Shown here: in pieces, positions 1 to 64,000 of the stretch | How positions within the stretch are numbered: position 1 is the stretch's first letter | Layout: each line of letters starts with the position of its first letter | NCBI GenBank assembly: GCA_016215325.1 | Contig: JACRJV010000026.1 | Location: 95,955-159,954 of the forward strand | DNA length: 64,000 nt | Source of the DNA: Candidatus Uhrbacteria bacterium | GTDB lineage: Bacteria > Patescibacteriota > Patescibacteriia > JACRJV01 | Direction of reading: 5' to 3' | The notes under the pieces: model-generated | Told to the model about the DNA's origin: nothing | Database searches by the model: none | The model's input: only the letters and a program-made list of their open reading frames with translations | Translations under genes and position numbers: made by a program

Positions 1-10
1 TCATATCAAG

Positions 11-424
11 TTACGGGCGTGTCACGGTCACGCTTAATCCTTCGCTCGCCTGTTTATACGATCCCCGCGCGCTGATCGTCATCGAAGCGGTTTTGGCAGG
101 ATTCGTCCTATCTGGTGTGTACTGGAACTGACGTTTGCACGTTGCTCCATTTTGGAAATTAGCAATATCTTGATCCGAAAACCCTGCAGCAGACAAATCA
201 GTAGATCCCCCGAGCACCACATACTGTCGCAAACTCTGCTCGAGGCATGACTCTGCCGCATAAAACGCGGGGATCGAATCCGTCAAGAATCGCGTCGTCT
301 TATTGGCATTGGTTGCAAGAATGCTTAACGCGAGCGATGAACTCATCAACAGCGAAAGCAGGATTACAGCGTACACAAGAATGCTGCCGCGTTTATGTGT
401 CCGAAAAGAAGAATAAATGGTCAT
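11..424 (-). CDS. PilX-like minor pilin / pseudopilin; N-terminal motif RGSILVYAVILLSLLM followed by a hydrophobic helix. Probable start is the internal Met at 424.
   Basis: The ORF 11..556 contains a PilX_N-like segment (HKRGSILVYAVILLSLLMSSSLALSILA) and lies directly downstream of two prepilin genes on the same strand. Confidence 0.4.
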   Translation of the reverse strand: MTIYSSFRTHKRGSILVYAVILLSLLMSSSLALSILATNANKTTRFLTDSIPAFYAAESCLEQSLRQYVVLGGSTDLSAAGFSDQDIANFQNGATCKRQFQYTPDRTNPAKTASMTISARGSYKQASEGLSVTVTRP

Positions 425-428
425 ACCA

Positions 429-1115
429 TCACGGAGGCATTGGGGTGCAAACAAGGTCAATGTTATTTGCATCAACGATCTTATGATAGACACGCGATGA
501 CGTGGATGTCTGAATATATTCCATCCTGGCCCCACCCTGCTTTGGGACCAACACACCCAACGTCAATGTCACAAACGGCTGGCGGATATTCGCACCATCG
601 TTCATGCATGTCTTGTTATATGGGTTGCAGAGCGGCCGCACGTTGACAGCAAACGATTGAATATCCAAATCTTCGGCCGTGACGCGCGCCGATGGTACCG
701 GGTTCGGAGTGGATGAATCCCGCACACTCGCAATGCTGCCATAAAATGTTTTAACGATACAGCCATTATTCACACCAATAGAGCACGGCCGTTGGAATAC
801 GTAGCGCACGCGCTCTTTATCTTCGTCAATGAGGTACAATACGCCATTCGGCTGTGCGTTCAATCCACAATTACTTGCTGTAAATGTTGGGGATGAACCA
901 TTGGCATAGCCAGCATAATAGACGGTTCCGACGCGCAACGCCGTTGCCATCGCTTCAAGCGCATACCGGGCTTCAGAGATCACTTTATTCTCCCCCTGCG
1001 TACGGCGCTGCAACAATGAGACTTGTTGGTGGATCGCAACAATGAGGATGGACAAAAGAGAGAACACCCCCATCACCGTCAGGAGCTCCAACAATGTGAA
1101 ACCACGAGGATTCAC
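429..1115 (-). CDS. Type IV prepilin-like protein. The likely GTG start gives the leader MNPRG|FTLLELLTVMGVFSLL; the alternative ATG at 1178 would translate the upstream heptamer repeat.
   Basis: Classic prepilin N-terminus G-F-T-L-L-E-L-L followed by a hydrophobic helix. The long ORF 429..1481 overlaps the next pilin gene and is an upstream run-on. Confidence 0.6.
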   Translation of the reverse strand: MNPRGFTLLELLTVMGVFSLLSILIVAIHQQVSLLQRRTQGENKVISEARYALEAMATALRVGTVYYAGYANGSSPTFTASNCGLNAQPNGVLYLIDEDKERVRYVFQRPCSIGVNNGCIVKTFYGSIASVRDSSTPNPVPSARVTAEDLDIQSFAVNVRPLCNPYNKTCMNDGANIRQPFVTLTLGVLVPKQGGARMEYIQTSTSSRVYHKIVDANNIDLVCTPMPP

Positions 1116-1179
1116 AATAAAAATCCAATTTTCAGATATATGGAAAATTGAAAATGGAAAATTGAAAATTCGTCTCATA

Positions 1180-1812
1180 TCACCAATTGTACAACCGATC
1201 TTCGACTTCGATCTTGCGCGCCCGACCCCCCTCTTGCCACGTGACGCGCGCGATGACCTGCACTCCAATCGTCCCGCCTTGCCCAGAATCAATATCGTTA
1301 AACACGCAACTGGACGACGTATCGCTGCCCAAATCATCGACTTGCGTCGACCCAGAGGAGCAAATCGGATAGAGCTGGACCGCTCGATGATATTTTGTCG
1401 CCCCGCTCGAAGGACCTGGTTGGACAAATTGATTGGACTGGAAGGCGATAGTCGTATTATCCGGGGATGATGTTTTGGCAATCAGAATCGGGTTATCGGT
1501 GCCAATAGCAGCAGTGTTGATCGCATAGTCCCCTTCGATGTTGATCCCGGCATTCCACCGGACCGATTCGCCCGTGGCATCCCGCTTATATTTGTTCGAG
1601 TCGCGGATATTGCGGACAATCTCGATCCCCTCCCGGGCAAAGTTCGCGGCTTGCACTTCATTCAAACTTGTTTTCGTCTGCACCGCATTGCCAAAACTTA
1701 ACCCGATAATTGCAAACAGCCCAGTCGTAATTACAAACAAGGCGATCAACATCTCTAAGACTGTGTTTCCGCGTTCTCGATGGAACCTATTTTTATTTGG
1801 GTTCAACTGCAT
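1180..1812 (-). CDS. Type IV pilin / pseudopilin (leader MQLNPNKNRFHRERG|NTVLEMLIALFVITTGLFAII)
   Basis: Prepilin-type N-terminal methylation motif G-x-T-V-L-E plus a hydrophobic helix; it sits in tandem with the neighbouring pilin gene. Confidence 0.6.
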   Translation of the reverse strand: MQLNPNKNRFHRERGNTVLEMLIALFVITTGLFAIIGLSFGNAVQTKTSLNEVQAANFAREGIEIVRNIRDSNKYKRDATGESVRWNAGINIEGDYAINTAAIGTDNPILIAKTSSPDNTTIAFQSNQFVQPGPSSGATKYHRAVQLYPICSSGSTQVDDLGSDTSSSCVFNDIDSGQGGTIGVQVIARVTWQEGGRARKIEVEDRLYNW

Positions 1813-1830
1813 AATCGCCGAAAACCAACA

Positions 1831-1969
1831 TTCAATTTCTAATTCCCAATTTCTAATTTCTAATGTCCGCCAGAGGCTGATCAGCCCTTGGCTGAAAATG
1901 TACGCTATCGTAATTTGTTATTTTGACATTGAAATTTTCATTGGAAATTAGGAATTGGGTATTGGAAAT
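1831..1969. repeat. Large imperfect palindrome: left arm (TTCTAAT/TCCCAAT)n at 1831-1864, right arm (ATTGGAA/ATTAGGA)n at 1931-1969, with the perfect 12-bp palindrome GGCTGATCAGCC (1875-1886) in the middle.
   Basis: Read directly from the sequence. This locus belongs to the dispersed heptamer-palindrome family described in the findings. Confidence 0.7.
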
Positions 1970-2544
1970 CCGCCGCTGATGCGCCTTAATACTTCCGCTT
2001 CCAACCGGCAATCTTCCAGTGCATCATGGAATCCCCGCGGCGGCAAGCCAAAATGTTGGAACACGGTTTCAGAATCTGGAATGTTATTCCAACCCTTTTG
2101 CATCAGGTGCGCCCACGTGAGGGTAAAGAGGTCCAGCGCATGGTGGTTATATTCGCGACCCCATTGATAGCCAATGGATTTGAGCAGTTGACTCAAAAAC
2201 GCAACATCAAAGGCTACCACCCACGCCGCCACGATCACATCGGTGCCAAAGGTCGCTACAAACTTCTCGGTCACGTCTTCCATCCGCGGCGCTTGCGCAA
2301 TCGCATTGTAGTCAATCTGGATTTTTTTCAGTGCCCATTGCTCGATAGGGAAATGTTCGTCTTGGTGGATATGGGAAACAAATGATTTTTTCTCTACAAG
2401 TGTCTCACGGTCCAACAGCACCGCGCCGATTTGCAACGGCACATGGACATACGGGTCTGATCCGCTTGTTTCGATATCGATGATGAGGAGGTCTTTGGGG
2501 AACATAGAATTCGAACCTAGTATACTATAAAACCGCTCTTCCAC
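1948..2544 (-). CDS. DEDDh 3'-5' exonuclease (DnaQ / Pol III epsilon-like)
   Basis: Exo I motif IIDIETSG and Exo III motif H-DALEDC, in a stand-alone protein of about 198 aa. Confidence 0.6.
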   Translation of the reverse strand: MEERFYSILGSNSMFPKDLLIIDIETSGSDPYVHVPLQIGAVLLDRETLVEKKSFVSHIHQDEHFPIEQWALKKIQIDYNAIAQAPRMEDVTEKFVATFGTDVIVAAWVVAFDVAFLSQLLKSIGYQWGREYNHHALDLFTLTWAHLMQKGWNNIPDSETVFQHFGLPPRGFHDALEDCRLEAEVLRRISGGFPIPNS

Positions 2545-2577
2545 GCTAGCTTGGAAGAGCGGTTCCTTGTTGACGTA

Positions 2578-3513
2578 TTACCCTTGATTTCCAACCGATT
2601 GATGACGTCGGCGCCACCAGAATACTACAATCAATACTGGGATCCATACCACCGCAAACACTACGATCCAGATGATCGCATTGGCTGCATTCTGGCCGAC
2701 ATCTTTTAGTGATCTTAATGCGGCCTTCATAACGGCCAGGGGTTCCCATCGTTTCTGGGGATCGACGATCGGCAGTTGCGACTCTTCAGTCGACATATAG
2801 ACCGTAAGGGTCGCGAGATGAGCCGATTGGCTCAAATACTTTTGGCGCCCCAACACGCGCTCAATTTCTCCGCGTACCCGCTCGAGTTCACGCTGGACTT
2901 CAAGCACCTCACTAATCTTACCCGAGCGTTTCATGATTTCTAAAAATTGTTGTTCACTCGCGCGCAAATTCCGCAGTTGGCTCTCCAAATCCACATACTC
3001 CTCGGTCACATCCTGTCCGCTGCTGGTTTCGCTGGCGATTTTGACGGCTTTGCCCTTTACCCACTCATACGTCTGCCCGTACTTCTCCACCGGGATGCGC
3101 ACGGTCATGGAAGCTGTTGGATTGGCGCTCGCGCTGTTCAAAGAGCCACTCACCAAAAATCCGCTCTGGCCTTCCACATAGACCCGAACTTCATCCATCA
3201 CTAATGGAACATCCTTGACGACAAGGCTCATGGAGCCAGTGCGGATAATCAACCGATCCTTGGGCGCATTCGCATCCCCTCCGGCGCTCTGATCGGCTTG
3301 CGGCGCATACTCGGCCAACGGCGCCATCGACGGAGCGGCCAATTTGTTAAATGCCATGGAACGAGAGGAAACCATCCCCAACTCGTTCTGACCGAACATG
3401 TCCGGCGCTCCCGGAGTGACATACGGCCGCACACCTCCATTACGACTATTCACTAACACTGCCAGCGCGGCGACCACGATGACAACCCCTGCGATGTGAA
3501 AAAATTTTCGCAT
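2578..3513 (-). CDS. Membrane protein with a DUF4349-like architecture: N-terminal TM, central coiled coil, C-terminal TM
   Basis: N-terminal FFHIAGVVIVVAALAVLV; coiled-coil region LESQLRNLRASEQQFLEI...VQRELERVRGEIERV; C-terminal helix IIWIVVFAVVWIPVLIVVFWWRRR. Confidence 0.35.
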   Translation of the reverse strand: MRKFFHIAGVVIVVAALAVLVNSRNGGVRPYVTPGAPDMFGQNELGMVSSRSMAFNKLAAPSMAPLAEYAPQADQSAGGDANAPKDRLIIRTGSMSLVVKDVPLVMDEVRVYVEGQSGFLVSGSLNSASANPTASMTVRIPVEKYGQTYEWVKGKAVKIASETSSGQDVTEEYVDLESQLRNLRASEQQFLEIMKRSGKISEVLEVQRELERVRGEIERVLGRQKYLSQSAHLATLTVYMSTEESQLPIVDPQKRWEPLAVMKAALRSLKDVGQNAANAIIWIVVFAVVWIPVLIVVFWWRRRHQSVGNQG

Positions 3514-3624
3514 ACTTCAAATAATTAGAGGTGTAAGTACTGACAGTATAGCACAGAATTCCCAAAGCCCTCTGCGGTTGCTCAACTCACAACGGCGGAT
3601 GCTCCTCCGCCGTTCAATCAGATT

Positions 3625-4722
3625 CTAGAGTTCTTTTTGTAATTCCTCCAACAAGCGTTTTGCGTTGCGCGAAAGCCGCTTGGGCGTTTCAACCGTCACC
3701 TGCACGTATAAATCTCCGCGGCCGCGATTAGTTTGGATGCCTTTGCCTTTTACGCGCAGCCGCTGGCCAGACCCAATCCCGGCCGGGACTTCAACGTCCA
3801 ATTTTTCTTCGATCGCATCGATGGTCTTTGTTGTCCCCAGCGCTGCTTCCGCAACATTGACGGTGAGAGAGGTCACCAAATCAGCGGTTTCGGGGATCCG
3901 TTTAATGATGTGGTGTGGCCGCACCCGTACATGAATAAACAGGTCCCCCGTGGTTCCGTTTTGCACTGCCTCGCCTTTTCCTTTGAGCCGCAACGTCATG
4001 CCATCGTCAATGCCGGGCGGAACTTCCACGCGCAAATCTTCCTTTTTTGACTCCGTCCCCCGCCCACGGCAATGATCGCACTTTGTTTCAATAATTTTCC
4101 CGGTCCCACGGCACGTGGGGCAGACCCCAACCGATTGGAACACCCCAAACATCGTCTGCCGCGTGGTCGCCCGTTGTCCGTTGCCGCCGCAATCGCCGCA
4201 CGTCTTGAGCGCCGTGCCGCCTTTCGCTCCAGTCCCCTTGCACTGGTCGCAGGCAACATCGCGCTGGATATTGAGTTCAACCGTTCCGCCCATGACCATG
4301 GTGGTAAAATCCACGGTCACCGTTGTTTCGAGATCCCGCCCCCGAGCGGCGGCTGCCGCGCGACCACGCCGCCCGCCCCCCATACCAAACATATCGCCGA
4401 GATTGCCAAAAATATCGCCGATATCCTGGGCGTTAAATCCGCCCGCTTGCGCATAATTGCTCCAATCGCGGAATCCTTCAAATCCCCCGAATCCCCCTTG
4501 CGATTGGGCTTGTTCAAACGTCTGGCCGTACTGATCATACTGCGCCCGCTTGTCTTTGTCCGAAAGTACTTGGTACGCCTCATTAATCTCTTTAAACTTG
4601 GTGGCATCCCCCGTGGATTTATCTGTATGGTATTGATGCGCTAAACGCCGGAAGGCAGATTTGATCTCCTCCGGCGTTGCATGTTTTTCTACGCCTAATA
4701 CTTTATAGTAGTCTTTGGCCAC
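3625..4722 (-). CDS. dnaJ: Molecular chaperone DnaJ
   Basis: J-domain start MAKDYYKVLGV with HPD-type motif; G/F-rich linker; four CxxCxGxG zinc-finger repeats. Confidence 0.92.
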   Translation of the reverse strand: MAKDYYKVLGVEKHATPEEIKSAFRRLAHQYHTDKSTGDATKFKEINEAYQVLSDKDKRAQYDQYGQTFEQAQSQGGFGGFEGFRDWSNYAQAGGFNAQDIGDIFGNLGDMFGMGGGRRGRAAAAARGRDLETTVTVDFTTMVMGGTVELNIQRDVACDQCKGTGAKGGTALKTCGDCGGNGQRATTRQTMFGVFQSVGVCPTCRGTGKIIETKCDHCRGRGTESKKEDLRVEVPPGIDDGMTLRLKGKGEAVQNGTTGDLFIHVRVRPHHIIKRIPETADLVTSLTVNVAEAALGTTKTIDAIEEKLDVEVPAGIGSGQRLRVKGKGIQTNRGRGDLYVQVTVETPKRLSRNAKRLLEELQKEL

Positions 4723-4785
4723 AACACGAAGGTTCTAGGTTTTAACTAGAAAAAAATGCAATAACGTTTTACTAGAACCTCGCAA

Positions 4786-6774
<1,989 letters not shown>

Positions 6775-7275
6775 CTATTCTTGCTTATCCCTATCTTGTT
6801 CGGATTGATAAATAACGACTCTCGCTGGCCGCAGCACCCGCCCTTGTATCCGATACCCCTTGGCCACGACGCGCGCGATCTTCTGGTCCTGTTCCCTCTG
6901 CCCGGGCTCGTGCTCCACTGCTTCGTGCAATGACGGATCAAATACCTCACCAATCTGCCCATACGACTCCACCGCGTGGCGTTTGAGCAAATCTTCCAGC
7001 TCCCGACGGATGTGCGTAATTCCTTGGAGCCACCCCCCAGTCTCCGGTGGTACATGGGCGATCGCCTGATCAAAGTGGTCGACCACGGGCAATAAATCGT
7101 GCACCATCATGCTCACGGACCATGCGGCCAATTCTTTCTGCGCGGTTTCCGTTTCTCGTTTGAGATTCTGATAATCGGCCAGCGCCCGCTTCCAACCGGC
7201 TTCAAATTCTTTCATTTTGCGTTCGCATTCAGCATGGCTTGTATCATTAGCTTGTAGTGTATTCTCATCACTCAT
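6775..7275 (-). CDS. grpE: Nucleotide exchange factor GrpE
   Basis: It lies between hrcA and dnaK; coiled-coil N-terminus followed by a GrpE-like C-terminus (…HAVESYGQIGEVFDPSLHEAV…). Confidence 0.8.
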   Translation of the reverse strand: MSDENTLQANDTSHAECERKMKEFEAGWKRALADYQNLKRETETAQKELAAWSVSMMVHDLLPVVDHFDQAIAHVPPETGGWLQGITHIRRELEDLLKRHAVESYGQIGEVFDPSLHEAVEHEPGQREQDQKIARVVAKGYRIQGRVLRPARVVIYQSEQDRDKQE

Positions 7276-7976
7276 ATCATTTCTTGCGCTATCAATTCTT
7301 GCATGCGTTCAAACAGATTAATGTATTTCCCATACGCCATCCGCATCGGGCCCAATACCCCCACCATCGTCGGTGGATCGGTTGGCAGCGTCGTGCTAAT
7401 GGTACTCAAACGACTGCACAAGGGGTTTTCCCGGCCAATCATCACAGAAACTGTCCCGGATTCCCTGGCGTCCATCATCAGCGGCCACAATTCTTCCAAC
7501 CGATCAATGGCCTGGCTCCATGCATACACCAGTTCTGGATCGGCAAACTCCGGCTGGACAAACAACCGAGATGCACCCGTCCAATACACATGGTGCGGCT
7601 CTTGCGCAACAATCACCGCTTCATGAATATGTGCAGACATCGCATGGGCCAGCGTGCGTAACTGCTCAAATGGATCCGGGCGTTGGAACGCCTCTAATAC
7701 TTGCTGCTCCCATCCTGATCGCGTGGCCTTTTGGTGCTCGGTGGGCGAAGATTCACGCACATACCATTGGTAGGCTTGTTCGGTGGGAATTCGGCCAGCC
7801 GAGGTGTGCGGTTGCTCTAAAAATCCTTCTTGCTCCAGGTCGCGCATCTCATTGCGGATCGTGGCAGAACTCACTGGAAAATGATACTCTCGAACAACCA
7901 GCTGCGAACCAATCGGTTCTGCGCGGTCGATATACGCTTCGATAATAGTCTTCAAGAGATCAAATTTTCTGTCCAT
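7272..7976 (-). CDS. hrcA: Heat-inducible transcription repressor HrcA (short form)
   Basis: N-terminal wHTH (EPIGSQLVVREYHFPVSSATIRNEMRDLEQEGFL); gene is first in hrcA-grpE-dnaK-dnaJ and a CIRCE operator lies upstream. Confidence 0.8.
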   Translation of the reverse strand: MDRKFDLLKTIIEAYIDRAEPIGSQLVVREYHFPVSSATIRNEMRDLEQEGFLEQPHTSAGRIPTEQAYQWYVRESSPTEHQKATRSGWEQQVLEAFQRPDPFEQLRTLAHAMSAHIHEAVIVAQEPHHVYWTGASRLFVQPEFADPELVYAWSQAIDRLEELWPLMMDARESGTVSVMIGRENPLCSRLSTISTTLPTDPPTMVGVLGPMRMAYGKYINLFERMQELIAQEMI

Positions 7977-7985
7977 ATTTACTAT

Positions 7986-8012
7986 TTAGCACTCCATTAT
8001 ATAGAGTGCTAA
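7986..8012. promoter_or_regulatory. CIRCE operator TTAGCACTC-N9-GAGTGCTAA (HrcA binding site)
   Basis: Exact consensus match: ttagcactc cattatata gagtgctaa, 10 bp upstream of the hrcA start. Confidence 0.9.
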
Positions 8013-8054
8013 AATCATTATATCCACTTTTTAAACGGTGTCAAGGGAGGAGGG

Positions 8055-9896
8055 TCACTGCAGCAACTCTCCGACCACCGCATCGCCTTCAGACAACCCC
8101 GACTGAACTTCAACCCACCCATCATCCCCTCGCATGCCAATGGTCACCGTACGCGATTGGAGCTTACCATCCCCCATCAATACCGTCACAGCGGCGGGTG
8201 TTGTTTTGGGGGCAAGCCAACCCGGTATCGCAACCACGGGATTGCCCGTGCTCAATACGATTGTTGCTGTTACTGATGCAGATCCCCCCTCTGCCACAGA
8301 CCGCAATGGAGAAAGTTGAATAACACCCGCATCCGTCCGCCCGTGGACAATCGCAGTTTCAACGCTGGTTGCACTTCCGGTACCCGTAAGTTCCACAACC
8401 ATTCCCGGTGCAATAGTCGCAGCGTCGTTGGGGTCAACCTGTGTTTCCAACGTAGCGCCTATCGAACGGATACGAAGCAATGGCTCGCCCGCGTGCACGA
8501 CATCACCGATATGCACCAACGTTGCATCAATAACACCCGCAACCGGGGCATGGATCGTCAGTTCCTCCAGAGCCTCTTGTTGGAGGGCCACGTTCGTTTG
8601 CAACGCCGCAGATCCTTTTGCACTCGCAGGAGCCCGCTGACCACCCTTCGTCTTTGCGTCAAAGAGTGCCGAGAGTCGCTTCTGTTGCTCGATCAATGCC
8701 GAACGCTGTTGCCGGCTTGCGACAACCTGGGCCCAGGCAGAGGCAATCGCGCGGTCATAAGCGGTCAATTCTTTTGACCGTGCAATAAACGCGGCCTGCA
8801 GCGCCGCTCGGATTTGCTGCCCCGCCGCAAGCTCCTTTGCTAGGCTGTCCCCTCGTTCTTGCCAAACCCCAAGAAATCGCTGTTCATGCGCTTGGAGGGT
8901 ATCAAGGGTCGCCTCGATCGCAGATCGATTGCGCTCGATCAATCGCTCTGTGGCTTGATGCTCGGCCAGCGGGAACTTGTCCGACGGTTCAATCGTTCCC
9001 AGAAGGTCTTTGAGCCCACCGAGGATATCAATTGCCGTTTCACTAATAGCCTTAGAAGTCAACAACAGTTGTTGTTCCGCTTGCGCGTCATCGCTTGCCG
9101 GTTGCTTCAAACGATCCGAAACGATTCTTTGGAGGCGCTGGGCCTCCAGCAATTTTTCCCACAACGGTACCGCCAATTGCGGTTGGGGCAACGCCTTCAG
9201 GAAACTGCTCGTGGTCCCATCCACACCGAACAACGAACGGATATCGCTCAAGGTCAGGTCTTCAGACAGTGCCCCCCCTTCCACCGAGATCCGCATGAGC
9301 GATATGGCATCCTGCACTTCTTTGGACTGGGACTGTTGTTCTCCTTGGGTCGCTGGTTGCGGCAAATCCGCCAAGTCTTTCTCAAACCCCGCAATCGCAT
9401 CCTGTATTTTTTTTAGCACCTGCTCATGCTCGGCAACAACGGTGCGGGCACGCTGCAACGCCTGGTCCGCTTGCTTGTTGGCAGTATTCAGTTTGCCCTC
9501 AAGACTTTGAAGTTGGTCACTCGCTTCTCGCGCGCTCATCGTGGAATCGGCGACCGGCATCGATTGAAGATATTGCTCTACGGCGCTCAACACCAGATTC
9601 TCTTGAGCCGACCGCTCAAATTCAACCAACACATCCCCCCGGGCTACGGTCTGCCCCTCCAAGGCGGGAACAATACTCACAATCCCGTCGCGCGCCGCCT
9701 TCACCTCAACAAGCGTGTCGGTGCCGGTCCGATGCGCCGTTGTTTGGATCCGTCGTGTAATAGGGCGCAGTTGCGCCTTCACTGTGGGCACCGGAGTTTT
9801 GGCAAACCCGCGATACACGGTCCAGGCACCCACCACAACGGCCCAAAGGCCGAGCAGCATGATAAGCGTGCGCGCTTGCGGAGAACGAGAAAGCAT
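8055..9896 (-). CDS. HlyD-family membrane-fusion / periplasmic adaptor protein with an unusually long coiled coil
   Basis: N-terminal TM; biotinyl/lipoyl-like beta start (EVKAARDGIVSIVPALEGQTVARGDVLVEFE); about 350 aa of coiled coil; C-terminal beta-barrel segment (HAPVAGVIDATLVHIGDVV…VTIGMRGDDGWVEVQSGLSEGDAVV). Confidence 0.55.
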   Translation of the reverse strand: MLSRSPQARTLIMLLGLWAVVVGAWTVYRGFAKTPVPTVKAQLRPITRRIQTTAHRTGTDTLVEVKAARDGIVSIVPALEGQTVARGDVLVEFERSAQENLVLSAVEQYLQSMPVADSTMSAREASDQLQSLEGKLNTANKQADQALQRARTVVAEHEQVLKKIQDAIAGFEKDLADLPQPATQGEQQSQSKEVQDAISLMRISVEGGALSEDLTLSDIRSLFGVDGTTSSFLKALPQPQLAVPLWEKLLEAQRLQRIVSDRLKQPASDDAQAEQQLLLTSKAISETAIDILGGLKDLLGTIEPSDKFPLAEHQATERLIERNRSAIEATLDTLQAHEQRFLGVWQERGDSLAKELAAGQQIRAALQAAFIARSKELTAYDRAIASAWAQVVASRQQRSALIEQQKRLSALFDAKTKGGQRAPASAKGSAALQTNVALQQEALEELTIHAPVAGVIDATLVHIGDVVHAGEPLLRIRSIGATLETQVDPNDAATIAPGMVVELTGTGSATSVETAIVHGRTDAGVIQLSPLRSVAEGGSASVTATIVLSTGNPVVAIPGWLAPKTTPAAVTVLMGDGKLQSRTVTIGMRGDDGWVEVQSGLSEGDAVVGELLQ

Positions 9897-10223
9897 AGAT
9901 ACTCTCTAGTATATCCTAACATTGGGCAATTCAGCAATTGGGTATTATGTGGATCGTAGCTCTCGTCATACGTAAGGAGTATACCAACGAGCTTCTACAT
10001 CCCAATTTCGCCATTCTGGTCACCGCAGCGGGCGGAGTCCCGCCCTCGGCGTTGCCTTGGGCAGAATCTGACGAAATTGACTTGAGTACAATGCCCGACC
10101 TGGACAAGATTCCAGGTTTGTGCTATACTTACTTCTCAAAAAGAAACTGCCGTGCTGACAAACGTCGAGGTTCGCCCACAGTTATCGATTTGAATTTTAT
10201 TCGCCCATTTCTTGACTATTGCT

Positions 10224-10427
10224 ATGCAACAAGGAACAATCGCCCGTCTCACAGACCGTGGCTTTGGATTTATCGCCCGCGAAGGTGAGGAAAAAGAACT
10301 CTTTTTCCACGCTAGCGCCCTGGTCGGTGTCCAATTCACCGATCTCAAAGAGGGGGACAAAGTGACCTTCGAAGTCGGACAAGGCCCAAAAGGCCCGAAC
10401 GCCACGAATGTCCAACGCGTGAGCTAA
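10224..10427 (+). CDS. cspA: Cold-shock protein (CspA family)
   Basis: MQQGTIARLTDRGFGFIAREGEEKELFFHASAL… carries the RNP1/RNP2 motifs; 67 aa. Confidence 0.9.
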   Translation: MQQGTIARLTDRGFGFIAREGEEKELFFHASALVGVQFTDLKEGDKVTFEVGQGPKGPNATNVQRVS

Positions 10428-10439
10428 CTCCTTCCGCAA

Positions 10440-10470
10440 AAAACACTCCGGTTCACCGGAGTGTTTTTAT
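10440..10470 (+). terminator. Rho-independent terminator of cspA
   Basis: Stem aacactccgg / ccggagtgtt with a ttca loop, followed by TTTTAT. Confidence 0.8.
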
Positions 10471-10526
10471 GTACCAAAATTCTTCGGAATGGGAGAGTGC
10501 TGGGGGTCATAACCCGTTTTTATGTT

Positions 10527-11003
10527 TTACAAATCACTCACGTTGTCTGGCAGATGATCGATTCCGCCAAATTCTTTAACAATGATGGATTTGATTTTTT
10601 GTTTCATTTCCGGTTTTACGAAAGTAATGGTCATTCCTTTTTCGCCGCCGATACTTTCGCAATCGTCTTCGATTAAAATTTCGGGTATGACACGCTCTGC
10701 TACATCTTTGTATTCTTCGGCATCTTTTCTAAATTCCAAAGTACCTGTGGGGAAATTTTGTAGGACACCACGAATATCATTGATCTCTTTATCAGTTCGG
10801 CGAGAAGTTAAATAAACGATTTCCTCACCTTGCTCTTTCCATTTTTTGATTTTCTCAATAGCATCTCCAATCGGTACATATTCAGCGTAACTTTTTACGG
10901 AGGACTCTTGCTCTATAACTTGCTTAACAATTGTAGAGCGGTCATGTCCGACTCCATTTTTTGGCATTAAGATTGTACCTTCGGTAAAGATGAGGATTTT
11001 CAT
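10527..11003 (-). CDS. Hypothetical protein in an AT-rich insertion
   Basis: 158-aa ORF with clean coding appearance. Its 4-nt overlap with the downstream gene suggests an operon. No motif recognised. Confidence 0.4.
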   Translation of the reverse strand: MKILIFTEGTILMPKNGVGHDRSTIVKQVIEQESSVKSYAEYVPIGDAIEKIKKWKEQGEEIVYLTSRRTDKEINDIRGVLQNFPTGTLEFRKDAEEYKDVAERVIPEILIEDDCESIGGEKGMTITFVKPEMKQKIKSIIVKEFGGIDHLPDNVSDL

Positions 11004-11398
11004 ATATTTGCCTTCATAACTAATTCTTTGTGTCCGCTTTCCGAGTCAAACTCTCTTGAGAATTCCAAATCCTCAATCTCCCCAATAGCAACCTCTGCCG
11101 TAACTCCAACCACTGAACCGTCCTTTAAGTGTCCACCAAAAGTTTTACCCTCTTCATCAGAAAGACAAACATGGATATGACTATTTCCCGCTTCTACCGT
11201 TCCAACTACGGAAACAATTTCAAAACTCCCATCCCATGTCTTAATAATTTTTGCGTTAGCCATGCGCAAAACAGCTTTTGTTAAATTGCCCACGCAAGTA
11301 AGAATGATGCCAGCGCGAATATTATTTTGTACAACATATTTATCAATTTCTTCTTTGAAGTTTTGTCCTGGATGCAAACGAAAGATGTGAGTTTTCAT
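11000..11398 (-). CDS. PPC (DUF296) domain DNA-binding protein
   Basis: Matches the PPC/DUF296 pattern: …NIRAGIILTCVGNLTKAVLR…FEIVSVVGTV…HIHVCLSDEEGKTFGGHL. Confidence 0.5.
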   Translation of the reverse strand: MKTHIFRLHPGQNFKEEIDKYVVQNNIRAGIILTCVGNLTKAVLRMANAKIIKTWDGSFEIVSVVGTVEAGNSHIHVCLSDEEGKTFGGHLKDGSVVGVTAEVAIGEIEDLEFSREFDSESGHKELVMKANI

Positions 11399-11540
11399 AG
11401 TTTATTCTCTGAATAAGTCCATCTCCTTATTCCACTTCTCAACTCGCAATATAGCATTTTTGTACACTGTCGATTTTGGCTGGTCAATCAATTCTGCTAA
11501 ATCGCAAAGTTCGTTGATTCGCCCGTAGATTACCATTCGC

Positions 11541-11582
11541 AAAATGGGGTCAGCCACCAAATGAAAATGGGGTCAGCCACCA
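11541..11582. repeat. Left terminal repeat of the RAYT element: tandem aaaatggggtcagccacca x2
   Basis: It is an imperfect inverted repeat of tggtgactgaccctatttttcatttgg at 12270-12296. Confidence 0.55.
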
Positions 11583-12247
11583 TTTCTTGGCCTCCCAACC
11601 CCACGCACCGTTTGATCCAGTCCAAAGCGTTGAATCATTGTACTCTGCCATTCTGGTTCTCCAAAGGGCATGCTTTTTAGTACACTCCGTTGAATAGATT
11701 TTTCCTCATCTTCGGTCTGCGGCTTGTTAAGCCACGTGAGATACCCCCTACCCGGTGGAATGGGCCAGATAGACAATAACTTTTTTTGTTCATCGGAACC
11801 ATTCTCTCTTCTCCAAACACTTGACCACTTCCAATCTTCTGCCTTTTCTACAATGTTTGCCCGTTTTGCATTGCGCTCCACGTATCGAACCAATGTAAGA
11901 AAATATATATCGTCCTGCACGAGAAATGCCTTATAGCGACCTTGATACAAGTGGCCTTGTCCAATAGTTTCTTTTTGCGCGTGCCATCGGCGCGTATGCG
12001 TATTGGTGAGCCAGCCCATAAACTGAGAAAGATCCCCATCGTTCTGAGGATGCACCACTAGATGCCAATGATTTGGCATGACACAATATGCCAGTAAACG
12101 CATCTTGTACTTTTCGATCGCCTCCTCGAGGATTTCTTCGAACTGTTGGTAGTCTTTCTTATTATCAAAGATACGCACGCGAGCGTTAGCGCGATTGAGA
12201 ACGTGATAGATATAATCGCCAGCATCGACGCGTGCTAATCTGGGCAT
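11573..12247 (-). CDS. IS200/IS605-family Y1 (HUH) transposase, RAYT / REP-associated tyrosine transposase type
   Basis: HUH motif CVMPNHWHLVV; N-terminal YHVLNRANAR; YxxxY…RY tyrosine region (RYVERNAKRANIV). Confidence 0.7.
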   Translation of the reverse strand: MPRLARVDAGDYIYHVLNRANARVRIFDNKKDYQQFEEILEEAIEKYKMRLLAYCVMPNHWHLVVHPQNDGDLSQFMGWLTNTHTRRWHAQKETIGQGHLYQGRYKAFLVQDDIYFLTLVRYVERNAKRANIVEKAEDWKWSSVWRRENGSDEQKKLLSIWPIPPGRGYLTWLNKPQTEDEEKSIQRSVLKSMPFGEPEWQSTMIQRFGLDQTVRGVGRPRNGG

Positions 12248-12269
12248 ATGATAGCATTATATCATAATA

Positions 12270-12296
12270 TGGTGACTGACCCTATTTTTCATTTGG
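12270..12296. repeat. Right terminal inverted repeat of the RAYT element
   Basis: tggtgactgaccctatttttcatttgg is approximately the reverse complement of aaatgaaaatggggtcagccacca. Confidence 0.55.
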
Positions 12297-12575
12297 AACA
12301 AACCCAAAATGCCTGGCTCGAACCCATGCGAGAATGGATAAAAGAGGCCCAAACTATAGGTGCAATCGCAAGGAATGACGACCTCTTTGCGAAAAAGGTC
12401 ATCGCCAAAAAAATATTTGGCTCAAACCTCCGTTTGGGGACCCGAAATTTAACGCTCGAATCGATATCGGAGGGGGGAAATGTATTGAAAACCAAAGAGG
12501 AAACGCACTGGGCGGCCTTTGTGGCCGCCCGTGAAAAGTTTTTGCGTTGTCCGGAAATGGACGTTTGTATGATGT

Positions 12576-12653
12576 TGGTAGCCCCATGGGGATTCGAACC
12601 CCAGTTTTCTGGCTGAGAACCAGACGTCCTAGACCGGGCTAGACGATGAGGCC
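12576..12653 (-). tRNA. tRNA-Glu, anticodon CUC, with encoded CCA and a G1-U72 wobble pair
   Basis: On the minus strand: GGCCTCA TC GTC… anticodon arm TCTGG-TTCTCAG-CCAGA; T-arm TGGGG-TTCGAAT-CCCCA; 3' acceptor TGGGGCT-A-CCA. The acceptor pairs throughout, with two G-U wobbles. Confidence 0.6.
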
Positions 12654-12700
12654 CCGAAAGACTGAACTTGAGTATACTCAAACGCTCGCGAATAGACAAT

Positions 12701-12748
12701 GACGGCTCGAACCCAGGGCGTACGCGGACACCGTGAACTCGAGCCGTC
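12701..12748. repeat. Hairpin GACGGCTCGA-N28-TCGAGCCGTC at the edge of high-GC islet 1
   Basis: Perfect 10-bp inverted repeat read from the sequence. Confidence 0.5.
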
Positions 12749-12779
12749 GGAATGAAAGTGAGGTCAGCCGTCGCCTGTG

Positions 12780-13073
12780 CTACGGCTTGCCCACGCCGGC
12801 CACGGCCTGGGCGTGCTGCTCCAGATCCGGGCGGGGATTGCCCGCATCGGTGGCGTTGGCGGATGTGGCGTCGACTTGGGCACCTAACGCGTCTTCGATG
12901 ACGTCGAACTTCCGGACTGTCGAAGCCAACTCCCGGAGCTTTCCTAGGGTGTACACCCTAGGCTCCTTGAACTCGTCGTCGACGAATTCCCAGTGGACGA
13001 TTCTGCCCTGATTGTCCTTCTTGAGGATCAGGGTGAGCCCTTTGGCCACGCTGATCTGCTCGATGAGAGTCAA
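12780..13073 (-). CDS. Hypothetical 97-aa protein encoded in a high-GC islet
   Basis: ORF MTLIEQISVAKGLTLILKKDNQGRIVHWEFVDDEF… sits in a roughly 0.4-kb stretch clearly GC-richer than its flanks. Confidence 0.3.
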   Translation of the reverse strand: MTLIEQISVAKGLTLILKKDNQGRIVHWEFVDDEFKEPRVYTLGKLRELASTVRKFDVIEDALGAQVDATSANATDAGNPRPDLEQHAQAVAGVGKP

Positions 13074-13187
13074 TGATAAATGAGTATGACAAAATCACTG
13101 GTGGCAGTCAACGACACGTACTATTAAATACACCGTCCAAATTCTTTGGACGGTGTATTCGGATGGGAGAGGACACTCTGCGGTAGT

Positions 13188-14318
13188 CTAGATCAACGTC
13201 TCGCGGTTCAAGGGAAACGTCGTGCCATCCATCACATTCTCTGATCCTCTTACCCATTGAATGATCCGCGACATGCCAAAACCGCAGCCCGCGTGCGGGA
13301 CGCTCCCGGCACGAATACGCGAGAGGTACCACTCAAAGTCCTTGATATCGCCGCCCTTCTCCAGCAGCCGTTTGTACATCCGCGAGTTTAAGAGCCTCGC
13401 CTGCATTTGGTCGGCATCGTGCACCCGTGCTGCAGAACCCACCGACTCTCCCGAAAACGGGAGGATGAGATCTGAACTTAACACGCGTCCGGGGTTTTCT
13501 GGGTCTGGGAGCATATTAAAGAACTTTTCAACCTCGATGTGTTTGCCAAAGTCCACCATCGGGTCAGGATAGCGCGTGATAAACACGGGGGCATTGCCAT
13601 GGTGCTGGATGAGGATGCGTTCTAGGGCACTGCTGATGTCATCCCCCCATTCAATGCGGTTGCCGAGTTTTTGGAGCTCTTCGATCGCTTCGTCATACGT
13701 GATCCGATCAAACACTTTGGGGCAGGCTTTGAGGCGTTCGATGTCGGCCGCAATTAACCCTAAAGTCGCAGGGTCCTGGGCATTGGCAATATCTTGGGCA
13801 ATCGCATACACAAATCCATTGATGTAGCCCAGCAGGTCATCGAATGAGCCCGGGAATTCGATTTCCATCATTTGGAATTCTACTAAATGCCGTGCGTCGG
13901 CAATCGGTTCAGCGCGGAAGCTGGGACCAGAGCAATATACTTTCCCGAGTGTCGGCACTAACGCTTCCAGATAGAGTTGCCCTGTTTGCGAAAGGTACGC
14001 GCGCCGACCGTTGAACCACTTAGTATCCTCATCAACCGCTACTTCAAACAACGTATTCACGTTTTCGCACGCGCCACTGGCGCGCACCAGGTGCGGGGTC
14101 ATGACTTCCACAAATCCCTGACTTTCCAAGTACGACCGACCGCTTTTAAATACCGCCGCAACCAGCCGCGTGGCATCTAACCATGCCTTCGGAGCACCGA
14201 TGGATGGATCAACCGTCGTATGCGTGGGGTGGATCGGCAATGTCGGGGAAGCTGGCGTTGAAGTGACGGATTGCGTGAGTGTCGCGTTTGGTAAGATGGC
14301 TCCGGGTTGTGGGGACAT
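13188..14318 (-). CDS. AsnRS-like class II aminoacyl-tRNA-synthetase catalytic core without an anticodon-binding domain (archaeal AsnA / AS-AR-like asparagine synthetase candidate)
   Basis: GFVEVMTPHL…; motif 2 SGPSFRAEPIADARHLVEFQMMEIE (FRAE is AsnRS-type); motif 3 GCGFGMSRII. The N-terminal roughly 45 aa are low-complexity P/T-rich instead of an OB fold. Confidence 0.55.
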   Translation of the reverse strand: MSPQPGAILPNATLTQSVTSTPASPTLPIHPTHTTVDPSIGAPKAWLDATRLVAAVFKSGRSYLESQGFVEVMTPHLVRASGACENVNTLFEVAVDEDTKWFNGRRAYLSQTGQLYLEALVPTLGKVYCSGPSFRAEPIADARHLVEFQMMEIEFPGSFDDLLGYINGFVYAIAQDIANAQDPATLGLIAADIERLKACPKVFDRITYDEAIEELQKLGNRIEWGDDISSALERILIQHHGNAPVFITRYPDPMVDFGKHIEVEKFFNMLPDPENPGRVLSSDLILPFSGESVGSAARVHDADQMQARLLNSRMYKRLLEKGGDIKDFEWYLSRIRAGSVPHAGCGFGMSRIIQWVRGSENVMDGTTFPLNRETLI

Positions 14319-14324
14319 AGAAGT

Positions 14325-14365
14325 TAAGAGATAAAGAGATAAGGAGATGAAGAGATAAAGAATAC
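14325..14365 (-). promoter_or_regulatory. CU-rich tandem octamers (CTTTATCT CTTCATCT CCTTATCT CTTTATCT, mRNA sense) ending 6 nt before the AsnRS-like start codon
   Basis: Read from the sequence; a related copy lies ahead of pyrE at 15217-15245. Confidence 0.4.
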
Positions 14366-14378
14366 GCTCATAAAAAAA

Positions 14379-14409
14379 GACTCTCCGTCAACGGAGAGTC
14401 TGGAAAAAC
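14379..14409 (-). terminator. Rho-independent terminator after pyrE
   Basis: Minus-strand stem GACTCTCCGT-tgac-GGAGAGTC followed by a T8 run. Confidence 0.7.
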
Positions 14410-14554
14410 GAAACAATGAGTTGTTGCGCGGTATCGTACTGGCACTGGTGATTGAAGAACCTCACAGGTTTCTTATCATGGATTTATGTACAAATTACAT
14501 AGTATAATAGCACAACTATTGATTCTGTCAAGGGCCTTGGTTATCCACACTCAA

Positions 14555-15208
14555 CTACAACGCCTTTGCGGCCGGAACGCCAGTTTGGCCTACCAAATAC
14601 CCACGGACCTTGTCGTACATCTCTGCGGTGATCATACCGCTCTCTTTGTAATACGCCAACATATCCGAAAGCGTCATCACGGCATGGAGCGTCACCCCGT
14701 GCTCCTTGAGCTCCGCCGTTCCGCCTTGTTCGCGATCCACCAATACCACAACATCGTTGACCACGAGCCCTGCCTCGCGCAGGGCATTCGCGCCTTCGAC
14801 TTTGGTATCAGCCTTGGTAACCAAATCGTCGACCATCAAGGCGGTCTGCCCTTTTTGGAAGACGCCTTCAATTTTAGCACTAATCCCATGGGTTTTGGTG
14901 TCTTTCTTCGGGGTAATCATCGGGATATCGGTACGATCCATGAGCAACGTTGCAATCGGTGTGGCAGCCGTTGGTAAGTCTGCCAACACATCGCATTTGA
15001 TTCCATCGCGCGCCATCATCGCCTTGAGTTCATCCACGGCCAAGCGGATGGCATACGGGAACGACCGAAGCACGCGAAGATCGACATAGATCGGCGAAAG
15101 TGGAGCATCGGGGTTGGTCTCGTGGAGTTTGAGCTTAAACGCGCCGAACTTTACCGACCCGATATCGAACAGTGCTTTCGCGAACTTTTGACTTGTTTCG
15201 GTGAGCAT
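14555..15208 (-). CDS. pyrE: Orotate phosphoribosyltransferase
   Basis: PRPP-binding motif ALMVDDLVTKADTKVEGANAL; N-terminal FDIGSVKFGAFKLKLHETNPDAPLSPIYVD. Start trimmed to Met-47. Confidence 0.75.
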   Translation of the reverse strand: MLTETSQKFAKALFDIGSVKFGAFKLKLHETNPDAPLSPIYVDLRVLRSFPYAIRLAVDELKAMMARDGIKCDVLADLPTAATPIATLLMDRTDIPMITPKKDTKTHGISAKIEGVFQKGQTALMVDDLVTKADTKVEGANALREAGLVVNDVVVLVDREQGGTAELKEHGVTLHAVMTLSDMLAYYKESGMITAEMYDKVRGYLVGQTGVPAAKAL

Positions 15209-15245
15209 AGACGTGGGAGATAAAGATATGAAGATATTAGGGGTG

Positions 15246-16130
15246 TTAAGATTGATTGAACTGCGTAATATCATCGTGCATTTTTTGGGCCACTGCTCTT
15301 GCGGCCAGGGCAAAATCGGGGCCACTCGATGCGAATAGTACTCCACTGGAATTATTGATGATCATCCCCTGCTTTTTGGCATTGCGGCCATTCTTGACCG
15401 CTTTTTCCAAATCCCCTCCTTGTTTGCCAATACCGGGGATGAGCAATGGCATATCGCCCACGAGTTGACGAATGATGCCAAGTTCTTCGGGATACGTCGC
15501 GCCAGCAACAATAGCACAATTGCCATTTGAGTTCCACACTTCTGATACTTGTTTTGCAACCACCTGATATAATATCGCACTGTCCAAAGCTGGCTTCACT
15601 GGATTTACCGGCTTTACCGGCGAGCTGATCGTAAGATCCTGGAACTCCCCTGCCCCGGGGTTTGAGGTCCGAGCGAGCACAATGATCATTTTATCGGCAC
15701 GATCCAAAAAGGGCTTGAGGGCCTCTTTGCCGAGATACGGATGCACCGTGATCGCATCCGCCCCCAGCCAATCAAACGCGAATTTCACGTACCCATTGTT
15801 GGTATTGCCAATGTCCGCCCTCTTGGCATCAAGGATCAAGGGGACCTCCGGAGCTTTTTCATGAATGAAATCCACGGTGCGCTTGAGCACAGAGATCCCG
15901 CAGGTGCCGAGCGCCTCATAAAATGCGCTGTTCGGCTTATAAGCGCAGACAATATCTTTGGTCGCCTCAATAATCTCGGCATTAAAATCCACAATCGCGT
16001 CTTCCTCAAAATCCGGTTCCTTTTTAAGGTGCGGCGGGAGTTTTTCGTAATCACTATCAAGCCCCACGCACACAAACTTCCCTTCAGCCCAACGGGCATT
16101 GAATAATTCCATGGCGTTACGATCGGACAT
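15246..16130 (-). CDS. pyrF: Orotidine-5'-phosphate decarboxylase (type 2, long form)
   Basis: LDAKRADIGNT, …VCVGLDSDYEKLPPHL…, and VHPYLG. Confidence 0.75.
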   Translation of the reverse strand: MSDRNAMELFNARWAEGKFVCVGLDSDYEKLPPHLKKEPDFEEDAIVDFNAEIIEATKDIVCAYKPNSAFYEALGTCGISVLKRTVDFIHEKAPEVPLILDAKRADIGNTNNGYVKFAFDWLGADAITVHPYLGKEALKPFLDRADKMIIVLARTSNPGAGEFQDLTISSPVKPVNPVKPALDSAILYQVVAKQVSEVWNSNGNCAIVAGATYPEELGIIRQLVGDMPLLIPGIGKQGGDLEKAVKNGRNAKKQGMIINNSSGVLFASSGPDFALAARAVAQKMHDDITQFNQS

Positions 16131-16155
16131 AAACGATGATAAAAAATCTTAAATT

Positions 16156-16521
16156 TTATTGCGGCTCTCTTTCTTGCTCTTTCAAAAGCTCGAGCACCTT
16201 CGCCTTCGCGCGTTCGAGCACGGCTTTTGCCTCAGCGCTGCTCCATCGGGCTTGAGGGATTTCTTCTCGGATGACAATTTCGGTATAGGCATTGGCCATA
16301 ATCTCTTGCAGTTCCGGCCGCGGCGTTATGTTGTTGGTGGACTCTGCGAGTTTCCCGATCGCTCGATCAACCGCTGTTTCGATAACAGTGTCGGGGACTG
16401 TTTGGAGTTCGTGGGTTTTTGCTTCAATAACTCCACCGTGATCAGGCCCAGCAACAGTCATCGCCGGGGTCTCGGCATCCTCGTTCGAATGAAGCCATTC
16501 GGGGATCGGAGCATCTTGCAT
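16156..16521 (-). CDS. Hypothetical acidic protein
   Basis: 121-aa ORF between pyrF and pyrD; no recognisable motif. Confidence 0.35.
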   Translation of the reverse strand: MQDAPIPEWLHSNEDAETPAMTVAGPDHGGVIEAKTHELQTVPDTVIETAVDRAIGKLAESTNNITPRPELQEIMANAYTEIVIREEIPQARWSSAEAKAVLERAKAKVLELLKEQEREPQ

Positions 16522-16538
16522 ACGCTCGTAATATTATT

Positions 16539-16886
16539 GTGTTTAAAGAAAGGACCTTGATCTTTATTGAGCACTCATTATACTGGAAGTACTATCATTC
16601 ACCACACTCTACTATGGGAGCCGAAATGCCTCAATCTCTTCCAGAGCAAGAAATAACGGACAGAATCAAAGAGTTCACCCGCGGGATGGCCCCCCTTGTA
16701 GGGTCCCCGGAATCCATCGCAGAACATTCTACGGAAATTCAGGGATTATTGGATCGTTTCCAAGGGCTCATTATTCAAATGGAGAGTGACGCCGTACTCA
16801 TGAGTAAACCCTATGGACCAACATTGTTAGATTCTGCAAAAACAGCACGGAGAGGGTATGTGGAAACTCTCAATAAAGCCGTGTAG
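16539..16886 (+). CDS. Hypothetical protein (start possibly at Met 16614)
   Basis: ORF divergent from the previous one; no recognisable motif. Confidence 0.35.
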   Translation: MFKERTLIFIEHSLYWKYYHSPHSTMGAEMPQSLPEQEITDRIKEFTRGMAPLVGSPESIAEHSTEIQGLLDRFQGLIIQMESDAVLMSKPYGPTLLDSAKTARRGYVETLNKAV

Positions 16887-16918
16887 GTGGCAAAAGAACG
16901 ATCAAACTAACGTCGGTC

Positions 16919-17872
16919 TTACGCCCCATGCGCCACCCCGATCAATTCTTTAATATCGGTGATATTGTTTTGATCCATATAGTCCAATAGTTGCTGCTTG
17001 AGCTCAACGATCACTTTCATGCCTTTGGTGTACGTCACGGTGCCGATCCCCACGAGCGCAGAACCCGCCATAAACATTTGGACAATATCGGTAACTGTCG
17101 AAACTCCGCCCATCCCAATTATCGGAATGTTTACGGCATTGTAAATTTCGTACACGCATCGCACGGCAATGGGCAAAATCGCCGGGCCGCTGACGCCCCC
17201 CATCTTGGCGCCAATGATGGGCTTCCTCTTTTTAATATCAATAATCATCCCCGGGCCGGCGGTATTAATGGCGGTGATGCCATCGGCGCCGCCGTCTGCG
17301 CAAGCCTTGGCGATCTCCGCAATGTTGGTCACATTGGGCGAAAGTTTTGCAATCACCGGAATAGATCCAGAAATTTTTTTTACCTCTGCCACAATCTGCC
17401 CGGCCGCGCCCTTTTCCATGCCGAGGGGTTTACCAAATTCATCATCCACATTCGGACAAGAAAGATTAAGTTCGATCGCTGCGGGGGCTTGAGGCACAAT
17501 CTTCTCCACGAGATACAAAAATTCTTTTATCTTGGTTGCGAACAAACTCACAATAATCGGCGCTTGGGCGCCATAGGTTTTGATAAACTCTCCAGCCTCT
17601 TTACTCCCCTCTTCGATACCAGCGTTTCGCAGACCCACCGAATTAATGAGTCCCGCATCGTATTTCCAAAGCCGCGGCAAAGGGTTGCCTTCTCGTCGCT
17701 CAAACGTAAATGATTTGAGCGTGATGCCGCCATAGCCCGCTTCCACGGCCCGCTTATGCTCGGCCGTTTCAGTCACAATACCAGAGGGTAAAATAAAGGG
17801 ATTTTCGAACAAAACTTCGAAAACGTTGGTCGCAAGGGTGGCCATAGGAGCTTGATGAAAGCGATGATGCAC
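16919..17872 (-). CDS. pyrD: Dihydroorotate dehydrogenase, class 1 catalytic subunit
   Basis: LKSFTFERREGNPLPRLW, GLINSVGLRNAGIE, NLSCPNV, and C-terminal GMGGV…GAS…G. Confidence 0.8.
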   Translation of the reverse strand: MHHRFHQAPMATLATNVFEVLFENPFILPSGIVTETAEHKRAVEAGYGGITLKSFTFERREGNPLPRLWKYDAGLINSVGLRNAGIEEGSKEAGEFIKTYGAQAPIIVSLFATKIKEFLYLVEKIVPQAPAAIELNLSCPNVDDEFGKPLGMEKGAAGQIVAEVKKISGSIPVIAKLSPNVTNIAEIAKACADGGADGITAINTAGPGMIIDIKKRKPIIGAKMGGVSGPAILPIAVRCVYEIYNAVNIPIIGMGGVSTVTDIVQMFMAGSALVGIGTVTYTKGMKVIVELKQQLLDYMDQNNITDIKELIGVAHGA

Positions 17873-17904
17873 GATATACTGATAATATCCTTGTTTTCAA
17901 TTCT

Positions 17905-18093
17905 ATGCAAGAATTTCGTTGCCGCGTTGACCATAAATTGCTGCTCAAGGCATGTTTGGTCGATGCCGATGTCGAGATTAAATGCCGCAGTTGCGGCACC
18001 ATGAATCTCTTCAAAAAACATGAGCATGTGGATCCAACGATGCTCTGTTACAAAGAAGGATGCCCCAATCGCGTTCAGCAACCGGCGACGTAA
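17905..18093 (+). CDS. Small CxxC zinc-ribbon protein
   Basis: CRVDH…CRSCGTMNLF…CYKEGCPN; it overlaps the upstream part of the sufS ORF frame, so low confidence. Confidence 0.25.
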   Translation: MQEFRCRVDHKLLLKACLVDADVEIKCRSCGTMNLFKKHEHVDPTMLCYKEGCPNRVQQPAT

Positions 18094-18193
18094 ATGTCCT
18101 GCCTACATAAACAGAGCCCCGGCGATACCGATGACGCCCTCGCACAACGAAGCATTCAATGCTCATGCGATACATGAGTTTTCTTTTTGGTTT

Positions 18194-19411
18194 ATGGATC
18201 TACAAAAACTCCGCAATGACTTCCCACTCCTGGCTTCGCCTTCGAACAAGCCAGTGATGTATTTTGACAATGCGTGCATGAGTTTGAAGCCCCGAGCAGT
18301 GATCAACGCAATGAACCAATATTATGAACAGTTCCCCGCCTGCGGCGGCCCTGGCCGCAGCGGCCATGCGCTGGGGGCCCGCGTCCGGGAGGCAGTCGAT
18401 CAGTCGCGCCAAACAATCGCACGCGCCATCGGCGCCCAACACCCCAATGAGATTATCTTCACCCGCAACACCACAGAGAGCATCAACCTCGTTGCCCGCA
18501 GTTTCCGTTGGAACGCCGGCGATGTCGTGCTCACCACCGACAAAGAGCATAACTCTAATTTGATCCCGTGGCTCAATACCCGGAGGTTGTCCAACATCCG
18601 GCATGCCGTAATCCCGTCCCTGCCGGACAACACATTCGATTTAAGCGCGTTCGAGCAGCTGCTCAAACTGGGCTCCGTCCGGCTCGTGAGTGTTGGCCTC
18701 GTCTCCAATCTCGATGGCGTGCGCGTCCCTATTGCTGAAATCATCAAACGCGCTCACGCCGCCGGCGCAATGGTCATGGTTGATGCGGCACAGGCGATGC
18801 TCCATTCCCCCCTAAACGTCCAAGCGCTTGGTGTCGACTTCCTCGCATTCTCCGGCCATAAAATGCTCGGGCCCACCGGTACGGGCGTTTTGTATGGTAA
18901 ACGGGAGCTGCTCGAAAATCTCGAACCATTCCTACTGGGCGGCGATACCGTGAGCGCAACAACCTATACCGATTTCCAACTCTTGGACGTGCCAGAGCGT
19001 TTTGAAGCAGGACTCCAAGACTACGCCGGCATCATCGGCCTAGGGGCAGCAATGGAGTACCTGCAATCCATTGGTTGGCCATTCATTGAGTCGCAGGATC
19101 AGCAGATGAATCGGATCATCACAGAAGGGATTGCCCACCTAAAAGGAGTACACATGATCGGACCAGCTGATCCGGCCCTTCGTGGCGGCATTGTGGCATT
19201 TACCATCAAGGGCATGGACCATCACCAAGTGGCGGTGATGCTCGAGCAGATGAACGCCATTCTTGTGCGGTCTGGCCAACACTGTGTACACTCTTGGTTT
19301 GGGAGCCGCGGCATCCCCGGCTCGGTACGCGCTTCGGTGGCCTTCTACAACACTGTCGACGAAGCCGAGCAGTTTGTGCAAGCCATGGAAAAAATAACGA
19401 CGTTGCTCTAA
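18194..19411 (+). CDS. sufS: Cysteine desulfurase (SufS / class V aminotransferase)
   Basis: MDLQKLRNDFPLL…VMYFDNACMS…; PLP-lysine region SGHKMLGPTGTGVLYGK; the C-terminal Cys motif is typical of SufS. Confidence 0.8.
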   Translation: MDLQKLRNDFPLLASPSNKPVMYFDNACMSLKPRAVINAMNQYYEQFPACGGPGRSGHALGARVREAVDQSRQTIARAIGAQHPNEIIFTRNTTESINLVARSFRWNAGDVVLTTDKEHNSNLIPWLNTRRLSNIRHAVIPSLPDNTFDLSAFEQLLKLGSVRLVSVGLVSNLDGVRVPIAEIIKRAHAAGAMVMVDAAQAMLHSPLNVQALGVDFLAFSGHKMLGPTGTGVLYGKRELLENLEPFLLGGDTVSATTYTDFQLLDVPERFEAGLQDYAGIIGLGAAMEYLQSIGWPFIESQDQQMNRIITEGIAHLKGVHMIGPADPALRGGIVAFTIKGMDHHQVAVMLEQMNAILVRSGQHCVHSWFGSRGIPGSVRASVAFYNTVDEAEQFVQAMEKITTLL

Positions 19412-19456
19412 CAATTTTTACCGCGATTCATTAGACATGAGAAATTTTGCAGGAGT

Positions 19457-20389
19457 ATGGTCTGTATCCTTTCCTTTATCGTCCTTTCTATCACAGGGCT
19501 CTTTAGCTCAACGCACCGGGAGCTCGCCAAAGAGGCATGGGGGTGCGTGTGGCGGCGCGTGACATTGCGACCCTGCACGGTCGGGTTCAAAGAAAAAATA
19601 AAAGGCCGGCTCGTGGCATGGCTGTTGGGCCGATCCACACTCGCGGCAAAAATCCTCAACCGCTACTTTGAACTCCTTTCCTGGACGTTAGTGGTGCTTA
19701 CCATGGTGAGTACATTCTGGACCGTGCGCGGGCTCTACAACTATTATTTCTATGGCAGTTGTAATGGTTTAAACAGTACCGGCTTTTGCGTGTTTGACCC
19801 TGCCGGAGAAAATAATCAAGTTTCCTCGCTCAATACCCAATGCAGCGACAAACCGCAAAAAGAATCCGACGTAATTCTCTCCCCGGTCCCTGTGGAGGAA
19901 TTCCCCACCAAAAATGCGGGAGTAAAAAATCAGGTCGTCTTCATTGGGTGCTACAGCTGCGACTATACGCGGAAGTCGTATCCGCTGATCCAACAACTCA
20001 TCAAAGAAACAGGTGCTCAATATACGTTTGTCCATTTCCCGGTCAAACCGGAAACCAAATATTTAAGCGCCTACGCGCAGTGCATCGCAGATCAGAATAT
20101 CGAACAATTCTGGAAATGGAATGATGTCGTCTTTGCTTCAGAGAAATCCGATATTGCCAAACCAGAATACATTCAAACGCTGATGGAAAAGAATGGCATT
20201 GATACAAAAAAAGTTTTGGAGTGCGTCAACGACCCCAAAACCGCCGAAACCGTCAATCGACAGTATAACCAAATCAAGTCCACGCATCTCTACGGCACGC
20301 CCACGATTTTTTTCAACGGACGCGCCTACGTTGGCCCCAAGCCTTACCGCGTCTACCGCAACGCCCTGCGACGATTCCTTCCCTGGTAA
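19457..20389 (+). CDS. Membrane-anchored thioredoxin-fold thiol:disulfide oxidoreductase (DsbA-like)
   Basis: N-terminal TM segments followed by the CxxC motif VVFIGCYSCDYTRKSYP in a Trx-like domain. Confidence 0.5.
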   Translation: MVCILSFIVLSITGLFSSTHRELAKEAWGCVWRRVTLRPCTVGFKEKIKGRLVAWLLGRSTLAAKILNRYFELLSWTLVVLTMVSTFWTVRGLYNYYFYGSCNGLNSTGFCVFDPAGENNQVSSLNTQCSDKPQKESDVILSPVPVEEFPTKNAGVKNQVVFIGCYSCDYTRKSYPLIQQLIKETGAQYTFVHFPVKPETKYLSAYAQCIADQNIEQFWKWNDVVFASEKSDIAKPEYIQTLMEKNGIDTKKVLECVNDPKTAETVNRQYNQIKSTHLYGTPTIFFNGRAYVGPKPYRVYRNALRRFLPW

Positions 20390-20495
20390 ACCATGTACTT
20401 CCTTTTAAAAGCGCCTACAAAGGATTTATCCCATACCCCTCTCATGAAAGCCGCTTAAGACAGTCCGGCGGATTGTCTTTCTTGATAGCGAGGAC

Positions 20496-21785
20496 TCATC
20501 TCCACCACCACTGCTGTCGCACCAGCAACTGCGCCGCTTCTAAGGGTTTGGCCATCAGCTCTTTCACCACGCGCTCCATGCGCATCACTTGCGAGCCCTT
20601 CACAAGGATGACATCCCCCTCGCGAATATTCTCTTGCAGGAATCTCCCCGCTTCCCACGCATCCGTCATTTTGTATACCCTCTCCGGCGGGAAACCCGCC
20701 GCAATCGCTTCGGAAGCAAAGAATCGCGCATTAATCCCGACCACCACCAGCGCCCCGGGCCGCTTCTCTGCAATGGTTTTGCCAACGTCTCGATGCGCGC
20801 TTTCGGTCTCGGCTCCCAAATCGGCCATATCACCGAGCACGGTCCAGGTAGTGCGCCCCTCATTGAGGCCAAGATACTCCAATACGTTCACAGCCTGCAG
20901 TACTGCCTTTGGCGAAGCATTGTACGAATCGTCAATCAATATCGAATTGCGGATCCCATCCAAAATGCGCATCCGTCCCGCGGGCCATTCTACGCGCTTG
21001 AGTGCATCGCTGACCGCAATGAGATTCATGCCTTGCGATAATCCCACTGCCGCAGCCATGCAGCTGCTTTCGACCACGGCCCAGCCGGCGACGTCCACGA
21101 GCGTGCAGGGGACGACCGAACCGTTCCAATGCAATTTAAAAAATGTTCCTCGGCCCGGCGCCCCTCCTGGTCGGGAGACGCGGATGCTCACATCCGTCGC
21201 AAACACATCGGCGCTCGAATCGATCCCGGCCGTCGTCATACGAGCGCGCGTGGCCCCCTTCACATCCCACGAGCGCGCCACGGAGCTATTCACGATCGCT
21301 GAACCGTTTGCCGGCAAGGCAGAAAGCAAACTAAGTTTTTCTTTTGCGACATGTTGAATCGTGCGCAACTTCTCCAAATGGACGGCTGAAATGGATGTGA
21401 CGACTCCCACGTGCGGCCGCACCCAGCGGGCAAGCCGCGCAATATCGCCCGGTCGATCCGCCCCAAGCTCAAGGACGATCGTCTTGGGGTATGAGCTGTC
21501 GTGCCACAAGAGCATCCCTACCCCGCGCGCGAGCACTCGCAACCATTTCCAGGGCGATCCCGCGGGGTACTGCCCCCCGATAATAGTCAGCGGCACCCCC
21601 CAATCGGTATTAAAACTCCCTTGTGCCACGCGCGTTGTGGGGTCAGAAGCGGCCAACAAGGCGCCAATCGCTTGCTTGGTTGAGGTCTTTCCCACCGATC
21701 CGGTCACGGCAATAATCCGCGGTTGATAAATAGACAGCAACGACCGGGCTATTTCGGTGATCATCCGGCGGAGCAGACGTTTCAT
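20496..21785 (-). CDS. murF: UDP-N-acetylmuramoyl-tripeptide--D-alanyl-D-alanine ligase
   Basis: Mur ligase P-loop TGSVGKTSTK, the GxDRxxD-type middle domain, and position within the dcw cluster. Confidence 0.8.
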   Translation of the reverse strand: MKRLLRRMITEIARSLLSIYQPRIIAVTGSVGKTSTKQAIGALLAASDPTTRVAQGSFNTDWGVPLTIIGGQYPAGSPWKWLRVLARGVGMLLWHDSSYPKTIVLELGADRPGDIARLARWVRPHVGVVTSISAVHLEKLRTIQHVAKEKLSLLSALPANGSAIVNSSVARSWDVKGATRARMTTAGIDSSADVFATDVSIRVSRPGGAPGRGTFFKLHWNGSVVPCTLVDVAGWAVVESSCMAAAVGLSQGMNLIAVSDALKRVEWPAGRMRILDGIRNSILIDDSYNASPKAVLQAVNVLEYLGLNEGRTTWTVLGDMADLGAETESAHRDVGKTIAEKRPGALVVVGINARFFASEAIAAGFPPERVYKMTDAWEAGRFLQENIREGDVILVKGSQVMRMERVVKELMAKPLEAAQLLVRQQWWWR

Positions 21786-21860
21786 AACGAGATTGAATGA
21801 TGTATTAATTTATTACTTTATTCGTTTGTTGACGCACACCAAAAATAAATAAACGAAAAA

Positions 21861-23624
21861 CTATCTTGAGATCGTTCTCGTCGGCGGAATCTGATCATAT
21901 GGAAGCAAAAATTTGATAATTTTGCCAGCAGTGGGAACAGCGGTCGCCTCCGCATACAACGCTTCCGGGCTCTTAATGCTCACCACCACCAAAAACGATG
22001 GGTCTTCTACCGGACCAAACCCGACAAATGTATGATTAAATTTGCTGGTATACCCCCGGGCTCCCTGCGCGGCAATTTGGGCCGTCCCGGTTTTCCCCGC
22101 AATGTAGTATCCTGGGGCAGCAGCGCCTTTCGAGTGCCCCTCTTCGACCACTTCTACCATCATACTGGAAATGAGCGAACTAGTTTCCGGTGAAATCACT
22201 CGGATCTTGGGCTTTGGCACTTGATTGATGGTTATCCCATCGGATGTACGGAAGGACTGGATAATGGTCGGCGCAACAAGCTCCCCCCCGTTGGCAATGG
22301 CCGAGAATGCCCGTGCTAACTGGATCGGAGTCACCGTAATGCCCTGCCCGAACGAAGCAGTGGCGGTATAAATAAATTGCGGTTTGCCCAACGATGAAAG
22401 CCATCCCGAATTTTCGTTTGGTAATTCAATACCCGTCAACTGACCGAATTGAAAATTTTTGATGTATTTGGTCAACCGATCTCCGCCCAAGCGTTGGGCA
22501 ACAAATACCGCACCCGTATTAATCGATTCTTTGAGCACCCCCACCATGTCCTGGAGCCCGTATGACTTATCGGCGGCATTATGGATCGTATCGGGTCCGA
22601 TGCTCACAAACCCTTGGTCTACATAGGTCGTCTTCGGGTTTACCGCCTTTTCTTCGATACCGGCAGCCATGGTGATCACCTTCATCACAGAGCCCGGTTC
22701 GTAGGCATCATCAACCGCCAAATGATTGTACACCCCGATATCGCCCACTGCATTATAACTATTCGGGTCAAACGATGGCAGCGAGCATAGCGCTCGAATC
22801 GCGCCGGTCTTAGGGTTTAACACGATCACGCTTCCGCCGAGTGCTTTAAACCGATCAACGGTTTCCTTGAGCGCCTCGCAGGCGGTAAACTGCACCGACC
22901 GCTCAATGGTGAGGATGATATTAATCCCGTCCATGGGCTTACTGCTGCTCGTCCCCGGCGCTGGAATCAATCGGCCGCGTCCATCGCGCAACAGATACTC
23001 CCACCCTTTCTGTCCGGACAATTCTTTGTCAAAATACCCTTCAATTCCATATTGCCCGCGCAAGGTATCATCGTCTTGGCGCACAAATCCCGTGATGGAC
23101 CCCAAGAGCTCCTTTTCCGGGTATATTCGCCCGGCAGATGACTGGGTATAAATCCCCTTCCAATGCTGCTGCTCAATCTGTTGGGCGGTGGCCACATCTA
23201 CACGCCGCTTGAGCGCTGCGTACTGCGTGTCGCGTTTGGAGAGTTTGGCGGCCACCTCTTTTGGATCGAGTGAAAGCAGACGCGCGAGCTGCTCGGATAC
23301 GATTCCCCCTTCTTCCACTTCTGGCGGCACGGCATACACCGTCACAAATGGTTGATTGGCCGCCGCCGGCAACTCTTCTTGGCCGTGGTCATCGGTAATA
23401 GAGATTTCGCCACGGCTGGGCAGCACCTTTAAAATTTTTTGCCGGCGAACAAAGATGTCCTGTCCAGAATTGCCGCTCGAACGGATAATCTGAATCCAAA
23501 ATAATCGGGAAATAATCAATACCGCAATCAATGCGCAACCCATCATGCCGATCCAATACCGCTGCCCAGTATTGATGATGTGGGGAGTAAAAGAATGCCG
23601 CACACCCGGACCCCGAGCATTCAT
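21861..23624 (-). CDS. ftsI: Peptidoglycan D,D-transpeptidase (PBP2 / FtsI class)
   Basis: N-terminal TM; active-site SxxK (GSVMK); SxN; KTG (AGKTGTAQ). Confidence 0.8.
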   Translation of the reverse strand: MNARGPGVRHSFTPHIINTGQRYWIGMMGCALIAVLIISRLFWIQIIRSSGNSGQDIFVRRQKILKVLPSRGEISITDDHGQEELPAAANQPFVTVYAVPPEVEEGGIVSEQLARLLSLDPKEVAAKLSKRDTQYAALKRRVDVATAQQIEQQHWKGIYTQSSAGRIYPEKELLGSITGFVRQDDDTLRGQYGIEGYFDKELSGQKGWEYLLRDGRGRLIPAPGTSSSKPMDGINIILTIERSVQFTACEALKETVDRFKALGGSVIVLNPKTGAIRALCSLPSFDPNSYNAVGDIGVYNHLAVDDAYEPGSVMKVITMAAGIEEKAVNPKTTYVDQGFVSIGPDTIHNAADKSYGLQDMVGVLKESINTGAVFVAQRLGGDRLTKYIKNFQFGQLTGIELPNENSGWLSSLGKPQFIYTATASFGQGITVTPIQLARAFSAIANGGELVAPTIIQSFRTSDGITINQVPKPKIRVISPETSSLISSMMVEVVEEGHSKGAAAPGYYIAGKTGTAQIAAQGARGYTSKFNHTFVGFGPVEDPSFLVVVSIKSPEALYAEATAVPTAGKIIKFLLPYDQIPPTRTISR

Positions 23625-23629
23625 ACGCT

Positions 23630-23977
23630 CTACGGCGTCCCGACCCGATAGGCAACCGGGGAAGCGGGACGAGCGTATTCAACCGCACCTTCGGGGATAA
23701 AGCTCAACTCTTTCAACCGCTTTGCGACAGAATTCATCGACTGCGCAATAGAAGCGTTCTGCTTAATCTTCGCCAATTCTTCTGCTGTTTGCGCCGAAGT
23801 GGTACGCAGCGATTGAATTTCGTAGCCCTTTGTCGACACATCATTCACCAAAAACACGTAGGTCACACCGGCCGTGGCCGTAAGGATTGCCAACAGCAAC
23901 TGCAGACGGATGGAACCGCGTGCCATCTTGCGACGCGTGCGAAATACCGTTTGTCGTCCAAGTTGGTGGTGGAGCAT
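23630..23977 (-). CDS. ftsL: Cell-division protein FtsL-like (single TM plus coiled coil)
   Basis: Sits between rsmH and ftsI; TM LLLAILTATAGVTYVFLV followed by a coiled coil. Confidence 0.55.
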   Translation of the reverse strand: MLHHQLGRQTVFRTRRKMARGSIRLQLLLAILTATAGVTYVFLVNDVSTKGYEIQSLRTTSAQTAEELAKIKQNASIAQSMNSVAKRLKELSFIPEGAVEYARPASPVAYRVGTP

Positions 23978-23980
23978 AGA

Positions 23981-24931
23981 TTATACGTGTTCGGCGGCCC
24001 GCAATCGTGCACTGCGCGAGGTGGGGTACTGGCGGAGTTCTTCGGTCGAAGGAGTAATAGATCTTGCCGTTAACAATTTGACGGTCGCCGAGGTACCGCA
24101 AATGCAAATCGGCGCCTCGGGCGGGCAAACGCAGGACTTCGCTAACATCCGCAGCGTCTGTTTTACAATCCGATCTTCGAGCGAATGATACGAAATAATC
24201 ACAATCCGGCCGTTTGGGTTCAGGACATCCACCCACACCTTGATGGCACGCTGGATAATGGCCAGCTCATCATTGACCGCAATCCGAAGGGCTTGGAGCA
24301 CCAGTGTCATCGGATTGTGGCGGCGATGCGCTCGCACAAGAGGGACAACAAGGAACTCTAACTCGCCAACAGTGGTCAGCGGCGATACGCCGCGATACTG
24401 GACGATAGTGCGTGCAAGCTGTTTTGCAGATGGCACTTCTCCATATTCGCGCAACCAGCGTTCGATCTCTTGCGCACTCTTGTCGCGTAAGAGGTCTGCA
24501 GCGGTCGGGATGGCGGCGCTCGGATCAAATCGCAGATCCAACGGGGCGGAGGCGTAGCGGAAACTCATCCCGCGTCTGGGATCTTCGAGGTGCTGGATCG
24601 CCACTCCCAGATCGAGCAGCACTCCATCGACGTGGGTTTTACCGGCAGCCCCGAGAATCTCTGCCACGTGGTCATAAGAGTTATGGACAAGCATGACACA
24701 ACTCTTCCAGGCAGCAAGGGTTTCCGCGGCAGCCAGCAGCTGCTGCGGATCTCGATCGACGCCGATGAGCATCCCATCATGACCAGCGCAAATGACTTCT
24801 GCAATGCGTTTGGCATGCCCTCCGGATCCGACAGTACCATCGACCACTGTCTGACCGGGAGCGCACGCTAAGTATTGAATAGCTTCATTCGCGAGGACGG
24901 GATGATGGCTCAAAAAAATTCCAATTTCCAA
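23981..24931 (-). CDS. rsmH: 16S rRNA (cytosine1402-N4)-methyltransferase RsmH / MraW
   Basis: VDGTVGSGGHA…, DLGVA-type SAM-binding motifs; gene adjacent to mraZ. Confidence 0.85.
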   Translation of the reverse strand: MEIGIFLSHHPVLANEAIQYLACAPGQTVVDGTVGSGGHAKRIAEVICAGHDGMLIGVDRDPQQLLAAAETLAAWKSCVMLVHNSYDHVAEILGAAGKTHVDGVLLDLGVAIQHLEDPRRGMSFRYASAPLDLRFDPSAAIPTAADLLRDKSAQEIERWLREYGEVPSAKQLARTIVQYRGVSPLTTVGELEFLVVPLVRAHRRHNPMTLVLQALRIAVNDELAIIQRAIKVWVDVLNPNGRIVIISYHSLEDRIVKQTLRMLAKSCVCPPEAPICICGTSATVKLLTARSITPSTEELRQYPTSRSARLRAAEHV

Positions 24932-25004
24932 TTTCCAATTTCCAATGAGCGATCGGCATCGATATTGAAAATTGAAAATTGAAAATTCATTGTAAATTGA
25001 AAAT
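24918..25004. repeat. mraZ-rsmH intergenic palindrome: (TTCCAAT)x4 on the left arm, (GAAAATT)n on the right
   Basis: attccaatttccaatttccaatttccaat … gaaaattgaaaattgaaaattcattgtaaattgaaaattt. Confidence 0.7.
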
Positions 25005-25469
25005 TTATACTCCCAGTTCTCTCATCTGCTCGGCAATATCCACACTATTGGTTTCTGCCTGGAGCTTGTACTGCTCCCACGCCTCCTCATCCCATAATTC
25101 GATCCGAGAATACAAACCGGCGACAACCACCTGCTTATTCAACTTTGCGTATTGGCGGAGGTATTCGGGCAATACGATCCGACCATTACCATCGAGCTCC
25201 GCGTCCATAGCGCCGCCGAACATGAGCCGAGCGAATGCCCGCGGATTGGATTGGGATATCGGCAGCGCGGAGAGCTTTTCTGCCAACTGCTTCCAGGAGT
25301 CTGCGGGGAACAAAAAAAGACACTGGTCAATTCCGCGAGTAACAACAGCGCCTTTCTTGAATTGTGCTTGATATTTTTTGGGGATGGCAAGCCGCCCCTT
25401 ATCGTCCAATGTGTGGTGGTATTCTCCGATGAAGATTGCCATACGTGAATGAACAGGACTTATCCCCAC
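25005..25469 (-). CDS. mraZ: Transcriptional regulator MraZ
   Basis: MFLGEYHHTLDDKGRLAIP motif duplicated (…GAMDAELDGNGRIVLP…). Confidence 0.9.
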   Translation of the reverse strand: MGISPVHSRMAIFIGEYHHTLDDKGRLAIPKKYQAQFKKGAVVTRGIDQCLFLFPADSWKQLAEKLSALPISQSNPRAFARLMFGGAMDAELDGNGRIVLPEYLRQYAKLNKQVVVAGLYSRIELWDEEAWEQYKLQAETNSVDIAEQMRELGV

Positions 25470-25546
25470 TTATATCCACTTTGAACCACTATGTACCAAT
25501 TATACTCCAAATTGTCCACAACGTCAACCAATCTTAACCACAGGTC

Positions 25547-25647
25547 GCTGAACGAATTACGACCGAATCAGACCGAATAGTCAAGAACATAAAAGACCAC
25601 GCACGGGGGCGCGGCTCATTCGTCCTGATTCGTTAGATTCGTTCAGT
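25547..25647. repeat. Palindrome upstream of mraZ: gctgaacgaat-tacgac-cgaatcagaccgaatag … cctgattcgttagattcgttcagtg
   Basis: Arms of about 25 nt built from (CGAATCAGAC)-type units, roughly 45 nt apart. Confidence 0.6.
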
Positions 25648-26068
25648 GTTTCGCTGATTTTGTGATATTCGGCTTTCTGCCATAGCGAATTGTTGGCAGT
25701 AACCGTGCAGGGAATCGGCCCCAAACGGGGGGGAGGTCGATCGGATGTTCTAATAGATTCATGGGGAGATATCGAACAAACGGAGTGTCAGAGTTTGTAC
25801 GAGCCAGGATATGCGCAAACACGATTGCCTGTCGCAAACGGCTAAACGGCCCGGGACCGCGATAAACACCCACCTCAAGTCCTTCGTGCGGTATTGGGAT
25901 AAGCATCGATTCCGCCAGCTCTGGGAAAGACTCGCGCGCCAAGCCATACGATTCTTTCCAGTCCCAACGGCTTGTCAACCGTCGCCCCAACAAGATCCGG
26001 CGATTAAGGCCGTCGACAATCAGAATAACCCGGGGGGTGTGTATTATTTTTTTGGTATTCATAGTCAC
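25643..26068 (-). CDS. tsaB: TsaB/YeaZ-like tRNA t6A protein (short, N-terminal ASKHA half only)
   Basis: VILIVDG near the N-terminus, then …GVYRGPGPFSRLRQAIVFAHILA, which matches the TsaB GPGSFTGLRIG motif. Confidence 0.45.
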   Translation of the reverse strand: MTMNTKKIIHTPRVILIVDGLNRRILLGRRLTSRWDWKESYGLARESFPELAESMLIPIPHEGLEVGVYRGPGPFSRLRQAIVFAHILARTNSDTPFVRYLPMNLLEHPIDLPPVWGRFPARLLPTIRYGRKPNITKSAKH

Positions 26069-26105
26069 TCTACGCTATACTAACATCAAATAGCTCCCCC
26101 TTGCC

Positions 26106-28403
26106 ATGGCCGAATCCTATTTTTTGCCATTTGAATACCCGCATAAAAGCACGAGTCGCTCTCATCGCGTCTGGGTTGCTCCTGTTTCGAGTCGGCAACA
26201 AGAATCCTGGGGCACGCTGTGTGCCGTGGTTCAGGTCCCCTCTTCCGCCAATGCCGACCATCTCTTCCGCCAATTGTGCGATCTATTTACCAAGTTGTAT
26301 TATCCCACCACCATCGCAACAAGAACCAAACAGAGCCAAAGCGATCAAGCGCACGCGCGCACGCTCCAGTTTGAACAAATGCTGCAAGAGCTCAACGAAG
26401 ATTTTGTCAATCTCGAACGATTCGGGATTGATGCGCGAGAGCGCACGGAATTTGACGTATTGCTCGCACTCATCCACCCCGACGAAGTATTGATTGCCAA
26501 CCACGTTGGCGCACATGCCTGGTTCGTGGGCGCCAACGGCCAAGGACCATCAGAAGATTTCCGGATGGAGCAGCTCACAAATGAAAACAATGGCGAAGAC
26601 TTCTTCTCGTCCGTAACCAGCGGCACCTTGTCTTCCAGCGAAACAATCGTATTGGCCACGGGAGATTTTTTCTCGTATTGGCGGCCCGAGCGGGTGATCC
26701 ATCAGATCGATACGGCCGAAAGCACCGAAGAGCTCCTAGAGATATTAGAACAGGAAGGCAACGATTCGCAAGCACAACCGCAAGCGGCATTATTTGTTCT
26801 CGGGTTAAGCCCCGAAACCCAATCGGAGCCAGAAGAAGGAGAGGACGAAGAACCAGTCTCGGAGTCCGGCGAGGTCTCATCACGGCCCACAAGGCCTGGG
26901 ACGCACACCACAACATCCCCCCAATCCAATGGCCGGCAACTTCATCAAGCTGCCCAAGCAACAGTTGTATCGTTAGCGCCGATCCTGCAATTTTTCGCCA
27001 ACGCCGTCATCCGCAGCGTGCGATCTCTTGGGGTCGGGAGCGTACGCGCCGTCCGCTGGCTTGTCCGCAACCGGCATGAATTGCCGCAGGTCGCCAAAAC
27101 AATTGCAGATCGTTTCCAACGGGCAATCCGCTGGGTGGTGATGGTGTTGTTATGGTGCTGGTCGCTCGTGCGCAGCGTACTCCTGCTGCTGGGATTTGGC
27201 GTGGCAACGCTCATTGGGCACACCGCAGGGAAAGACGCGTTTGCAAAACAATTGGAGAAAGAACCGGCCATGCGCAGCGCCCGCCTCACCACTGCAATCC
27301 AACAACAGTCGAATGTTGCCAATGCCATTGCGATTGGGATGGTACTGATTATTATCGCCGGCGCCGGAGCGGTCACGCGCCTCCAATACAGCCGCCTCAA
27401 ACAACTCGAGCAAGACCAGCGCCAAGAAATTGAGCAAAAAATTACCCAAGCGCAAGGGCCGCTCATCTATGGTGACGATACGACGGCAAAGTCGCTGCTC
27501 GAGCAGGCGCGCGCATTATTAGATCAGCTCCCCGATCGCGCCAACGACCCTACCAAAAGCCAAATTCAAAAAGAATTGGATGAGTTAGCGCAGCAACTCC
27601 GGCATGAGATTCTACTGCCCGCGCCGACCGTAACGATTCCAGCGATCGAGGAGGCGGCGGCCATGGCAGCAACGCCCACAACGTTCGTGGTCGCGAGTAC
27701 GAGCCAAGTCGCTATTTTTGATGCACGCGACCTTGCCCGCAAGCGAGTCCCAAGAATTATTAAACTGCCCGCCGGCAAAATCCAAACGATCAGCTCGATT
27801 GATCTCACCACAACCCTGGCGCTGATCCATGACGGACCCAATGTTCATCGAATTCCATTAGATGGAAAATCCCCAATGACAACGGTGGCACTCCCCTCGA
27901 CGGTCGGCCGCGTTCGCACACTGTTTAACAGCCGTCTCTATGCGGTCGACGCCGCAGGGAAACAATTGCTCAAATTAAATCCTGCCAGCAATACATGGGC
28001 AAAACCCACCGTGTGGTTTACCGATCCAGCACTTCAGCTACCGCGTGGACTCAGCGCAATCGCCGTGGATGGGGCGGTGTATGCATCGACCGACCATGAC
28101 GTCGTCAAGTATTATCAAGGCAAACCAGAACTGTTTACCACCACAATCGAGCCGCCCCTTGAGCGCCCGCAACACATAATCGCGCCGGAAAATGATCCAA
28201 ATCTTTTTGTACTCGATTCAAAGAGAGTTATTGTTCTTGACAAGGGGGCAACAAAGAAAGAACGCGGCGGCATTACCGTTGGACAATTAGTGGACAAGCG
28301 CTGGAATCAGGTTCAAGATTTTGTTGTCGACACAAAACTCAAACATTTGATAGTACTGGCAGACGGCAATATTCTGCAGTACCCCCTGCCGACACTTAAA
28401 TAG
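26106..28403 (+). CDS. Large hypothetical membrane protein: cytoplasmic N-domain, acidic linker, two TM helices, C-terminal repeat domain
   Basis: Two TM helices (VVMVLLWCWSLVRSVLLLLGFGVATLIGH and VANAIAIGMVLIIIAGAGAV); acidic segment PEEGEDEEPVSESGEV; repetitive beta-rich C-terminal region. Confidence 0.5.
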   Translation: MAESYFLPFEYPHKSTSRSHRVWVAPVSSRQQESWGTLCAVVQVPSSANADHLFRQLCDLFTKLYYPTTIATRTKQSQSDQAHARTLQFEQMLQELNEDFVNLERFGIDARERTEFDVLLALIHPDEVLIANHVGAHAWFVGANGQGPSEDFRMEQLTNENNGEDFFSSVTSGTLSSSETIVLATGDFFSYWRPERVIHQIDTAESTEELLEILEQEGNDSQAQPQAALFVLGLSPETQSEPEEGEDEEPVSESGEVSSRPTRPGTHTTTSPQSNGRQLHQAAQATVVSLAPILQFFANAVIRSVRSLGVGSVRAVRWLVRNRHELPQVAKTIADRFQRAIRWVVMVLLWCWSLVRSVLLLLGFGVATLIGHTAGKDAFAKQLEKEPAMRSARLTTAIQQQSNVANAIAIGMVLIIIAGAGAVTRLQYSRLKQLEQDQRQEIEQKITQAQGPLIYGDDTTAKSLLEQARALLDQLPDRANDPTKSQIQKELDELAQQLRHEILLPAPTVTIPAIEEAAAMAATPTTFVVASTSQVAIFDARDLARKRVPRIIKLPAGKIQTISSIDLTTTLALIHDGPNVHRIPLDGKSPMTTVALPSTVGRVRTLFNSRLYAVDAAGKQLLKLNPASNTWAKPTVWFTDPALQLPRGLSAIAVDGAVYASTDHDVVKYYQGKPELFTTTIEPPLERPQHIIAPENDPNLFVLDSKRVIVLDKGATKKERGGITVGQLVDKRWNQVQDFVVDTKLKHLIVLADGNILQYPLPTLK

Positions 28404-28498
28404 TACAAATCGCTGACCGAATACGAAAACGCCGTCCAATGTTAGACGGCGTTTTTCGATTCGGGAAAATTCGGACCGGGTTCGGTCACCGATTCGTA

Positions 28499-28909
28499 CT
28501 ACTTGAGGGTTACTTTCCCGCCAGCCTCTTCCAGCTTTTTCTTGATGGTTTCGGCTTCTTGCTTTGACACGCCTTCCTTCACCACCTTTGGCGCCCCGTC
28601 CACAAGATCTTTAGCTTCTTTCAAGCCCTTTTCCGTCACCTCGCGGATCACTTTAATCACATTGATCTTGTTGGCGCCAGAATCCGTAAGTTCAACCGTA
28701 AAGGCGGTCTTCTCTTCTGCCGCTTCGGCCGGGGCGGCGCCGGCGGCCGGCATCGCACCCATCATCACCGGGGCTGCAGCGGACACGCCAAACTTCTTCT
28801 CCAAAATCTTCACGAGTTCTGCGCAATCCAGCACAGAAAGTTTTTCGATCGAATCCACCAGAGTTTTAAACTTCTCTGGCACTTCGACCACTTGCATTTC
28901 TTCAGACAT
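28499..28909 (-). CDS. rplL: 50S ribosomal protein L7/L12
   Basis: …[22 protein letters not shown]…, an alanine-rich hinge, and C-terminal KVIREVT…GLKEAKDLV. Confidence 0.9.
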
Positions 28910-28915
28910 ACATTC

Positions 28916-28992
28916 GAGTGAATCCCGCTTAGCCAGTGAATCCCGCCGGCCAGCTACTGGCTCACCGGATTTACTGGATTTACTGGATTTAC
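28916..28992. repeat. rplJ-rplL intergenic palindrome: (AGTGAATCCCGC)x2 on the left arm, (GGATTTACT)x3 on the right
   Basis: gagtgaatcccgcttagccagtgaatcccgcc … ggatttactggatttactggatttact. Confidence 0.65.
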
Positions 28993-29514
28993 TTATTTCT
29001 TAGAATTTCCAATCGCGTCAATAACACTGACGAGTTGTCGAATATTGGCATTGAGCGCTCCCACCACGCCGGAAATCGGCGCATTGAGTAACCCAACCAA
29101 TTGGCCGCGCAGTTGTTGTTTTGTCGGCAGCGTACTCACCGCTGTGACCTCTTCCGCAGTAATCCATCGCCCCTCGAAGATTCCCCCGAGCGGGTTGATC
29201 ACCTCATTTTTCTTGCGGAAGGTCATCAAGACCTTTGCGGGTGCGACTTCGTCGCCATATCCCAGCAACAGACTGATGCTCCCGGCTAAGCTGCGGGCCG
29301 ACACGGTCCAACCCGTGTCCTTCACCGCCACGTCAAGCAAAGTTTTCTTGACCGAGACATATTCAGCCTGTTCTGCTTCCAGTTGTTTGCGCAGCTCCTG
29401 GCTCTGAGCAACGCTCATCGCGTTGTAGCTTGCAACCACAACAGACTTGGCACGGCCCAAATGATCCTTGAGCCCGGCAACGATTTCTTCTTTTCGACTT
29501 CGTGTTTTTGCCAT
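28993..29514 (-). CDS. rplJ: 50S ribosomal protein L10
   Basis: [19 protein letters not shown]…[21 protein letters not shown]. Confidence 0.85.
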
Positions 29515-29825
29515 AAAACAATAAAACTGTGGTTCTTATCCCACAGTGTTCTATCACTTTCCGTCACTGTCATCCTTGGGCTTGATCCCGCTTCTCGCAG
29601 AGGCGGGATGACCCGACGAGGATCCAGAAAAGAAAAGGTTTTTTCCTATCATCGGATTTACGGTCTCTGACGACCTTTAAGGCAGAGATGACCGATGGTC
29701 TGTGGAAATAGATTGTGCCAATACGATACCGGATATCGGCTGACTTGTCAACTATTCAGCACTTCCGCTACACTGCCGCTACCACAGTGTATCCTTAACC
29801 CTAACCAAGCCCGGAAGGAGGGCTC

Positions 29826-30239
29826 ATGAATCACAACGGAGGGGACCACCTCGCACTTGCCCAGGCGATCATGGTCGAGTGCATGGGCAACAACTTCACT
29901 CGGTTTCCCATGCTCAAGGATCTGATCTCGCGCAACAAGGTGAGGTTCACTCAGCTCGGGATCGAGACGGCAACCCTCAACCAGTGGGAGTTCGGCTGGA
30001 AGGAGGAGACGGAAGTCGAGGCCGAGCTCGAGCGCGAGCGGCTTCGAGACCAGGCGAAGGAGTTCCTGTACAGGGGGCTCCAGCCCTACGTCGGTCGCCA
30101 TGGCGAGACCAAAGCGCGCGTGGGGATCAAGAAGATCTTCCAGGACTTCGCGGGCGCTGCTCGCGAGAACCGCGATAAGGTCGCCAAATTCCTGAAAATC
30201 CACCCGGCAGAACTGCAACGCATCCTCGCTGGACAATAG
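29826..30239 (+). CDS. Hypothetical protein, first gene of high-GC islet 2; preceded by the strong RBS GGAAGGAGGG
   Basis: ORF with canonical SD spacing in a region clearly GC-richer than its flanks; no motif recognised. Confidence 0.45.
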   Translation: MNHNGGDHLALAQAIMVECMGNNFTRFPMLKDLISRNKVRFTQLGIETATLNQWEFGWKEETEVEAELERERLRDQAKEFLYRGLQPYVGRHGETKARVGIKKIFQDFAGAARENRDKVAKFLKIHPAELQRILAGQ

Positions 30240-30245
30240 GAGGAA

Positions 30246-30626
30246 TTGATGAGCACCGAAGAACAGGAACTCATGGAGCAACTCAAGCAGCGGATTGGTG
30301 AGGTCAGCGTCGACTCTCACCTCGCCACCGCCGAGCGCATCCGTGAGCATATGCACGATTTCAGCCCCGAACTCGTGGCAAGAGCAATCGGGGTCGAACT
30401 GCGGGTGCTGGAGAGCGTGCTGCACGCCATCGAAGTCAAGCAGGCCGCCTGGCTGCTGGAGCAGTACCGGAAGGCTCCGGGCGAGACGTGCCATGGCGGC
30501 GATCTCTGCTGGCTGATGGTCGGACGGGAAATCGCCGATCACGAAATCGGCCTCACGCCGTGCGAAAATCAGGCCCTCGGCCTGGATCGGTGCCGGCAAT
30601 TGATCCGGCAGCTCCAGCAAGCCTAG
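30246..30626 (+). CDS. Hypothetical protein, second gene of the islet operon; RBS AGGAGGAATTG
   Basis: Starts 6 nt after the previous stop and has a strong SD. Confidence 0.45.
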   Translation: MMSTEEQELMEQLKQRIGEVSVDSHLATAERIREHMHDFSPELVARAIGVELRVLESVLHAIEVKQAAWLLEQYRKAPGETCHGGDLCWLMVGREIADHEIGLTPCENQALGLDRCRQLIRQLQQA

Positions 30627-30858
30627 GGCAATCACGAATAGACCATCAACAACGAGCACTGTGGGAGCCCCGGAATCGATGCGAAGGAGGCGCGTCGGTC
30701 CGGGGTTTCTCATATTGTTCCTGCCATCCCAGACTAGAACCTGGGATCCAGAAACGTCAAAATAAACGAGTCTTGTGCTAACGTATTAACACGCTAATAC
30801 AGAACAACTAGGGCAGGAGGAATGCATGTCCCCTGCCCCGCTGAAATCGCTCCTCCCT

Positions 30859-31365
30859 TCAGGGATCGATATCTCCGCCATATTGTTCCCATAGTTCCTG
30901 GAAGTCTGCTTCGACCTGCCGATGCAACCGATCGTCGTCTTCATCGGCAAGTTCTGCCGCGATTGGACCGTCTACCTCGGGCTCGGGCATTGGGGGCAGC
31001 GGACTTGGCGCTGCCGACGGTGTTTCGGTCACCGCGGTATTGTCCAGCGGCTTGGTGCTGCTATCGGCATCGAGGGGATGTTCTGGGGAAGGCCCAGAGC
31101 GATGGTTGCGTGGCGGGATCCGCCGGGCACGCAACCAAAGCCGGTATGTACCACGCCGAAGAAGTTCAAGGTGTCGCTCATCCGAAAAGATGACTTGAAT
31201 CGCCTGCACCAGCTCTTCCGCCCCATCCACAGCGCATGCCCAAAGGATCGATCCCCGCCAGGAGCGAATCGTGATCCGGAATCGAAACAAAAACGCCTCC
31301 CCAAAGGAAGGCAAATGCGGTTGATTCCTGATCAACTGATGATACAGTTGCCGGATGTCGCGCAT
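30859..31365 (-). CDS. Hypothetical protein with a Pro-rich / acidic C-terminus, convergent in the high-GC islet
   Basis: ORF in the high-GC segment with a low-complexity tail; it could still be an antisense artefact. Confidence 0.3.
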   Translation of the reverse strand: MRDIRQLYHQLIRNQPHLPSFGEAFLFRFRITIRSWRGSILWACAVDGAEELVQAIQVIFSDERHLELLRRGTYRLWLRARRIPPRNHRSGPSPEHPLDADSSTKPLDNTAVTETPSAAPSPLPPMPEPEVDGPIAAELADEDDDRLHRQVEADFQELWEQYGGDIDP

Positions 31366-31434
31366 CTCACACTCCCTTCAAGGTAGAGCGTCCGTATGGC
31401 GTTGCCGATACTATAGCAAAATACTTCCTTCTCG

Positions 31435-32160
31435 TCACGGATGCAGCGTTGTTGCGGCAAACGCTTTGCCCTCTAAAGCATTTTTCAAATTGGCCAATTT
31501 ACCCCCATCCATAACCGTGACTGTCAACCCGTGGCGCTGCGCAAACGCAGCGGCCACTGGGTCAAACGGCGCGTGGGCGGACGGTTTGAACGTCTTCATA
31601 CCCAGAATTTTTTTGTACTGCTTCCACGTGAGCTCTGGGTATGCCACCGCATGTTTATCATAACGAGGGTCGCCGGAGTAAACGTAGTCCACGTTTGTAA
31701 GATTAAAAATTCGCTTTGCATGGTAGGTCTTGCCGAGCACCACCGCATCTTTGTCCGTTGAATGCCCAGGTAACCACCCGGCCGCGATCGCAACAGGATG
31801 ATCAAGATTCACTCGTACCGTTGGGTCACCCAGCACGGCGGGATGGCTATAGGGGGAAAACAACACCCTAAAAAATTCTGCGTTTAATTTTGTGGCCGCA
31901 ATGCCAATCCAATGGCGGTCTACTTCCTTGGCTTTGGGGTTCAACGCCAAAGCAGCCTTGGCATAGGAACGACTCGGTCCCCCGCCGCCGGTGACAATAA
32001 TAAACCGCTGTCCACGCCGAACATACTTGAGGATCAGCTCTCGGAACTTCTTAAGATAAACACCCTCAATATGGCCGATGGTCTTGCCAGAATGATCCGT
32101 TGGGGCAATCAGAGACCCGCCGATAGACAGAACGATCATACTTAGATTTCTAATTATCAA
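31435..32160 (-). CDS. pyrH: Amino-acid-kinase family protein, archaeal-type UMP kinase-like
   Basis: MIVLSIGGSLI…; RFIIVTGGGGPSRSY; the C-terminal region is AAK-like. Confidence 0.5.
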   Translation of the reverse strand: MIIRNLSMIVLSIGGSLIAPTDHSGKTIGHIEGVYLKKFRELILKYVRRGQRFIIVTGGGGPSRSYAKAALALNPKAKEVDRHWIGIAATKLNAEFFRVLFSPYSHPAVLGDPTVRVNLDHPVAIAAGWLPGHSTDKDAVVLGKTYHAKRIFNLTNVDYVYSGDPRYDKHAVAYPELTWKQYKKILGMKTFKPSAHAPFDPVAAAFAQRHGLTVTVMDGGKLANLKNALEGKAFAATTLHP

Positions 32161-32201
32161 AATTTGGACATCAAAAATTTTATTGGGAATTGGGAATTAG
32201 A
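32143..32201. repeat. Weak member of the heptamer-palindrome family (…ctaattatcaaaat … attgggaattgggaattag)
   Basis: Read from the sequence. Confidence 0.4.
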
Positions 32202-32937
32202 TATTATGTTTCCGTATAATAATATTTTTTGCTGCTTGATACCTCTCTATCGTCTTCTTCCACCATGGCAAATATTTAAAGGGGGCGTGATACGCGAATG
32301 AGGGAACCCACTGGCTCATGGTCCCGCCGGTGGCTATGGTGTAGAGTACTTCCGGGATGAATACCCCCCTGCCGCCGCGCTCGGCAATTGTTAAAAAGAG
32401 GTCCCAGTCCTGGAATTTCTTGAGGCTCTCGTCAAACCGCGGGAAGGCACCGCGGCGCAGTAAAGAGCTAGTATGAATGTAGTTCAATTGGCGCAATGTT
32501 GCAAGATCAAAGGGGAATGAACTAAACTTCTTATGACTAAAAAGGAATTGGCTGTAGCTGAATGCCGCGTCCGGGTGTTGCTCGAGCGCTTCCCACATTT
32601 TTTCAAGACAATCCGGCTCCAGACGAATATCGGCATCACAAAAAAAGAGAAGGTCACCATTGCAAGCATCAAACCCGCGATTGCGCGCAGCGGCTGCTCC
32701 CCTATTTTGTTGATCAATCCATTGTATGGAGAATCCCTTACGTTGTAGTAAATCTGCAATCTGCAATCTGCAATCTGCAATCGTATCCGTCGATCCATCA
32801 TTGACAATAATAATCTCAGTTTCTATTCTAATGTTTTTAAGAACATTAGAATAGATAGATTGTTCAAGAATACTCTCGACACAGGCTTCGAGTTCTTTGG
32901 CGTGATTATATACCGGGATGATGATCGAAACTAGCAT
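32197..32937 (-). CDS. Family 2 glycosyltransferase
   Basis: MLVSIIIPVYN…; IIVNDGSTD; …FCDAD. Confidence 0.8.
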   Translation of the reverse strand: MLVSIIIPVYNHAKELEACVESILEQSIYSNVLKNIRIETEIIIVNDGSTDTIADCRLQIADLLQRKGFSIQWIDQQNRGAAAARNRGFDACNGDLLFFCDADIRLEPDCLEKMWEALEQHPDAAFSYSQFLFSHKKFSSFPFDLATLRQLNYIHTSSLLRRGAFPRFDESLKKFQDWDLFLTIAERGGRGVFIPEVLYTIATGGTMSQWVPSFAYHAPFKYLPWWKKTIERYQAAKNIIIRKHNI

Positions 32938-33003
32938 AATCTAAGTCACAGAGGTACAATAGTCGCAACACTGCTAGAGTATCAGAAGCATCAAAAATCA
33001 ACA

Positions 33004-33330
33004 ATGTTTATGGATCCCATTGAATTCCTCCGACAATTCCGCTTTGGTGGATATGCCATTTTCGATTTTACCACGGCATTTTTAGGCATCGCCATCATTT
33101 CGCCGTTACTGTCAAAACTGTTCCGCAAGATCAGACTCGATATCCCCAAACGAAACTGGATATTTTTGACATTGCCAATCGGCATCATCACTCATCTACT
33201 GATCAACAAAATCACACCAATGACCGCGCGCTTCCTAGACCTCCAGGGTCATTATATTCTCAAAATAGTGATCGTCGCTCTGCTCATTCTGGGGTTACGC
33301 GGGATTAAAGTGGTCCAGAAATCTAAATAA
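33004..33330 (+). CDS. Small membrane protein (three predicted TM helices)
   Basis: Three hydrophobic segments; lies in the AT-rich island. Confidence 0.4.
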   Translation: MFMDPIEFLRQFRFGGYAIFDFTTAFLGIAIISPLLSKLFRKIRLDIPKRNWIFLTLPIGIITHLLINKITPMTARFLDLQGHYILKIVIVALLILGLRGIKVVQKSK

Positions 33331-33336
33331 CATCTT

Positions 33337-34311
33337 ATGCACCCCGACAGAACCATTCCCGGCATCACCCACACCGCAGACTCACCAATAACTGAGCATG
33401 CCTCAATGGAAGCGGATCGGACGAAGCAAAATACGGAACGAGCCGCACAAGAGCTACAGGAACGATTGGAACAGATCAAACGCGAAGTTCTCCTACTGCT
33501 AAAACAAAAAGAAGAAGCCTCCACGAGCGCCTCCCAAGAGCGCGGCAAACTTTTAGATTTATGGAGGAAGAAGCTCATTAGCTCAAAAGATGAGTTCAAA
33601 CTTCTCTCCGATAAACTTTCGGAATTAGAAAATTCTATCGACAATCAAATCGTCAGAAAGAAAACAGAGTACCGACTAACAAGAATGGAGTATCTTTCTG
33701 AAACGACTCCTCCCGATGCCATCCGCCAACGCGTACTGGACTTGCATATCGAGGATAACATCGAACAATTTACAAACCTCAGCATCCAAGCGGGGGGCTC
33801 GAATGCTCAAGGAGTTTTTGAAATTGAAAATGGTGACTTTGTGTTAATAAAGAAAGTGCCGGAAAGTTATGAATACAACGTTGCCCTGCCCTTCATCATG
33901 CAGGGAATACAAAGCGATAGGATTCCTCGTGTACTGCAAATCTTTAAAACCGATGATGCAACGTATACTGTTACAGAGAGGGCACGGGGCACTCAAGTCG
34001 ATCAACTCTCCGAGGAACAAATCGCAGAGATTCCACAAGAGCATTTTAATCAGTTCCTCCGCGATCTTGCAATGTTAGGCGAAAAAGGGTTGCAGATCGA
34101 CCCCTCCAAAAAAAGTAATTTCTTCTATGATGCTCAGAAAGGGTTTAGCATCATTGATATTGGAGACCATCACAACGCCCCAACGCAAACCGGGATACCG
34201 AACAATCTACGCGTTAACGATCTGCAAGCAATTCTCACAGGACCAAAGCAAGACCAAAGAATTATTGATAAAATCCAAGAAGCTCTTACACAGATAAATC
34301 GCCCACTATGA
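33337..34311 (+). CDS. Coiled-coil protein with a C-terminal atypical protein-kinase-like domain
   Basis: Gly-rich loop GGSNAQGVFEI; Lys strand VLIKKV; catalytic-loop-like LQIDPSKKSNFFYD; DFG-like IIDIGD. Confidence 0.35.
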   Translation: MHPDRTIPGITHTADSPITEHASMEADRTKQNTERAAQELQERLEQIKREVLLLLKQKEEASTSASQERGKLLDLWRKKLISSKDEFKLLSDKLSELENSIDNQIVRKKTEYRLTRMEYLSETTPPDAIRQRVLDLHIEDNIEQFTNLSIQAGGSNAQGVFEIENGDFVLIKKVPESYEYNVALPFIMQGIQSDRIPRVLQIFKTDDATYTVTERARGTQVDQLSEEQIAEIPQEHFNQFLRDLAMLGEKGLQIDPSKKSNFFYDAQKGFSIIDIGDHHNAPTQTGIPNNLRVNDLQAILTGPKQDQRIIDKIQEALTQINRPL

Positions 34312-34478
34312 AGGTAACACTATACATGGCAACAACCATCAATGGATATGTTTGAGTACCAAAAAATTATCGAAAGATACTATACAATTGCATTATGAGA
34401 TTTCGCGTTGATCATCATTGGTCTGCTTATTCTGGGGTTATGGAAGACAAAGACTGTGAAATAATAAGACGAACATGA

Positions 34479-34808
34479 ATGTCTAATCTAATACATATAA
34501 CATCTATGCGTCCAAAGAACCTAGGCATACTGGTCGTAATTGTGATGGTAATTATTTTAGGTGTTTCACTTTATATTGATATTGCAACAGAAAATGAAAA
34601 AATACCCCGGATTCTCACCACAACAGAGCAGTACGCGTGTCCTGACCGCAATAAACTTGATTATAACAAAACAACACAAACGTACATCCAATGGAATAAC
34701 TGCATGCCCTGTCCAGGAGTGAGACCGCCATGTCTCCCTGATTCTCAATTTGAACAATGGGTCAACAAAAATTGTGGGATAAAATTCAAAATTAACGTCG
34801 CGGAGTAG
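34479..34808 (+). CDS. Small secreted or membrane-anchored cysteine-rich protein (6 Cys)
   Basis: N-terminal signal/anchor LGILVVIVMVIILGVSLYI, then CPDR…CMPCPGVRPPC…NC. Confidence 0.4.
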   Translation: MSNLIHITSMRPKNLGILVVIVMVIILGVSLYIDIATENEKIPRILTTTEQYACPDRNKLDYNKTTQTYIQWNNCMPCPGVRPPCLPDSQFEQWVNKNCGIKFKINVAE

Positions 34809-34821
34809 AACAGACTCTTGA

Positions 34822-35817
34822 ATGCATTGTGTTATGCCCAACGCGATCGAACTCCAAAACTTGAGAAAAATATTCACGTTCTCGGTAAAAAATCCGCGCT
34901 ATAGCATTTGGAAAAACTTTTTTAATCCAGACCGTCAAGAAATCGTAGCGGTGGATTCAATATCCCTCGCGGTTGAACGCGGGGAATCTGTGGCCTTCAT
35001 CGGCCCCAACGGCGCTGGCAAATCCACGACCATCAAGATGCTCGCTGGCATTCTATACCCCACCAGCGGAACGATTTCTGTGCTGGGCTTAAATCCGCAG
35101 CGTGAGCGGCAACGCCTAAGCTACAACATTGGAACGGTGTTCGGGCAGCGCTCGCAGTTGGTGTTTAATCTTCCGGTTCGCGATTCCTTTCGGTTGTTCG
35201 GAAAAATCTATGAGCTCTCCGATCGGATGATCCAGCAGCGCCAGAAAGAATTGGTGGCGCTGTTTGCGATTGAAGACATTATGGATCAACCGGTGCGCAA
35301 ACTCTCCCTTGGGCAGCGCATGCGGGCGGAGATTGCGGTGTCGCTCATCCACCGGCCGAAGATTATTTTCTTGGACGAACCCACCATTGGCTTGGATATT
35401 GTTGCTAAGCGCCGGTTGCGCGAAGTGCTCAAGAACCTCAACCGAAAGTTTGGCACCACAATTTTCCTCACATCTCACGATGCGGGTGATATTGAGGCGC
35501 TGTGTGCGCGAACGATTATCATCAATCACGGGAGGGCGATTTTGGATATGGAAACGGCAGTCTTACAACGAAAATTTCTTACTCAAAAACGCGTGCGCGT
35601 GGATTTTAGCCAGCCCACCAAATTTACGGCGATCGCCGACACCAGACTCGTGCACCGTGATGACAATTCAGTACAGTTTATGGTTGATACGTCGAAGATT
35701 GCGCTCAAAGATGTTCTTGATGAACTGACAACACACTACTCTATTGAAGATATGGACGTCGAACATCCATCATTGGAAGAAATTATCAGCACAATCTATG
35801 GCCAGCAGGCACGGTAG
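34822..35817 (+). CDS. ABC transporter ATP-binding protein with a C-terminal extension
   Basis: Walker A GPNGAGKST; signature LSLGQRMR; Walker B IIFLDEPT; H-loop TSHD. Confidence 0.85.
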   Translation: MHCVMPNAIELQNLRKIFTFSVKNPRYSIWKNFFNPDRQEIVAVDSISLAVERGESVAFIGPNGAGKSTTIKMLAGILYPTSGTISVLGLNPQRERQRLSYNIGTVFGQRSQLVFNLPVRDSFRLFGKIYELSDRMIQQRQKELVALFAIEDIMDQPVRKLSLGQRMRAEIAVSLIHRPKIIFLDEPTIGLDIVAKRRLREVLKNLNRKFGTTIFLTSHDAGDIEALCARTIIINHGRAILDMETAVLQRKFLTQKRVRVDFSQPTKFTAIADTRLVHRDDNSVQFMVDTSKIALKDVLDELTTHYSIEDMDVEHPSLEEIISTIYGQQAR

Positions 35818-36610
35818 CGCCAAGTACTGGCACATTTTCTCAGCGTCATTTCGAGAAAAATTCGATTCTCGCGGCACGATCGTTACGTATGGTATCATGT
35901 GGTCAGTGCGGGTGATTGTCCTGCTGCTCATATACTCCTTCGCCTTTCGATATCGCGGCGGATCTCCCGTCAACGGGATCACCTTGCCCACAGCACTGTG
36001 GAGCATGGCAATTTATTTTATCGTTCTTTCGTTTGATATTCGCTGGCTATACCGCGCCATCTCCCGAGACATCCGCCTGGGAACCATCGAAGTAAAGATA
36101 ACGAAACCGTATCACTACGTACTCTATCACGCATCACACAATTGCGGACGAGGATCCGCTTCGTTGCTATTTGTTCTTTTTATCACCATTGCAGTGCTCC
36201 CATGGTTGGCCGGCTTTCCCCCCGTGGTACTTACGGGGCAAATCATTGTTGCGGGCACACTCCTGTTGTTCATGGGAAGTACCATTGCAATTCTCCTGTA
36301 TTCTGCGATTGGACTTTCGGCCGTGTGGCTCCATGACGCCGACCCGCTCTACTGGATTATGGACAAAACCATCATGGTGCTCGGGGGATCATTCGTGCCG
36401 ATGGCGCTGTTCCCCCCGTCGGTGCGATGGTTTGCCGAACATAGCCCCTGGGGAGCAACGATGTTTATCACACAGATTGTCAATCCTGATTTTATAGAGC
36501 GGTGGCCGCAGCTGGCGCTCTCCCAAATATTTTGGGTAATGATAATGGCGGCAATCACGGGACTGATCGCACAGCAAGCCAATAAACGACTTTCTATTCA
36601 TGGGGGCTGA
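35801..36610 (+). CDS. ABC-2 family permease (6 TM)
   Basis: Multi-TM protein whose start overlaps the ATPase stop; start trimmed to MASRHG. Confidence 0.6.
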   Translation, partial: ASRHGSAKYWHIFSASFREKFDSRGTIVTYGIMWSVRVIVLLLIYSFAFRYRGGSPVNGITLPTALWSMAIYFIVLSFDIRWLYRAISRDIRLGTIEVKITKPYHYVLYHASHNCGRGSASLLFVLFITIAVLPWLAGFPPVVLTGQIIVAGTLLLFMGSTIAILLYSAIGLSAVWLHDADPLYWIMDKTIMVLGGSFVPMALFPPSVRWFAEHSPWGATMFITQIVNPDFIERWPQLALSQIFWVMIMAAITGLIAQQANKRLSIHGG

Positions 36611-37415
36611 TATGGTTACAATCTTCAAAGAATTGCGGATTGCGTTAGAAATACTTCGCACCCATTTTGCGGCGGCACGCGAAATCCGTTCTGCTTTTGC
36701 GCTCCAAGTGGTGGGTATGATGATCAACAATATTGCATTGGTTTTGGTGTGGATTTTTTTCTTTGAAGCGTTTGGGGAGATCCAGGGCTGGAGCTCGATG
36801 GAATATGTTGCGATGCTGGGCATGAGTGCCTTGGCGTTTGGCATTGCCTTTACCTTTATGAGCGGCGCAGAAATGCTTTCAGAATACGTCTACAATGGGA
36901 CATTGGACCAATTTCTGCTCACGCCGCGGCCGCTGTACCTTCGAATCCTTTCATCCTGTGTCCGCGTCTCAGCGATTGGCGACATGTTTTTTGGCCTTAT
37001 TTTGCTAGCCATCTACGCGGTGTGGTCTCATGCATCGTTGCTCACTATGGCGATGCTCTTGAGCTCAGCAGTACCGGCGGCATTACTGATGAGCAACATC
37101 GCATTAGCAACTTCGCTGGTGAGCTTTTTTATTCCCGACGCAGAATTCATCGCCCATAATCTGTTCGAAGTGTTTCTCTCCCCGAGCCTCTACCCGGGTG
37201 GATTATTTCAAGGAGCATTACGATTCGTGTTTGTATTTATCATTCCCTCGTTGCTGGTCGGGGGCCTGCCGGCCGAAGCGGCGATTGCGAACAATGGGTG
37301 GCTGTATCTGTTTATTTGGGCAATGGCCGGGGCGTGGACAGCGCTCACACTCGTGTTGCTCGGCCGGGCCGTGAAAAGATATGAGAGTGGGAACCTCACC
37401 GGCGCCCGAGTGTAA
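36600..37415 (+). CDS. ABC-2 family permease, second subunit
   Basis: Multi-TM paralogue; its start overlaps the previous gene. Confidence 0.6.
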   Translation: MGADMVTIFKELRIALEILRTHFAAAREIRSAFALQVVGMMINNIALVLVWIFFFEAFGEIQGWSSMEYVAMLGMSALAFGIAFTFMSGAEMLSEYVYNGTLDQFLLTPRPLYLRILSSCVRVSAIGDMFFGLILLAIYAVWSHASLLTMAMLLSSAVPAALLMSNIALATSLVSFFIPDAEFIAHNLFEVFLSPSLYPGGLFQGALRFVFVFIIPSLLVGGLPAEAAIANNGWLYLFIWAMAGAWTALTLVLLGRAVKRYESGNLTGARV

Positions 37416-37588
37416 TAATAATGTTAACTGACCCCATCCATACGCCCTTGCATGATAGGCACGTCATCGGATACATGGAGGGAGTCGCTTTCACAGGGGC
37501 TTTTTCTGTTGTAGAATATCAGCACCACCCAAAGGGTAGCAAACACCAACAAAAACAGTAATCAAGCGTTTGAGAATGTTGGCATGTA

Positions 37589-38179
37589 TTGAGGAAAACT
37601 ATGCTTCGGCTTACTCGGCATATTCATTATCCTAAACTTCTTACACTGTTGGCCTGCATTGTCGCAGCCTATATCCTATTCCAAACGGATTTCTTTTTGG
37701 CAATCTCACAGGCATTCAATTCCAGCGGTTACTCTACCATCCTGCTTGCGGGGTTCTTATTCGCCTATGGATTCACGGCGCCGTTTGCCGTGGGCTTGTT
37801 TGCTTCCGTTGCTTCCGAGGTGAATATCTTTACCGCTGCGCTGCTGGCCGGCGGTGGCGCGCTCGTTGCTGACCTCATCATATTCCAATTTATTAAAACA
37901 TCCTTTGCCGATGAATTCGACCATCTCCGCCTCACCCGATTATTCCAGCGTATCCGTGACATACTGGACCACAATTTCGGCGATACCCTCAAAAAATATC
38001 TACTCTGGACAGTTGCCGGATTTTTGATTGCTTCACCGCTACCAGATGAATTTGGCGTCACCATGATCAGTGGATTCACCACCATCAATAAGCGGATTTT
38101 TAGCGTGCTGTCCTACGCACTCAATACCCTTGGGATTCTGGCCATTTTGGCGATTGCGAAGATGAGTGCGGGTGTCTAA
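37589..38179 (+). CDS. Hypothetical membrane protein
   Basis: Multiple hydrophobic helices; no motif recognised. Confidence 0.4.
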   Translation: MRKTMLRLTRHIHYPKLLTLLACIVAAYILFQTDFFLAISQAFNSSGYSTILLAGFLFAYGFTAPFAVGLFASVASEVNIFTAALLAGGGALVADLIIFQFIKTSFADEFDHLRLTRLFQRIRDILDHNFGDTLKKYLLWTVAGFLIASPLPDEFGVTMISGFTTINKRIFSVLSYALNTLGILAILAIAKMSAGV

Positions 38180-38184
38180 ATCCT

Positions 38185-38631
38185 ATGGCAGCAGAAAGCT
38201 CTGACCGCTATCGCTTATTCGCCGCAACGTACCTCGTTCTAGAGCAGGGCAGCAAGATCCTGCTCCTCCGCAGATTCAATACCGGGTACAAAGACGGTTT
38301 CTATAGTTTGCCCGGTGGGCACTTTAATGGCGGCGAAACCGCTCGCGCATGCATGGTCCGCGAGGCAAGCGAAGAAGTCGGTATCACCATTCGGCCAGAA
38401 GACCTAACCGTTGCCCATACAATGCACCGCTGTACACCCAGCCGGGAGTATGTCGATTTTTATTTGTTGGCTCACGCTTGGGAAGGAACACCAAGTCTCA
38501 ACGAGCCGGACAAATGCGACGATCTCCAATGGTGCGCACGCAAGAATCTCCCGGAAAATCTCGTGCCCGAAGTCCGGCAAGCGTTGGACTGCATGGACCA
38601 AGGCATTCCGTACAGTGAATTCGGCTGGTGA
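38185..38631 (+). CDS. NUDIX hydrolase
   Basis: Nudix box GGHFNGGETARACMVREASEEVGI. Confidence 0.8.
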   Translation: MAAESSDRYRLFAATYLVLEQGSKILLLRRFNTGYKDGFYSLPGGHFNGGETARACMVREASEEVGITIRPEDLTVAHTMHRCTPSREYVDFYLLAHAWEGTPSLNEPDKCDDLQWCARKNLPENLVPEVRQALDCMDQGIPYSEFGW

Positions 38632-38667
38632 CACGCATCAGGTGGCGAAATAAACCGCGGTCGCGGT

Positions 38668-39792
38668 TTATAATGCACCTCCGGTGCGTTCCAGGATACG
38701 AGACAACTTCTGTACCCGTTGAGTCCACTGAAACTCTCTTAACACCCGCTCTCTTCCTGTAGCTCCCATAGTATTCATCCTGTCCGAGTCATTCAACAAA
38801 TCAATAATGTCCTGGACGATTTTTTTGATATCTGTCGGGCTCGTGAGCACCCCAGTGCCGCCATCTTCCACCGCCTCCGGCACGCCTCCACTGCGTGCTG
38901 CCACCACCGGCAAACCATACAGTGCCGCTTCCAGGCACACCATGCCAAACCCTTCCACATCGCCGTTGGGCAGTTCTCGCGGCAAAAAGACAAAGCAGTC
39001 GGCAGCGCGATAGAATTGAGCAAGCCGCTCTACAGAGGCCGAAGGTTCAAATCGAATGACATCGTGGACATCGAGTTGATCGGCCAATACTTCAATGCGC
39101 CGGCGATCCGGTCCGTCGCCGACAAACGTCCAGTGGAATTTCTTTCCCTGTTTTTTGAGTTCGGCGGCAACAGACACGGCGGCATCGTATCCTTTGCGTT
39201 CAACAAACCGGGCGATGGTAAGGAGGCGCCAGGTCGTCGCGTCATCCTGAGGGAAGGCCGAAGGATCTCGAGATTCTACGCTCGACCCAGAATGACGAAC
39301 AGCGGCAATGACGGTTGCCGACGGACACGGAGTGAGCACTGTTATTTTTTCTTTATCAATTCCGTACTCCAAAACAATCTTTTTTGTATATTCCGAATTC
39401 GTGATGACCCAGGTTGCACGCTGCATCACCTTTTTTGCAATCCATCGCTTGCGGCCGTTCAGTGCGAGATCAAGACCATGCGCAAAAATTCCGTAACGAA
39501 ATCCAGGTATTAAATCATTAAACCAATAAACTAATAAATCAATAAACCAAACCGCTTCTCCAACAGGCAATACCTCGCCCGCAAATATGATGCTTGCCTT
39601 GTGTCTTTTCATCTCCCTGAGAATCCGCCACAGCATCGGGAGCCACCGCGGAAAAAATCCCCAGTATAATTTTTCTTCGCCCACGAACGGAATAATCTTT
39701 CCTTCACTCGCATCCACAAGTCCGCGATAATATTCCCCCACTCCGCCCACCATGGGCGGGTATTCCAACGCGGCTAACAGTATTCTGTTCAT
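38668..39792 (-). CDS. Family 4 (GT-B) glycosyltransferase
   Basis: …FVFLPRELPNGDVEGFGMVCLEAALYGLPVVAARSGGVPEAVEDGGTGVL (EX7E-type motif). Confidence 0.8.
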   Translation of the reverse strand: MNRILLAALEYPPMVGGVGEYYRGLVDASEGKIIPFVGEEKLYWGFFPRWLPMLWRILREMKRHKASIIFAGEVLPVGEAVWFIDLLVYWFNDLIPGFRYGIFAHGLDLALNGRKRWIAKKVMQRATWVITNSEYTKKIVLEYGIDKEKITVLTPCPSATVIAAVRHSGSSVESRDPSAFPQDDATTWRLLTIARFVERKGYDAAVSVAAELKKQGKKFHWTFVGDGPDRRRIEVLADQLDVHDVIRFEPSASVERLAQFYRAADCFVFLPRELPNGDVEGFGMVCLEAALYGLPVVAARSGGVPEAVEDGGTGVLTSPTDIKKIVQDIIDLLNDSDRMNTMGATGRERVLREFQWTQRVQKLSRILERTGGAL

Positions 39793-41246
39793 ACTACTGC
39801 GGACGTGCTGTGTTTCGCAAATGCGCGGACAAGACGCTCAACATCCGCGCGCGTGATAAGCCCAACCGCAACACTCAAAAGCATAAACACCATCGCACCG
39901 ATAAGAATCACCACAACAAGCGGCATAGTCTCCAACAGCGATCGCACGACAACCATCATTGCTGCTCCGGCAACGATAGAGCGTGCAAATAACCCAAGGA
40001 TGCCGCCAAAGGGGAGCGCAATCACCTGATGCGCCTTATACCAGCTCACCAGTAGAAATACGGTGTTCGCGATCAGCGAGGCAACCACAGCCCCCATCAT
40101 GCCCCACTGGGGAACAAACAAAAAATTCGCAATCACATTCACCACCATCCCCACCCCCATGGCTGTGGTTTGAAACCGCTGGTTGTTGGAACTGTTGAGC
40201 AATGCGCCAATCGGATACTGGGCGAACAAAATCACCAGCACCAGCGGCAACACTTGCGTTGCCGCAATAGCAGGTGAAAAATTGTTCCCATAAATGAGCG
40301 GCACCAATATACTGGCAATCGATGCGATCCCAAATCCAATCGCAGCGGATGCCACCACGAGCAACCGCACGCTTTCCATAAAGACTGTTGCAAGGTCCGG
40401 GCTTTTTTGTTTATAAAGGTGGCTCATGGCGGGATAGAGCGTGGCCACGAGTGCCAATGGGATAAATTGGAAGGAATAGGTGAGCTTGTACGGCACGCTA
40501 TAAAACCCAACAATTTCCTTGGGGTAATACAACCCCAACACCACGGTGTCGGTATACGCAATCATCTTGACAAACACGGCCGCCAAGGCAAACGGCCAAC
40601 ACTCCCTCAACATGGAGCGCACCGCAGTTGTATCAAATCGCGGGCGTACCCACGTGAGCGTGAACCGATGCACCAGACCCACGGAATACAGGAGGTGGAA
40701 TATGCTCGCCAACGCTAACACCAGCAAGAGCAAGGCGACCGAGCGGGATGTTGCCAGAACGGCAATCCCCCCTAAAACAGTGAGAATCTGCGCTAACACC
40801 ACCGCGATGGCCTCGTATCCGATTTTCTGTAATCCCCGTAGATAGGAATAGAGTGTGACCTGGAGCGCCTCCATGCCTACGACAAAAAATGCGATGGTCA
40901 GCAACATAGTGTCTATCGGCAACCATCCCAAAAAATGGAACAGCGCGATCCAAGCGCTCACAAACCCCATCAATATAATTTTGGCGCCCAGCGCGTCTTC
41001 GGCGTACCGCAGGCCCTGGCGATCGTCGCGAGCCGTCTCACGCACAATATAATTGGCAAATCCCCCATCCAAAAAAACGGATAGAACCTGCGAAACCGAC
41101 AATGCGTAAAAATAAATCCCCGTATTTTCGGCTCCCAGCAGTCGTGCAATCGCCGCAAAATAAAAAAAAGACAGCACTTTTTGCGCAGTGCTGGCAAAGG
41201 CCATGTAACTTGCGTTGCGAATAATCGTGCGACCGGTATGGGGCAT
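39789..41246 (-). CDS. Polysaccharide / lipid-linked oligosaccharide flippase (Wzx/MOP superfamily)
   Basis: About 14 TM helices; Wzx-like N-terminus (…FASTAQKVLSFFYFAAIARLLGAENTGIY…). Confidence 0.6.
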   Translation of the reverse strand: MPHTGRTIIRNASYMAFASTAQKVLSFFYFAAIARLLGAENTGIYFYALSVSQVLSVFLDGGFANYIVRETARDDRQGLRYAEDALGAKIILMGFVSAWIALFHFLGWLPIDTMLLTIAFFVVGMEALQVTLYSYLRGLQKIGYEAIAVVLAQILTVLGGIAVLATSRSVALLLLVLALASIFHLLYSVGLVHRFTLTWVRPRFDTTAVRSMLRECWPFALAAVFVKMIAYTDTVVLGLYYPKEIVGFYSVPYKLTYSFQFIPLALVATLYPAMSHLYKQKSPDLATVFMESVRLLVVASAAIGFGIASIASILVPLIYGNNFSPAIAATQVLPLVLVILFAQYPIGALLNSSNNQRFQTTAMGVGMVVNVIANFLFVPQWGMMGAVVASLIANTVFLLVSWYKAHQVIALPFGGILGLFARSIVAGAAMMVVVRSLLETMPLVVVILIGAMVFMLLSVAVGLITRADVERLVRAFAKHSTSAVV

Positions 41247-41248
41247 AA

Positions 41249-41851
41249 TTATGAATTGTTTGGAATCCTAGGGTTAACCTTAGGATTCTTTTTGTACAGC
41301 CGCTCCAGCAGCGCATCAACTCCTTGCTTTGTTTTGGTGGAAAAAGGAATAATCTCTGCCTCAGGAATTTCGTTTTGAAGGGCGCTCAATTGCCACTGGA
41401 CCGGTTTAAGCTTATCAATTTTATTGGCAATAACAACAAAGGGTATTCCCCCCGCAGTCAAAACTTGGATCATCTCGCGATCAAAACCGGTGAGCCCCAC
41501 CACGCTATCGATGGCCAGGGCCACTGTCAACGACTCGACTCCCGACCGCGTCAGATACCAAAGGATCATCTTTCGAATTTTTTCACGCTCGTCATGACTG
41601 GTGCGCGCATACCCATAGCCCGGTAAATCTACAAAATAAAATTCGTTGTTGATCAAATAAAAATTAATCTCCGTGGTCTTTCCGGGTTTTTTCCCCACGC
41701 GCGCCAACTCATTCTGGAGCGTCAACGCATTGAGGAGGCTGGATTTGCCCACGTTGGATCGCCCCACAAAAGCAATCTGCTTGCGACCATCCGTCACAAT
41801 ATCATCTGTCCCCCGAATTCCTTTAATAAACCTCGCAGATCGTATCATCAT
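41249..41851 (-). CDS. engB: Ribosome-biogenesis GTPase EngB (YsxC/YihA)
   Basis: IAFVGRSNVGKSSLLNALT (G1); DLPGYGY (G3); NKIDK (G4). Confidence 0.85.
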   Translation of the reverse strand: MMIRSARFIKGIRGTDDIVTDGRKQIAFVGRSNVGKSSLLNALTLQNELARVGKKPGKTTEINFYLINNEFYFVDLPGYGYARTSHDEREKIRKMILWYLTRSGVESLTVALAIDSVVGLTGFDREMIQVLTAGGIPFVVIANKIDKLKPVQWQLSALQNEIPEAEIIPFSTKTKQGVDALLERLYKKNPKVNPRIPNNS

Positions 41852-42417
41852 ACATCCCCGTCCTTCACCAACCCAATATCCTTAAAAAAAATTTTGATGG
41901 TCTCTCCTTCGCTGCAGTCCGCAGACGGATGTTGAAATATTTCAAAGTGGAGATGTGGCAGAAACCCATATCCGGTTCTGCCGCTATATCCAATGAGTTC
42001 GCCTTCAACCACACGTTGCCCAACATGAACCAATACTCCTTGTGGTTTAAAATGCTCATACGCGCTGTACTCATCATGATCGTGCCGAATCACCACGCGA
42101 TTGCCTTGGAGCCAATATTTTTTTGCGACCCCTCCGTAGAGTCCATCATTTTTTACCCAAACGACAAGGCCGGATGCTGCGGCTACAATCGGCGTGCCCG
42201 TTGGTACCATGATATCAATCGCATGACGCACGGTACCCGAGTGCGCCCCAGCCACCCAATCTTCAATCAACCATAATAATTTTCTCCAACGTTTTGGACC
42301 GAGACGTGATAGGTCCAAGGGCAACCGATAGTCATTTTTAGATTGCATACCCCAACACCATAGCACGATCAGAAAACTTAATATACCCCTCGATAGGCAG
42401 AAAACGTACCGACACAC
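41848..42417 (-). CDS. M23 family metallopeptidase (LytM domain) with an N-terminal signal-like segment
   Basis: HxxxD…HLHFE pattern: …VVIRHDHDEYSAYEHF…GYSGRTGYGFLPHLHFEI. Confidence 0.75.
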   Translation of the reverse strand: MCRYVFCLSRGILSFLIVLWCWGMQSKNDYRLPLDLSRLGPKRWRKLLWLIEDWVAGAHSGTVRHAIDIMVPTGTPIVAAASGLVVWVKNDGLYGGVAKKYWLQGNRVVIRHDHDEYSAYEHFKPQGVLVHVGQRVVEGELIGYSGRTGYGFLPHLHFEIFQHPSADCSEGETIKIFFKDIGLVKDGDV

Positions 42418-42452
42418 TCATTCTCACATTCTCAAGTTTGTAAGGGTGTTTG
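42415..42452. repeat. Copy 1 of the conserved 31-nt element cattctcacattctcaagtttgtaagg(g/a)tgt
   Basis: Direct repeat occurring at 42415, 43393 and 43759. Confidence 0.75.
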
Positions 42453-42453
42453 T

Positions 42454-43383
42454 CTAGTACCGGAACTCACTACTGTTAAAGCGCCATCCGCGCCCTTCTT
42501 CGATCTGTTTTTGCTCATCGGGCTTTAATACGGTCAACAAGAAATGTTCATCAAAAATGTGCCACACAAACTGATAGCCTGAATCCTTGATCAACTCATT
42601 TAACTCTCGGAATGGCTTGGCGGTCCACCACCGCTCATAGGGATGTGGAAAATGGATGACAAGAGGCCGTCCATTCCAGCGGAATCGAACGGGGATCCAC
42701 TTTTGCTCATTCTCATAATCTTTCTCCGGGTCACCCGACAACGTCGCGCGCCACAATTCTTCCCGGCGCTCCCATTCTTCACCAGACACCGATTCCCACC
42801 GATGCTCATGTTCGGAATAATCGATATCCGTTGGCGTAAATACTCCCCGCGAGATGCTTCCCCACTGCTCGAGAAATTTTTTATACGAATCTTTGTCGGT
42901 ATTCTCTGAGATATGTTCGGTGCTGAATACCCAAACGCGTGTCGTATCGCACTGCAACAAAAGAATATCTTCTCCGGGATATTCCGGATCGAAGCCAGTG
43001 CATGGGTCCTGCGGAAGAAACACACTCTGAAGCGCATCCTTGCCCTCGTTTCGAATACGAATGATTTCTTGTGTAACGTCTTGGTCGCTCATTGCGGACT
43101 TACCGGCAAAATCAAAGAATCCGAATGATCCATAAAATCGAGTCGATTCAAGAAGCCACTGCTCGGGCGATAACATCTCCAGATATTTACGATTGCGCCT
43201 CATCGTTCTTTTTACTTTTCGATCGGGAGAAAACCGATCGTAGAGGAAAATGACAATGGCCAGTTTGACAACCAATCCAATTGTTTTATATGGATCGACC
43301 ACTCCGTTATCAATCATCCCCAATACAGTCAGTATGACGTCAAAAAGATACACTAGGATAACAAAGGAGATGAAACGCGTCAT
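42454..43383 (-). CDS. Hypothetical membrane protein (two N-terminal TM helices plus a large acidic domain)
   Basis: Start trimmed to MTRFISFV because the ORF-track start lies inside the conserved 31-nt element. Confidence 0.45.
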   Translation of the reverse strand: MTRFISFVILVYLFDVILTVLGMIDNGVVDPYKTIGLVVKLAIVIFLYDRFSPDRKVKRTMRRNRKYLEMLSPEQWLLESTRFYGSFGFFDFAGKSAMSDQDVTQEIIRIRNEGKDALQSVFLPQDPCTGFDPEYPGEDILLLQCDTTRVWVFSTEHISENTDKDSYKKFLEQWGSISRGVFTPTDIDYSEHEHRWESVSGEEWERREELWRATLSGDPEKDYENEQKWIPVRFRWNGRPLVIHFPHPYERWWTAKPFRELNELIKDSGYQFVWHIFDEHFLLTVLKPDEQKQIEEGRGWRFNSSEFRY

Positions 43384-43392
43384 ATTGACAAA

Positions 43393-43430
43393 ACTCATTC
43401 TCACATTCTCAAGTTTGTAAGGATGTTGTT
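43393..43430. repeat. Copy 2 of the conserved 31-nt element
   Basis: actcattctcacattctcaagtttgtaaggatgttgtt. Confidence 0.75.
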
Positions 43431-43713
43431 AGTTCCGCTGGAACGACTTCAAGAATCGGACAAGTGTTTTGCCGTACGGGGAGAGCGTATGCTCAACAAA
43501 CTTCCCGCGATATTTCTTGTCAATCAGTCCTGCAGTAAACAAACGGCGCGTATGTTCCCCGATCGTTTTCGTATTTGCCCCGACCTCATCGACAATGTCG
43601 AATAACGTCATGGGCCCGCGCTGTGCAACGAGCAGCAAGATCTCAATGCGATAATGATTGGCGACCCCCTTGAGGTGGCGCTCCATCTGTTTGGCGGTTT
43701 TAACTTTTTGCAT
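43429..43713 (-). CDS. ArsR/SmtB-family winged-helix transcriptional regulator
   Basis: HYRIEILLLVAQRGPMTLFDIVDEVGANTKTIGEHTRRLFTAGLI (HTH plus wing). Confidence 0.65.
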   Translation of the reverse strand: MQKVKTAKQMERHLKGVANHYRIEILLLVAQRGPMTLFDIVDEVGANTKTIGEHTRRLFTAGLIDKKYRGKFVEHTLSPYGKTLVRFLKSFQRN

Positions 43714-43747
43714 ACACAAAACAATTACCCATCGTCGAGATAACGGG

Positions 43748-43776
43748 AGTATATCAAAACATTCTCACATTCTCAA
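43748..43776 (-). promoter_or_regulatory. Putative sigma-70-type promoter of the ArsR gene: -35 TTGAGA (inside the 31-nt element), 17-nt spacer, -10 TATACT
   Basis: Minus strand reads TTGAGAATGTGAGAATGTTTTGATATACT; spacing counted directly. Confidence 0.35.
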
Positions 43777-43794
43777 GTTTGTAAGGATGTCAGG
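43759..43794. repeat. Copy 3 of the conserved 31-nt element
   Basis: acattctcacattctcaagtttgtaaggatgtcagg. Confidence 0.75.
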
Positions 43795-43927
43795 ACTCAA
43801 TCCGCTTTGTAGTTGACCGAAGAAATGTGGATCATCCACCTCTGCTGACGCTGTGGCGAGAACATTCTTTCGTCGTATCAAAAACACCCCCACAGAAAGG
43901 GGTGTTTAGTGTTTTTGATCCCCGGGC

Positions 43928-44542
43928 TTAGCGTTTGGAGAATTGTGGCGCTCGGCGCGCTCCCTTGAGTCCTGGCTTCTTTCGTTCACGACGGCGCGGA
44001 TCGCGCGTGAGATACCCACTCTTTTTAAGAGCCTTTCGGAATACAGGGTTGAGCTCGAGCATGAGTCGCGAGATTCCATGGCGTACCGCCTCGGCCTGGC
44101 CCATCGTGCCACCGCCGCTGACCTTGCAAGTAATCTCGTGCCGCTCCCATTGGCCGACCGCTTTCAGCGGCGAGCTTACCATCAGTTGCAATACTTCGGT
44201 CGGAAAATATTCTTCCCAGGGTCGGCCATTCACCGTAATCGACGCGCTCTTCCCACCCCGCTGCAACCGCACCCGCGCCACGGAAGTCTTCCGGCGTCCC
44301 ACGGCTTCAATATACGTACCGCGGTTAGCGACTTGGACGGCGCGAACTTCCGATTCAATCGGTGCCGGCACTAATGATGGTTCTTCTGTTTCTTTCTTCA
44401 CAGCAGTTTTGCGCGGGCTGGTTTTGCGGACAGCGTCTGATTTTGCCGTAGCTGATTTACGCGACGCCCTTCGTGGCTTGGCTGGTTCAGTCTGTTCCGA
44501 TTGTACGGGAGTCGTTGTGGCAGTCGGTTCTGGCATAATCAA
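43928..44542 (-). CDS. rpsI: 30S ribosomal protein S9 with a Lys/Ala/Thr-rich N-terminal extension of about 70 aa
   Basis: …GRRKTSVARVRL…GGGTMGQAEAVRHGISRLMLE…RDPRRRERKKPGLKGARRAPQFSKR. Confidence 0.85.
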   Translation of the reverse strand: MIMPEPTATTTPVQSEQTEPAKPRRASRKSATAKSDAVRKTSPRKTAVKKETEEPSLVPAPIESEVRAVQVANRGTYIEAVGRRKTSVARVRLQRGGKSASITVNGRPWEEYFPTEVLQLMVSSPLKAVGQWERHEITCKVSGGGTMGQAEAVRHGISRLMLELNPVFRKALKKSGYLTRDPRRRERKKPGLKGARRAPQFSKR

Positions 44543-44545
44543 ATA

Positions 44546-44908
44546 TTATTCAATTATTAGGCGTTTCATCATCCCGATTCGGAGGCGATTTTCCGGCAAC
44601 ATTCCCATCACGGCATGCTTGAGTACCCACGCCGGATCCTTCGACCAAATCTCGTTAAGCTTGCGCTCTTTCATGCCGCCCAGATAGCCGGAGTAATGAT
44701 AATACACTTTTGTCGCGAGCTTAGAACCCTTGATGCTGGCTTTAGAAATATTTTTGACCACAACCATATCGCCCTCATCCAAATGGACACGGAATGATGG
44801 TTTATGTTTTCCACGCAATAGTGTCGCAATCCGCGTTGCTAAGCGTCCGACCGACTGGCCTTCGGCATCCAGCTCGTGGCGATCACGATGGAGAGTTCGA
44901 GTAGGCAT
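44546..44908 (-). CDS. rplM: 50S ribosomal protein L13
   Basis: …VVVKNISKASIKGSKLATKVYYHYSGYLGGMKE…. Confidence 0.85.
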   Translation of the reverse strand: MPTRTLHRDRHELDAEGQSVGRLATRIATLLRGKHKPSFRVHLDEGDMVVVKNISKASIKGSKLATKVYYHYSGYLGGMKERKLNEIWSKDPAWVLKHAVMGMLPENRLRIGMMKRLIIE

Positions 44909-44913
44909 AGATT

Positions 44914-45306
44914 TTAGGCTTTTTTGCTTAGTTGCGTTCCCGCTTCTGGAGCACTTTCGACAAACAATAACGCGCTCATTTCGGCGTTATCCCCTTTTCG
45001 GGCAGCTAATTTTACCCGTCGAGTGTATCCACCGGGTCGGCTCTGATACCGGACCGAAAGAACTTCGAGCACCTTGCTGACCGCCTTTGGTTTTGGAAGC
45101 AACTTTAACAATTGCCGGCGATGTGCCAGGGTCGGCTGTTTGCCAATGGTGATCAGCTTTTCCACAAATGGCTGCACCGCGCGCGCCTTTGCATGCGTTG
45201 TCACAATTTTTTCATGATAGACAAGCGATTCGGCCAGGTGTTGCAATAATGCCTTTCGCGGGGCCTTTGCTCTATCTAAAACAAATCCCTTTTTTCGATG
45301 GCGCAT
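44914..45306 (-). CDS. rplQ: 50S ribosomal protein L17
   Basis: MRHRKKGFVLDRAKAPRKALLQHLAESLVYHEKIVTTHAKAR…. Confidence 0.85.
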   Translation of the reverse strand: MRHRKKGFVLDRAKAPRKALLQHLAESLVYHEKIVTTHAKARAVQPFVEKLITIGKQPTLAHRRQLLKLLPKPKAVSKVLEVLSVRYQSRPGGYTRRVKLAARKGDNAEMSALLFVESAPEAGTQLSKKA

Positions 45307-45314
45307 ACGGAAGC

Positions 45315-46064
45315 TTAGGGTTGATCAGTGCTTTCCAAAGGGGCTTCTTGTTCAACCACTACTCCCTGGCCCGTAGAAAGTGTTTGCAAAAATTGAAATT
45401 GATCGATCAAAATAGCAAGGGACTGTTCCACCGCCTCTTGTGGCGAAACCGTCCCGTCGGTTTCCACCGCTAGTTGGAGTTTATCATAGTTGGTCATCTG
45501 CCCGACACGAACGTTTTCGAGGTGTACTCCAACGCTGCGCACAGGGGTAAAAATGGCATCCACAGCAATTGTGCCAATCGCGAGCTTCTGTTTTGTATCG
45601 CGAGTTTCCGTCGGAACATATCCTCTCCCCCGTTCAATGGTAAACTCCATTGAAAGGCGAGCGTCCTTCGCTGTGAGGGTAGCAATGACTTGTTCCGACG
45701 ACGCAACCTCTACCTGCGCATTGGGTTCAATGTCAGCAGCAGTCACTGTTTTCGCCCCTCGCGCATTAAGACGAACGGTGACCGGTTCATCGCCGTGGAG
45801 GCGGAATCGCAACTGTTTGATGTTTAACAAAATTTCGACGATATCTTCCTTCACGTTTTCTATCGTTGAAAACTCATGACTTACGCCATCAATCCGGACA
45901 GCGACGACGGCAGCGCCGGGTAACGAATTGAGTAATACCCTTCGCAAGGCATTGCCCAGCGTTGTCCCATACCCTGGGAACAACGGCTCAATGACGAGCG
46001 TCTTACGGTTGCTCGAATCGCCCTGTTGCCATGCAAATTTGCTTGGCTTGGAAATAGTTTCCAT
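45315..46064 (-). CDS. rpoA: DNA-directed RNA polymerase alpha subunit, N-terminal domain only (no alpha-CTD)
   Basis: LFPGYGTTLGNALRRVLLNSLPGAAVVAVRIDGVSHEFSTIENVKEDIVEILLN; the protein ends at about 249 aa. Confidence 0.85.
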   Translation of the reverse strand: METISKPSKFAWQQGDSSNRKTLVIEPLFPGYGTTLGNALRRVLLNSLPGAAVVAVRIDGVSHEFSTIENVKEDIVEILLNIKQLRFRLHGDEPVTVRLNARGAKTVTAADIEPNAQVEVASSEQVIATLTAKDARLSMEFTIERGRGYVPTETRDTKQKLAIGTIAVDAIFTPVRSVGVHLENVRVGQMTNYDKLQLAVETDGTVSPQEAVEQSLAILIDQFQFLQTLSTGQGVVVEQEAPLESTDQP

Positions 46065-46070
46065 AATGCG

Positions 46071-46688
46071 TTACCGTGAATAGAATTCGACAATCGAACG
46101 AATATTAAATTGCGGGGGCATCTCATTTGCTTCGGGGCGCCGAACAATCGTGGCTTCCAGAGTCTGATTATTGATCGCAATCCATTGCGGTAGCGCGCGA
46201 TCCGATCGCTGGTCAGCAATCGATTTTATCCCGGTGGGTACCTGGCCGCTCCCATTGCGCTTGAGGCCAATGACATCCCCTGGTTTCGTCTGATAGGACG
46301 GAACGTCCACGCGTTTCCCATTCACCGTAATGTGGCCATGGCTTACGATCTGTCGGGCCTGAAATTGTGTCTGCGCATATCCCGATCGCACGACAACGCT
46401 ATCCAAACGCAATTCGAGTGCTTGCCCCATCAGTGTTCCAGTATTGCCTTTAATACCGATCGCAATATCGTAATATCGTCGCATTTGGCGCTCTCGCAAC
46501 CCGTAACTGCGTTTGACCTTTTGTTTTTCGCGCAACTGTGTTCCGTAGGGGGTCAGCTTCCCGTAGCCATTCGGCCCATGGATCCCCGGAGGAGACGGAC
46601 GGCGTTTGACCGCGCATTTGACGCGGCCGCACAACGATACGCCTTCGCGGCGACACATTTTGCAGGTTACTCGATACACACTAGCCAT
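46071..46688 (-). CDS. rpsD: 30S ribosomal protein S4 (start trimmed to MASVYR)
   Basis: CKMCRREGVSLCGRVKCAVKRRPSPPGIHG…; S4 domain. Confidence 0.85.
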   Translation of the reverse strand: MASVYRVTCKMCRREGVSLCGRVKCAVKRRPSPPGIHGPNGYGKLTPYGTQLREKQKVKRSYGLRERQMRRYYDIAIGIKGNTGTLMGQALELRLDSVVVRSGYAQTQFQARQIVSHGHITVNGKRVDVPSYQTKPGDVIGLKRNGSGQVPTGIKSIADQRSDRALPQWIAINNQTLEATIVRRPEANEMPPQFNIRSIVEFYSR

Positions 46689-46697
46689 ACTGTCGAT

Positions 46698-46789
46698 AAT
46701 TTTCAATTTTCAGTTTACAATTTTCAATTCAGTCGCATGTTTGAAAATTGTGTCTTGAAAATTCATTGGAAATTGATAATTGAAAATTT
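46698..46789. repeat. rpsK-rpsD intergenic palindrome of (AATTTTC)n and (GAAAATT)n arms
   Basis: aattttcaattttcagtttacaattttcaatt … ttgaaaattgtgtcttgaaaattcattggaaattgataattgaaaattt. Confidence 0.7.
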
Positions 46790-46797
46790 ACTATATA

Positions 46798-47286
46798 CTA
46801 TACTCGACGTACTTTGGGCGGTCTCGGCCCATTATGCGGCAATGGAGTAATGTCCTTGATCGATAATACCTCGAGACCATTGGCATTGAGCGCCCGCACG
46901 GCAGCTTCCCTGCCTGCTCCGACACCTTTCACGAACACTTCCACCTCTTTGAGCCCCGATCCTTCGATACGGCTCACTGCATCGCGCACCACGATCCCTG
47001 CGGCATAGGACGTCGACTTCTTGGGTCCCCGGAAGCCCACCTTCCCAGACGAAGACCACGATAAGACGTTGCCTTGCGGATCAGTAAACGTGATGATGGT
47101 ATTATTGTACGTTGCCTGGACATAAGCGCGTCCACGCGGCACCATCCGGACCAACTTTTTCTTTTTTCTACGATCTTTCGAGGGTTTTTTTTCTGCCCCT
47201 TCAGACTTCACAACATCCGTAGCAAGACTTGCGTCTAGGGCCGCTTCTTCTGTTGCTGGAAGTATTGTTTGATCATCCATTGCCAT
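46798..47286 (-). CDS. rpsK: 30S ribosomal protein S11 with an N-terminal extension
   Basis: …AYVQATYNNTIITFTDPQGNVLSWSSSGKVGFRGPKKSTSYAA…. Confidence 0.85.
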   Translation of the reverse strand: MAMDDQTILPATEEAALDASLATDVVKSEGAEKKPSKDRRKKKKLVRMVPRGRAYVQATYNNTIITFTDPQGNVLSWSSSGKVGFRGPKKSTSYAAGIVVRDAVSRIEGSGLKEVEVFVKGVGAGREAAVRALNANGLEVLSIKDITPLPHNGPRPPKVRRV

Positions 47287-47310
47287 ACCGTGTGGTACGA
47301 TAAATTCTTA

Positions 47311-47703
47311 TTACGTCTTCTGCGCGGGCGCCTTACGGCCGCTGCCCATGGTCTTGCGTACGTTGCCGCGGACGGTACGGGTGTTTGTTTTGGTGCGCTG
47401 GCCGCGAACCGGCAAATGTTTTGAATGCCGGATTCCACGATACGAACCAATTTCCTTGAGTCGCTTGATATTAAGCAATACCTCTCTACGCAAGTCTCCT
47501 TCAATGATGTAACTTTTTTCAATAAAACTTCGGAGTTTGGTTGCCTGATCTTCGGTAAGATCCTTGGTTCGAATCCCTGGCGCCACACCGGTCTGTTCCA
47601 ATGCAATATTCGCGCGTTTGGGGCCGACGCCATACAAATACCGCAGTGCAATTTCAATGCGCTTGTTTGCCGGCAACATCAGTCCTTTGATAATAACGGC
47701 CAT
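47311..47703 (-). CDS. rpsM: 30S ribosomal protein S13
   Basis: …IALRYLYGVGPKRANIALEQTGV…. Confidence 0.85.
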   Translation of the reverse strand: MAVIIKGLMLPANKRIEIALRYLYGVGPKRANIALEQTGVAPGIRTKDLTEDQATKLRSFIEKSYIIEGDLRREVLLNIKRLKEIGSYRGIRHSKHLPVRGQRTKTNTRTVRGNVRKTMGSGRKAPAQKT

Positions 47704-47708
47704 AGTGT

Positions 47709-47789
47709 AATTTCAGATTTTAGATTGTAGATTGATGATTCTAGAGCGTATGCGATTATTCTGCAATCTGAAATCTAAAATCTGCAATG
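47709..47789. repeat. rpsM-rpmJ intergenic palindrome of (CAGATTT/TAGATTG)n arms
   Basis: aatttcagattttagattgtagattgatgattctag … attctgcaatctgaaatctaaaatctgcaatg. Confidence 0.7.
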
Positions 47790-47792
47790 TGT

Positions 47793-47906
47793 TCAACCTT
47801 GTCTCTGTTTGTGCTTTGGCACAATACAACTCACCACAACGCGGCGACGGCGACGGCTTAATACACATTTATCGCAAATTTTTTTCACGCTCGGTCGAAC
47901 CTTCAT
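47793..47906 (-). CDS. rpmJ: 50S ribosomal protein L36 (37 aa, absent from the ORF track)
   Basis: Hand translation of the minus strand gives [37 protein letters not shown]. Confidence 0.8.
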
Positions 47907-47911
47907 AACTA

Positions 47912-48148
47912 TTAAAACCGATACACGATCCTCCCTTTTGTGAGGTCGTACGGTGTCATCTGCACCTTCACCTGATCGCCGGGAATAATCCGTATACTAT
48001 TAAGGCGCATCTTTCCCGAAAGATGCGCGATCACAACATGTCCATTTTCCAGTTCTACCCGGAATGTCCCCGCAGGCAATAATTCAACGACTTTTCCAGT
48101 AAATTCAATGACTTCTTTGGAATCACTCACAAGGGACAGAGATAACAT
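47912..48148 (-). CDS. infA: Translation initiation factor IF-1
   Basis: …[66 protein letters not shown]. Confidence 0.85.
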
Positions 48149-48205
48149 CGACTCCCCAAGATTTCGGAGAGTTTAGCCACACGATAGCATAAATGAAGGG
48201 TGGGG

Positions 48206-50140
48206 TCAAGACCGCCCTGGGTACTCTTCACCGGCCTGTTCGCCCTCGGCCATGGTACTGCCCCCGGAAATCACGGCTTTAATGCGACGAATGCCAGCGC
48301 TCACCGCTTCCTCCTTGGTGATCTTGAGCGTCCCGACTTGGCTCGTATGCCGCACATGCGGCCCTCCGCAAATTTCGACAGAGTAATATTGCCCCAAGGC
48401 GCCCATCTTGTAGACTTTGACCGTTTCGCTGTAGCGCTCATCAAAAACGCCGGTCGCGTTCTCCGCCCTCGCCTGCTCTAATGGCATCACCTCATAATGC
48501 ACCGGTAAATCCTTCGACAGATGTTCGTTGGTCAACGTTTCGATTTCGGCAATCTGCTGGGTGGTTAACCTTTCGGGATAATTAAAGTCTAACCGCAGAC
48601 GCTCGGAAGTAATGTTACTCCCCCTTTGGTTCACATCGCGGCCCAACACGCGCTTCATGCTTTCGAGCAACATGTGATTGGCGGTATGGAGCCGTACGGT
48701 GTTCACGGCGTGGTCCGCAAGCCCGCCATGAAATTTTTGCCCTGCACCCGAGCGTGAACGCTCTTGGTGCTTTTTGAGCTCTTCGTCAAACGCCGCTCGA
48801 TCGATCATGATCCCCCGTTCAACGGCGAGCTCTTGGGTCATCTCCACGGGGAATCCATAACTTTGGTACAAATCAAACGTTTGTTGCGTGGGTAACGTTC
48901 CCCCCGCGCTCACTGCGCCGCTGGCTTGCTCAAACACTTTGAGGCCAACGGCAAGGGTCTTGCGGAATTTTTCTTCTTCCGCTTGCATAATCAGCGCCAC
49001 ATCATCTTTTTTTGTTGTAAGGTATGGCATCGATCGTGCATATTCTTCGATCACTGCTGCCGCAACATCAGCGCAGAATCCCGGCCGAAGATCAAGGACA
49101 TTGCCAAACCGGATCGCCCGGCGCATGAGTCGGCGCGTAAAATAGCCTTGATCTTTATTCGATGGCAATGCCCCATCGGCAATCAAAAATGTTGCCGCCC
49201 GAAGGTGATCCATAACGACACGGAATGCCTTTGTGTGCTCTGGATCCGCGCCATAGGATTTGCCGCTGGATTGTTCGAGGATTGTTTTTGACTTTGCAAA
49301 CAAATCAATCAAGAACATATCCGGGCTATCATTGAGTGCCGCAGCGATCCGTTCAAGCCCTCCGCCAAAATCAACGTTTTTTTGTGGGAGTTCTTTAAAC
49401 CCCTCTTGGACACGCTGGTATTGCATGAACACGCTGTTGCCGATTTCAAAAAACCGTCCGCAATCGCAATTGACATGGCAGGGGAGGGCCTTCCATGGCG
49501 ATTGCTCATGCAATTCCCGCTCCACTCCAAAATCCCAAAAGATTTCGGTGTCTGGTCCCCCGGGCTCCCCCACCGGCATATTAGCTGGTACCCCGGATCG
49601 GCTCCACCAATTCTTTTTTTCATCGTAGTAAAAGATCCGGCCGTCGCGCATACCCAGTGTTACTGCATCCGCATACGCAATCGCATCAATGCCAACCTGT
49701 GCATAGACTTCCTTCCAAAGCGCTACCGCTTCGTCATCGCGAGGGATCCCGATTTCTGCATTGCCGCCAAACACCGTACCATACAATCGTTTGGGATCAA
49801 GCCCGACCTCCGTAGTCAAAAATTCAAACACCCACGGGATCTGCTCTGCTTTAAAATAGCTGCCCAACGACCAATTACCCAACATTTCAAAAAAAGTCGT
49901 ATGGCGATTGTCGCCCACCTCATCCATATCAACAGCGCGGAAACAGCGTTGGGAATTTACCAACCGATTGCCTTCAGGGTGCTTTTCTCCTAGCAAAAAT
50001 GGGACCAACGGCTGCATGCCCGAACTTGTAAATAACGTCGTCGGATCGTTATCCGGCAACAACGGCGCCGAGGGCAGCACCGCATGGCCGCGAGCCTTAA
50101 AAAAATCAAGATATTTTTGGCGGAGTTCATGGGAAGTCAT
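48206..50140 (-). CDS. alaS: Alanine--tRNA ligase, short form lacking the C-terminal DHHA1 extension
   Basis: MTSHELRQKYLDFFKARGH…FTSSGMQPLVPFLLG…NRHTTFFEMLGNWSLG…; editing-domain HxxxH region present. Confidence 0.85.
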   Translation of the reverse strand: MTSHELRQKYLDFFKARGHAVLPSAPLLPDNDPTTLFTSSGMQPLVPFLLGEKHPEGNRLVNSQRCFRAVDMDEVGDNRHTTFFEMLGNWSLGSYFKAEQIPWVFEFLTTEVGLDPKRLYGTVFGGNAEIGIPRDDEAVALWKEVYAQVGIDAIAYADAVTLGMRDGRIFYYDEKKNWWSRSGVPANMPVGEPGGPDTEIFWDFGVERELHEQSPWKALPCHVNCDCGRFFEIGNSVFMQYQRVQEGFKELPQKNVDFGGGLERIAAALNDSPDMFLIDLFAKSKTILEQSSGKSYGADPEHTKAFRVVMDHLRAATFLIADGALPSNKDQGYFTRRLMRRAIRFGNVLDLRPGFCADVAAAVIEEYARSMPYLTTKKDDVALIMQAEEEKFRKTLAVGLKVFEQASGAVSAGGTLPTQQTFDLYQSYGFPVEMTQELAVERGIMIDRAAFDEELKKHQERSRSGAGQKFHGGLADHAVNTVRLHTANHMLLESMKRVLGRDVNQRGSNITSERLRLDFNYPERLTTQQIAEIETLTNEHLSKDLPVHYEVMPLEQARAENATGVFDERYSETVKVYKMGALGQYYSVEICGGPHVRHTSQVGTLKITKEEAVSAGIRRIKAVISGGSTMAEGEQAGEEYPGRS

Positions 50141-50494
50141 AAGCGATTACCATTGTACTCAAATTGTCGCATTGGAGCAAGAAAAAGTCACCGGAATCTT
50201 GAAAGCATGGGCCCAACGCAAGGGGGGGCGGAGCGCAGAGCATTGGCTTTACAAGGTGAACGCGCGAGCGACCGCAGTGTTGCAGCTCGCTTGTTCGATC
50301 CGGTGACTTGAGTGAATGTGGCGGCCGAAGAGGCGGTACTGGGATCAACCGTGGCGCTGCAGATTTACATAAGTATCACGCGGCGCCGCGAATGTGGCGG
50401 CGATCGTACCGCCTGCTCCGGCCATGATCGAGAAGACTTACACGTCTGAGGCTTTGTGTACCAGCAGCCGCAAACGCGTAAGTCCTCAATAGTG

Positions 50495-51685
50495 TTAACG
50501 TTCCACCATTTCAATAATCCCCCCTCCCAGCAGTTCAAGCCCTTCCGCAGTGTCCTGGTAGAATACCACGCTTTGGCCGGACGTCAAAGCCCGCTCCGGC
50601 TGATCGAACGTGCAGATGATCGTCTGCGCACTGGCCCCTGGAACTCCCGCCTCAGCGGGGCCCCGCCCTGGCGGTGACTGGCCCCTGGAACCTGAAACCA
50701 CGGCTGTCGCGCCCGGGTGCCGATACCGCGGCTTAGCAATCACCCGAATCGGCTCTGGTGGAGGTTGACCGCTCAACCAGTTCACTTTTGATAAAATAAC
50801 AGTCCGCGCAAAAAGCGTCTTATCTTCTGCACCGATCGAAACCACCAGAGTATTTGTTACATAATCTTTTTGTGCCACATAATACGGCCCGCCGCCGCCC
50901 AGCCCCAACCCCTCGCGCTGGCCAATCGTATAAAATGCGAGCCCGCGATGCCGGCCGATTTCCTCGCCCGTTGTGGTCACAACCACTCCTTCAGATTGCT
51001 GCCGGATTCGCGATTGTAAAAACTCTTGGACATTGTTTTTAATAAAACACACCTCTTGGCTTTCCTTTTTGAGCGCCACGGGCAACTCCATCTCTTGCGC
51101 CAATGTCCGCACCTGCGGCTTGGCGAACTCGCCAATCGGGAATAGGAGGCGCTTGAGCTTTTCTTGCGTCAAGGTATACAAAAAATACGACTGATCTTTG
51201 TGGGGGTCTTGGGCGACAAACAATCGTTGCCGAAATTGGGAATTGGGAATTGGGAATTGAAAATTTCGTACATAGTGCCCGGTGGCAAAATAAATACTCT
51301 CTTTCTCTGCTTCTGCCGCTTCAGAAAGGATCCTGTCAATCAGCTCAAACTTAATCGTTCGATTGCACTCCACGCAAGGGTTCGGGGTGAGCCCAGACTC
51401 ATATCCAACCAAAAATGGTTTCACCACGTTCTGACGAAATTGTTCTCGTAGATCCATCACCGTCAACGGGATGCCAAGGTGGTCGCACACGCGTTGGGCA
51501 TCATTCATGGCATCCAAATTGCAGCAATTGGTAAAATCCTTTCCACCCGGCACAAGGCCATCCACATCCCCCCAGTAGCGCATAAAAACTCCGCGTACCT
51601 CAAAACCGCGCTGCCCAAGCAGCGCGGCGGCGACCGAGGAATCAACTCCGCCGGACATCGCGACGTAGACTATTGTTCTATCCAC
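50495..51685 (-). CDS. mnmA: tRNA-specific 2-thiouridylase MnmA (carries an in-frame copy of the heptamer repeat)
   Basis: PP-loop VAMSGGVDSSVAA; …KDQSYFLYTL…; C-terminal GQSVVFYQD…GGGII. Confidence 0.85.
   Translation of the reverse strand: MDRTIVYVAMSGGVDSSVAAALLGQRGFEVRGVFMRYWGDVDGLVPGGKDFTNCCNLDAMNDAQRVCDHLGIPLTVMDLREQFRQNVVKPFLVGYESGLTPNPCVECNRTIKFELIDRILSEAAEAEKESIYFATGHYVRNFQFPIPNSQFRQRLFVAQDPHKDQSYFLYTLTQEKLKRLLFPIGEFAKPQVRTLAQEMELPVALKKESQEVCFIKNNVQEFLQSRIRQQSEGVVVTTTGEEIGRHRGLAFYTIGQREGLGLGGGGPYYVAQKDYVTNTLVVSIGAEDKTLFARTVILSKVNWLSGQPPPEPIRVIAKPRYRHPGATAVVSGSRGQSPPGRGPAEAGVPGASAQTIICTFDQPERALTSGQSVVFYQDTAEGLELLGGGIIEMVER
51231..51268. repeat. Intragenic copy of the (AATTGGG)n heptamer element, in-frame in mnmA (encodes NFQFPIPNSQFR)
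   Basis: cgaaattgggaattgggaattgggaattgaaaatttcg with palindromic ends cgaaatt/aatttcg. Confidence 0.65.
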
Positions 51686-51990
51686 AAATTTATTTTATAC
51701 CATCATCTCGTTTAATAATCCGATCAAGATTCGAAACAATCTCTTGGAGCCGTGCACGGAATTCTGGCAACATCGTGGGGCTCATGTGCTTGAAGATTGC
51801 ATCATAGTCTTCGCTTGCTGCCCCGCGCAGTCCCGACCAGAGCGTATTCAATGCATGAATAAACGGCGCGCTCTCAACAGGCTGGGAGAAATCGACGTTC
51901 TCAACTGCGTGCCCCCCCCGCTACAGGATTAATGGGCCGATTGGGATCAAACGGTTTTTCGCCTTCCATAGACGTTTTTTAATAGATACA

Positions 51991-53895
51991 TCATTGCCGC
52001 AACCGCATGCTCTGCCCAGGCTTCAGCACCGTGGGTTTCACAGGGACCGGTTTGGGCTCTGGGGCCCCGCGATCTGAGGCCCCAACAATGGGGGATGTAG
52101 CCGGGGCATCGGCTGGTGATGGTATTGCGCTTGGCCCACCGCTCGTTCTGGGTTGTTGTACTCGGCCGCGGAAATCTACCGGCTTCATCTGCATCGCCGC
52201 ATCCAGACTCATGGGGGCAGGCGTCTCTGCGCTTTTGGCAGACAGAGCAGGAGGTTTCTCTGCGACAACCACCACCGGCGCTGCTCTGCCGGAGCGTACC
52301 TCTTTGAGGCACTCTTTGCAATAAATCGGTTTGGAGGGGTCTGGAATAAAATTGAGCATGGTGTCGGTCCCGCAGCGGCTGCACTTGTATACGGCTGGGT
52401 TGTCCACCGGCGGCTTGGCGTTTTCGGGCGGCTTCTTTTTTTTGCGTTTTTTTGTTTGGAGTTCACCACTGCCTGCTCCGCTGCCCGGGATGGCTGCGGG
52501 GGCGGGGACAATCGTTTTTACGGGTTGCGCCGCAGGCGCTGCATCCATTCGGCGTACCACAACAGGGGCGCTGGAGGCAGCCGAACCCGTTGTGGTCGCA
52601 ATCCCTTCGCTCCATCGATTAATCTTATCCTCAACCACCTCTCTGCTCGTGCCATACCGTTCGCGAGAGACTGCGATCACTTTCGCGTTGTTGTTTTGCC
52701 GCTGCGAAAGCGGCGGCAAAATCGTTGCAGAAAATGGGTCCGAAGAGACTCCGTCAATCATGAGTTTCAAATATACGGAGTATTTAGCCAGATTCACAAG
52801 GTCTTCCTCCGTAAATCGGGGGGTAAACTCTGGCACCAATTTGAGCGCATCCGCCCCGCCCACCCGGAACGAAATAATCGTGCCCACGTTGCCGAACACC
52901 GCGGCTGCCACTTTCTCATCCAGCTGTTCAATATACTGGTGTGCGACAATAAGGCTCAAACGATATTTCCGCGCCTCGGACAAAATGTTAGAAAAACTTT
53001 CTGTCGCAAAATTCTGGAACTCATCCACGTATAAGTAAAAGTCTCGGCGGTCATCTTCGGGCGTGTCCACGCGCTCCATGGCGGCCAGTTGAATCTTGGT
53101 GATTAGCATCCCGCCCAAAAGCCTTGAATTATCCTCTCCAATGCGCCCTTTTGCCAGGTTCATCACAAAAATCTTCCCGCTGTCCATGATATCGCGCACG
53201 TTAATGGTCGAACGGACTTGGCCCACAATATTGCGGATCACCGCCGTCGACAGAAATTGTCCAACCTTATTTTGGATTGGCGCGATGGCTTCGGATGCGT
53301 AGCGGTCATTGTATTTCGCAAATTCATTCACCCAGAACGATTTGACCACCGGGTCGTTAATCTTGGCGATCACGCGTTTACGGAAGTTGGTGTCCGCCAA
53401 CATCCGGTTGATCCCCAGCAGCGTCGATCCCGGGTAATCCAAAAGCGCTAAGACAGTATTATTTAAGATGTATTCCATGCGCGCGCTCCACACATCCGGC
53501 CAGATTTTTTTGAACACGCCCATGAGTCCCGACGCGATCAAGTGTTTGTGCGTTTCATCCACGGTTTCGAGTATATTGAATGCAAGCGGATAATTCACAT
53601 CCGACGGATTCATATAGACCACGTCGTTGATCCGATGCGAGGGAATAAAATCAAGGATGCGCTCTGCAAAATCGCCATGCGGATCCACGATGCCCACCCC
53701 ATGTCCGGCCATGATGTCATTGAATAAGAGATTTTCGAGCAAATTGGTTTTGCCCATGCCGGTTTTCCCAATCACATACATATGCCGGCGTCGATCGTCG
53801 GTTTTAATGCCAAACCGACGCCGTTGGTTCCGAAAGTTCGTTTCGGCAAACACGGCGATTTCATCATTATGGTCGTGGTCGTATTCTATCGGCAC
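51991..53895 (-). CDS. VirD4/TraG-type (type IV coupling protein-like) P-loop ATPase with a C-terminal zinc ribbon
   Basis: Walker A IGKTGMGKTNLL; VDPHGDF; Walker B/DEF YLYVDEFQNF; ARKYRLSLIVAHQYIEQL; C-terminal CSRCG…CKEC. Confidence 0.55.
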   Translation of the reverse strand: MPIEYDHDHNDEIAVFAETNFRNQRRRFGIKTDDRRRHMYVIGKTGMGKTNLLENLLFNDIMAGHGVGIVDPHGDFAERILDFIPSHRINDVVYMNPSDVNYPLAFNILETVDETHKHLIASGLMGVFKKIWPDVWSARMEYILNNTVLALLDYPGSTLLGINRMLADTNFRKRVIAKINDPVVKSFWVNEFAKYNDRYASEAIAPIQNKVGQFLSTAVIRNIVGQVRSTINVRDIMDSGKIFVMNLAKGRIGEDNSRLLGGMLITKIQLAAMERVDTPEDDRRDFYLYVDEFQNFATESFSNILSEARKYRLSLIVAHQYIEQLDEKVAAAVFGNVGTIISFRVGGADALKLVPEFTPRFTEEDLVNLAKYSVYLKLMIDGVSSDPFSATILPPLSQRQNNNAKVIAVSRERYGTSREVVEDKINRWSEGIATTTGSAASSAPVVVRRMDAAPAAQPVKTIVPAPAAIPGSGAGSGELQTKKRKKKKPPENAKPPVDNPAVYKCSRCGTDTMLNFIPDPSKPIYCKECLKEVRSGRAAPVVVVAEKPPALSAKSAETPAPMSLDAAMQMKPVDFRGRVQQPRTSGGPSAIPSPADAPATSPIVGASDRGAPEPKPVPVKPTVLKPGQSMRLRQ

Positions 53896-53904
53896 AAAAT
53901 CGTA

Positions 53905-53975
53905 TGAATTCCCAATTCCTAATCTCTAATACCCAATGAAATGGCGGGTATTGGAAATTGGAAATTGGAAATTGG
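53905..53975. repeat. Palindrome of (CCCAATT/CTAAT)n and (ATTGGAA)x3 arms between the ATPase gene and its membrane partner
   Basis: gaattcccaattcctaatctctaatacccaatg … cgggtattggaaattggaaattggaaattt. Confidence 0.7.
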
Positions 53976-53979
53976 AAAT

Positions 53980-55401
53980 TTACGCTACCGGAAGGTCTCC
54001 CGGCACTCCATCTTGCTCGTGCGCTGGCTCTTGTGCCGGTGTACGGAAGGGGGCGTGTTTCACGCCGGTAGACTCGCGCGAAATCCGCGAACCGGCATAC
54101 CGCTCCGAGACCGGCAACGCAAATGGCGGCTCGGCCTGCTTGGTGAGGGCCTTACTAATCAGCGGCGCCTTTACCGTTGCCACTGGGAAGTGGTAGAGCG
54201 TTGCGAGCTCTTCGATGTTGAGCACTTTACCCTCACCTTCTCCAGCCTCATCCTCGCGCAAATGAAACGCATGCATAAGCTTTCGTTGTTTGCTCGCAAT
54301 CCGTTCCTTCACAAAATAATATTTTGCGGCCGTCGTCACCTTCCCGCTCGGGCTCAACCCATTCATGTGTTGGGTGCTAAACTGGCGCATGGCACCCAAA
54401 ATCGGTACCACCCCCCGCGCTTTGTTAAAGACTTCTTTTTTGGCGATATACACAAATCGCATTTTGGTAAAATACCCGATCTTCGCCATTTTGAGCTGCA
54501 CCCCCTCTAACACCGCGCGTTCGCCCGGCGTTAAATATTGCACTTTATTGGGAGCCTCGTCTCCCCCGCCATGCTCACCACCGCCTTCACCCGGTGGGAA
54601 TATAAACGAAAGCAAAAATTCAAAGAGCTTAACTGGGTACCCCAATAACGTTGTGATAAAGGGTGGCGCGTGCTCACGATGCGCCCCAATCATCTCGTCG
54701 ACGATGTGCTGGGCGTGCTCTTTCCACCCATCCCCGGTCGGCTGCACGACATACTGGAGCCAAATATGCTCATCAGGTCCCAGTTTGCTCATACTCTCGA
54801 GCATTCCCGCTAAGGGGTCTTTGAGCTCTTGGCTCATGGTGTGTTCAAATTCGGGATAGGTGCGCAACGGGTAAGCTTCGTGCTTCGTAAGAATAAATTC
54901 CGTGCCCCACATGTCCCACTCCGGGTTGGGGAATTTATGCGGGAAGTGATGCGTGTAGTCTTCCACTTCGATAATCTCGGCATCCGGATACTGCGAAAAA
55001 AATGCGGCTTCGATAAGATCACGGAATGCCGTGTTGGTCCATACAAAAAATCGAATATATCCGCCGCTGGAAACAATCTCAAAGCTAAACCGCTCTTGCG
55101 TTTTGCCCAGCCACCATTTTTCGTAGAAATCTGCTCCCGAAAGCGCGCCATGCACTTGAGCAAAAATTTGTTCGACAGCTTTGGGGCTTTGTTCATTCAG
55201 TTTCGGGATATTAATCGCCAATAGCAGGAATGAACGCTGATGTTCAAAGTGATGTCGGACGCGCTTGAGCCACACGAGCTGTGAAATTTTGATACCCCCC
55301 CAGACAACAATAATCCACCCGCCGTGGGTAATGATGTACCACAAGAGGGAAAAAAATGAGAGATTCGCGAAATTCGCAAAGAAATCAAGGTTCAATACCA
55401 T
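53980..55401 (-). CDS. Hypothetical membrane protein co-oriented with, and 5' of, the VirD4-like ATPase
   Basis: N-terminal TM pair (FFSLLWYIITHGGWIIVVWGGI…); large soluble domain with a Gly-rich acidic loop GEGGGEHGGGDE. Confidence 0.45.
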   Translation of the reverse strand: MVLNLDFFANFANLSFFSLLWYIITHGGWIIVVWGGIKISQLVWLKRVRHHFEHQRSFLLLAINIPKLNEQSPKAVEQIFAQVHGALSGADFYEKWWLGKTQERFSFEIVSSGGYIRFFVWTNTAFRDLIEAAFFSQYPDAEIIEVEDYTHHFPHKFPNPEWDMWGTEFILTKHEAYPLRTYPEFEHTMSQELKDPLAGMLESMSKLGPDEHIWLQYVVQPTGDGWKEHAQHIVDEMIGAHREHAPPFITTLLGYPVKLFEFLLSFIFPPGEGGGEHGGGDEAPNKVQYLTPGERAVLEGVQLKMAKIGYFTKMRFVYIAKKEVFNKARGVVPILGAMRQFSTQHMNGLSPSGKVTTAAKYYFVKERIASKQRKLMHAFHLREDEAGEGEGKVLNIEELATLYHFPVATVKAPLISKALTKQAEPPFALPVSERYAGSRISRESTGVKHAPFRTPAQEPAHEQDGVPGDLPVA

Positions 55402-55521
55402 ACATGACGAGAATGTCTATGGAATATCGGTGGTCGAGGCCCGCATTGGTTGGTAGGTCTCGTCAGCTGGCCGGCTCCCGATGACCGTTTGACAATACGG
55501 GCATCGAGATCCGATAACCCA

Positions 55522-56658
55522 TTATCCCTGCGCTTTTACCGTTTGGGCGAGTTGATACCGACCGTCAGCCGTTCGATCAAAACGGGAACGATCGGTCAGC
55601 GCAAGCACAATCGTACTCTTGCGCACCATGCGCCGTTTGAGGACCTCTTGGATGATTGTATCGCGATGGAGGGGTGCGGGGGAAGTGGAAAGAATCTCTG
55701 CGATCACATCCGAAACAACCCCGGGGGTATACCCCCATTCGGCCAAGGCATAAATGCCCCGCCCCACAAGGATATACTTCTTATCGAGGATCAGTTCATT
55801 ATGGACGGTCGATGGGTACGCCGTCTTTTGGTCAAATCCGGTTTCGTTAATGCGTTGGGTAATGTCATTAAAGTGCAACGGTTTCCCCTCTTTCTTGAGA
55901 ATCAAATAAATCTTGTCATTCACGCGTCGCGGTGCAATCACATTCCAATGATGCAGACCCCACTGGCCTAAGACATTCTTGCGGATCCGTTTTGAAAGTC
56001 GAATATGCGATCGGATGACGGATTCCGAATGGTCCGGATGCCGATCAGACAGTGACCGGAAAAAAATCGGCTCATCCATCGGTGCGGCATGTGCTTCCAA
56101 CACCGCTATGGCAGAAGTAACTGTCTTAAGCCATCCCTCGATATCAAAAAAATGGAGTTTCCAACCCTCATGCCGATCTTTGGTTTCAGCCAACGCGTCA
56201 ATCCGATCACCCAGTAAATGCTCAAGGACAAATTCCAACGCTTGTCGTACCCCGCTATCCGGTGATGACGTATCGCTATGTTCGCAAATGACTTCCCACA
56301 ACTGTTGTCGGTTGATAATCCCCCCATGGCCTTCAATTAAATGGACGGTGCTCGTAATCATGGGGTCGACGACATCGCGCACAGAAGCGTCGCGGACGAG
56401 TTCTTTGAGCCGCGCCAGCGCGCTGGACTCGATTTGGCGGACGCGTTCACGGGTGATCGCAAATTGCGACCCAATATCCTTGAGAGTGAGTTGTTGTTGG
56501 CCATATAAGCCAAATCGGCGGGTCAAGATGTCCCGCTCGCGGCTCGTGAGGCGCGAAAATAGCGCATCCAACATCTCCGGGATCTGGAGATGCGATGCTC
56601 TCTCGTTTACTTGCGCTTCCATGACCTTATCGAGAATCGAATGGTCCATAAGAACCAA
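55522..56658 (-). CDS. DNA-binding protein with a sigma-70 region-4-type HTH at the N-terminus and about 290 aa of unknown C-terminal domain
   Basis: LTSRERDILTRRFGLYGQQQLTLKDIGSQFAITRERVRQIESSALARLKEL. Confidence 0.5.
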   Translation of the reverse strand: MVLMDHSILDKVMEAQVNERASHLQIPEMLDALFSRLTSRERDILTRRFGLYGQQQLTLKDIGSQFAITRERVRQIESSALARLKELVRDASVRDVVDPMITSTVHLIEGHGGIINRQQLWEVICEHSDTSSPDSGVRQALEFVLEHLLGDRIDALAETKDRHEGWKLHFFDIEGWLKTVTSAIAVLEAHAAPMDEPIFFRSLSDRHPDHSESVIRSHIRLSKRIRKNVLGQWGLHHWNVIAPRRVNDKIYLILKKEGKPLHFNDITQRINETGFDQKTAYPSTVHNELILDKKYILVGRGIYALAEWGYTPGVVSDVIAEILSTSPAPLHRDTIIQEVLKRRMVRKSTIVLALTDRSRFDRTADGRYQLAQTVKAQG

Positions 56659-56760
56659 CTATCAGCAGGGTCAAATAAAATTGCTTAAAATATGCCAAAA
56701 AATTCTGCTTTTTTTGATATAAACATAATATAGCACAAAATTAACATTCTGTCAAGAATT

Positions 56761-57930
56761 TTGCTTTTCTCCCTACTTTGTGGTATATCTACGACAATTC
56801 ATGATGTCATCCGGTCCACTATGGTACTTTCAAAAGAAATACAACAAGCATGGTTCAAATTATCACTCTTCCCCCACTTTGGACCGGCGCGCCTCATGCG
56901 GATTTACTCGCGATGCCCAGATCCGCAATTATTATTCGGCCCAGAAGCACGCCCTGTCCTCGAGCAAGCGCATATTGAAAACGCGCTCATCGAACAATTT
57001 TTAAGTATCCAACACGACCCGTCATGGCAAGCGCGATGGCGCACCATTGAGGATGAACACATCAGCATCACGGTGTTTGGCAGCGCAACATACCCGCCGC
57101 TGCTATCGACCATTGCTCATCCGCCGGTCGTTCTGTTCCATCGCGGGCCACTGGAGCAGCCGTGGCAGAACATGATCGCAGTGGTCGGCACTCGCTCGCT
57201 CTCGCCCTATGGCCGCGCAATCACCCCACTGCTCGTTGGGCAAATCGCGACGCGCGGCGTCGGTGTTGTCAGCGGGCTTGCCTTTGGCATTGACGCGCTT
57301 TCCCATCAAGCCGCATTGGAGGCCAATGGCCCAACGGTGGCGGTCATCGCTAGCGGCGTTGATCGAGCTTCGATCTTTCCCTCGGCGCACTCAATGCTTG
57401 CCGAGCGCATTGTGGATTGCGGGGGGTGCGTCATGAGTGAATTTCCTCCCGGTACCATGCCGCTCAAACACTATTTTCCTATGCGCAATCGCATTATTGC
57501 CGGGCTTGTCCGCGCAACGCTGGTCATTGAGGCGGATACGCAGTCTGGGGCGCTCATTACTGCGCGGTCTGCTTTAGAGGAAAACCGCGATGTTTTTGCC
57601 GTACCGGGCCCCATCACGACACAAACGTCTGCCGGCACCAATGCCCTTATCCGATTGGGCGCCCACTGCGTTACCAATGCAAATGATTTGCTGGACGATC
57701 TGGAACTTTCCACAGTAAGAACAGCGATTGTTCCTCGGCGGCCGCAATACGCCGATATCAACACGCAAGAACGCTCCCTCCTTGATCATCTCACCGCCGA
57801 ACCCATGGAGATAGATACGATCATTCGTGCGTCTGGACTGCCCGCTACCGACGTGTTGAGTACGTTATCGTTAATGGAATTGAAGGGTTGGGTGCGCTCC
57901 GTAGGGCCGTCGTTGTTCGTAAAAGTGTAA
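56761..57930 (+). CDS. dprA: DNA-processing protein DprA (Smf)
   Basis: …[14 protein letters not shown]…[33 protein letters not shown]…[11 protein letters not shown]…. Confidence 0.85.
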
Positions 57931-57989
57931 CAGATATTCGACATGCGCATCGATGGTGTGTTAGACTATCGCCAATGCATTGCAAAATT

Positions 57990-58346
57990 ATGCCTCCATC
58001 AAAAAAAATAAAAACCCTGGTGATTGTAGAGTCGCCCACCAAAGCAAAGACCATCGCAAAGATGCTTGGCCGCGAATTTAGCGTAAAATCATCATTTGGT
58101 CACATCCGCGATCTGCCAAAAAGTAACATGGGGATCGACCTTGCCCACGACTTCGATCCCCAATATGTGATCCCGAAAGAAAAGCAGCAGCATGTCACAG
58201 AATTAAAGGCCGGCGCGAAAGCCGCTGGGCGTATCATCCTTGCGACGGATGAAGACCGCGAAGGAGAAGCAATCGCATGGCACCTTGCCCAAGCCCTTGG
58301 CTTGGAGAGCGCAAAAGGCAAAGCGCAAAACCCGTTGATCGGATAG
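57990..58346 (+). CDS. topA: DNA topoisomerase I, N-terminal TOPRIM fragment; ends at a frameshift
   Basis: …[18 protein letters not shown]…GHIRDLP…[15 protein letters not shown]…, terminating just before the conserved RIVFHEITK. Confidence 0.7.
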
Positions 58347-60280
58347 TGTTTCACGAAATTACCAAGCGGGCGATTGAGCAGGCGCTGGAGCACCCGCGCA
58401 CCATCAACAAGGATCTTGTTGATGCGCAACAAGCGCGGCGCGTGCTCGATCGGCTCGTCGGGTACGAACTTTCGCCATTCTTATGGCGCAAAGTGGCCCG
58501 CGGGCTATCGGCCGGACGCGTGCAATCAGCGGCGCTGCGGCTGATTGTCGAGCGAGAAGAAGAACGCGAGCAATTCAAGCAACAAGAATACTGGACCATC
58601 GAGGCCGAAATGCAATCAGCATCCGGATCATTCCATGCTGTGCTCACGCACCTTGATAACACTCTGCTATCAAAGTTCGCAATCCCTTCTCAGCAGCGCG
58701 CCGATGAAATTTTGAGTGCCATTGCCCACGGCAAGAGCACCATTGACAAGATCGAAAACAAATCTGCCCGCCGCACGCCCCCGCCGCCGTTCACCACCTC
58801 AACACTCCAACAAGAAGCCAACCGTCGCCTTGGGTACTCGGCAAAACAGACCATGCGCCTCGCCCAACAACTCTACGAAGGAATCGATTTGGGAGCAGAA
58901 GGGCACGCAGGCCTTATCACCTACATGCGTACTGATTCGGTCAACCTCTCGCAAGATTTTCTCGCTGAAGCCAAAGAAGCGATCCAACAACAATTTGGCC
59001 CAACGTACTGGCAGAGCTCGCGCGCATTCACCACAAAATCAAAACTTGCCCAAGAAGCGCACGAGGCAATCCGACCGTCCATGGCTCATCGATCGCCAGA
59101 ACTCGTGAAACCATTCCTTGATCCGCAACAATGGAGACTCTATGACCTGATTTGGCGGCGAGCGGTGGCAAGCCAAATGGCTTTGGCCGAAGTGGATCAA
59201 ACCACCGTGGCAATCCGCACCATCGCCAAACAGCACGCCCAATGGCATGCCAGCGGTGCGGTGATCCGTTTTGACGGTTGGCTTCGTTTGTACCCCACGA
59301 ATACCAAGGAGGGAGAATTGCCAGCACTTTCGGAAGGCGCGCCCGTCACACCAAATCCGATCACACCAGTCCAACATTTTACCCAAGCGCCCGCACGCTA
59401 TAGTGATGCAACTCTCGTCAAGGCTTTGGAAGAGCACGGGATTGGCCGCCCATCCACATATGCCCCGACCATTTCAACGGTCGTTGACCGTAATTACGTT
59501 GAGCGCGACGATGACAAGCGCTTGAAGCCCACGGACATGGGCCGACTCGTCACAAAGGTACTCAAAGAACACTTCCCGAATATTGTCGATCTTGCCTTTA
59601 CCGCAACCATGGAAGATGACCTCGATGCGGTGGCGGAAGGCAAAAAGAAATGGCAGCCGCTCATTGCATCATTCTATACGCCGTTCCACGAAAATCTCCT
59701 CGCAAAAGAAGATGTTGTTTCCAAGAAAGAATTAACCGAAGAACACAGCGACGAGCTGTGCCCCAAGTGCGGCAAGCCCATGCTCATCAAGATCGGACGA
59801 TTTGGGAAATTCTATGCCTGTAGCGGTTACCCCGAATGCAAAAGTACCAAACCCCTTGCCACGGAGGCGGCGGAAACCGGGGCCGCAGCGGCCTCGTCCG
59901 AACCAGCGCCCGATTGCCCCGAATGCGGCAAACCCATGGGGCTGAAACGCGGGCGCTTTGGTTCCTTCTGGGGCTGCACGGGGTACCCCGAATGCAAGGG
60001 CATCAAACGCATTGAGCGTTCCACGGGCATTGTCTGCCCAAAATGCGGGAAGGGTGAAATTGTCGCTCGCCGAAGCAAACGTGGCAAAACATTCTACGGG
60101 TGCAACACGTATCCAGATTGCGACTTTGTACTCTGGAGCAAACCCGTCGTGGATCCAGAAACCAAACAGGCAAAACTTTGCCCAAAGTGCAAATCCTTTC
60201 TGGTATTCGGAGCAAAAAATACAATTCGGTGTTCGAATAAGGAATGTGGGTACAGCGAGGAATCGACGATGGCGGAATAA
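58277..60280 (+). CDS. topA: DNA topoisomerase I, main body with four C-terminal zinc ribbons (+2 frame relative to the N-terminal fragment)
   Basis: [16 protein letters not shown]…[20 protein letters not shown]…[16 protein letters not shown]…; four CPxCG…C zinc ribbons. Confidence 0.8.
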
Positions 60281-60320
60281 TGTGGTACGGTGAACGTATC
60301 AGCATTGAATTCTCTTTTCT

Positions 60321-60509
60321 ATGCTCAATGAAGAGTTCAAAAAAGTTCGTGAAGAAATAAAGTCTGCCAAAGACGATACCTTGACCGCATTGGATGAACA
60401 ATCAGTCATCCTTCGGCGCTTAGACCAAGAACGGACATTCGCCTTGGAAAAGGTGAAGAAGTCAGAGGAAGAGGGGCGGCAGATAAAACTCAAACTTGCG
60501 ATTGCATAG
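60321..60509 (+). CDS. Small coiled-coil protein
   Basis: 62-aa ORF followed by a strong terminator hairpin at 60583-60620. Confidence 0.3.
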   Translation: MLNEEFKKVREEIKSAKDDTLTALDEQSVILRRLDQERTFALEKVKKSEEEGRQIKLKLAIA

Positions 60510-60582
60510 CCGTATCAACATCGTGCGCGTTTCCGGGAGGGTACTACTGCTAACTAAACATTGTAACTCAATAAAAAAAGTA

Positions 60583-60620
60583 TGAGCCGCCGGACAGGAA
60601 GAACCTGTTCGGCGGCTTTG
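60583..60620 (+). terminator. Rho-independent terminator GCCGCCGGACAGG-aagaa-CCTGTTCGGCGGC followed by TTTGTCTC
   Basis: Stem and U-tract read from the sequence. Confidence 0.6.
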
Positions 60621-60827
60621 TCTCTTGCATGGTAGGAAACGATGTGGTCTAATACGAGTGGTGGGGTAGGATACACTCCCTAACATCACCTTTGGTTTTC
60701 TAGGGGTTAATATCACTACCTCACCGCATCAAATAATACGAACACCGCGAATAGCGCGGTATTTATTCTGCGCTCGCAATCCCCTCACCCTAACCCTCTC
60801 CCGCGGGAGAGGAAACTCTGCGGTAAT

Positions 60828-60875
60828 AACAAAACTCCTCCGTTCCGTTTCGGACGAAGGAGTTTTGCGTTTTTT
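60828..60875. terminator. Bidirectional terminator hairpin AACTCCTCCGT…ACGAAGGAGTT with T-runs on both strands
   Basis: Followed by TTGCGTTTTTTGG on the + strand and by TTTGTTATTAC on the minus strand (serves the gene 60938..63493). Confidence 0.6.
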
Positions 60876-60937
60876 GGAGTATGCCTTACGGCATCCCTAA
60901 CATCACACATTCACGCTATCACAAATTTGTGCAAATG

Positions 60938-63493
60938 TCAATACGTTGACGCCCCTGCAGGCGCATAAACGCTCAACGCATTCGAAAGACTGGTGATCAT
61001 AACAACATCGCCTGCAGAGGATGCACTCCTTGTAATGCGAACTTTTATCGATTGAGCGGCGATACTCCTAGGGAACTGGGCATGGAATACACTCTGCTGC
61101 CACGATTGCATGACATCACCCCCTGCAACCGGCCGATACACACCGTCTGCCCCAGCAACAAAAATCGCGACTGAGCTCGTTGAGGCCCCGACACCCTCCA
61201 ACGCCAACGTGAGCGATTGGATTGTTTGGAGTTGATTAAGTTGCATTCCAACGCTCGTTGAATCATCCGGGGCGATGATAACCCGTGACGGTGTTGATTC
61301 GTCCGCAACGCTCATCGAAGAAGGCTCTTGACCGGGCGTGACAATCACGGGGCACGATTGTGCTGCCGACAGAATATCACCCGAAGAGGAACGCAGCTCC
61401 ACCTGCACAGGCCACCCGTCGGGGGTGGGGGCTGGTGCAAAGGTATGGTCAATACGAAGATTTGCTTGAGCACTACCGAAGATGGCGGTATTGGATGGGA
61501 CCTGTACGCGTTTGCCATCACCCCAGTCGATAGAGATATCCGGAGTTTGTCCGACATCCGATCGATTCTTCACTGCGAACACCATTGTTGATGGTCCCCC
61601 CGCAGCAGGGTATCGGTTCGGTAACAATCCAATCGCCTCGATAGTGAGCGGATAGGATGGCCGATCCGTCGATGCGGCATTGCAGGACAAAAGAGAGTCA
61701 ACGGTGAGCGCCGCATCTTCTTTAGAAGGCACCGCGCCCCCGGCAACCAGCACCGGACCGTGGAATGGAAGCCCTGGAATCGACGGCAGATCCACGGCCA
61801 TGGCGGCGCTCATAAAGGGCATAAACCACTGGATCCCGCTCACCGTGGCGTGCGCTCCGGGGAAGGAATCTGCCCCACCGATGTGGAACTGGAGCTGCTG
61901 CGCTCGGTCGCACTGCGTGTCCATGCGCAGTTCAAATATTTTTGCTTGTCCGGCTCCCAACCGGATAGGAGTATTGCGATATGTGCTATAGATAAGGTTA
62001 TTCGGCATGACGTTCTCCCAAACGGCTACTTCATTGATTTGAGGATCCGTGATCTCTACTAACCGGGCTCGTCCCGGCTTGTTCATCCCATTATTGCATG
62101 AACCCGTACCAACGAATTCAATGGTCTTCACACGGATATCAGTTGTTTCCGATCGCAATCCAAATCGAAACACCGCCTCATCAATTCGGCCTCCGGTAAA
62201 CCCGGCAATGGGATCCTCGGGCTGTTCAACCAGCAATAGGCTGGGGATGATCATGTGGGCGCCGACGGTGCTTTCCGCTTCGGTAGCCGAAATCGGGTTC
62301 GTGATGGCGACCGAGACCGCTTCCAACGTAACGGCATTGCGTGCCGCTATGCCGGGTTCGATCCCGAGTCGAGCGAGGATAATGTCGCTGCCGATCCGAT
62401 TGAGATCACCGGACAAGACTACATACACCGAACTGTTATTGGGAATCCGCAACGGCTCCTCCGAAAAATCGATTCGCGCTTTGCCGCGGGCATCCAGGGC
62501 AACCCCTCGATCAGAGCCAAGAGCGATCTGATGCCGCATGGTCGGATCGGTATCAGCAAAAACATGTATAGACGACAGCGGCGCAACAACAGCATTGTTC
62601 CTGGATTGGCTTTGGGCGGTAAGCACAACGGGGATGGCGCTCACAACGACATCAGCCCCTCGAGCAGTCAGGCGATATTGTATCCATTGGGTACTGCGCT
62701 CGCCGGAAGAAAAAATGTACTTGAGCGGGAGCTCACGGGAAAGACTTACCTCCAAACGGGCTTCTGCTGCCTCCGACGATGGTGGATCCGTTGGCCCGAC
62801 GACAGACTCCTGCGCTTGGATTTGTACTCCCTCTGTGCTTGTGGAAGAACGCACCGGCCCCAATGGCAAAACCCCATTCACATCGTGGTAAGCGACCCCC
62901 ACCGTGCCGACGAGCCGCCGGGGGCGAACACGCGCATCCGCAGGGACGGTGAATCGGGGCGCGATCTCGGCGAGCCCCACATCGGTGGTGGTGCCACTGA
63001 CTGCATCAATCACGAAACGGAATCCGAGCGTTCGCTTCGGTTCTGCCAGCATCACGGTCGCATTTGGAAACCCCGGATCTGCTAATGACGCGATACCAGC
63101 AATGGACCCATCAGGACGCGGGGCCGGCAGTCGAGACCCGTCAAAGAATTCGAAATGGCCATCCGTGATCGACTGGAGAGCGCTCCCGCGATCGAATAAT
63201 CGGATGGATTCGAGGATCACTTCTTTTGGGAACTGCACCTCGATAAAGGCGCCGCTGCCCTGCCCGTCACTCACCCACTCACCGCTGGCGTTGGGCAAGG
63301 CATTCGTACAGTGATATCGATTACTGGCATCCGGTTTTGTCGTTGAACAGACAACCGTCCAATCAAGGGCGCTCTCGGATGTATTCCCAAACGATTGACC
63401 AGGCCGCACCCAATTGGGTATAACAACCATAGCAGCCATGGCGAGCACCCCCAGTGTGGCCATGGATGCAATATGATAATGGTGCTTATTCAT
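60938..63493 (-). CDS. Large secreted / surface protein of about 850 aa with an N-terminal signal peptide (start trimmed to MNKHHYHIASMATLGVLAMAAMVVI)
   Basis: Signal-like N-terminus and a long Ser/Thr/Gly/Ala/Val-rich body typical of extracellular beta-rich proteins. Confidence 0.5.
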   Translation of the reverse strand: MNKHHYHIASMATLGVLAMAAMVVIPNWVRPGQSFGNTSESALDWTVVCSTTKPDASNRYHCTNALPNASGEWVSDGQGSGAFIEVQFPKEVILESIRLFDRGSALQSITDGHFEFFDGSRLPAPRPDGSIAGIASLADPGFPNATVMLAEPKRTLGFRFVIDAVSGTTTDVGLAEIAPRFTVPADARVRPRRLVGTVGVAYHDVNGVLPLGPVRSSTSTEGVQIQAQESVVGPTDPPSSEAAEARLEVSLSRELPLKYIFSSGERSTQWIQYRLTARGADVVVSAIPVVLTAQSQSRNNAVVAPLSSIHVFADTDPTMRHQIALGSDRGVALDARGKARIDFSEEPLRIPNNSSVYVVLSGDLNRIGSDIILARLGIEPGIAARNAVTLEAVSVAITNPISATEAESTVGAHMIIPSLLLVEQPEDPIAGFTGGRIDEAVFRFGLRSETTDIRVKTIEFVGTGSCNNGMNKPGRARLVEITDPQINEVAVWENVMPNNLIYSTYRNTPIRLGAGQAKIFELRMDTQCDRAQQLQFHIGGADSFPGAHATVSGIQWFMPFMSAAMAVDLPSIPGLPFHGPVLVAGGAVPSKEDAALTVDSLLSCNAASTDRPSYPLTIEAIGLLPNRYPAAGGPSTMVFAVKNRSDVGQTPDISIDWGDGKRVQVPSNTAIFGSAQANLRIDHTFAPAPTPDGWPVQVELRSSSGDILSAAQSCPVIVTPGQEPSSMSVADESTPSRVIIAPDDSTSVGMQLNQLQTIQSLTLALEGVGASTSSVAIFVAGADGVYRPVAGGDVMQSWQQSVFHAQFPRSIAAQSIKVRITRSASSAGDVVMITSLSNALSVYAPAGASTY

Positions 63494-63582
63494 AGGGTAG
63501 AATTCATCTGTACTATAGCAAAAAGCCATTGCTCGTGGAAGTGAATATCCCCCACGCACCAACGATGGTACAATGAGAACGT

Positions 63583-64000
63583 ATGTCCACCCCCCCCACA
63601 TTCCAACGCCTCAAAACCATTTTGCTCACCAACGCCCCAAAACGGGACATCGAATTAGTCCATCGAGCGTATCATTTTGCAAAAGATGCTCACAAGGGCC
63701 AGCGGCGCGCAAGCGGAGAAGAGTATATTGTTCATCCGCTGGCAACAGCCATCACGCTGGCCAAGATGCGGCTGGATAACGCAACGGTTGCGGCAGGCCT
63801 GCTCCACGATGTTTCGGACGATACCCCGATCACCATCAATGAGATTGAAAAGGAATTCGGCTATGATGTTGCGCAACTGGTCAGCGGCGTCACGAAGCTC
63901 GGGAAAGTCCGTTATCGCGGGATTGATCGGTACGTCGAAAACTTGCGCAAGATGTTTGTGGCCATGGCGCAGGACATCCGGGTCATCATCATCAAATTTG
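63583..64000 (+). CDS. relA: (p)ppGpp synthetase/hydrolase RelA/SpoT family, N-terminal HD domain; truncated by the window end
   Basis: Hand translation gives …HRAYHFAKDAHKGQRRASGEEYIVHPLATAITLAKMRLD…AAGLLHDVSDDT…MFVAMAQDIRVIIIKF, a SpoT HD-domain match. The ORF track omits it because it has no stop in the window. Confidence 0.8.
   Translation, partial: MSTPPTFQRLKTILLTNAPKRDIELVHRAYHFAKDAHKGQRRASGEEYIVHPLATAITLAKMRLDNATVAAGLLHDVSDDTPITINEIEKEFGYDVAQLVSGVTKLGKVRYRGIDRYVENLRKMFVAMAQDIRVIIIKF

Follow-up and report, generated by a model that had tools for sequence, protein, structure and literature searches.

Gene content of the locus

The window analyzed here is a 64-kb stretch of the chromosome of an uncultured Candidatus Uhrbacteria bacterium (Patescibacteria/CPR), recovered as a metagenome-assembled genome (MAG). 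Between the rplJ promoter and pyrH it holds a two-gene operon on the plus strand, facing a 168-aa gene on the minus strand (Table 1). The three open reading frames (ORFs) of the earlier note and the 321-aa minus-strand ORF that it also listed are all present as described, and the NCBI annotation consists of exactly the proteins of 137, 125, and 168 aa. The two genes of the operon share one reading frame and are separated by a single TAG (30237-30239). The gap of 6 nt first assigned to them holds for the alternative TTG start of gene 2 at 30246, which gives 126 aa, but it becomes 9 nt from the ATG at 30249, which gives the 125-aa protein called by NCBI.

Table 1. Genes and sequence features around the operon upstream of rplJ (positions in the window)
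Feature	Position	Strand	Remarks
Conserved L10-leader region	about 29515-29720	-	Alignment with L002
rplJ leader hairpin with T-run	29547-29526	-	Just before the rplJ start codon
rplJ promoter	29723-29751	-	TTGACA-17-TATCGT, consensus scan; L002 TTGACA-17-TATCCT
Divergent promoter-like site of plus-strand operon	29745-29774	+	TTGTCA-18-TACACT; L002 TTGTCA-17-TACACT
Antisense shadow ORF	29748-30713	-	321 aa; codon-complement frame of the plus-strand genes
Palindrome	29769-29791		TACACTG-N9-CAGTGTA; overlaps -10 of the divergent promoter
SD and ATG of gene 1	29813-29828	+	GGAAGGAGGG; kept in L002
Gene 1	29826-30239	+	137 aa; MBI5135563.1, HZA86_05025; orphan; GC3 0.81; predicted all-helical
SD of gene 2	30238-30243	+	AGGAGG; overlaps the TAG that ends gene 1; 5-nt spacing to ATG
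Gene 2	30249-30626	+	125 aa; MBI5135564.1, HZA86_05030; orphan; GC3 0.78; predicted helical
Long GC-rich hairpin	30654-30720	+	-42.5 kcal/mol, z -4.6; 3' arm and flank T-rich, GGGGTTTCTCATATTGTT
Hairpin 3' of 168-aa gene	30801-30853	-	-26.3 kcal/mol, z -2.0; weak evidence
168-aa orphan gene	30859-31365	-	MBI5135565.1, HZA86_05035; separate transcription unit
Promoter-like site of 168-aa gene	31410-31438	-	GTGACG-17-TATAGT with TG; within pyrH 3' end; consensus match only

None of the translations of 137, 125, 168, and 321 aa had a relevant match in Pfam, PHROGs, PADLOC, or NCBIfam at an E value of 1 or below, in agreement with the initial impression that the three proteins belong to no recognized family. 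When 1.84 billion representative proteins were searched exhaustively with phmmer (HMMER), the operon proteins matched only themselves. In a word-indexed search of 5.8 billion clusters, the concatenated 137- and 125-aa proteins gave no hits, and the 168-aa protein retrieved only itself. No relative of the two operon proteins was found among about 15 billion public proteins, and PDB sequences gave no match. Their AF2 single-sequence models reached a pLDDT of about 41, i.e., no confident fold, and the product of gene 2 carries a C-terminal Cys/His cluster (CHGGDLC...C-x9-C).

Apart from the operon stands the 168-aa gene, an orphan of native composition that has a promoter-like site, a Shine-Dalgarno (SD) sequence, and a hairpin of its own, the hairpin being a probable terminator. 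Its product has a small alpha/beta N-terminal domain (about residues 20 to 82), a Pro-rich disordered linker, and an acidic C-terminal helix. The GC3 of the gene (0.60) is native-like, and its high GC content is due to a sequence rich in Arg, Pro, and Ala. Comparison with PDB sequences yielded only a low-complexity Pro/Ala match of the tail, and tblastn against phages gave no match.

Since stop-free runs of 137 codons appeared in 1,476 of 2,000 dinucleotide shuffles of the segment DNA, ORF length alone proves nothing here. A codon model of sense versus antisense, for which the native genes served as training set, left the strand undecided because the segment is foreign, and the choice was based on GC3 over GC1, purine at codon position 1, SD sequences, conserved signals, and NCBI calls. 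The plus strand is favored by the order GC3 > GC1 > GC2, by the SDs, and by the NCBI calls; purine at codon position 1 amounts to 0.62 and 0.58 in genes 1 and 2 (native genes, 0.60), and period-3 power over the operon is 56.5, versus 4 to 31 in the native genes tested. The plus-strand gene models are the right ones, and it is highly unlikely that the 321-aa minus-strand ORF is the real gene and the plus-strand ORFs its shadows. This frame is the longest ORF of the locus (321 codons were reached in 5 of 2,000 shuffles), it is codirectional with pyrH, the 168-aa gene, and rplJ, its amino acid log-odds are mildly positive, and a gene caller chose it on a truncated Logan contig, although it is not among the NCBI calls. 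Against it, the frame has an atypical GC1 (0.76) above its GC3 (0.66), a Leu content of 18%, a purine frequency of only 0.52 at position 1, and a weak SD (-6.4), and no homologue turned up among the 5.8 billion clusters of the word-indexed search. Furthermore, it starts inside the conserved hairpin, which takes up the first 24 codons and in which a 2-nt indel shifts the frame in the related contig described below. At its other end, approximately 25 codons fall on the conserved promoter, palindrome, and SD, where the relative has no ORF on that strand. The suspicion that this ORF is an antisense artifact was thus well founded, considering the hairpin start, the frameshift in the relative, GC1 above GC3, and the missing NCBI call.

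Base composition and translation signals

The GC-rich islet of about 1.6 kb that had been noticed by reading the sequence is real: positions 29790 to 31400 have 58.7% GC, compared to a window mean of 51.4% (sd 3.1 in 1.6-kb windows; z of 2.3), and rank first among 624 sliding windows, making them the richest 1.6 kb of the window. The excess is moderate, 57% being attained by other stretches, and the anomaly varies along the islet. In tetranucleotides, only 29.8 to 30.6 kb stands out (z of 3.8, rank 4 of 632), and 30.8 to 31.6 kb is typical (z of -0.1). The GC3 of genes 1 and 2 lies 3.8 and 3.3 SD above that of native genes (0.55 ± 0.07), and their codon log-odds per codon (-0.015 and 0.089) are about 3 SD lower than the native value (0.336 ± 0.108). 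The high-GC islet is, then, two separate things, with the foreign look limited to the operon at 29826 to 30626. It is there only that we found the atypical composition of a horizontally acquired islet; the claim of a foreign islet stands for the two plus-strand genes (by GC3, tetranucleotides, codon log-odds, and absence from the relative) and fails for the 168-aa gene, whose composition is native-like. Elsewhere in the window, low-GC stretches at 10.3 to 11.4 kb and 32 to 35 kb deviate as much or more.

Computed against a canonical anti-SD, the SD duplex energies are -14.7 kcal/mol for gene 1, -10.2 kcal/mol for gene 2, and -11.2 kcal/mol for the 168-aa gene. Among about 55 other ORF starts, taken from the longest ORF so that a few may be misplaced, none fell below -9.6 kcal/mol and the majority were above -5. 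These three genes have the three strongest SDs among about 58 ORF starts in the window, as expected from the contrast drawn earlier between the operon and native genes that mostly lack an SD. The idea that this reflects a foreign translation style is only partly right. All three genes do use signals that native genes lack, but the SD and ATG of gene 1 are conserved in the relative (AAGGAGGG..ATG is common to both), where the aligned position reads ACAAGGAGGGAACATG (duplex energy of -11.7) and the gene behind it is a different one. Hence, the SD of gene 1 was not simply imported with the cargo and is not an import marker.

The relative shows the same SD pattern as the window, and the conservation suggests that SD-led translation may have some native role in this lineage. 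The anti-SD motif has been reported to be absent in part of the Parcubacteria (PMC9297842). In a lineage whose genes begin without SDs, two genomes thus have strong ones on a few genes grouped upstream of rplJ, and one of these SDs is conserved; if general, this pattern would bear on the survival of SD-led initiation for a special class of genes.

A conserved slot with variable content

Relatives were sought by rplJ patterns, which returned none among GTDB representative genomes and one contig in metagenomes (L002), with about 70% nucleotide identity to the window in core genes (blastn/tblastx). This contig keeps the bookends of the operon, that is, back-to-back promoters with overlapping -35 boxes, the palindrome, the SD with its ATG, and a terminator-like hairpin of about 60 nt. 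The two genes are missing from it, and the DNA between the bookends is unrelated to that of the window, different content having been found in this single relative. There it contains a 68-aa ORF of native-like GC3 (0.57), with no similarity between its product and the 137-aa protein.

The -35 box of the divergent promoter overlaps that of rplJ on the opposite strand, an arrangement conserved in the relative, and both 7-bp arms of the palindrome are conserved as well, with a spacer of N11. We infer a promoter function for the divergent site only from its consensus and conservation; the palindrome is a putative operator. The long hairpin is homologous to positions 400 to 472 of the relative (76%). 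Over this stretch the outer stem is the same in both, the inner stem has kept its pairing despite sequence differences (19 pairs, 2 of them compensatory), and the hairpin forms an isolated conserved island with nonhomologous DNA on either side. It is likely the terminator of the plus-strand operon. In the relative it occurs twice, as a 58-nt direct repeat that is 95% identical, 1,939 bp apart, bracketing a sigma-70 gene. Taken together, the comparison shows a lineage-conserved slot of putative expression signals directly upstream of the rplJ-rplL operon, laid out as a divergent sigma-70-type promoter, a palindrome over its -10 box, an SD with ATG, and a hairpin some 0.8 kb further on. Two kinds of repeats that we considered, a recurring CCACAGTG motif (five copies, three of them near the locus) and 12- to 13-nt repeats around the genes, are compatible with chance or with hairpin stems.

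The same comparison bears on the integrity of the assembly, as the earlier note had raised the possibility of a chimera. In this scenario, 0.8 to 1.6 kb from another organism would have been misjoined into the MAG contig, as might be read from the abrupt change in composition and from a Logan contig (L003) that ends at 29797, the very left edge of the segment, leaving the left junction to the MAG contig. However, two misjoins within 1 kb would be needed, each beside sequence homologous to the locus of the relative, with order and orientation preserved; such sequence does adjoin the foreign-looking segment at either end. On the right side, a single contig (L001) of the Logan assembly of SRR12113407 is 100% identical to 30216 to 31952 and runs from within the segment, of which it holds the 3'-terminal 410 nt, through the hairpin and the 168-aa gene into pyrH. 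Breaks are frequent in the Logan contigs of this organism, all of which are of 1 to 2 kb, and exact-protein look-ups retrieved only contigs of this size from the same run. Considering the homologous flanks and the contig across the right side, a chimera is extremely improbable.

Origin of the operon

The reading that we favor, by a little over even chances, is that the two genes are orphan cargo that arrived by horizontal transfer and now fills a variable slot between conserved bookends. The donor would be an unsampled, GC-richer, SD-using entity (a phage, a plasmid, or the host of the symbiont), and the cargo would have replaced earlier content via recombination at or between the bookends. 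With neither a donor nor homologues found elsewhere, it is the composition that argues for horizontal origin. As for replacement, with one relative at about 70% nucleotide identity, neutral divergence and indels could also have erased the similarity.

This leads to the alternative of vertically inherited, lineage-specific genes that evolve very fast or are decaying, the versions in the window and in the relative having diverged with indels. Such a history would fit with the conserved SD and ATG, with a weak similarity over the first 10 codons or so (M-x5-D-x2-A; 19 of 30 nt), and with the randomization to be expected of unconstrained sequence at this level of core-gene identity. The plus-strand ORFs, being in the same frame and separated by one TAG, could even be the two parts of one 266-codon gene that a nonsense mutation has recently interrupted. 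We consider it unlikely, in view of a GC3 of 0.78 to 0.81 and tetranucleotides 3 to 4 SD off the native values, against 0.57 for GC3 in the 68-aa ORF of the relative. Decay would not yield a period-3 power above that of every native gene tested, and gene 2 has a perfect SD at 5 nt.

A phage or plasmid remnant, as originally suggested, found no backing. Phage and plasmid DNA gave no match in blastn searches with 'distant' settings, scans of viral contigs with all three proteins gave none either, and in the window there is no mobility gene, no nearby tRNA, and no convincing flanking direct repeats. The locus resembles genomic islets and integration hot spots in its variable content between conserved flanks, atypical composition, and genes without homologues. 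It differs from them in its tiny size (0.8 kb), in its lack of an integrase, a tRNA, or flanking repeats within the window, and in that the conserved flanks are not genes but expression signals (promoter, palindrome, SD with ATG, and terminator hairpin).

The repeated hairpin of the relative brings to mind cassette exchange, in which a recombinase encoded elsewhere would act on the 58-nt hairpin as on an att or attC site, and the slot would be a platform with a promoter that receives cassettes bearing the hairpin. A direct repeat such as that around the sigma-70 gene is a signature of site-specific integration, the hairpin is a conserved island within nonhomologous DNA, and the slot supplies promoter, SD, and ATG. 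Similarly, integron cassettes and CALIN attC arrays share with this locus a platform with a promoter and, in the relative, a hairpin repeat that brackets a gene. However, no integrase was detected among the ORFs scanned in the window or in the 10 kb of the relative, and the hairpin has no integron R'/R'' core (GTTRRRY/RYYYAAC): it ends in GAGAAAC/GTTTCTC, and its nearly perfect stem has no extrahelical bases. Neither IntI nor a set of at least two attC sites was found, there being one hairpin, with no second copy of its 58 to 60 nt, in the 64-kb window and two copies in the relative; the hairpin pattern had no match in viral contigs. The window slot, moreover, supplies an SD and an ATG, which integrons do not. 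With a sample of two genomes, and a stem with T-rich 3' arm and flank that is sufficiently explained as an intrinsic terminator, we regard cassette exchange as quite improbable. A shade more doubtful still is the broader proposal that the space from the rplJ promoter to the hairpin is a dedicated expression platform of Uhrbacteria, where recombination at the hairpin exchanges one orphan cassette for another, unrelated one. The platform would provide a promoter whose -35 is shared with rplJ, an operator-like palindrome, and an SD with ATG in a lineage that makes no other use of SDs. If true, cassettes would here be exchanged much as in integrons, although with no integrase linked to them, and the system would be tied to ribosomal-protein transcription.

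Possible roles

Under the favored reading of acquired cargo in a conserved slot, the operon would be transcribed divergently from the rplJ promoter, possibly competing with rplJ, and would end at the hairpin. It would encode two small cytoplasmic proteins of helical structure whose translation is coupled, and our best guess is that they may form a small module of a regulator and its partner.

The earlier note had seen in these genes a candidate toxin-antitoxin (TA), antidefense, or defense cassette. In such a type II TA system (or small defense or antidefense cassette), gene 1 would encode a DNA-binding antitoxin that represses via the palindrome and gene 2 the toxin. The gene pair has the appearance of one (137 and 125 aa, a 9-nt gap, and a single promoter-like site in front and a single hairpin behind). 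Like type II TA operons, it consists of two small, tightly spaced, coupled genes in variable DNA, of foreign composition in this case, with an SD that overlaps the upstream stop and a palindrome over the -10 box; by eye, although with no HMM backing, gene 1 contains two helix-turn-helix (HTH)-like stretches (RFTQLGIETATLNQWEFG and KFLKIHPAELQRILAG). TA and defense families are usually widespread, whereas these proteins have no homologues at all, no confident fold, and no sequence or profile similarity to such families. Neither partner matched a profile of a recognized toxin or antitoxin family, the PADLOC defense models matched none of the four translations, and Pfam, NCBIfam, and PHROGs remained silent even at an E value of 1. 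In addition, the palindrome is kept in the relative ahead of the unrelated 68-aa ORF, which indicates that it is not an operator matched to a protein of the cassette itself. The idea of a TA, antidefense, or defense function is therefore unsupported, and we judge a cassette of this kind improbable.

For now, the locus is a well-delimited case of orphan genes that a CPR genome has probably acquired horizontally, and its main use is in annotation. That the same putative expression signals enclose cargo which is unrelated between the two genomes is a hint of a recombination hot spot linked with the promoter of a ribosomal operon, which could carry more weight if it proved general.

The neighbor of the operon is the rplJ (L10) leader. 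Rfam gave no family at threshold for it (no L10_leader match) and nothing relevant elsewhere, and rplJ is not preceded by rplK-rplA. It does share with the leaders of autoregulated rplJL operons a conserved promoter, a leader of about 130 nt, and a hairpin with a T-run before rplJ.

Composition of the islet

With 58.7% GC, the segment of about 1.6 kb singled out in the earlier note (29790-31400) ranks first among 624 sliding windows of that size across the 64 kb, which average 51.4% (z = 2.3), and every ORF was found at the position described. However, the islet consists of two different things. Its foreign composition, claimed for the whole segment, holds for the two-gene + operon and not for the 168-aa gene: by tetranucleotide distance from the window average, 29.8-30.6 kb alone stands out within the islet (z = 3.8, rank 4 of 632), whereas the 800 bp that cover the 168-aa gene do not deviate (z = -0.1), and GC3 separates the genes in the same way (see table). 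The high GC of the 168-aa gene sits at codon positions 1 and 2, which reflects the abundance of Arg, Pro, Ala, Asp, and Glu in the protein. Under a codon model that contrasts sense with antisense and was trained on 53 native genes, these native genes score 0.336 ± 0.108 bits per codon, and the 137-, 125-, and 168-aa genes reach -0.015, 0.089, and 0.157; hence, the two + genes make no use of native codons at all.

Features of the islet and its surroundings (GC3 z scores are relative to native genes, 0.55 ± 0.07; L002 is the related metagenome contig)
Feature	Position	Strand	Remarks
dcw cluster (mraZ, rsmH, PBP, Mur ligase)	20.5-25.5 kb		
rplL	28499-28909	-	
rplJ	28993-29514	-	
rplJ promoter			TTGACA-17-TATCGT (TATCCT in L002)
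Divergent promoter-like site			TTGTCA-18/17-TACACT (window/L002); -35 overlaps rplJ -35 on opposite strand
Palindrome			TACACTG-N9/11-CAGTGTA (window/L002)
SD and ATG of divergent gene			Conserved in L002
137-aa gene	29826-30626 (with 125-aa gene)	+	GC3 0.81, z +3.8
125-aa gene		+	GC3 0.78, z +3.3
60-nt hairpin	30654-30720		L002 400-472; 76%
168-aa gene	30859-31365	-	GC3 0.60, z +0.55
AA_kinase gene, UMP-kinase-like (pyrH)	31435-32160		Top score, archaeal-type UMP kinase

A conserved slot with variable content

Searches with rplJ patterns yielded nothing among GTDB genomes and a single contig among metagenomes, L002 (OBOI01000716.1, 10.5 kb; L10 78% identical), which is collinear with the window from rplJ through the PBP gene at ~70% nucleotide identity. 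Homology extends upstream of rplJ through the leader, the rplJ promoter, the divergent promoter-like site, the palindrome, and the SD and ATG, ends ~10 codons into the divergent gene, and returns only at the 60-nt hairpin. With a folding energy of -42.5 kcal/mol (z = -4.6), this hairpin is highly stable; the window and L002 share the same outer stem, and the inner stem differs yet pairs (19 pairs, 2 compensatory). Read on the divergent gene's strand, the 3' arm and the bases right behind it are rich in T (GGGGTTTCTCATATTGTT). The bookends enclose the 0.8-kb operon in the window and, in L002, an unrelated 68-aa ORF (SD -11.7), a second hairpin copy, and an opposite-strand sigma-70 gene. Judged from this one relative, the slot is conserved but not its content.

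The simplest account would be that a horizontally acquired operon replaced earlier content between the bookends, given the variable content of a conserved slot and the foreign GC3 and tetranucleotide signature, and on balance the operon is probably acquired orphan cargo. Alternatively, a resident gene could have diverged fast beyond recognition, and the comparison does rest on a single relative at ~70% nucleotide identity; we consider this improbable, since the 68-aa ORF of L002 has native GC3 (0.57) but the window genes lie 3 to 4 SD away. Chimeric assembly, also proposed earlier, seems unlikely because sequence native to the lineage lies on both sides in the right order and a contig of an independent assembly (Logan, run SRR12113407) spans 30216-31952 in one piece, identical to the window. 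Another Logan contig ends at 29797, the exact left edge of the segment; as all Logan contigs of this organism are 1 to 2 kb, low coverage or population heterogeneity may explain the break.

In L002, the hairpin occurs twice as a 58-nt direct repeat (405-462 and 2344-2401; 95% identical, 1939 bp apart), flanking the 558/580-aa sigma-70 family gene (regions 2-4). The top NCBIfam matches of this gene are RpoS/RpoD, all below cut-off; the gene carries an SD-like GGGAGAG, and its GC3 is native-like. The repeat looks like an att-type duplication left by site-specific insertion. A small, probably acquired islet of orphan genes is of an already known kind; the conserved expression slot and this duplication around the sigma factor gene are the only leads beyond the ordinary.

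Coding strand and translation signals

A 321-aa minus-strand ORF (29748-30713) runs antisense to the operon. Of 2000 dinucleotide shuffles of this TA-poor segment, 1476 contained a stop-free run of at least 137 codons and only 5 one of 321 codons, and ORF length by itself is weak evidence of coding. The period-3 GC signal of 29826-30626 (56.5) exceeds that of every native gene tested (4-31); therefore, the segment is protein-coding, or recently was. Periodicity cannot pick the strand, since the two frames are codon-complementary, but other features favor the + strand. Its ORFs follow the GC3 (0.8) > GC1 > GC2 order expected in a GC-rich gene (minus ORF: GC1 0.76 > GC3 0.66), have purines at codon position 1 at 0.62 and 0.58 (minus ORF 0.52, native 0.60), carry perfect SDs at 4-5 nt spacing, and were called by the NCBI pipeline. 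The minus ORF starts within the hairpin, which is conserved as nucleotides and where a 2-nt indel shifts the frame in L002, and its 3' end crosses the conserved promoter/palindrome/SD block, where that strand has no ORF in L002. Dismissing it as an antisense artefact is reasonable, although not trivial, since a gene caller picked it on the truncated Logan contig.

The 20 nt upstream of ~58 ORF starts were scored against the canonical anti-SD. The 137-, 125-, and 168-aa genes have the three lowest duplex energies (-14.7, -10.2, and -11.2 kcal/mol), all remaining starts are at -9.6 or higher, and the majority lie above -5, in agreement with the reported contrast between the islet and SD-poor native genes. 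The second SD, AGGAGG (30238-30243), overlaps the TAG stop of the 137-aa ORF, this single TAG separating two ORFs of one shared frame, a detail previously overlooked. As a sign of foreign origin, however, the SD fails for the 137-aa gene: the same SD and ATG are conserved in L002, whose core genes likewise lack SDs, and as part of the conserved slot it is no evidence of import. No 16S gene lies within the 64-kb window; the anti-SD motif is reported missing in part of the Parcubacteria (PMC9297842). Native SD motifs are missing, and TATAAT-like hexamers stand a few bases before several native starts (e.g., 12248-12272 and 23978-24000), which suggests that normal initiation here uses leaderless or very short-leader mRNAs.

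Orphan proteins and possible function

None of the three proteins matches a family in Pfam, PHROGs, PADLOC, NCBIfam, or PDB sequences, as the earlier note anticipated, nor did the islet match phage DNA, plasmid DNA, or viral contigs. The 137-X-125 concatenate found no match in a word-indexed search of 5.8 billion clusters and only two NCBI self-entries when phmmer was run exhaustively against 1.84 billion cluster representatives; the 168-aa protein matched only itself. The identical NCBI entries are hypothetical proteins adjoining L10 (HZA86_05025, HZA86_05030, and HZA86_05035) encoded by a Candidatus Uhrbacteria MAG on a contig of 166 kb. AF2 without alignment predicts all-helical + proteins at low confidence (pLDDT 41).

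The divergent promoter would drive transcription of the cargo, with termination at the hairpin, and its products may be two small helical cytoplasmic proteins acting as a pair. Regulatory or DNA-binding activity would be the most plausible role, a guess whose sole basis is two HTH-like stretches read by eye. The suggested toxin-antitoxin, defense, or anti-defense function found no positive support and seems highly improbable. Two small coupled genes with a palindrome at the promoter are compatible with a type II toxin-antitoxin pair, but all profile tests failed, and the palindrome is retained in L002, where another gene follows it; this speaks against a cassette-specific operator.

For the 168-aa protein, AF2 without alignment predicts, with moderate confidence, that residues ~20-82 fold into a small domain of beta-beta-alpha-alpha-beta type (pLDDT 72-79); behind it come a disordered Pro-rich linker and an acidic helix. 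Structure search with this model gave no significant neighbor. Within its ORF, ~50 nt past the start codon, there is a hairpin that resembles a terminator and has a T-run (TGCCTTCCTTTGGGGAGGCG TTTTTGTTTC; 31294-31313, -). It is among three such sites found against 2.3 expected and could be chance, an attenuator, or the mark of a wrongly annotated start.

Genomic setting and other outliers

The window is bacterial chromosome and also carries dnaK, aminoacyl-tRNA synthetases, and an S11-S4-rpoA-L17 cluster; the nearest DnaK genes among GTDB genomes (72-78% identity) all belong to Patescibacteria/Parcubacteria-type MAGs. In most bacteria rplK-rplA precede rplJ-rplL; here they are missing in front of rplJ (28993-29514 and upstream). 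Parcubacteria lineages without uL1 are reported to overlap largely with those without the 16S anti-SD motif (PMC9297842). Convergent to rplL lies a 765-aa protein without Pfam domain (26106-28403; L002 4258-6531), which, kept at ~74% identity in L002, is a lineage-specific conserved protein without assigned function. The UMP-kinase-like gene scores 144.6 bits with the archaeal pyrH model TIGR02076, slightly below the cut-off of 158, and only 34 bits with the bacterial model. A TrwB/TraD-type coupling-protein-like ATPase (51991-53895) and a type IA topoisomerase with three zinc ribbons (58277-60280), ~4 kb apart, may belong to a module for conjugation or DNA uptake.

In tetranucleotide usage, two stretches of low GC (0.38-0.45) deviate as much as the high-GC segment or more: 10300-11400, with a 158-aa orphan ORF and a PCC-domain protein, and 32200-34800, with a GT2 glycosyltransferase and several orphan ORFs. 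The latter lies ~40 bp past the far end of pyrH, ~0.8 kb from the islet, so the entire 29.8-34.8 kb stretch may be variable. Another small GC3 outlier (0.82) is a 97-aa ORF (12780-13073, -) between an Asn/Asp/Lys-tRNA-synthetase-like gene and tRNA-Glu (12576-12653), which lacks an SD and has a TTG start shortly after a promoter-like site.

Follow-up and report, generated by a model that had tools for sequence, protein, structure and literature searches.

The window analysed here is a stretch of 64,000 nt (64 kb) from a contig of a Candidatus Uhrbacteria bacterium, and the locus of interest in it comprises three consecutive genes on the minus strand, encoding a 94-aa winged-helix (wHTH) regulator, a 309-aa protein and an M23 peptidase, followed by EngB (Table 1). 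An exact 31-mer (CATTCTCACATTCTCAAGTTTGTAAGGRTGT, plus strand) occurs three times, at 42419-42449, 43396-43426 and 43760-43790, against 0.00 copies expected from shuffles; a repeat search extended the family to 35 nt (42416-42450, 43393-43427 and 43757-43791), and the window held no further match to the 31-mer with up to 3 mismatches. The sequence-only reading had described this repeat, with starts that were 1-4 nt off, and its assignments of an ArsR-type (HTH_5) regulator, an M23 peptidase and a 309-aa protein held, except for the peptidase start at 42417. The peptidase most likely starts at 42348, the start that is annotated on an identical contig as well as in a close relative, which places the third copy (O3) 71 nt upstream of its start codon, with the centre of O3 about 62 nt 5' of the predicted M23 transcription start. 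Each copy had also been said to fill exactly the gap upstream of a gene. Only O2 nearly does so, lying 2 nt past the stop codon of the wHTH gene and about 11-13 nt before the start of the 309-aa gene; O3 begins 4 nt past the stop codon of the latter. The copies are 364 bp (O1-O2) and 977 bp (O2-O3) apart, and each interval holds one whole gene, which rules out a CRISPR array with its regular 25-50-nt spacers.

Table 1. Features of the operator-regulator locus and its surroundings (positions in the window).
Feature	Position	Strand	Basis or remark
O1, 32-bp candidate operator 5' of the wHTH gene	43759..43790	-	nhmmer E 1e-12
O2, 32-bp candidate operator, ACATCCTTACAAACTTGAGAATGTGAGAATGA	43395..43426	-	profile match; stop-codon position kept in 39 loci
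O3, 32-bp candidate operator, ACACCCTTACAAACTTGAGAATGTGAGAATGA	42418..42449	-	31-mer and profile match
Half-operator relic, TTTGAGAATGTTGGCATGT	37569..37587	+	15 nt 5' of membrane-protein start codon 37602
Predicted -35 hexamer TTGAGA (centre of O1)	43771..43776	-	promoter scan; like geometry in 30/35 orthologous loci
Predicted -10 hexamer TATACT, TG-extended	43748..43753	-	17 nt past the -35; promoter scan
94-aa ArsR/SmtB-fold wHTH regulator	43429..43713	-	Pfam HTH_5, AF2 model, Foldseek
309-aa protein, two N-terminal TM helices, module cargo	42454..43383	-	one homologue known
Predicted -10 of the M23 gene, TATATT	42380..42385	-	aligns with TATAAT of the relative, where there is no operator
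M23 peptidase, 166 aa; stop overlaps EngB start	41848..42348	-	Peptidase_M23 E 5.5e-20
EngB	41249-41851		
rpsI terminator hairpin, upstream edge of the 1.5-kb module	43882..43907	-	

The repeat is a 32-bp near-palindrome of 15-2-15 architecture, ACATCCTTACAAACT-TG-AGAATGTAAGGATGT, of which the 31-mer is the variant in the source genome; on the strand of the regulator gene, O1 reads ACATCCTTACAAACTTGAGAATGTGAGAATGT. The consensus of the family (ACATCCTT ACAAACTT | GAGAATGT AAGGATGT) resolves into four octamers, the first two pointing inwards from the left and the last two from the right, and includes conserved ACA/TGT triplets. A tandem octamer (CATTCTCA twice), previously singled out as a key feature, is present inside the window element, but it is just a variant right arm of the palindrome. 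A direct-repeat binding site can be ruled out, as this arm is family-wide usually TGTAAGGATGT, mirroring the left arm.

The regulator matches Pfam HTH_5/ArsR at E 1.8e-6 (28.2 bits, gathering score 22), whereas with the NCBIfam model HTH_metalloreg it reaches 33.9 bits, below the cut-off of 55; the best PDB sequence match is ArsR 6j0e (E 5e-4). Its AF2 model (pLDDT 83) has the topology H-H-H-H-E-E-H (H7-15, H19-32, H37-44, H48-60, E64-69, E72-77 and H79-93), i.e., the winged-helix fold alpha1-alpha2-alpha3-alphaR-beta1-beta2-alpha5, and the Foldseek top matches are SqrR, CadC, SmtB, HlyU, BigR and CzrA (TM about 0.7). The recognition helix opens N-T-K-T-I-G-E-H-T-R-R-L. The protein shows none of the sensing sites known from ArsR/SmtB proteins (the alpha3/alpha3N Cys motif, the alpha5 Asp/His/Glu site, the persulfide Cys pair); it has no cysteine at all, and its C-terminal helix (SPYGKTLVRFLKSFQ) is free of Asp, His and Glu. 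The invariant histidines H13, H20, H54 and H75 are candidates for residues through which a signal might be sensed.

The palindrome upstream of the regulator gene overlaps a predicted promoter of that gene, the centre of O1 being the -35 hexamer and O1 spanning about -50 to -19. TTGAGA-17-TATACT, which the sequence-only reading had proposed, was recovered by the promoter scan as the only good sigma-70-like site within 41700-44000 (10/12 matches). The geometry recurs across the family: TTGAGA followed after 16-18 nt by TAnnnT was found at 30 of the 35 copies upstream of wHTH genes, compared to 13 of 118 other copies (11%) and a background frequency of 4.3%, and a perfect TATAAT is present in 18. 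Between the -10 box and the ATG of the wHTH gene there are usually 6 nt, which implies a leaderless mRNA. Past O2 and O3 no -10 box exists at the right spacing (GTCAAT, 3/6, and TCGGTA, 1/6), contrary to the suggestion of a repeated promoter cassette, and among the copies of the element the predicted promoter role is limited to the one upstream of the wHTH gene. It is still conceivable that every copy is a full promoter-plus-operator cassette for the gene that follows, the three forming a three-promoter regulon, since TTGAGA is present in every copy, co-oriented with the next gene, and since CPR promoters are unmapped and might use non-canonical -10 elements. We regard this as highly improbable: the promoter scan finds O1 alone, the conserved N-terminus of the 309-aa protein starts so close to O2 that a transcript initiated from the -35 of O2 would start inside the coding sequence, and TAnnnT accompanies only the above 11% of non-wHTH copies. 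The M23 gene, moreover, keeps a predicted -10 box that is ancestral, given that the element-free relative also has one, where it works without the element.

Among species-representative genomes, a set to which the source genome does not belong, a 19-nt core of the element was found in 115 copies on 101 stretches from about 75 species genomes of Patescibacteria (CPR), compared to an estimated 4 or so expected copies; nearly all copies belong to Patescibacteria, and exact-core copies number at most about 8 in any single representative genome. At these loci the element flanks all of the approximately 42 wHTH orthologues: a first copy precedes the gene, and a second lies at its stop codon or extends over it. 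In paralogous wHTH genes both sides are occupied by palindromes that differ from the one described here (ACATTCCAACATTCTGCAGAATGTTGGAATGT at loci L060 and L065, ACATTCTCACATTCTTAAGAATGTGAGAATGT at L064, TACTGTCTAATTCGTGAGAATTAGACAGTA at L086 and TGTTCTTAAGTTCTTGAGAACA at L044). The regulator is represented by at least 2157 CPR protein clusters at 90% identity. With its two flanking candidate operators it is a conserved unit in many CPR lineages. The gene past O2 is convergent in 9 of 39 loci, and for this reason O2 cannot simply be the operator of the next gene. Copies that are not upstream of a wHTH gene adjoin unrelated functions (TspO, NYN, PolA, GrpE, L7/L12, HsdS and others), and neither a coherent regulon nor a physiological role emerged from Pfam and PADLOC annotation of 77 downstream genes or from clustering of the neighbours of wHTH units, the functions being mixed. 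The idea that the three genes of the window form a conserved regulon was likewise not borne out (in the closest relative the M23 gene lacks the element and the regulator stands beside an unrelated gene). Many copies at unrelated positions, as of a generic repeat, were not seen in the window, with its three copies and one relic; across genomes the neighbours are indeed unrelated, but the copy number is low. As a separate observation, the asymmetric centre of the element tends to point the same way as the neighbouring genes, also at sites that show no promoter (71 versus 25 for downstream and 75 versus 15 for upstream genes).

Regulator and palindrome also vary together. Residue 48, the variable position of an N-x-K motif where the recognition helix begins, co-varies with the fifth base of the half-site. 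Of the 120 outer arms that go with Glu or Gln at this position, 118 have C or A as base 5; of the 32 that go with Val, Thr, Leu or Phe, 26 have T (Fisher 2e-21; 0/32 versus 8/8 when counted by gene). The window regulator has Thr, and each of the window operators combines one CATCC arm with one CATTC arm; in the close relative, Gln is combined with C/A arms. Natural variation seems to hold a small recognition code, in which Glu/Gln at position 48 goes with C/A at base 5 and a hydrophobic residue with T.

Taken with the operator-gene-operator synteny at about 42 loci and the paralogue-specific palindromes, this co-variation leads us to read the element as the operator of the adjacent regulator; the repeat is probably the cognate operator of a family of ArsR-like autorepressors in CPR that apparently has not previously been described. 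The earlier proposal of an operator of the ArsR-like protein is, on the comparative evidence, very probably correct, and autoregulation is implied by the overlap of O1 with a real-looking promoter. The 94-aa protein encoded between O1 and O2 would recognise the 32-bp operator as one dimer or as two, comparable to SmtB and CzrA on their 12-2-12 sites. Judging from the geometry, the centre of O1 would supply the -35 TTGAGA of the near-consensus promoter, and the bound protein would occlude the -35 and the spacer, repressing its own gene. O2 and O3 would be accessory operators of a single transcription unit starting at O1; they may strengthen repression through cooperative binding or looping over the 364 bp (O1-O2) and 977 bp (O2-O3), or may be roadblocks that curb transcription running on into the 309-aa gene and M23-EngB.

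Imperfect inverted-repeat operators of the 12-2-12 type are the paradigm for ArsR/SmtB proteins. The autorepressors of that family (SmtB, CzrA, CadC, SqrR/BigR and HlyU) resemble the system described here in being small winged-helix proteins (about 95-120 aa) with a long imperfect palindrome that has a 2-bp centre and overlaps their own promoter, so that negative autoregulation would be expected. The present operator differs in its 15-2-15 design made of four 8-bp sub-repeats, in the second copy that is always found at the stop codon of the gene and in its conservation almost to the base over many CPR lineages; the regulator differs in having no known metal- or persulfide-sensing residues, no Cys and no linked resistance or efflux gene. 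Repressor/palindrome pairs that remain nearly unchanged across very large phylogenetic distances are known from HrcA-CIRCE and the NrdR boxes. Those pairs have defined conserved targets (chaperones and ribonucleotide reductases, respectively), whereas here only the regulator's own gene is a conserved candidate target, the others differing from genome to genome.

A palindrome at gene ends could instead act in RNA, as a hairpin that terminates, processes or stabilises mRNAs. Typical copies fold at about -12 kcal/mol (the consensus at -17), many lie 0-5 nt past a co-directional stop codon and T runs follow some of them. Folding of the window copies, however, is weak (-4 to -8 kcal/mol, z -0.7 to -2.0), copies fold about as well on one strand as on the other, no covariation was seen outside the conserved arms, and the sequence, its 10-nt centre included, is much more strictly conserved than a stem would require. 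O1, furthermore, lies upstream of the transcription start of its gene, and the element and its vicinity had no Rfam match, even with E values up to 10 allowed. U-tracts were seen past 29 of 151 copies, and among O2 copies past 7 of 39; none of the window copies was flagged by the terminator scan; together with the weak folding, this rules out an intrinsic terminator. We consider an action in RNA very unlikely.

The surroundings of the unit bear on the question of mobility, which the sequence-only reading had raised. In the close relative, whose EngB is 89% identical, the M23 gene follows rpsI directly, with no element in between, and the wHTH unit lies elsewhere, beside an unrelated gene and with other cargo. 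The module of the window (O1-wHTH gene-O2-309-aa gene-O3; 1.5 kb), which in the source genome lies between the terminator of rpsI and the promoter of M23, has thus been relocated, which lends the suggestion of mobility indirect support; the target-site duplications that would go with it were not found. In local alignments of the upstream with the downstream flanks, the mean score was 6.85 compared to 6.25 for a mismatched-pair control, i.e., no general duplication, and the SEC-C subset alone stood out. No clean insertion junction could be obtained because the compared genomes also differ by other rearrangements. The 309-aa protein belongs to no Pfam or NCBIfam family, its single homologue is found in another genomic context and its AF2 model (pLDDT 48) is unusable.

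On these grounds the operator-wHTH-operator unit might be taken for a small selfish or mobile module, with the palindromes as its ends, the solo copies as its footprints and regulation as a secondary matter. The unit occurs in non-orthologous contexts with non-recurrent neighbours, even in comparison with the close relative; paralogous units each have their own flanking palindromes, as do IS families; decayed wHTH copies were found at L084 and L085, eight solo copies have SEC-C-tail coding sequence on both sides, and at L102 four copies lie within larger repeats. Against this, the unit has no transposase, recombinase or HUH/Y1 domain, its sole gene being that of a 94-aa DNA-binding protein, and no transposase gene adjoins the units; copies are few, flanks are in general not duplicated, O1 is precisely built into a promoter, and the co-variation of residue and base fits ordinary operator recognition. 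Nor is the unit phage-borne: the viral collection yielded a single match to the element, on a contig of 40.7 kb with a match to a CPR protein cluster, and a phage or plasmid origin was rejected. We therefore think it unlikely that the unit is primarily a mobile module. A related idea, to which we give a small but slightly better chance, is that of a self-contained relocatable module peculiar to CPR, REPtron-like or addiction-like, which moves cargo and seeds solo sites without a recognisable transposase, each paralogous protein co-evolving with its own palindrome. The REP/RAYT system (REPtron) is similar in its dispersed short intergenic palindromes and in a single associated gene flanked by copies, but the gene here is a wHTH gene (Pfam and NCBIfam matches are to HTH families only) and not a Y1/HUH transposase, a handful of copies per genome contrasts with the tens to hundreds of REP, and the upstream copy is integrated into the promoter. 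Integron gene cassettes with attC sites were set aside solely since attC sites, unlike the element, vary in sequence, and since the first 'cassette' has a promoter of its own.

The preferred reading of the protein as an autorepressor has a last competitor in an architectural or centromere-like function of the AspA/TubR type, with the palindromes as sites where the protein loads to organise or segregate the chromosome. The centromere-binding proteins AspA (5k5q) and TubR (3m8e) are among the Foldseek top matches, the ArsR fold being common to both, and AspA (from pNOB8) and TubR are likewise ArsR-like wHTH proteins of about 90 aa that bind a palindrome upstream of their own operon; the sites of the present system are sparse and dispersed beside unrelated genes, and the protein has no obvious ligand site. 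Such a role nevertheless has the faintest likelihood of the readings weighed here: in contrast to AspA and TubR, no gene for a partition NTPase or adaptor (no ParA, TubZ or ParM) adjoins any unit, the sites are scattered on the chromosome without centromere-like clustering, the geometry of O1 is that of a promoter operator, and the GC skew, uniformly negative across the window, gives no origin or terminus near the site.

CPR bacteria have tiny genomes with few transcription factors, and to our knowledge almost nothing about their regulation is known experimentally. A full-text literature search for the element sequence returned nothing relevant, and neither did the literature on CPR ArsR-type operators and Patescibacteria regulons; a regulator-plus-site pair that is almost unchanged across many CPR genomes appears to have been undescribed so far. 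The predicted pair offers a handle on regulation in CPR, with a regulator that is represented by thousands of CPR protein clusters; a concrete model of a CPR promoter is provided by the near-consensus sigma-70 site, whose mRNA would mostly be leaderless, and the pair could serve as orthogonal repressor/operator parts for CPR genetic tools and synthetic biology. The invariant operator-gene-operator layout in a variable context is unusual for an ArsR-type regulator and raises the question of how the units move.

A trace of the element outside the three-gene locus is the half-length relic on the plus strand (Table 1), which differs by 2 mismatches from the right half of a common variant, where 0.01 such matches would be expected by chance.

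The 31-nt element CATTCTCACATTCTCAAGTTTGTAAGGRTGT that a sequence-only reading had reported three times is indeed present in three exact plus-strand copies in the 64-kb window (O1, O2 and O3), none being expected in shuffled sequence, and with up to three mismatches allowed no fourth match was found in the window. Repeat finding in the window lengthens the element to 35 nt (repeat family D6), and a profile from the element family matched, in the whole window, only the three copies and one half-length relic. The three genes are all encoded on the minus strand, so the gene-orientation reading of the element is ACAYCCTTACAAACTTGAGAATGTGAGAATG. Pfam agreed with the earlier assignments of an ArsR-type regulator (HTH_5) and an M23 peptidase; the 309-aa protein, previously described as a membrane protein, was without family.

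Positions of the features discussed (O1 to O3, copies of the element; L-numbers, loci from other genomes)
Feature	Sequence	Position	Strand	Remark
O1, upstream of regulator gene	window	43759-43790	minus	31-mer starts at 43760 (+)
O2, at regulator stop codon	window	43395-43426	minus	31-mer starts at 43396 (+)
O3, after 309-aa gene	window	42418-42449	minus	31-mer starts at 42419 (+)
Half-length relic	window	37569-37587		
Regulator (wHTH) gene	window	43429-43713	minus	94 aa
Regulator gene leader	window	43714-43747		
M23 start	window	42348		
M23 -10	window	42380-42385		TATATT
rpsI terminator	window	43882-43907		
Ribosomal protein S9	window	43928-44542		
Inverted arrays of tandem 7-9-nt units	window	1116-1188, 1827-1967, 24915-25005, 32182-32205, 46698-46806, 51229-51283, 53907-53998		intergenic
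Further inverted tandem arrays	window	32739-32781, 47710-47788; 6695-6791, 28957-29010		
Two 100-nt direct repeats	window	59759-60014		70% identity
Four element copies	L102	4258, 4775, 5108, 5245		within 4200-5350
Divided O2 copy	L009	6768-6835		
Truncated or frameshifted wHTH gene	L084, L085	574		
wHTH paralogue	L086	412-721	minus	reverse-complement coordinates

One genome per bacterial or archaeal species was scanned with the 19-nt core CCTTACAAACTTGAGAATG, which gave 115 copies in 101 stretches (about 4 chance matches by our estimate from the collection size). The records carrying it are Patescibacteria/CPR or placeholder-named, except for one evident chance match (L013), and include Doudnabacteria and many lineages of the Parcubacteria group (Harrison-, Taylor-, Sungii-, Nealson-, Kaiser-, Lipton-, Taga-, Azam-, Nomura- and Portnoybacteria). 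The aligned copies define a 32-bp, 15-2-15 near-palindrome, ACATCCTTACAAACT-TG-AGAATGTAAGGATGT, usually extended by A-Y-A at the left and T-R-T at the right, whose sequence can be read as four octamers, two pointing rightwards followed by two pointing leftwards. Its sole systematic asymmetry lies at the centre (ACAAACT in the left arm, ACATTCT, as reverse complement, in the right) and creates TTGAGA. The internal tandem octamer described in the sequence-only reading is present, but it turned out to be a variant right arm of the palindrome (TGTGAGAATG replacing TGTAAGGATG), also found in L017, L042, L076 and L095. The element probably does not act as an RNA hairpin or terminator: folding energies of the window copies reach no more than -4 to -8 kcal/mol, the two strands fold equally well, few copies are followed by a U tract, covariation is absent beyond the arms and Rfam gave no match.

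The element is linked to the regulator. Each of about 42 orthologues in the fetched loci (70-85% identical to the window protein) has one copy upstream and one at or over the stop codon, matching the window layout, and other palindromes of like design stand at either side of more distant wHTH paralogues in these loci (ACATTCCAACATTCTGCAGAATGTTGGAATGT; ACATTCTCACATTCTTAAGAATGTGAGAATGT; ATATTCCGACATTCTTGAGAATGTCGGAATAT; TACTGTCTAATTCGTGAGAATTAGACAGTA). Base 5 of the outer arm (ACAT[N]C) varies with residue x, which stands between Asn and Lys where the recognition helix begins (N-x-K-T-I-G-E-H-T-R-R-L). Where x is Glu or Gln, 118 of 120 arms have C or A at this base; where x is Val, Thr, Leu or Phe, 26 of 32 arms have T (Fisher 2e-21, for counts that are not phylogenetically independent). 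Split per gene, at least two T arms occur in 0/32 versus 8/8 genes (1.3e-8; the genes, too, share phylogeny). The pairing would be chemically sensible, with a carboxylate or amide opposite the amino group of C/A and a hydrophobic side chain opposite the thymine methyl. In the window, x is Thr and every operator combines one CATCC and one CATTC arm, whereas the closest relative has Gln and arms with C or A; thus copies in one genome share its variant and close relatives differ. In L086, a distant ArsR-like wHTH paralogue is flanked by a second palindrome family, TGTCTAATTCGTGAGAATTAGACA, half of which (tgtctaattcgta) adjoins main-type elements in other loci (L009, L039 and L089); from these sequences, multiple regulator/palindrome systems of this sort seem to coexist and cluster.

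The AlphaFold2 model of the wHTH protein (pLDDT 83) has ArsR/SmtB topology, and its best Foldseek matches among solved structures are SqrR, CadC, SmtB, HlyU, BigR and CzrA. Sequence resemblance to characterised members is weak (best PDB E 5e-4; NCBIfam score under the cut-off), and the known ArsR/SmtB sensing sites were not found in the protein, which has no Cys and a last helix without acidic or His residues. The family is large and unnamed, and its source annotations go no further than 'winged helix-turn-helix' or 'ArsR family': with a threshold of E 1e-5 it counts at least 2157 clusters at 90% identity, the best 120 of these all being 74-83% identical, and 79 clusters at 50% identity pass E 1e-10. 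Foldseek also gives good scores to the ArsR-like centromere-binding proteins AspA and TubR, and this fold match, the one pointer in that direction, suggests a possible centromere-like or architectural role for the protein and its sites. As a predicted autorepressor with a long palindromic operator, the system is of the same kind as ArsR/SmtB autorepressors, but it differs in its 15-2-15 four-octamer site, a second operator that always lies at the regulator's stop codon, a near-identical site across many CPR lineages and a variable genomic context. Full-text literature searches for the element sequence and for CPR/ArsR/operator terms returned no description of it.

Upstream of wHTH genes, 30 of 35 copies show TTGAGA, 16-18 nt and TAnnnT, with a perfect TATAAT in 18 of the 30, usually 6 nt ahead of the ATG, which implies leaderless transcripts; copies elsewhere have TAnnnT in 13 of 118 cases (background 4.3%). 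The window scan recovered the proposed TTGAGA-17-TATACT promoter at O1 and found no such site at O2 and O3, so that the idea of three promoter cassettes fails on the -10 elements. The 309-aa protein has an N-terminus conserved with its single homologue and beginning 13 nt after O2, and a transcript begun from the TTGAGA of O2 would therefore start within the coding sequence. The M23 start follows the gene calls of the identical contig L107 and of the relative, and the gene has its own -10, which aligns with a TATAAT of the relative where no element is present. Since a -10 occurs at O1 only and that of M23 is independent of the element, O1 is predicted to be an operator over a promoter, and O2 and O3 operators without promoters. 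The wHTH protein would bind the 32-bp palindrome, and occupancy of O1 (about -50 to -19) would repress the regulator's own strong promoter; O2 and O3 may supply cooperative binding or looping, and/or stop read-through into the cargo gene and M23-EngB.

The window regulator has a leader of about 28 nt (most orthologues, presumed leaderless, have about 6 nt from -10 to ATG) with a small hairpin and then a T run (CCCGTTATCTCGACGATGGG TAATTGTTTT), flagged by the terminator scan. In L027, a tandem (CGTATAA)n insert between the wHTH stop and O2 stretches the O1-O2 distance to 387 bp.

In a close relative (L104-L106; EngB 89% identical) rpsI is followed in turn by a terminator, M23, EngB, glutaredoxin, flippase, O1-wHTH-O2 and an unrelated 314-aa protein; in the window about 1.5 kb of O1-wHTH-O2-309aa-O3 lies between the rpsI terminator and the M23 -10. 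The module has moved relative to this genome. This relocation, together with neighbours that are mostly non-recurrent across all loci, would fit a mobile or selfish module, but the unit is without a catalytic gene, target-site duplications or high copy number, and we regard such a module as improbable. Flank duplication was generally absent around the copies, and the viral collection gave one match only. Of 39 genes that follow O2, 9 are convergent, so O2 is part of the regulator's unit. The genes found downstream of all copies are of mixed function (TspO x4, NYN x4, HsdS x2, GT4 x2, PolA, GrpE, BipA, L7/L12, MnmA, TatD, ExoIII and more), with no enrichment of defence functions among them.

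Eight unrelated loci (L028, L029, L032, L052, L058, L073, L097 and L100) carry intact or decayed coding sequence for a SEC-C motif tail (GKKYKKCHGQ*) on both element flanks (in L100, ...CPCGSGKKYKKCHGQ* upstream and GKKHKKCHGK* downstream), which looks like a ~30-nt duplication or a recombination event at the conserved end of a gene. The four copies of L102 lie within ~130-nt repeats sharing flanks (...ttagaaacaaatattatgcgcaac... and ...attggtggatgtagatgtgaggggaaaaatagggtcaactctgttttt); a larger unit is duplicated around the wHTH gene in that genome. A ~35-nt insertion divides the O2 copy of L009 at its centre (ACATCCTTACAAACTTG[cttcgcccttccgaagccttgcgcgaaggagg]GAGAATGTAAGGATG). In L084 and L085 the wHTH gene is truncated or frameshifted and the upstream operator and TATAAT are intact, so these units are decaying.

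The window also holds inverted tandem arrays, with units (AATTTCC)n...(GGAAATT)n, (TCTGCAA)n and (ACTGGATTT)n, between co-directional genes. As minus-strand RNA they form long hairpins of 24-30 bp that are rich in AU (-22 to -48 kcal/mol; z -4.2 to -6.8 in four of five tested). They share with the operator the design of mirrored direct repeats, yet are a separate family, and may be terminators or sites of other proteins. In ribosomal protein S9 the Pfam domain (residues 82-204) is preceded by about 80 extra N-terminal residues, among which Lys, Pro, Thr, Ala and Glu are abundant. The two 100-nt repeats, within a 667-aa ORF, encode Cys-rich units (CPKCGKPM...CSGYPECK) that look like tandem zinc-ribbon modules such as occur in topoisomerase C-termini.

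Follow-up and report, generated by a model that had tools for sequence, protein, structure and literature searches.

An in-frame AATT-core heptanucleotide array in mnmA of a Candidatus Uhrbacteria genome and arrays at the same codons in related CPR bacteria

The mnmA gene and its heptamer array

The window, a stretch of 64,000 nucleotides from a Candidatus Uhrbacteria genome, carries an intact copy of mnmA, an essential gene of tRNA thiolation, with a heptanucleotide array inside its reading frame. The gene and the features within it are as follows.

50495..51685, minus strand: mnmA (tRNA 2-thiouridine(34) synthase), 396 aa, intact
51231..51268, minus strand: flagged element, coding strand CGAAATTTTC(AATTCCC)x3AATTTCG; codons R140–R152, peptide RNFQFPIPNSQFR
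51234..51259, minus strand: perfect period-7 core of 3.7 units, AATTGGG on the plus strand and AATTCCC on the coding strand
51215..51274, minus strand: predicted array-bearing beta-hairpin, codons 138–157, with strands 138–144 and 152–157
50630..50691, minus strand: second in-frame insert in mnmA, in the C-terminal domain; residues 335–352 are of low confidence

The encoded protein was assigned the Pfam domains PF03054 (2e-69), PF20259, and PF20258, and its NCBI match by identity was 'tRNA 2-thiouridine(34) synthase MnmA [Candidatus Uhrbacteria bacterium]'. Comparison with E. coli MnmA (2der) by HMMER gave 4.5e-73, and Foldseek gave TM values of 0.82–0.90 to 2hma, 2det, 2deu, and 2der. The PP-loop SGGVDSS, the CxxC...C cysteines (PNPCVECN and EVCFI), and KDQSYFLY were all found. 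The protein combines the PP-loop ATPase, central, and C-terminal barrel domains with the catalytic cysteines and the fold of MnmA. Synteny with alaS, infA, and rpsM was conserved. Judged by this motif, the arrangement of the cysteines is that of the Fe-S-dependent type of MnmA (PMC7025502).

On the plus strand, positions 51231–51268 read CGAAATTGGGAATTGGGAATTGGGAATTGAAAATTTCG, that is, CGAAATT(GGGAATT)x3GAAAATTTCG. TRF reported a period of 7 with 3.7 copies and 100% matches for 51234–51259, which contains at least three head-to-tail copies of 7 nt. Allowing at most one mismatch, GGGAATTGGGAATT matched four times in the window, compared with 0.02 matches expected from shuffles. The initial annotation had stated that the MnmA ORF stays open through the element and that the element falls in the stretch between GHYVRR and the KDQ motif of E. 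coli MnmA. Both statements were confirmed: the translation runs ...GHYVRNFQFPIPNSQFRQRLFVAQDPHKDQSYF..., and the HMMER alignment with 2der placed the element between GHYVRR and KDQSYFLY, the window protein being 5 aa longer. In the AlphaFold model, the distal part and tip of the hairpin are array-encoded and the tip residues 144–149 have pLDDT values below 50; the model thus places the array site in the catalytic domain, where a beta-hairpin predicted to be exposed to solvent makes its turn. Because the element would lie on the outer part and tip of this hairpin, with pLDDT below 50, its proposed tolerance as a surface loop is plausible. Compared with E. coli, the array lengthens the protein by about 5 residues; compared with the shortest CPR loops, the gain is 9.

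The ends CGAAATT/AATTTCG had been described as palindromic. The letters are present, but they do not produce a significant fold and have no counterpart in orthologues. The RNA fold of the array had an energy of −4.3 kcal/mol (z −0.15, with 77 of 200 shuffles equally good), the DNA fold gave z −0.54, and the orthologous arrays did not fold either (z +0.65, +0.97, +0.84, and −1.2); the hairpin idea was rejected on these grounds. The two ends were seen in the window copy only, being absent from the orthologous loci L001, L002, L006, and L007 and from the intergenic copies examined in the window. Set against the (AATTCCC)x4 array of L001, they arise where the first unit and the last differ from it by point changes. 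The array is not flanked by a target-site duplication, conserved terminal inverted repeats were not observed, and the 38-nt element as a whole has no further copy in the window, where the similarity is at the array level only. A G-quadruplex on the antisense strand, considered by analogy with GGGAATC of Xanthomonas, was rejected as a general explanation; it is not a common denominator, because the plus strand of the window array contains no more than three GGG runs, with none nearby to give four consecutive G-tracts, and most CPR units have none.

Arrays at the same codons of MnmA orthologues

Locus L001, whose MnmA is 71% identical to that of the window, had (AATTCCC)x4 at the codons of the window array, and the two shared unit, phase, and loop length. 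Perfect arrays with differing units occupied these common codons in the window, L001, L002, L006, L007, L011, L089, L091, and L092, and a decayed period-7 trace was present in L003. The other units found in this loop of CPR mnmA genes were (AATTACC)n, (AAATTCC)n, (AAATTCG)n, (AATTTCC)n, and (AATTAAA)n. Synonymous positions were identical within each array while the units differed between genomes, which bears out the view that repeated DNA, and no protein motif, underlies the peptide. The same peptide was not encountered in an orthologue lacking a repeat, since protein P0003, with NSQFPIPNSQ, is encoded by the DNA repeat of L001. On the other hand, the array is not specific to this genome: the same codons and a GHY-to-SYF loop of 33 aa recur in L001, L002, and L003, which with the window make four Uhrbacteria, and arrays occur across many CPR lineages.

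An exact heptad-periodic peptide of at least 10 aa was found in this loop in 32 of the 117 CPR MnmA proteins, and imperfect heptad-periodic loops occurred in many more. The density of such peptides was 10.7 per 1000 aa in the loop and 0.42 elsewhere. About 47 non-CPR MnmA loops, mostly 27–31 aa long with extremes of 24 and 35, contained no array of more than two units. Gains and losses were judged on a crude NJ tree.

Loop length bears on whether the protein itself selects for the array. In CPR MnmA the hairpin might have to be longer, to serve a partner or tRNA for instance, and selection on length might recruit heptamer expansion as the readiest insertion. Most CPR loops are indeed longer than those of other bacteria, and the 33-aa loop is kept in the four Uhrbacteria despite a change of unit and decay. 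However, CPR loops range from 15 to 60 aa, a sizeable clade works with a minimal loop of 15 aa of the ARVNGEKLL type, the tip is predicted to be disordered, and conservation at synonymous positions would be left unexplained. We give this adaptation at the protein level only a very slim chance.

Between the window and L001, fourfold-degenerate sites were saturated (43% identical), whereas the array region was identical at 33 of 39 positions, with a perfect run of 25 nt; the array is conserved beyond neutral expectation. The AATT core was kept across lineages only 45% identical in protein. Neutral concerted evolution alone does not account for the persistence of the AATT core, or of the whole unit, across saturated divergence.

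Intergenic relatives and proposed turnover of the arrays

In the CPR loci, period-7 arrays occurred at 11 per 100 kb, compared with 0.4–3.0 for periods 5, 6, 8, and 9; in the non-CPR loci, the value for period 7 was 1.7 per 100 kb. The four Saccharibacteria loci (4/4) were without arrays. AATT was contained in 19 of 29 arrays but in 5.9% of random heptamers, and the mnmA unit AATTCCC has it. The following related features were recognized elsewhere in the window.

53896..53980, minus strand: two-armed heptamer hairpin module between a DUF8128-like and a TraD-like gene, with AATTCCC/AATTCCT... and (ATTGGAA)x4 arms; z −5.8
47710..47788, minus strand: two-armed heptamer hairpin module, intergenic, upstream of an rpsM-like gene; z −5.75
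46698..46788, minus strand: heptamer hairpin module between ribosomal-protein genes, with AATTTTC / GAAAATT arms; z −2.4
24919..25005, minus strand: heptamer hairpin module, intergenic, (TTCCAAT)x4, a 17-nt spacer, and (ATTGAAA)n; z −4.0
32182..32198, minus strand: short array, (AATTCCC)x2.4, directly adjoining a GT2 gene at its stop codon; its unit is that of the mnmA array
32751..32782, minus strand: second in-frame heptamer array, (GATTGCA)x4.6, in the GT2 glycosyltransferase, with IADCRLQIAD directly after DGSTD

The mnmA array had been called a textbook member of an intergenic repeat family. Membership of a period-7 AATT-core family stands, the GGGAATT unit being also intergenic at 32182 and 53907. 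The likeness in architecture does not: the intergenic members pair two inverted arrays into a long hairpin on the transcript strand (z −2.4 to −5.8). The mnmA array, like its orthologous counterparts, has a single arm and no structure, and it lies at codons 140–152 of a 396-codon ORF rather than in a short spacer between co-directional genes. A module of the kind at 53896..53980 was also present in the corresponding spacer of L001, L002, L003, and L005.

As regards heptamer repeats, the GT2 gene behaves like mnmA at the peptide level: its orthologues carry differing heptamer-type peptides at one position, and orthologue P0142 appears to read into an (AATTCCC)-type array (C-terminus ...IQFPIPNSQ). 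A protein search with (IPNSKFQ)x6 for array-hosting families returned 17 tiny ORFs only, of 40–74 aa and without Pfam domains. This search was uninformative on host families, because these ORFs are probably miscalled intergenic arrays.

Small GC-rich elements were found as well. In L004 and L005, GC-rich hairpin elements occupy the MnmA loop in place of the array. The C-terminal insert of the window mnmA consists of a 15-nt direct repeat, ACTGGCCCCTGGAAC (50630–50644 and 50677–50691), around a 32-nt GC-rich core, which is about 90% identical to the element of about 33 nt that interrupts an intergenic heptamer array in L005; GC-rich inserts were likewise found inside heptad-coded segments. The L005 loop element GTCATTGCGAGC and the GC-rich core CCCGCTGAGGCGGG each occurred as a single copy across all loci searched.

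These elements, the intergenic occurrence of the mnmA unit, and the clean presence or absence of the array between L089 and L090 would suit the initial interpretation, taken as the recent transposition of a discrete mobile element of the intergenic kind (MITE- or RPE-like, with palindromic ends) that by chance landed in frame in mnmA; genuine small palindromic elements do sit in this loop in L004 and L005, and a GC-rich element flanked by a 15-nt duplication lies elsewhere in the same gene. This interpretation was nevertheless largely refuted by L001, L002, and L003, where the site is filled alike, with phase and loop length matched in orthologues 66–77% identical in protein. The flagged segment also lacks a target duplication and a second whole copy, its length of 38 nt is not a multiple of 3, its terminal complementarity is neither significant nor conserved, and the intergenic members are built differently, with two arms. 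We therefore consider a recent transposition very unlikely.

Among the closest relatives of the window mnmA, the array site was filled in all. More abrupt differences were seen in other pairs. L089 and L090 (82% aa identity) differed by a clean 33-nt indel corresponding to the array, without element-like ends. L091 and L092, whose mosaic traces back to the samples JGI 3300017593 and ENA ERZ23499504, were identical over 398 and 393 nt of mnmA, over 294 of 294 nt upstream, and over 2987 of 3000 nt downstream; nevertheless, L091 had (AAATTCC)4.4 and L092 had (AATTAAA)4.6. These arrays mark the left boundary of a 358-nt block in which identity is only 73%. With both of its boundaries in conserved motifs, this mosaic could conceivably be an assembly chimera, although both alleles were found again in independent assemblies (P0297, P0014, and P0108). 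Proteins P0018 and P0023 were approximately 99% identical outside the loop and a C-terminal hot spot. Templated conversion, in which the mnmA unit would match the intergenic units of its own genome, was unsupported, the units being heterogeneous per locus with no clear match in L002, L006, or L091.

No copy-number polymorphism was detected: the loop was invariant within seven clusters of at least 90% identical proteins, a small sample, and a metagenome scan using the exact L001 flanks with a variable gap gave, under thin sampling, one match of unchanged length. These results give no support to phase variation, in which gain or loss of one 7-nt unit would shift the frame of mnmA and switch the s2U34 tRNA modification reversibly on and off. 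In favour of such a contingency locus, 7 is not divisible by 3 and the array lies mid-gene, in a gene whose loss alters decoding; however, the arrays are short (3–5 units), and all 117 of the 117 orthologues with a delimitable loop were in frame there. A contingency locus is accordingly highly improbable.

A further alternative is that the DNA itself is selected, as an array bound by a protein that recognizes AATT every 7 bp or as a recombination or replication signal, the peptide being a passenger. Conservation above neutral expectation, the AATT core kept over deep divergence, the commonness of the site across CPR, the constant position of intergenic modules in orthologous spacers, and the one mosaic boundary that falls exactly at the array are consistent with such a functional element. 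On the other hand, the unit varies freely at three of its positions, both orientations are implied by the peptides (ENWKL-type, P0046 and P0105), the array is without RNA structure, and many orthologues, including one whole clade, have no array. On balance, we regard this alternative as unlikely.

The element is best explained, and in our view probably, as a long-lived and rapidly turning-over heptamer microsatellite nest in a permissive MnmA loop. The starting state would have been approximately (AATTCCC)x4, a heptanucleotide microsatellite of the AATT-core period-7 family that is abundant in this genome and its CPR relatives. Because 7 and 3 share no factor, all reading frames of a heptamer give one cyclic 7-residue peptide, and for this reason any stop-free unit can be read through, in whichever frame, if the array as a whole has a length divisible by 3. 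The site is no fresh insertion and would be an old nest common to many Parcubacteria-type CPR MnmA genes. Slippage, unequal exchange, and homologous recombination may add, remove, re-unitise, and replace the arrays in it, and small GC-rich palindromic elements may at times take their place or interrupt them, the protein being presumably indifferent to the loop sequence. The force that keeps the mnmA DNA a period-7 AATT array presumably also shapes the intergenic hairpin modules.

A bolder and rather doubtful extension is that AATT-core heptamer arrays in CPR bacteria are made, kept up, and exchanged by an active process that is directed by sequence and acts at fixed nests in spacers and housekeeping genes. 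Recombination junctions would fall in such nests, and tiny GC-rich mobile elements would land there, giving cassette-like local hypervariation in near-identical genes such as mnmA. The process might be linked to a nuclease, a recombinase, or a reverse transcriptase, or it might depend on a protein that recognizes AATT at 7-bp intervals.

Significance and comparison with known repeat systems

The MnmA loop offers a tractable handle on this family, as a single loop of a universally conserved enzyme with period-7 AATT arrays across much of CPR and none in the other phyla sampled, and it joins DNA-level conservation beyond neutrality with abrupt allele replacement between near-identical strains. 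In practical terms, heptad-periodic peptides in CPR proteins flag translated SSRs, which should be masked before sequences are aligned, trees are built, or structures are predicted. Intergenic arrays probably also give rise to tiny, miscalled ORFs, and in population-genomic work the array nests may coincide with recombination breakpoints. Should an active mechanism lie behind the family, this poorly understood radiation would possess a new genome-shaping system. Our literature search found no paper on heptamer repeats or in-frame repeat insertions in CPR/Patescibacteria.

SSRs in coding regions are familiar from the phase-variable contingency loci of host-adapted bacteria. The mnmA array resembles these in being an SSR within an ORF with a unit that is not a multiple of 3, but it is short, shows no length polymorphism in the samples above, and is hosted by a housekeeping tRNA-modification enzyme. 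STRR heptamers are known in cyanobacteria. In Nostoc punctiforme, Elhai et al. reportedly described, in Genome Research in 2008, small dispersed repeats (SDRs) that lie within tandem repeats of heptamers. As in those SDRs, heptamer arrays are associated here with very small (20–35 nt), structured, GC-rich elements, although the phylum and the sequences differ and the association here comprises three cases only.

Heptameric SSRs are over-represented in some bacteria, with origin and function described as unresolved, and dispersed examples include GGGAATC in Xanthomonas and GGGGA(C/T)T in Nostoc (Rehm et al. 2015, PMC4692102); in Geobacter metallireducens, four-unit heptanucleotide elements lie within genes as well as between genes (PMC2700814). 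Like the CPR family, these are dispersed tandem 7-nt units found mostly between co-directional ORFs near gene ends, with about four units commonest and occasional intragenic copies, and the window unit GGGAATT is one base apart from that of Xanthomonas. The CPR family differs in having an AATT core with three variable positions instead of the G-tracts of the Xanthomonas/Nostoc-type families, and in that its intergenic members are inverted, hairpin-forming pairs, unlike the described heptameric SSRs. An orthologous in-frame site in a housekeeping gene that is common to many lineages is absent from the papers on the Xanthomonas, Nostoc, and Geobacter heptamers.

In-frame repeat insertions are best known from Rickettsia, where the palindromic elements (RPEs) insert in frame in protein-coding genes (PMC10969869). 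RPEs resemble the mnmA array as repetitive DNA translated within conserved enzymes at fold-compatible positions in reduced genomes. They differ in being palindromic elements of about 100–150 bp with family-specific consensus peptides, whereas the mnmA array is a single-armed microsatellite of 26–38 nt with no significant hairpin; the closer analogues of RPEs are the GC-rich hairpin elements of L004 and L005 and the C-terminal insert of the window mnmA.

Heptamer array in mnmA and its position in the protein

The array was located in the gene below.

50495..51685, minus strand: mnmA ORF (396 aa), containing the element at 51231-51268

The ORF contained three MnmA Pfam domains, and its product was identical to NCBI tRNA 2-thiouridine(34) synthase MnmA of Candidatus Uhrbacteria bacterium. 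It matched E. coli MnmA (2der) at 4.5e-73, and its model superposed on solved MnmA structures with TM 0.8-0.9. At residues 104-107 and 213, the DxxC of E. coli is replaced by CxxC...C (PNPCVECN, EVCFI), the pattern of the Fe-S-cluster-dependent "ancient" MnmA type (PMC7025502).

The plus-strand sequence at 51231-51268 was CGAAATTGGGAATTGGGAATTGGGAATTGAAAATTTCG, in which Tandem Repeats Finder detected 3.7 units of a perfect 7-nt tandem repeat at 51234-51259. The 14-mer GGGAATTGGGAATT, with at most one mismatch, occurred 4 times in the window versus 0.02 expected. The coding strand of the element, CGA AAT TTT CAA TTC CCA ATT CCC AAT TCC CAA TTT CG, encodes R140-N-F-Q-F-P-I-P-N-S-Q-F-R152. The initial annotation, which described a repeat through which mnmA stays open, was correct in sequence, ORF and translation; the element also lies, as proposed, between E. 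coli GHYVRR and a motif given as KDQTYFLY, which is actually KDQSYFLY, a trivial difference.

In the AlphaFold model (mean pLDDT 82), strands span residues 138-144 and 152-157, tip residues 144-149 have pLDDT below 50, and the array-encoded part is predicted to form the outer half and turn of a beta-hairpin. Lineage-specific inserts also account for the model's other two low-confidence segments, 41-48 and 335-352.

Loop occupants in orthologues and their turnover

The alignment covered the 12 MnmA proteins nearest to that of the window (55-71% identity) and more distant proteins of the candidate phyla radiation (CPR); DNA was fetched for 11 of them. Synteny of TraD-like, mnmA, alaS, infA and rpsM confirmed orthology for L001-L003 and L005-L006; L004 shared the upstream TraD-like gene, and its contig stops before alaS. 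Occupants of the loop (GHY to SYF) were compared at exactly the codons of the window array.

Loop occupants at the codons of the window array
L001: (AATTCCC)x4
L002: (AATTACC)x4.9
L003: decayed period-7 trace
L004, L005: GC-rich hairpin elements, fold z -3.1, -3.8
L006: (AAATTCC)x4.4
L007 (Portnoybacteria): (AAATTCG)x4.6
L011 (Howlettbacteria): (AATTTCC)x4.6
L089, L091: (AATTCCA)-type
L092: (AATTAAA)x4.6

The GHY-to-SYF distance was 33 aa in the window, L001, L002 and L003. Four Saccharibacteria and one Uhrbacteria locus had a loop without an array. In about 47 phylogenetically broad non-CPR bacteria, the loop was mostly 27-31 aa long (extremes 24 and 35), and arrays exceeding two units were present in none. 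In 32/117 CPR MnmA sequences the loop contained a stretch of 10 aa or more that was exactly heptad-periodic; many further CPR loops, including that of the window, were imperfectly periodic. Exact stretches numbered 10.7 per 1000 residues in the loop versus 0.42 elsewhere, and the last 80 residues, which form another hot spot, held 10 of the 17 outside the loop.

The window array departs from that of L001 in its first unit, AATTTTC instead of AATTCCC, and in its 3' junction, and these differences create its apparent palindrome. The 7-nt palindromic ends were not significant, and none of the examined intergenic copies had them. With such ends, and with arrays at the same codons in orthologues, the proposal that a palindromic mobile element had recently inserted was not supported; what was supported is the broader idea that an essential enzyme can tolerate repeat DNA of the intergenic type within its reading frame.

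Synonymous positions were all identical within each array and units varied between genomes, indicating that the periodicity is a property of the DNA. As 7 is not divisible by 3, a heptamer array encodes one and the same cyclic heptapeptide whichever frame is read, which explains the recurrence of peptides like FPIPNSQ, IPNSKFQ and LPITNYQ. The window loop exceeds that of E. coli by 5 aa and the minimal CPR loop by 9 aa; that the protein itself needs a longer hairpin seems highly improbable.

Fourfold-degenerate sites of the window and L001 were saturated (57/132, 43% identical), and the array regions shared 33/39 nt, with a 25-nt perfect run. Neutral drift of an orthologous segment would not leave such identity. 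Standard concerted-evolution theory holds that homogenisation by itself does not make lineages diverge more slowly; together with the excess identity, this implies that some DNA-level constraint, templating or regeneration must act. The AATT core was retained even where proteins were only 45% identical. Maintenance of AATT heptamers by a DNA-binding or recombination function is conceivable, and we judge it unlikely.

L089 and L090 (82% aa identity) differed by a clean 33-nt indel corresponding to the array. The mnmA genes of L091 (1599-2747) and L092 (295-1437) were identical over nt 1-398 and 757-1149, as were 294/294 nt upstream and 2987/3000 nt downstream. The left edge of their 358-nt divergent block (73% identity) is exactly the heptamer array, whose units differ, which suggests that the block was acquired by recombination and that the array marks one of its junctions. 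Both alleles recurred in independent assemblies (P0014, P0108 and P0297 versus P0021 and P0298-P0300), which argues against a one-off chimera. The proteins P0018 and P0023 were ~99% identical save in the loop and the C-terminal hot spot. However, in seven clusters of proteins sharing at least 90% identity the loop did not vary, and one metagenome test found no array length variants. These results indicate turnover that is fast relative to gene divergence, and not high-frequency phase variation. The same invariance argues against the array being a contingency switch, which we regard as very remote; both this reading and the longer-hairpin need are less likely than a DNA-binding or recombination function.

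Period-7 arrays and GC-rich elements beyond the loop

Period-7 arrays were numerous in the window. In a census of perfect arrays of ~2.4 units or more, 265 kb of CPR sequence contained 11 period-7 arrays per 100 kb, versus 0.4-3.0 for periods 5, 6, 8 and 9, and 541 kb of non-CPR loci contained 1.7 period-7 arrays per 100 kb. The unit contained AATT in 19/29 arrays versus 5.9% of random genomic heptamers. Intergenic arrays lay in short spacers separating co-directional genes, most of them as inverted pairs (modules), and 4/4 modules folded formed long transcript-strand hairpins, well beyond shuffled controls.

24915-25010: intergenic hairpin module, z -4.0
46695-46792: intergenic hairpin module, z -2.4
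47705-47792: intergenic hairpin module, z -5.75
53896-53984: intergenic hairpin module, z -5.8

A two-armed hairpin module occupied the DUF8128-like/TraD-like spacer in the window (53896-53980) and four other Uhrbacteria (L001, 7797-7886; L002, 1-94; L003, 2337-2443; L005, 7817-7964). Units differed, that of L001 having a CTAG core (TTCTAGG/CCTAGAA) in place of AATT; module position is thus conserved while module sequence turns over. The mnmA array shares period, AATT core and even unit with the intergenic arrays at 32182 and 53907; it is nevertheless not a "textbook" family member, being a single arm that does not fold (RNA z -0.15, DNA z -0.54), unlike the two-armed folding modules.

Short tandem arrays with 8-9-nt periods were observed at 6745-6773, 28955-28993, 14326-14361 and 39511-39550 (ACTGGATTT, GGATTTACT, AAGAGATA and TAAACCAA), and 6691-6778 also formed an inverted pair. 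The only database matches of a pure (IPNSKFQ)n peptide were hypothetical ORFs without domains (P0121-P0137, 40-74 aa); metagenome annotation has probably mistaken intergenic heptamer arrays for genes here.

Two arrays were associated with the GT2 glycosyltransferase gene.

32751-32782, minus strand (gene 32197..32937): in-frame (GATTGCA)x4.6, encoding IADCRLQIAD right after DGSTD
32182-32198: (AATTCCC)x2.4, adjoining the GT2 stop codon

The former is the only in-ORF array of the window besides that of mnmA. At the matching position, Uhrbacteria GT2 orthologues have, at the peptide level, IKNLELRIK, IRDIELRIT or ISNFQFPIS; these varied heptamer-type peptides suggest that nests (recurrent array sites) are not peculiar to mnmA. 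The orthologue P0142 ends in ...KHNIQFPIPNSQ, as though reading into an (AATTCCC)-type array.

A second in-frame mnmA insert was found at 50630-50691 (codons ~335-352), where two copies of a 15-nt direct repeat, ACTGGCCCCTGGAAC, lie 47 nt apart and are each translated in a different frame. The 32-nt GC-rich core between the copies was ~90% identical to a 33-nt L005 element (~7860-7893) interrupting an intergenic heptamer array; the insert resembles a very small, mobile, GC-rich element flanked by a target duplication. At the heptamer site itself, L004 (~10415-10545) and L005 (~10460-10570) carried in-frame GC-rich palindromic elements of ~70-100 nt (for example, GTCATTGCGAGC...GCTCGCGATGAC), which fold significantly and resemble in-frame elements of the Rickettsia palindromic element (RPE) kind.

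An in-frame GC-rich palindrome, CCCCCTCCCTCTGGGAGGGGGAGG, was also present in the C-terminal domain of L091 and L092 mnmA. In the P0049 (P0258-P0271) and P0043 (P0305-P0308) clusters (at least 90% identical), small GC-rich-type peptides were variably present, in differing combinations, at several MnmA loops: PEGKPSASYGAG within a heptad-coded segment, SPAEVSTKAGK/LPTETGAKAGK close to the C-terminus, an insert at the N-terminus in which KVVVAMS is duplicated, and 7 aa inserted ahead of FVATGHY. This variation suggests that tiny elements are often gained, lost or recombined in populations.

Proposed origin and comparison with known systems

We consider it probable that the mnmA array is a heptamer-microsatellite nest that has long persisted at a hairpin tip permissive to it. 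Stop-free heptamer arrays, being frame-indifferent, would be read through in mnmA; the nest would turn over by slippage and recombination, and its array would occasionally be replaced by small GC-rich elements.

Our literature search found no report of heptamer or in-frame repeats for CPR. Among known systems, the nearest are the in-frame RPEs and the dispersed heptameric SSRs found in Xanthomonas, Nostoc and Geobacter. The repeats in the SSR reports (PMC4692102, PMC2700814) are mostly intergenic, with no in-frame site shared by orthologues described, and RPEs (PMC10969869) are larger palindromic elements, unlike the mnmA array.
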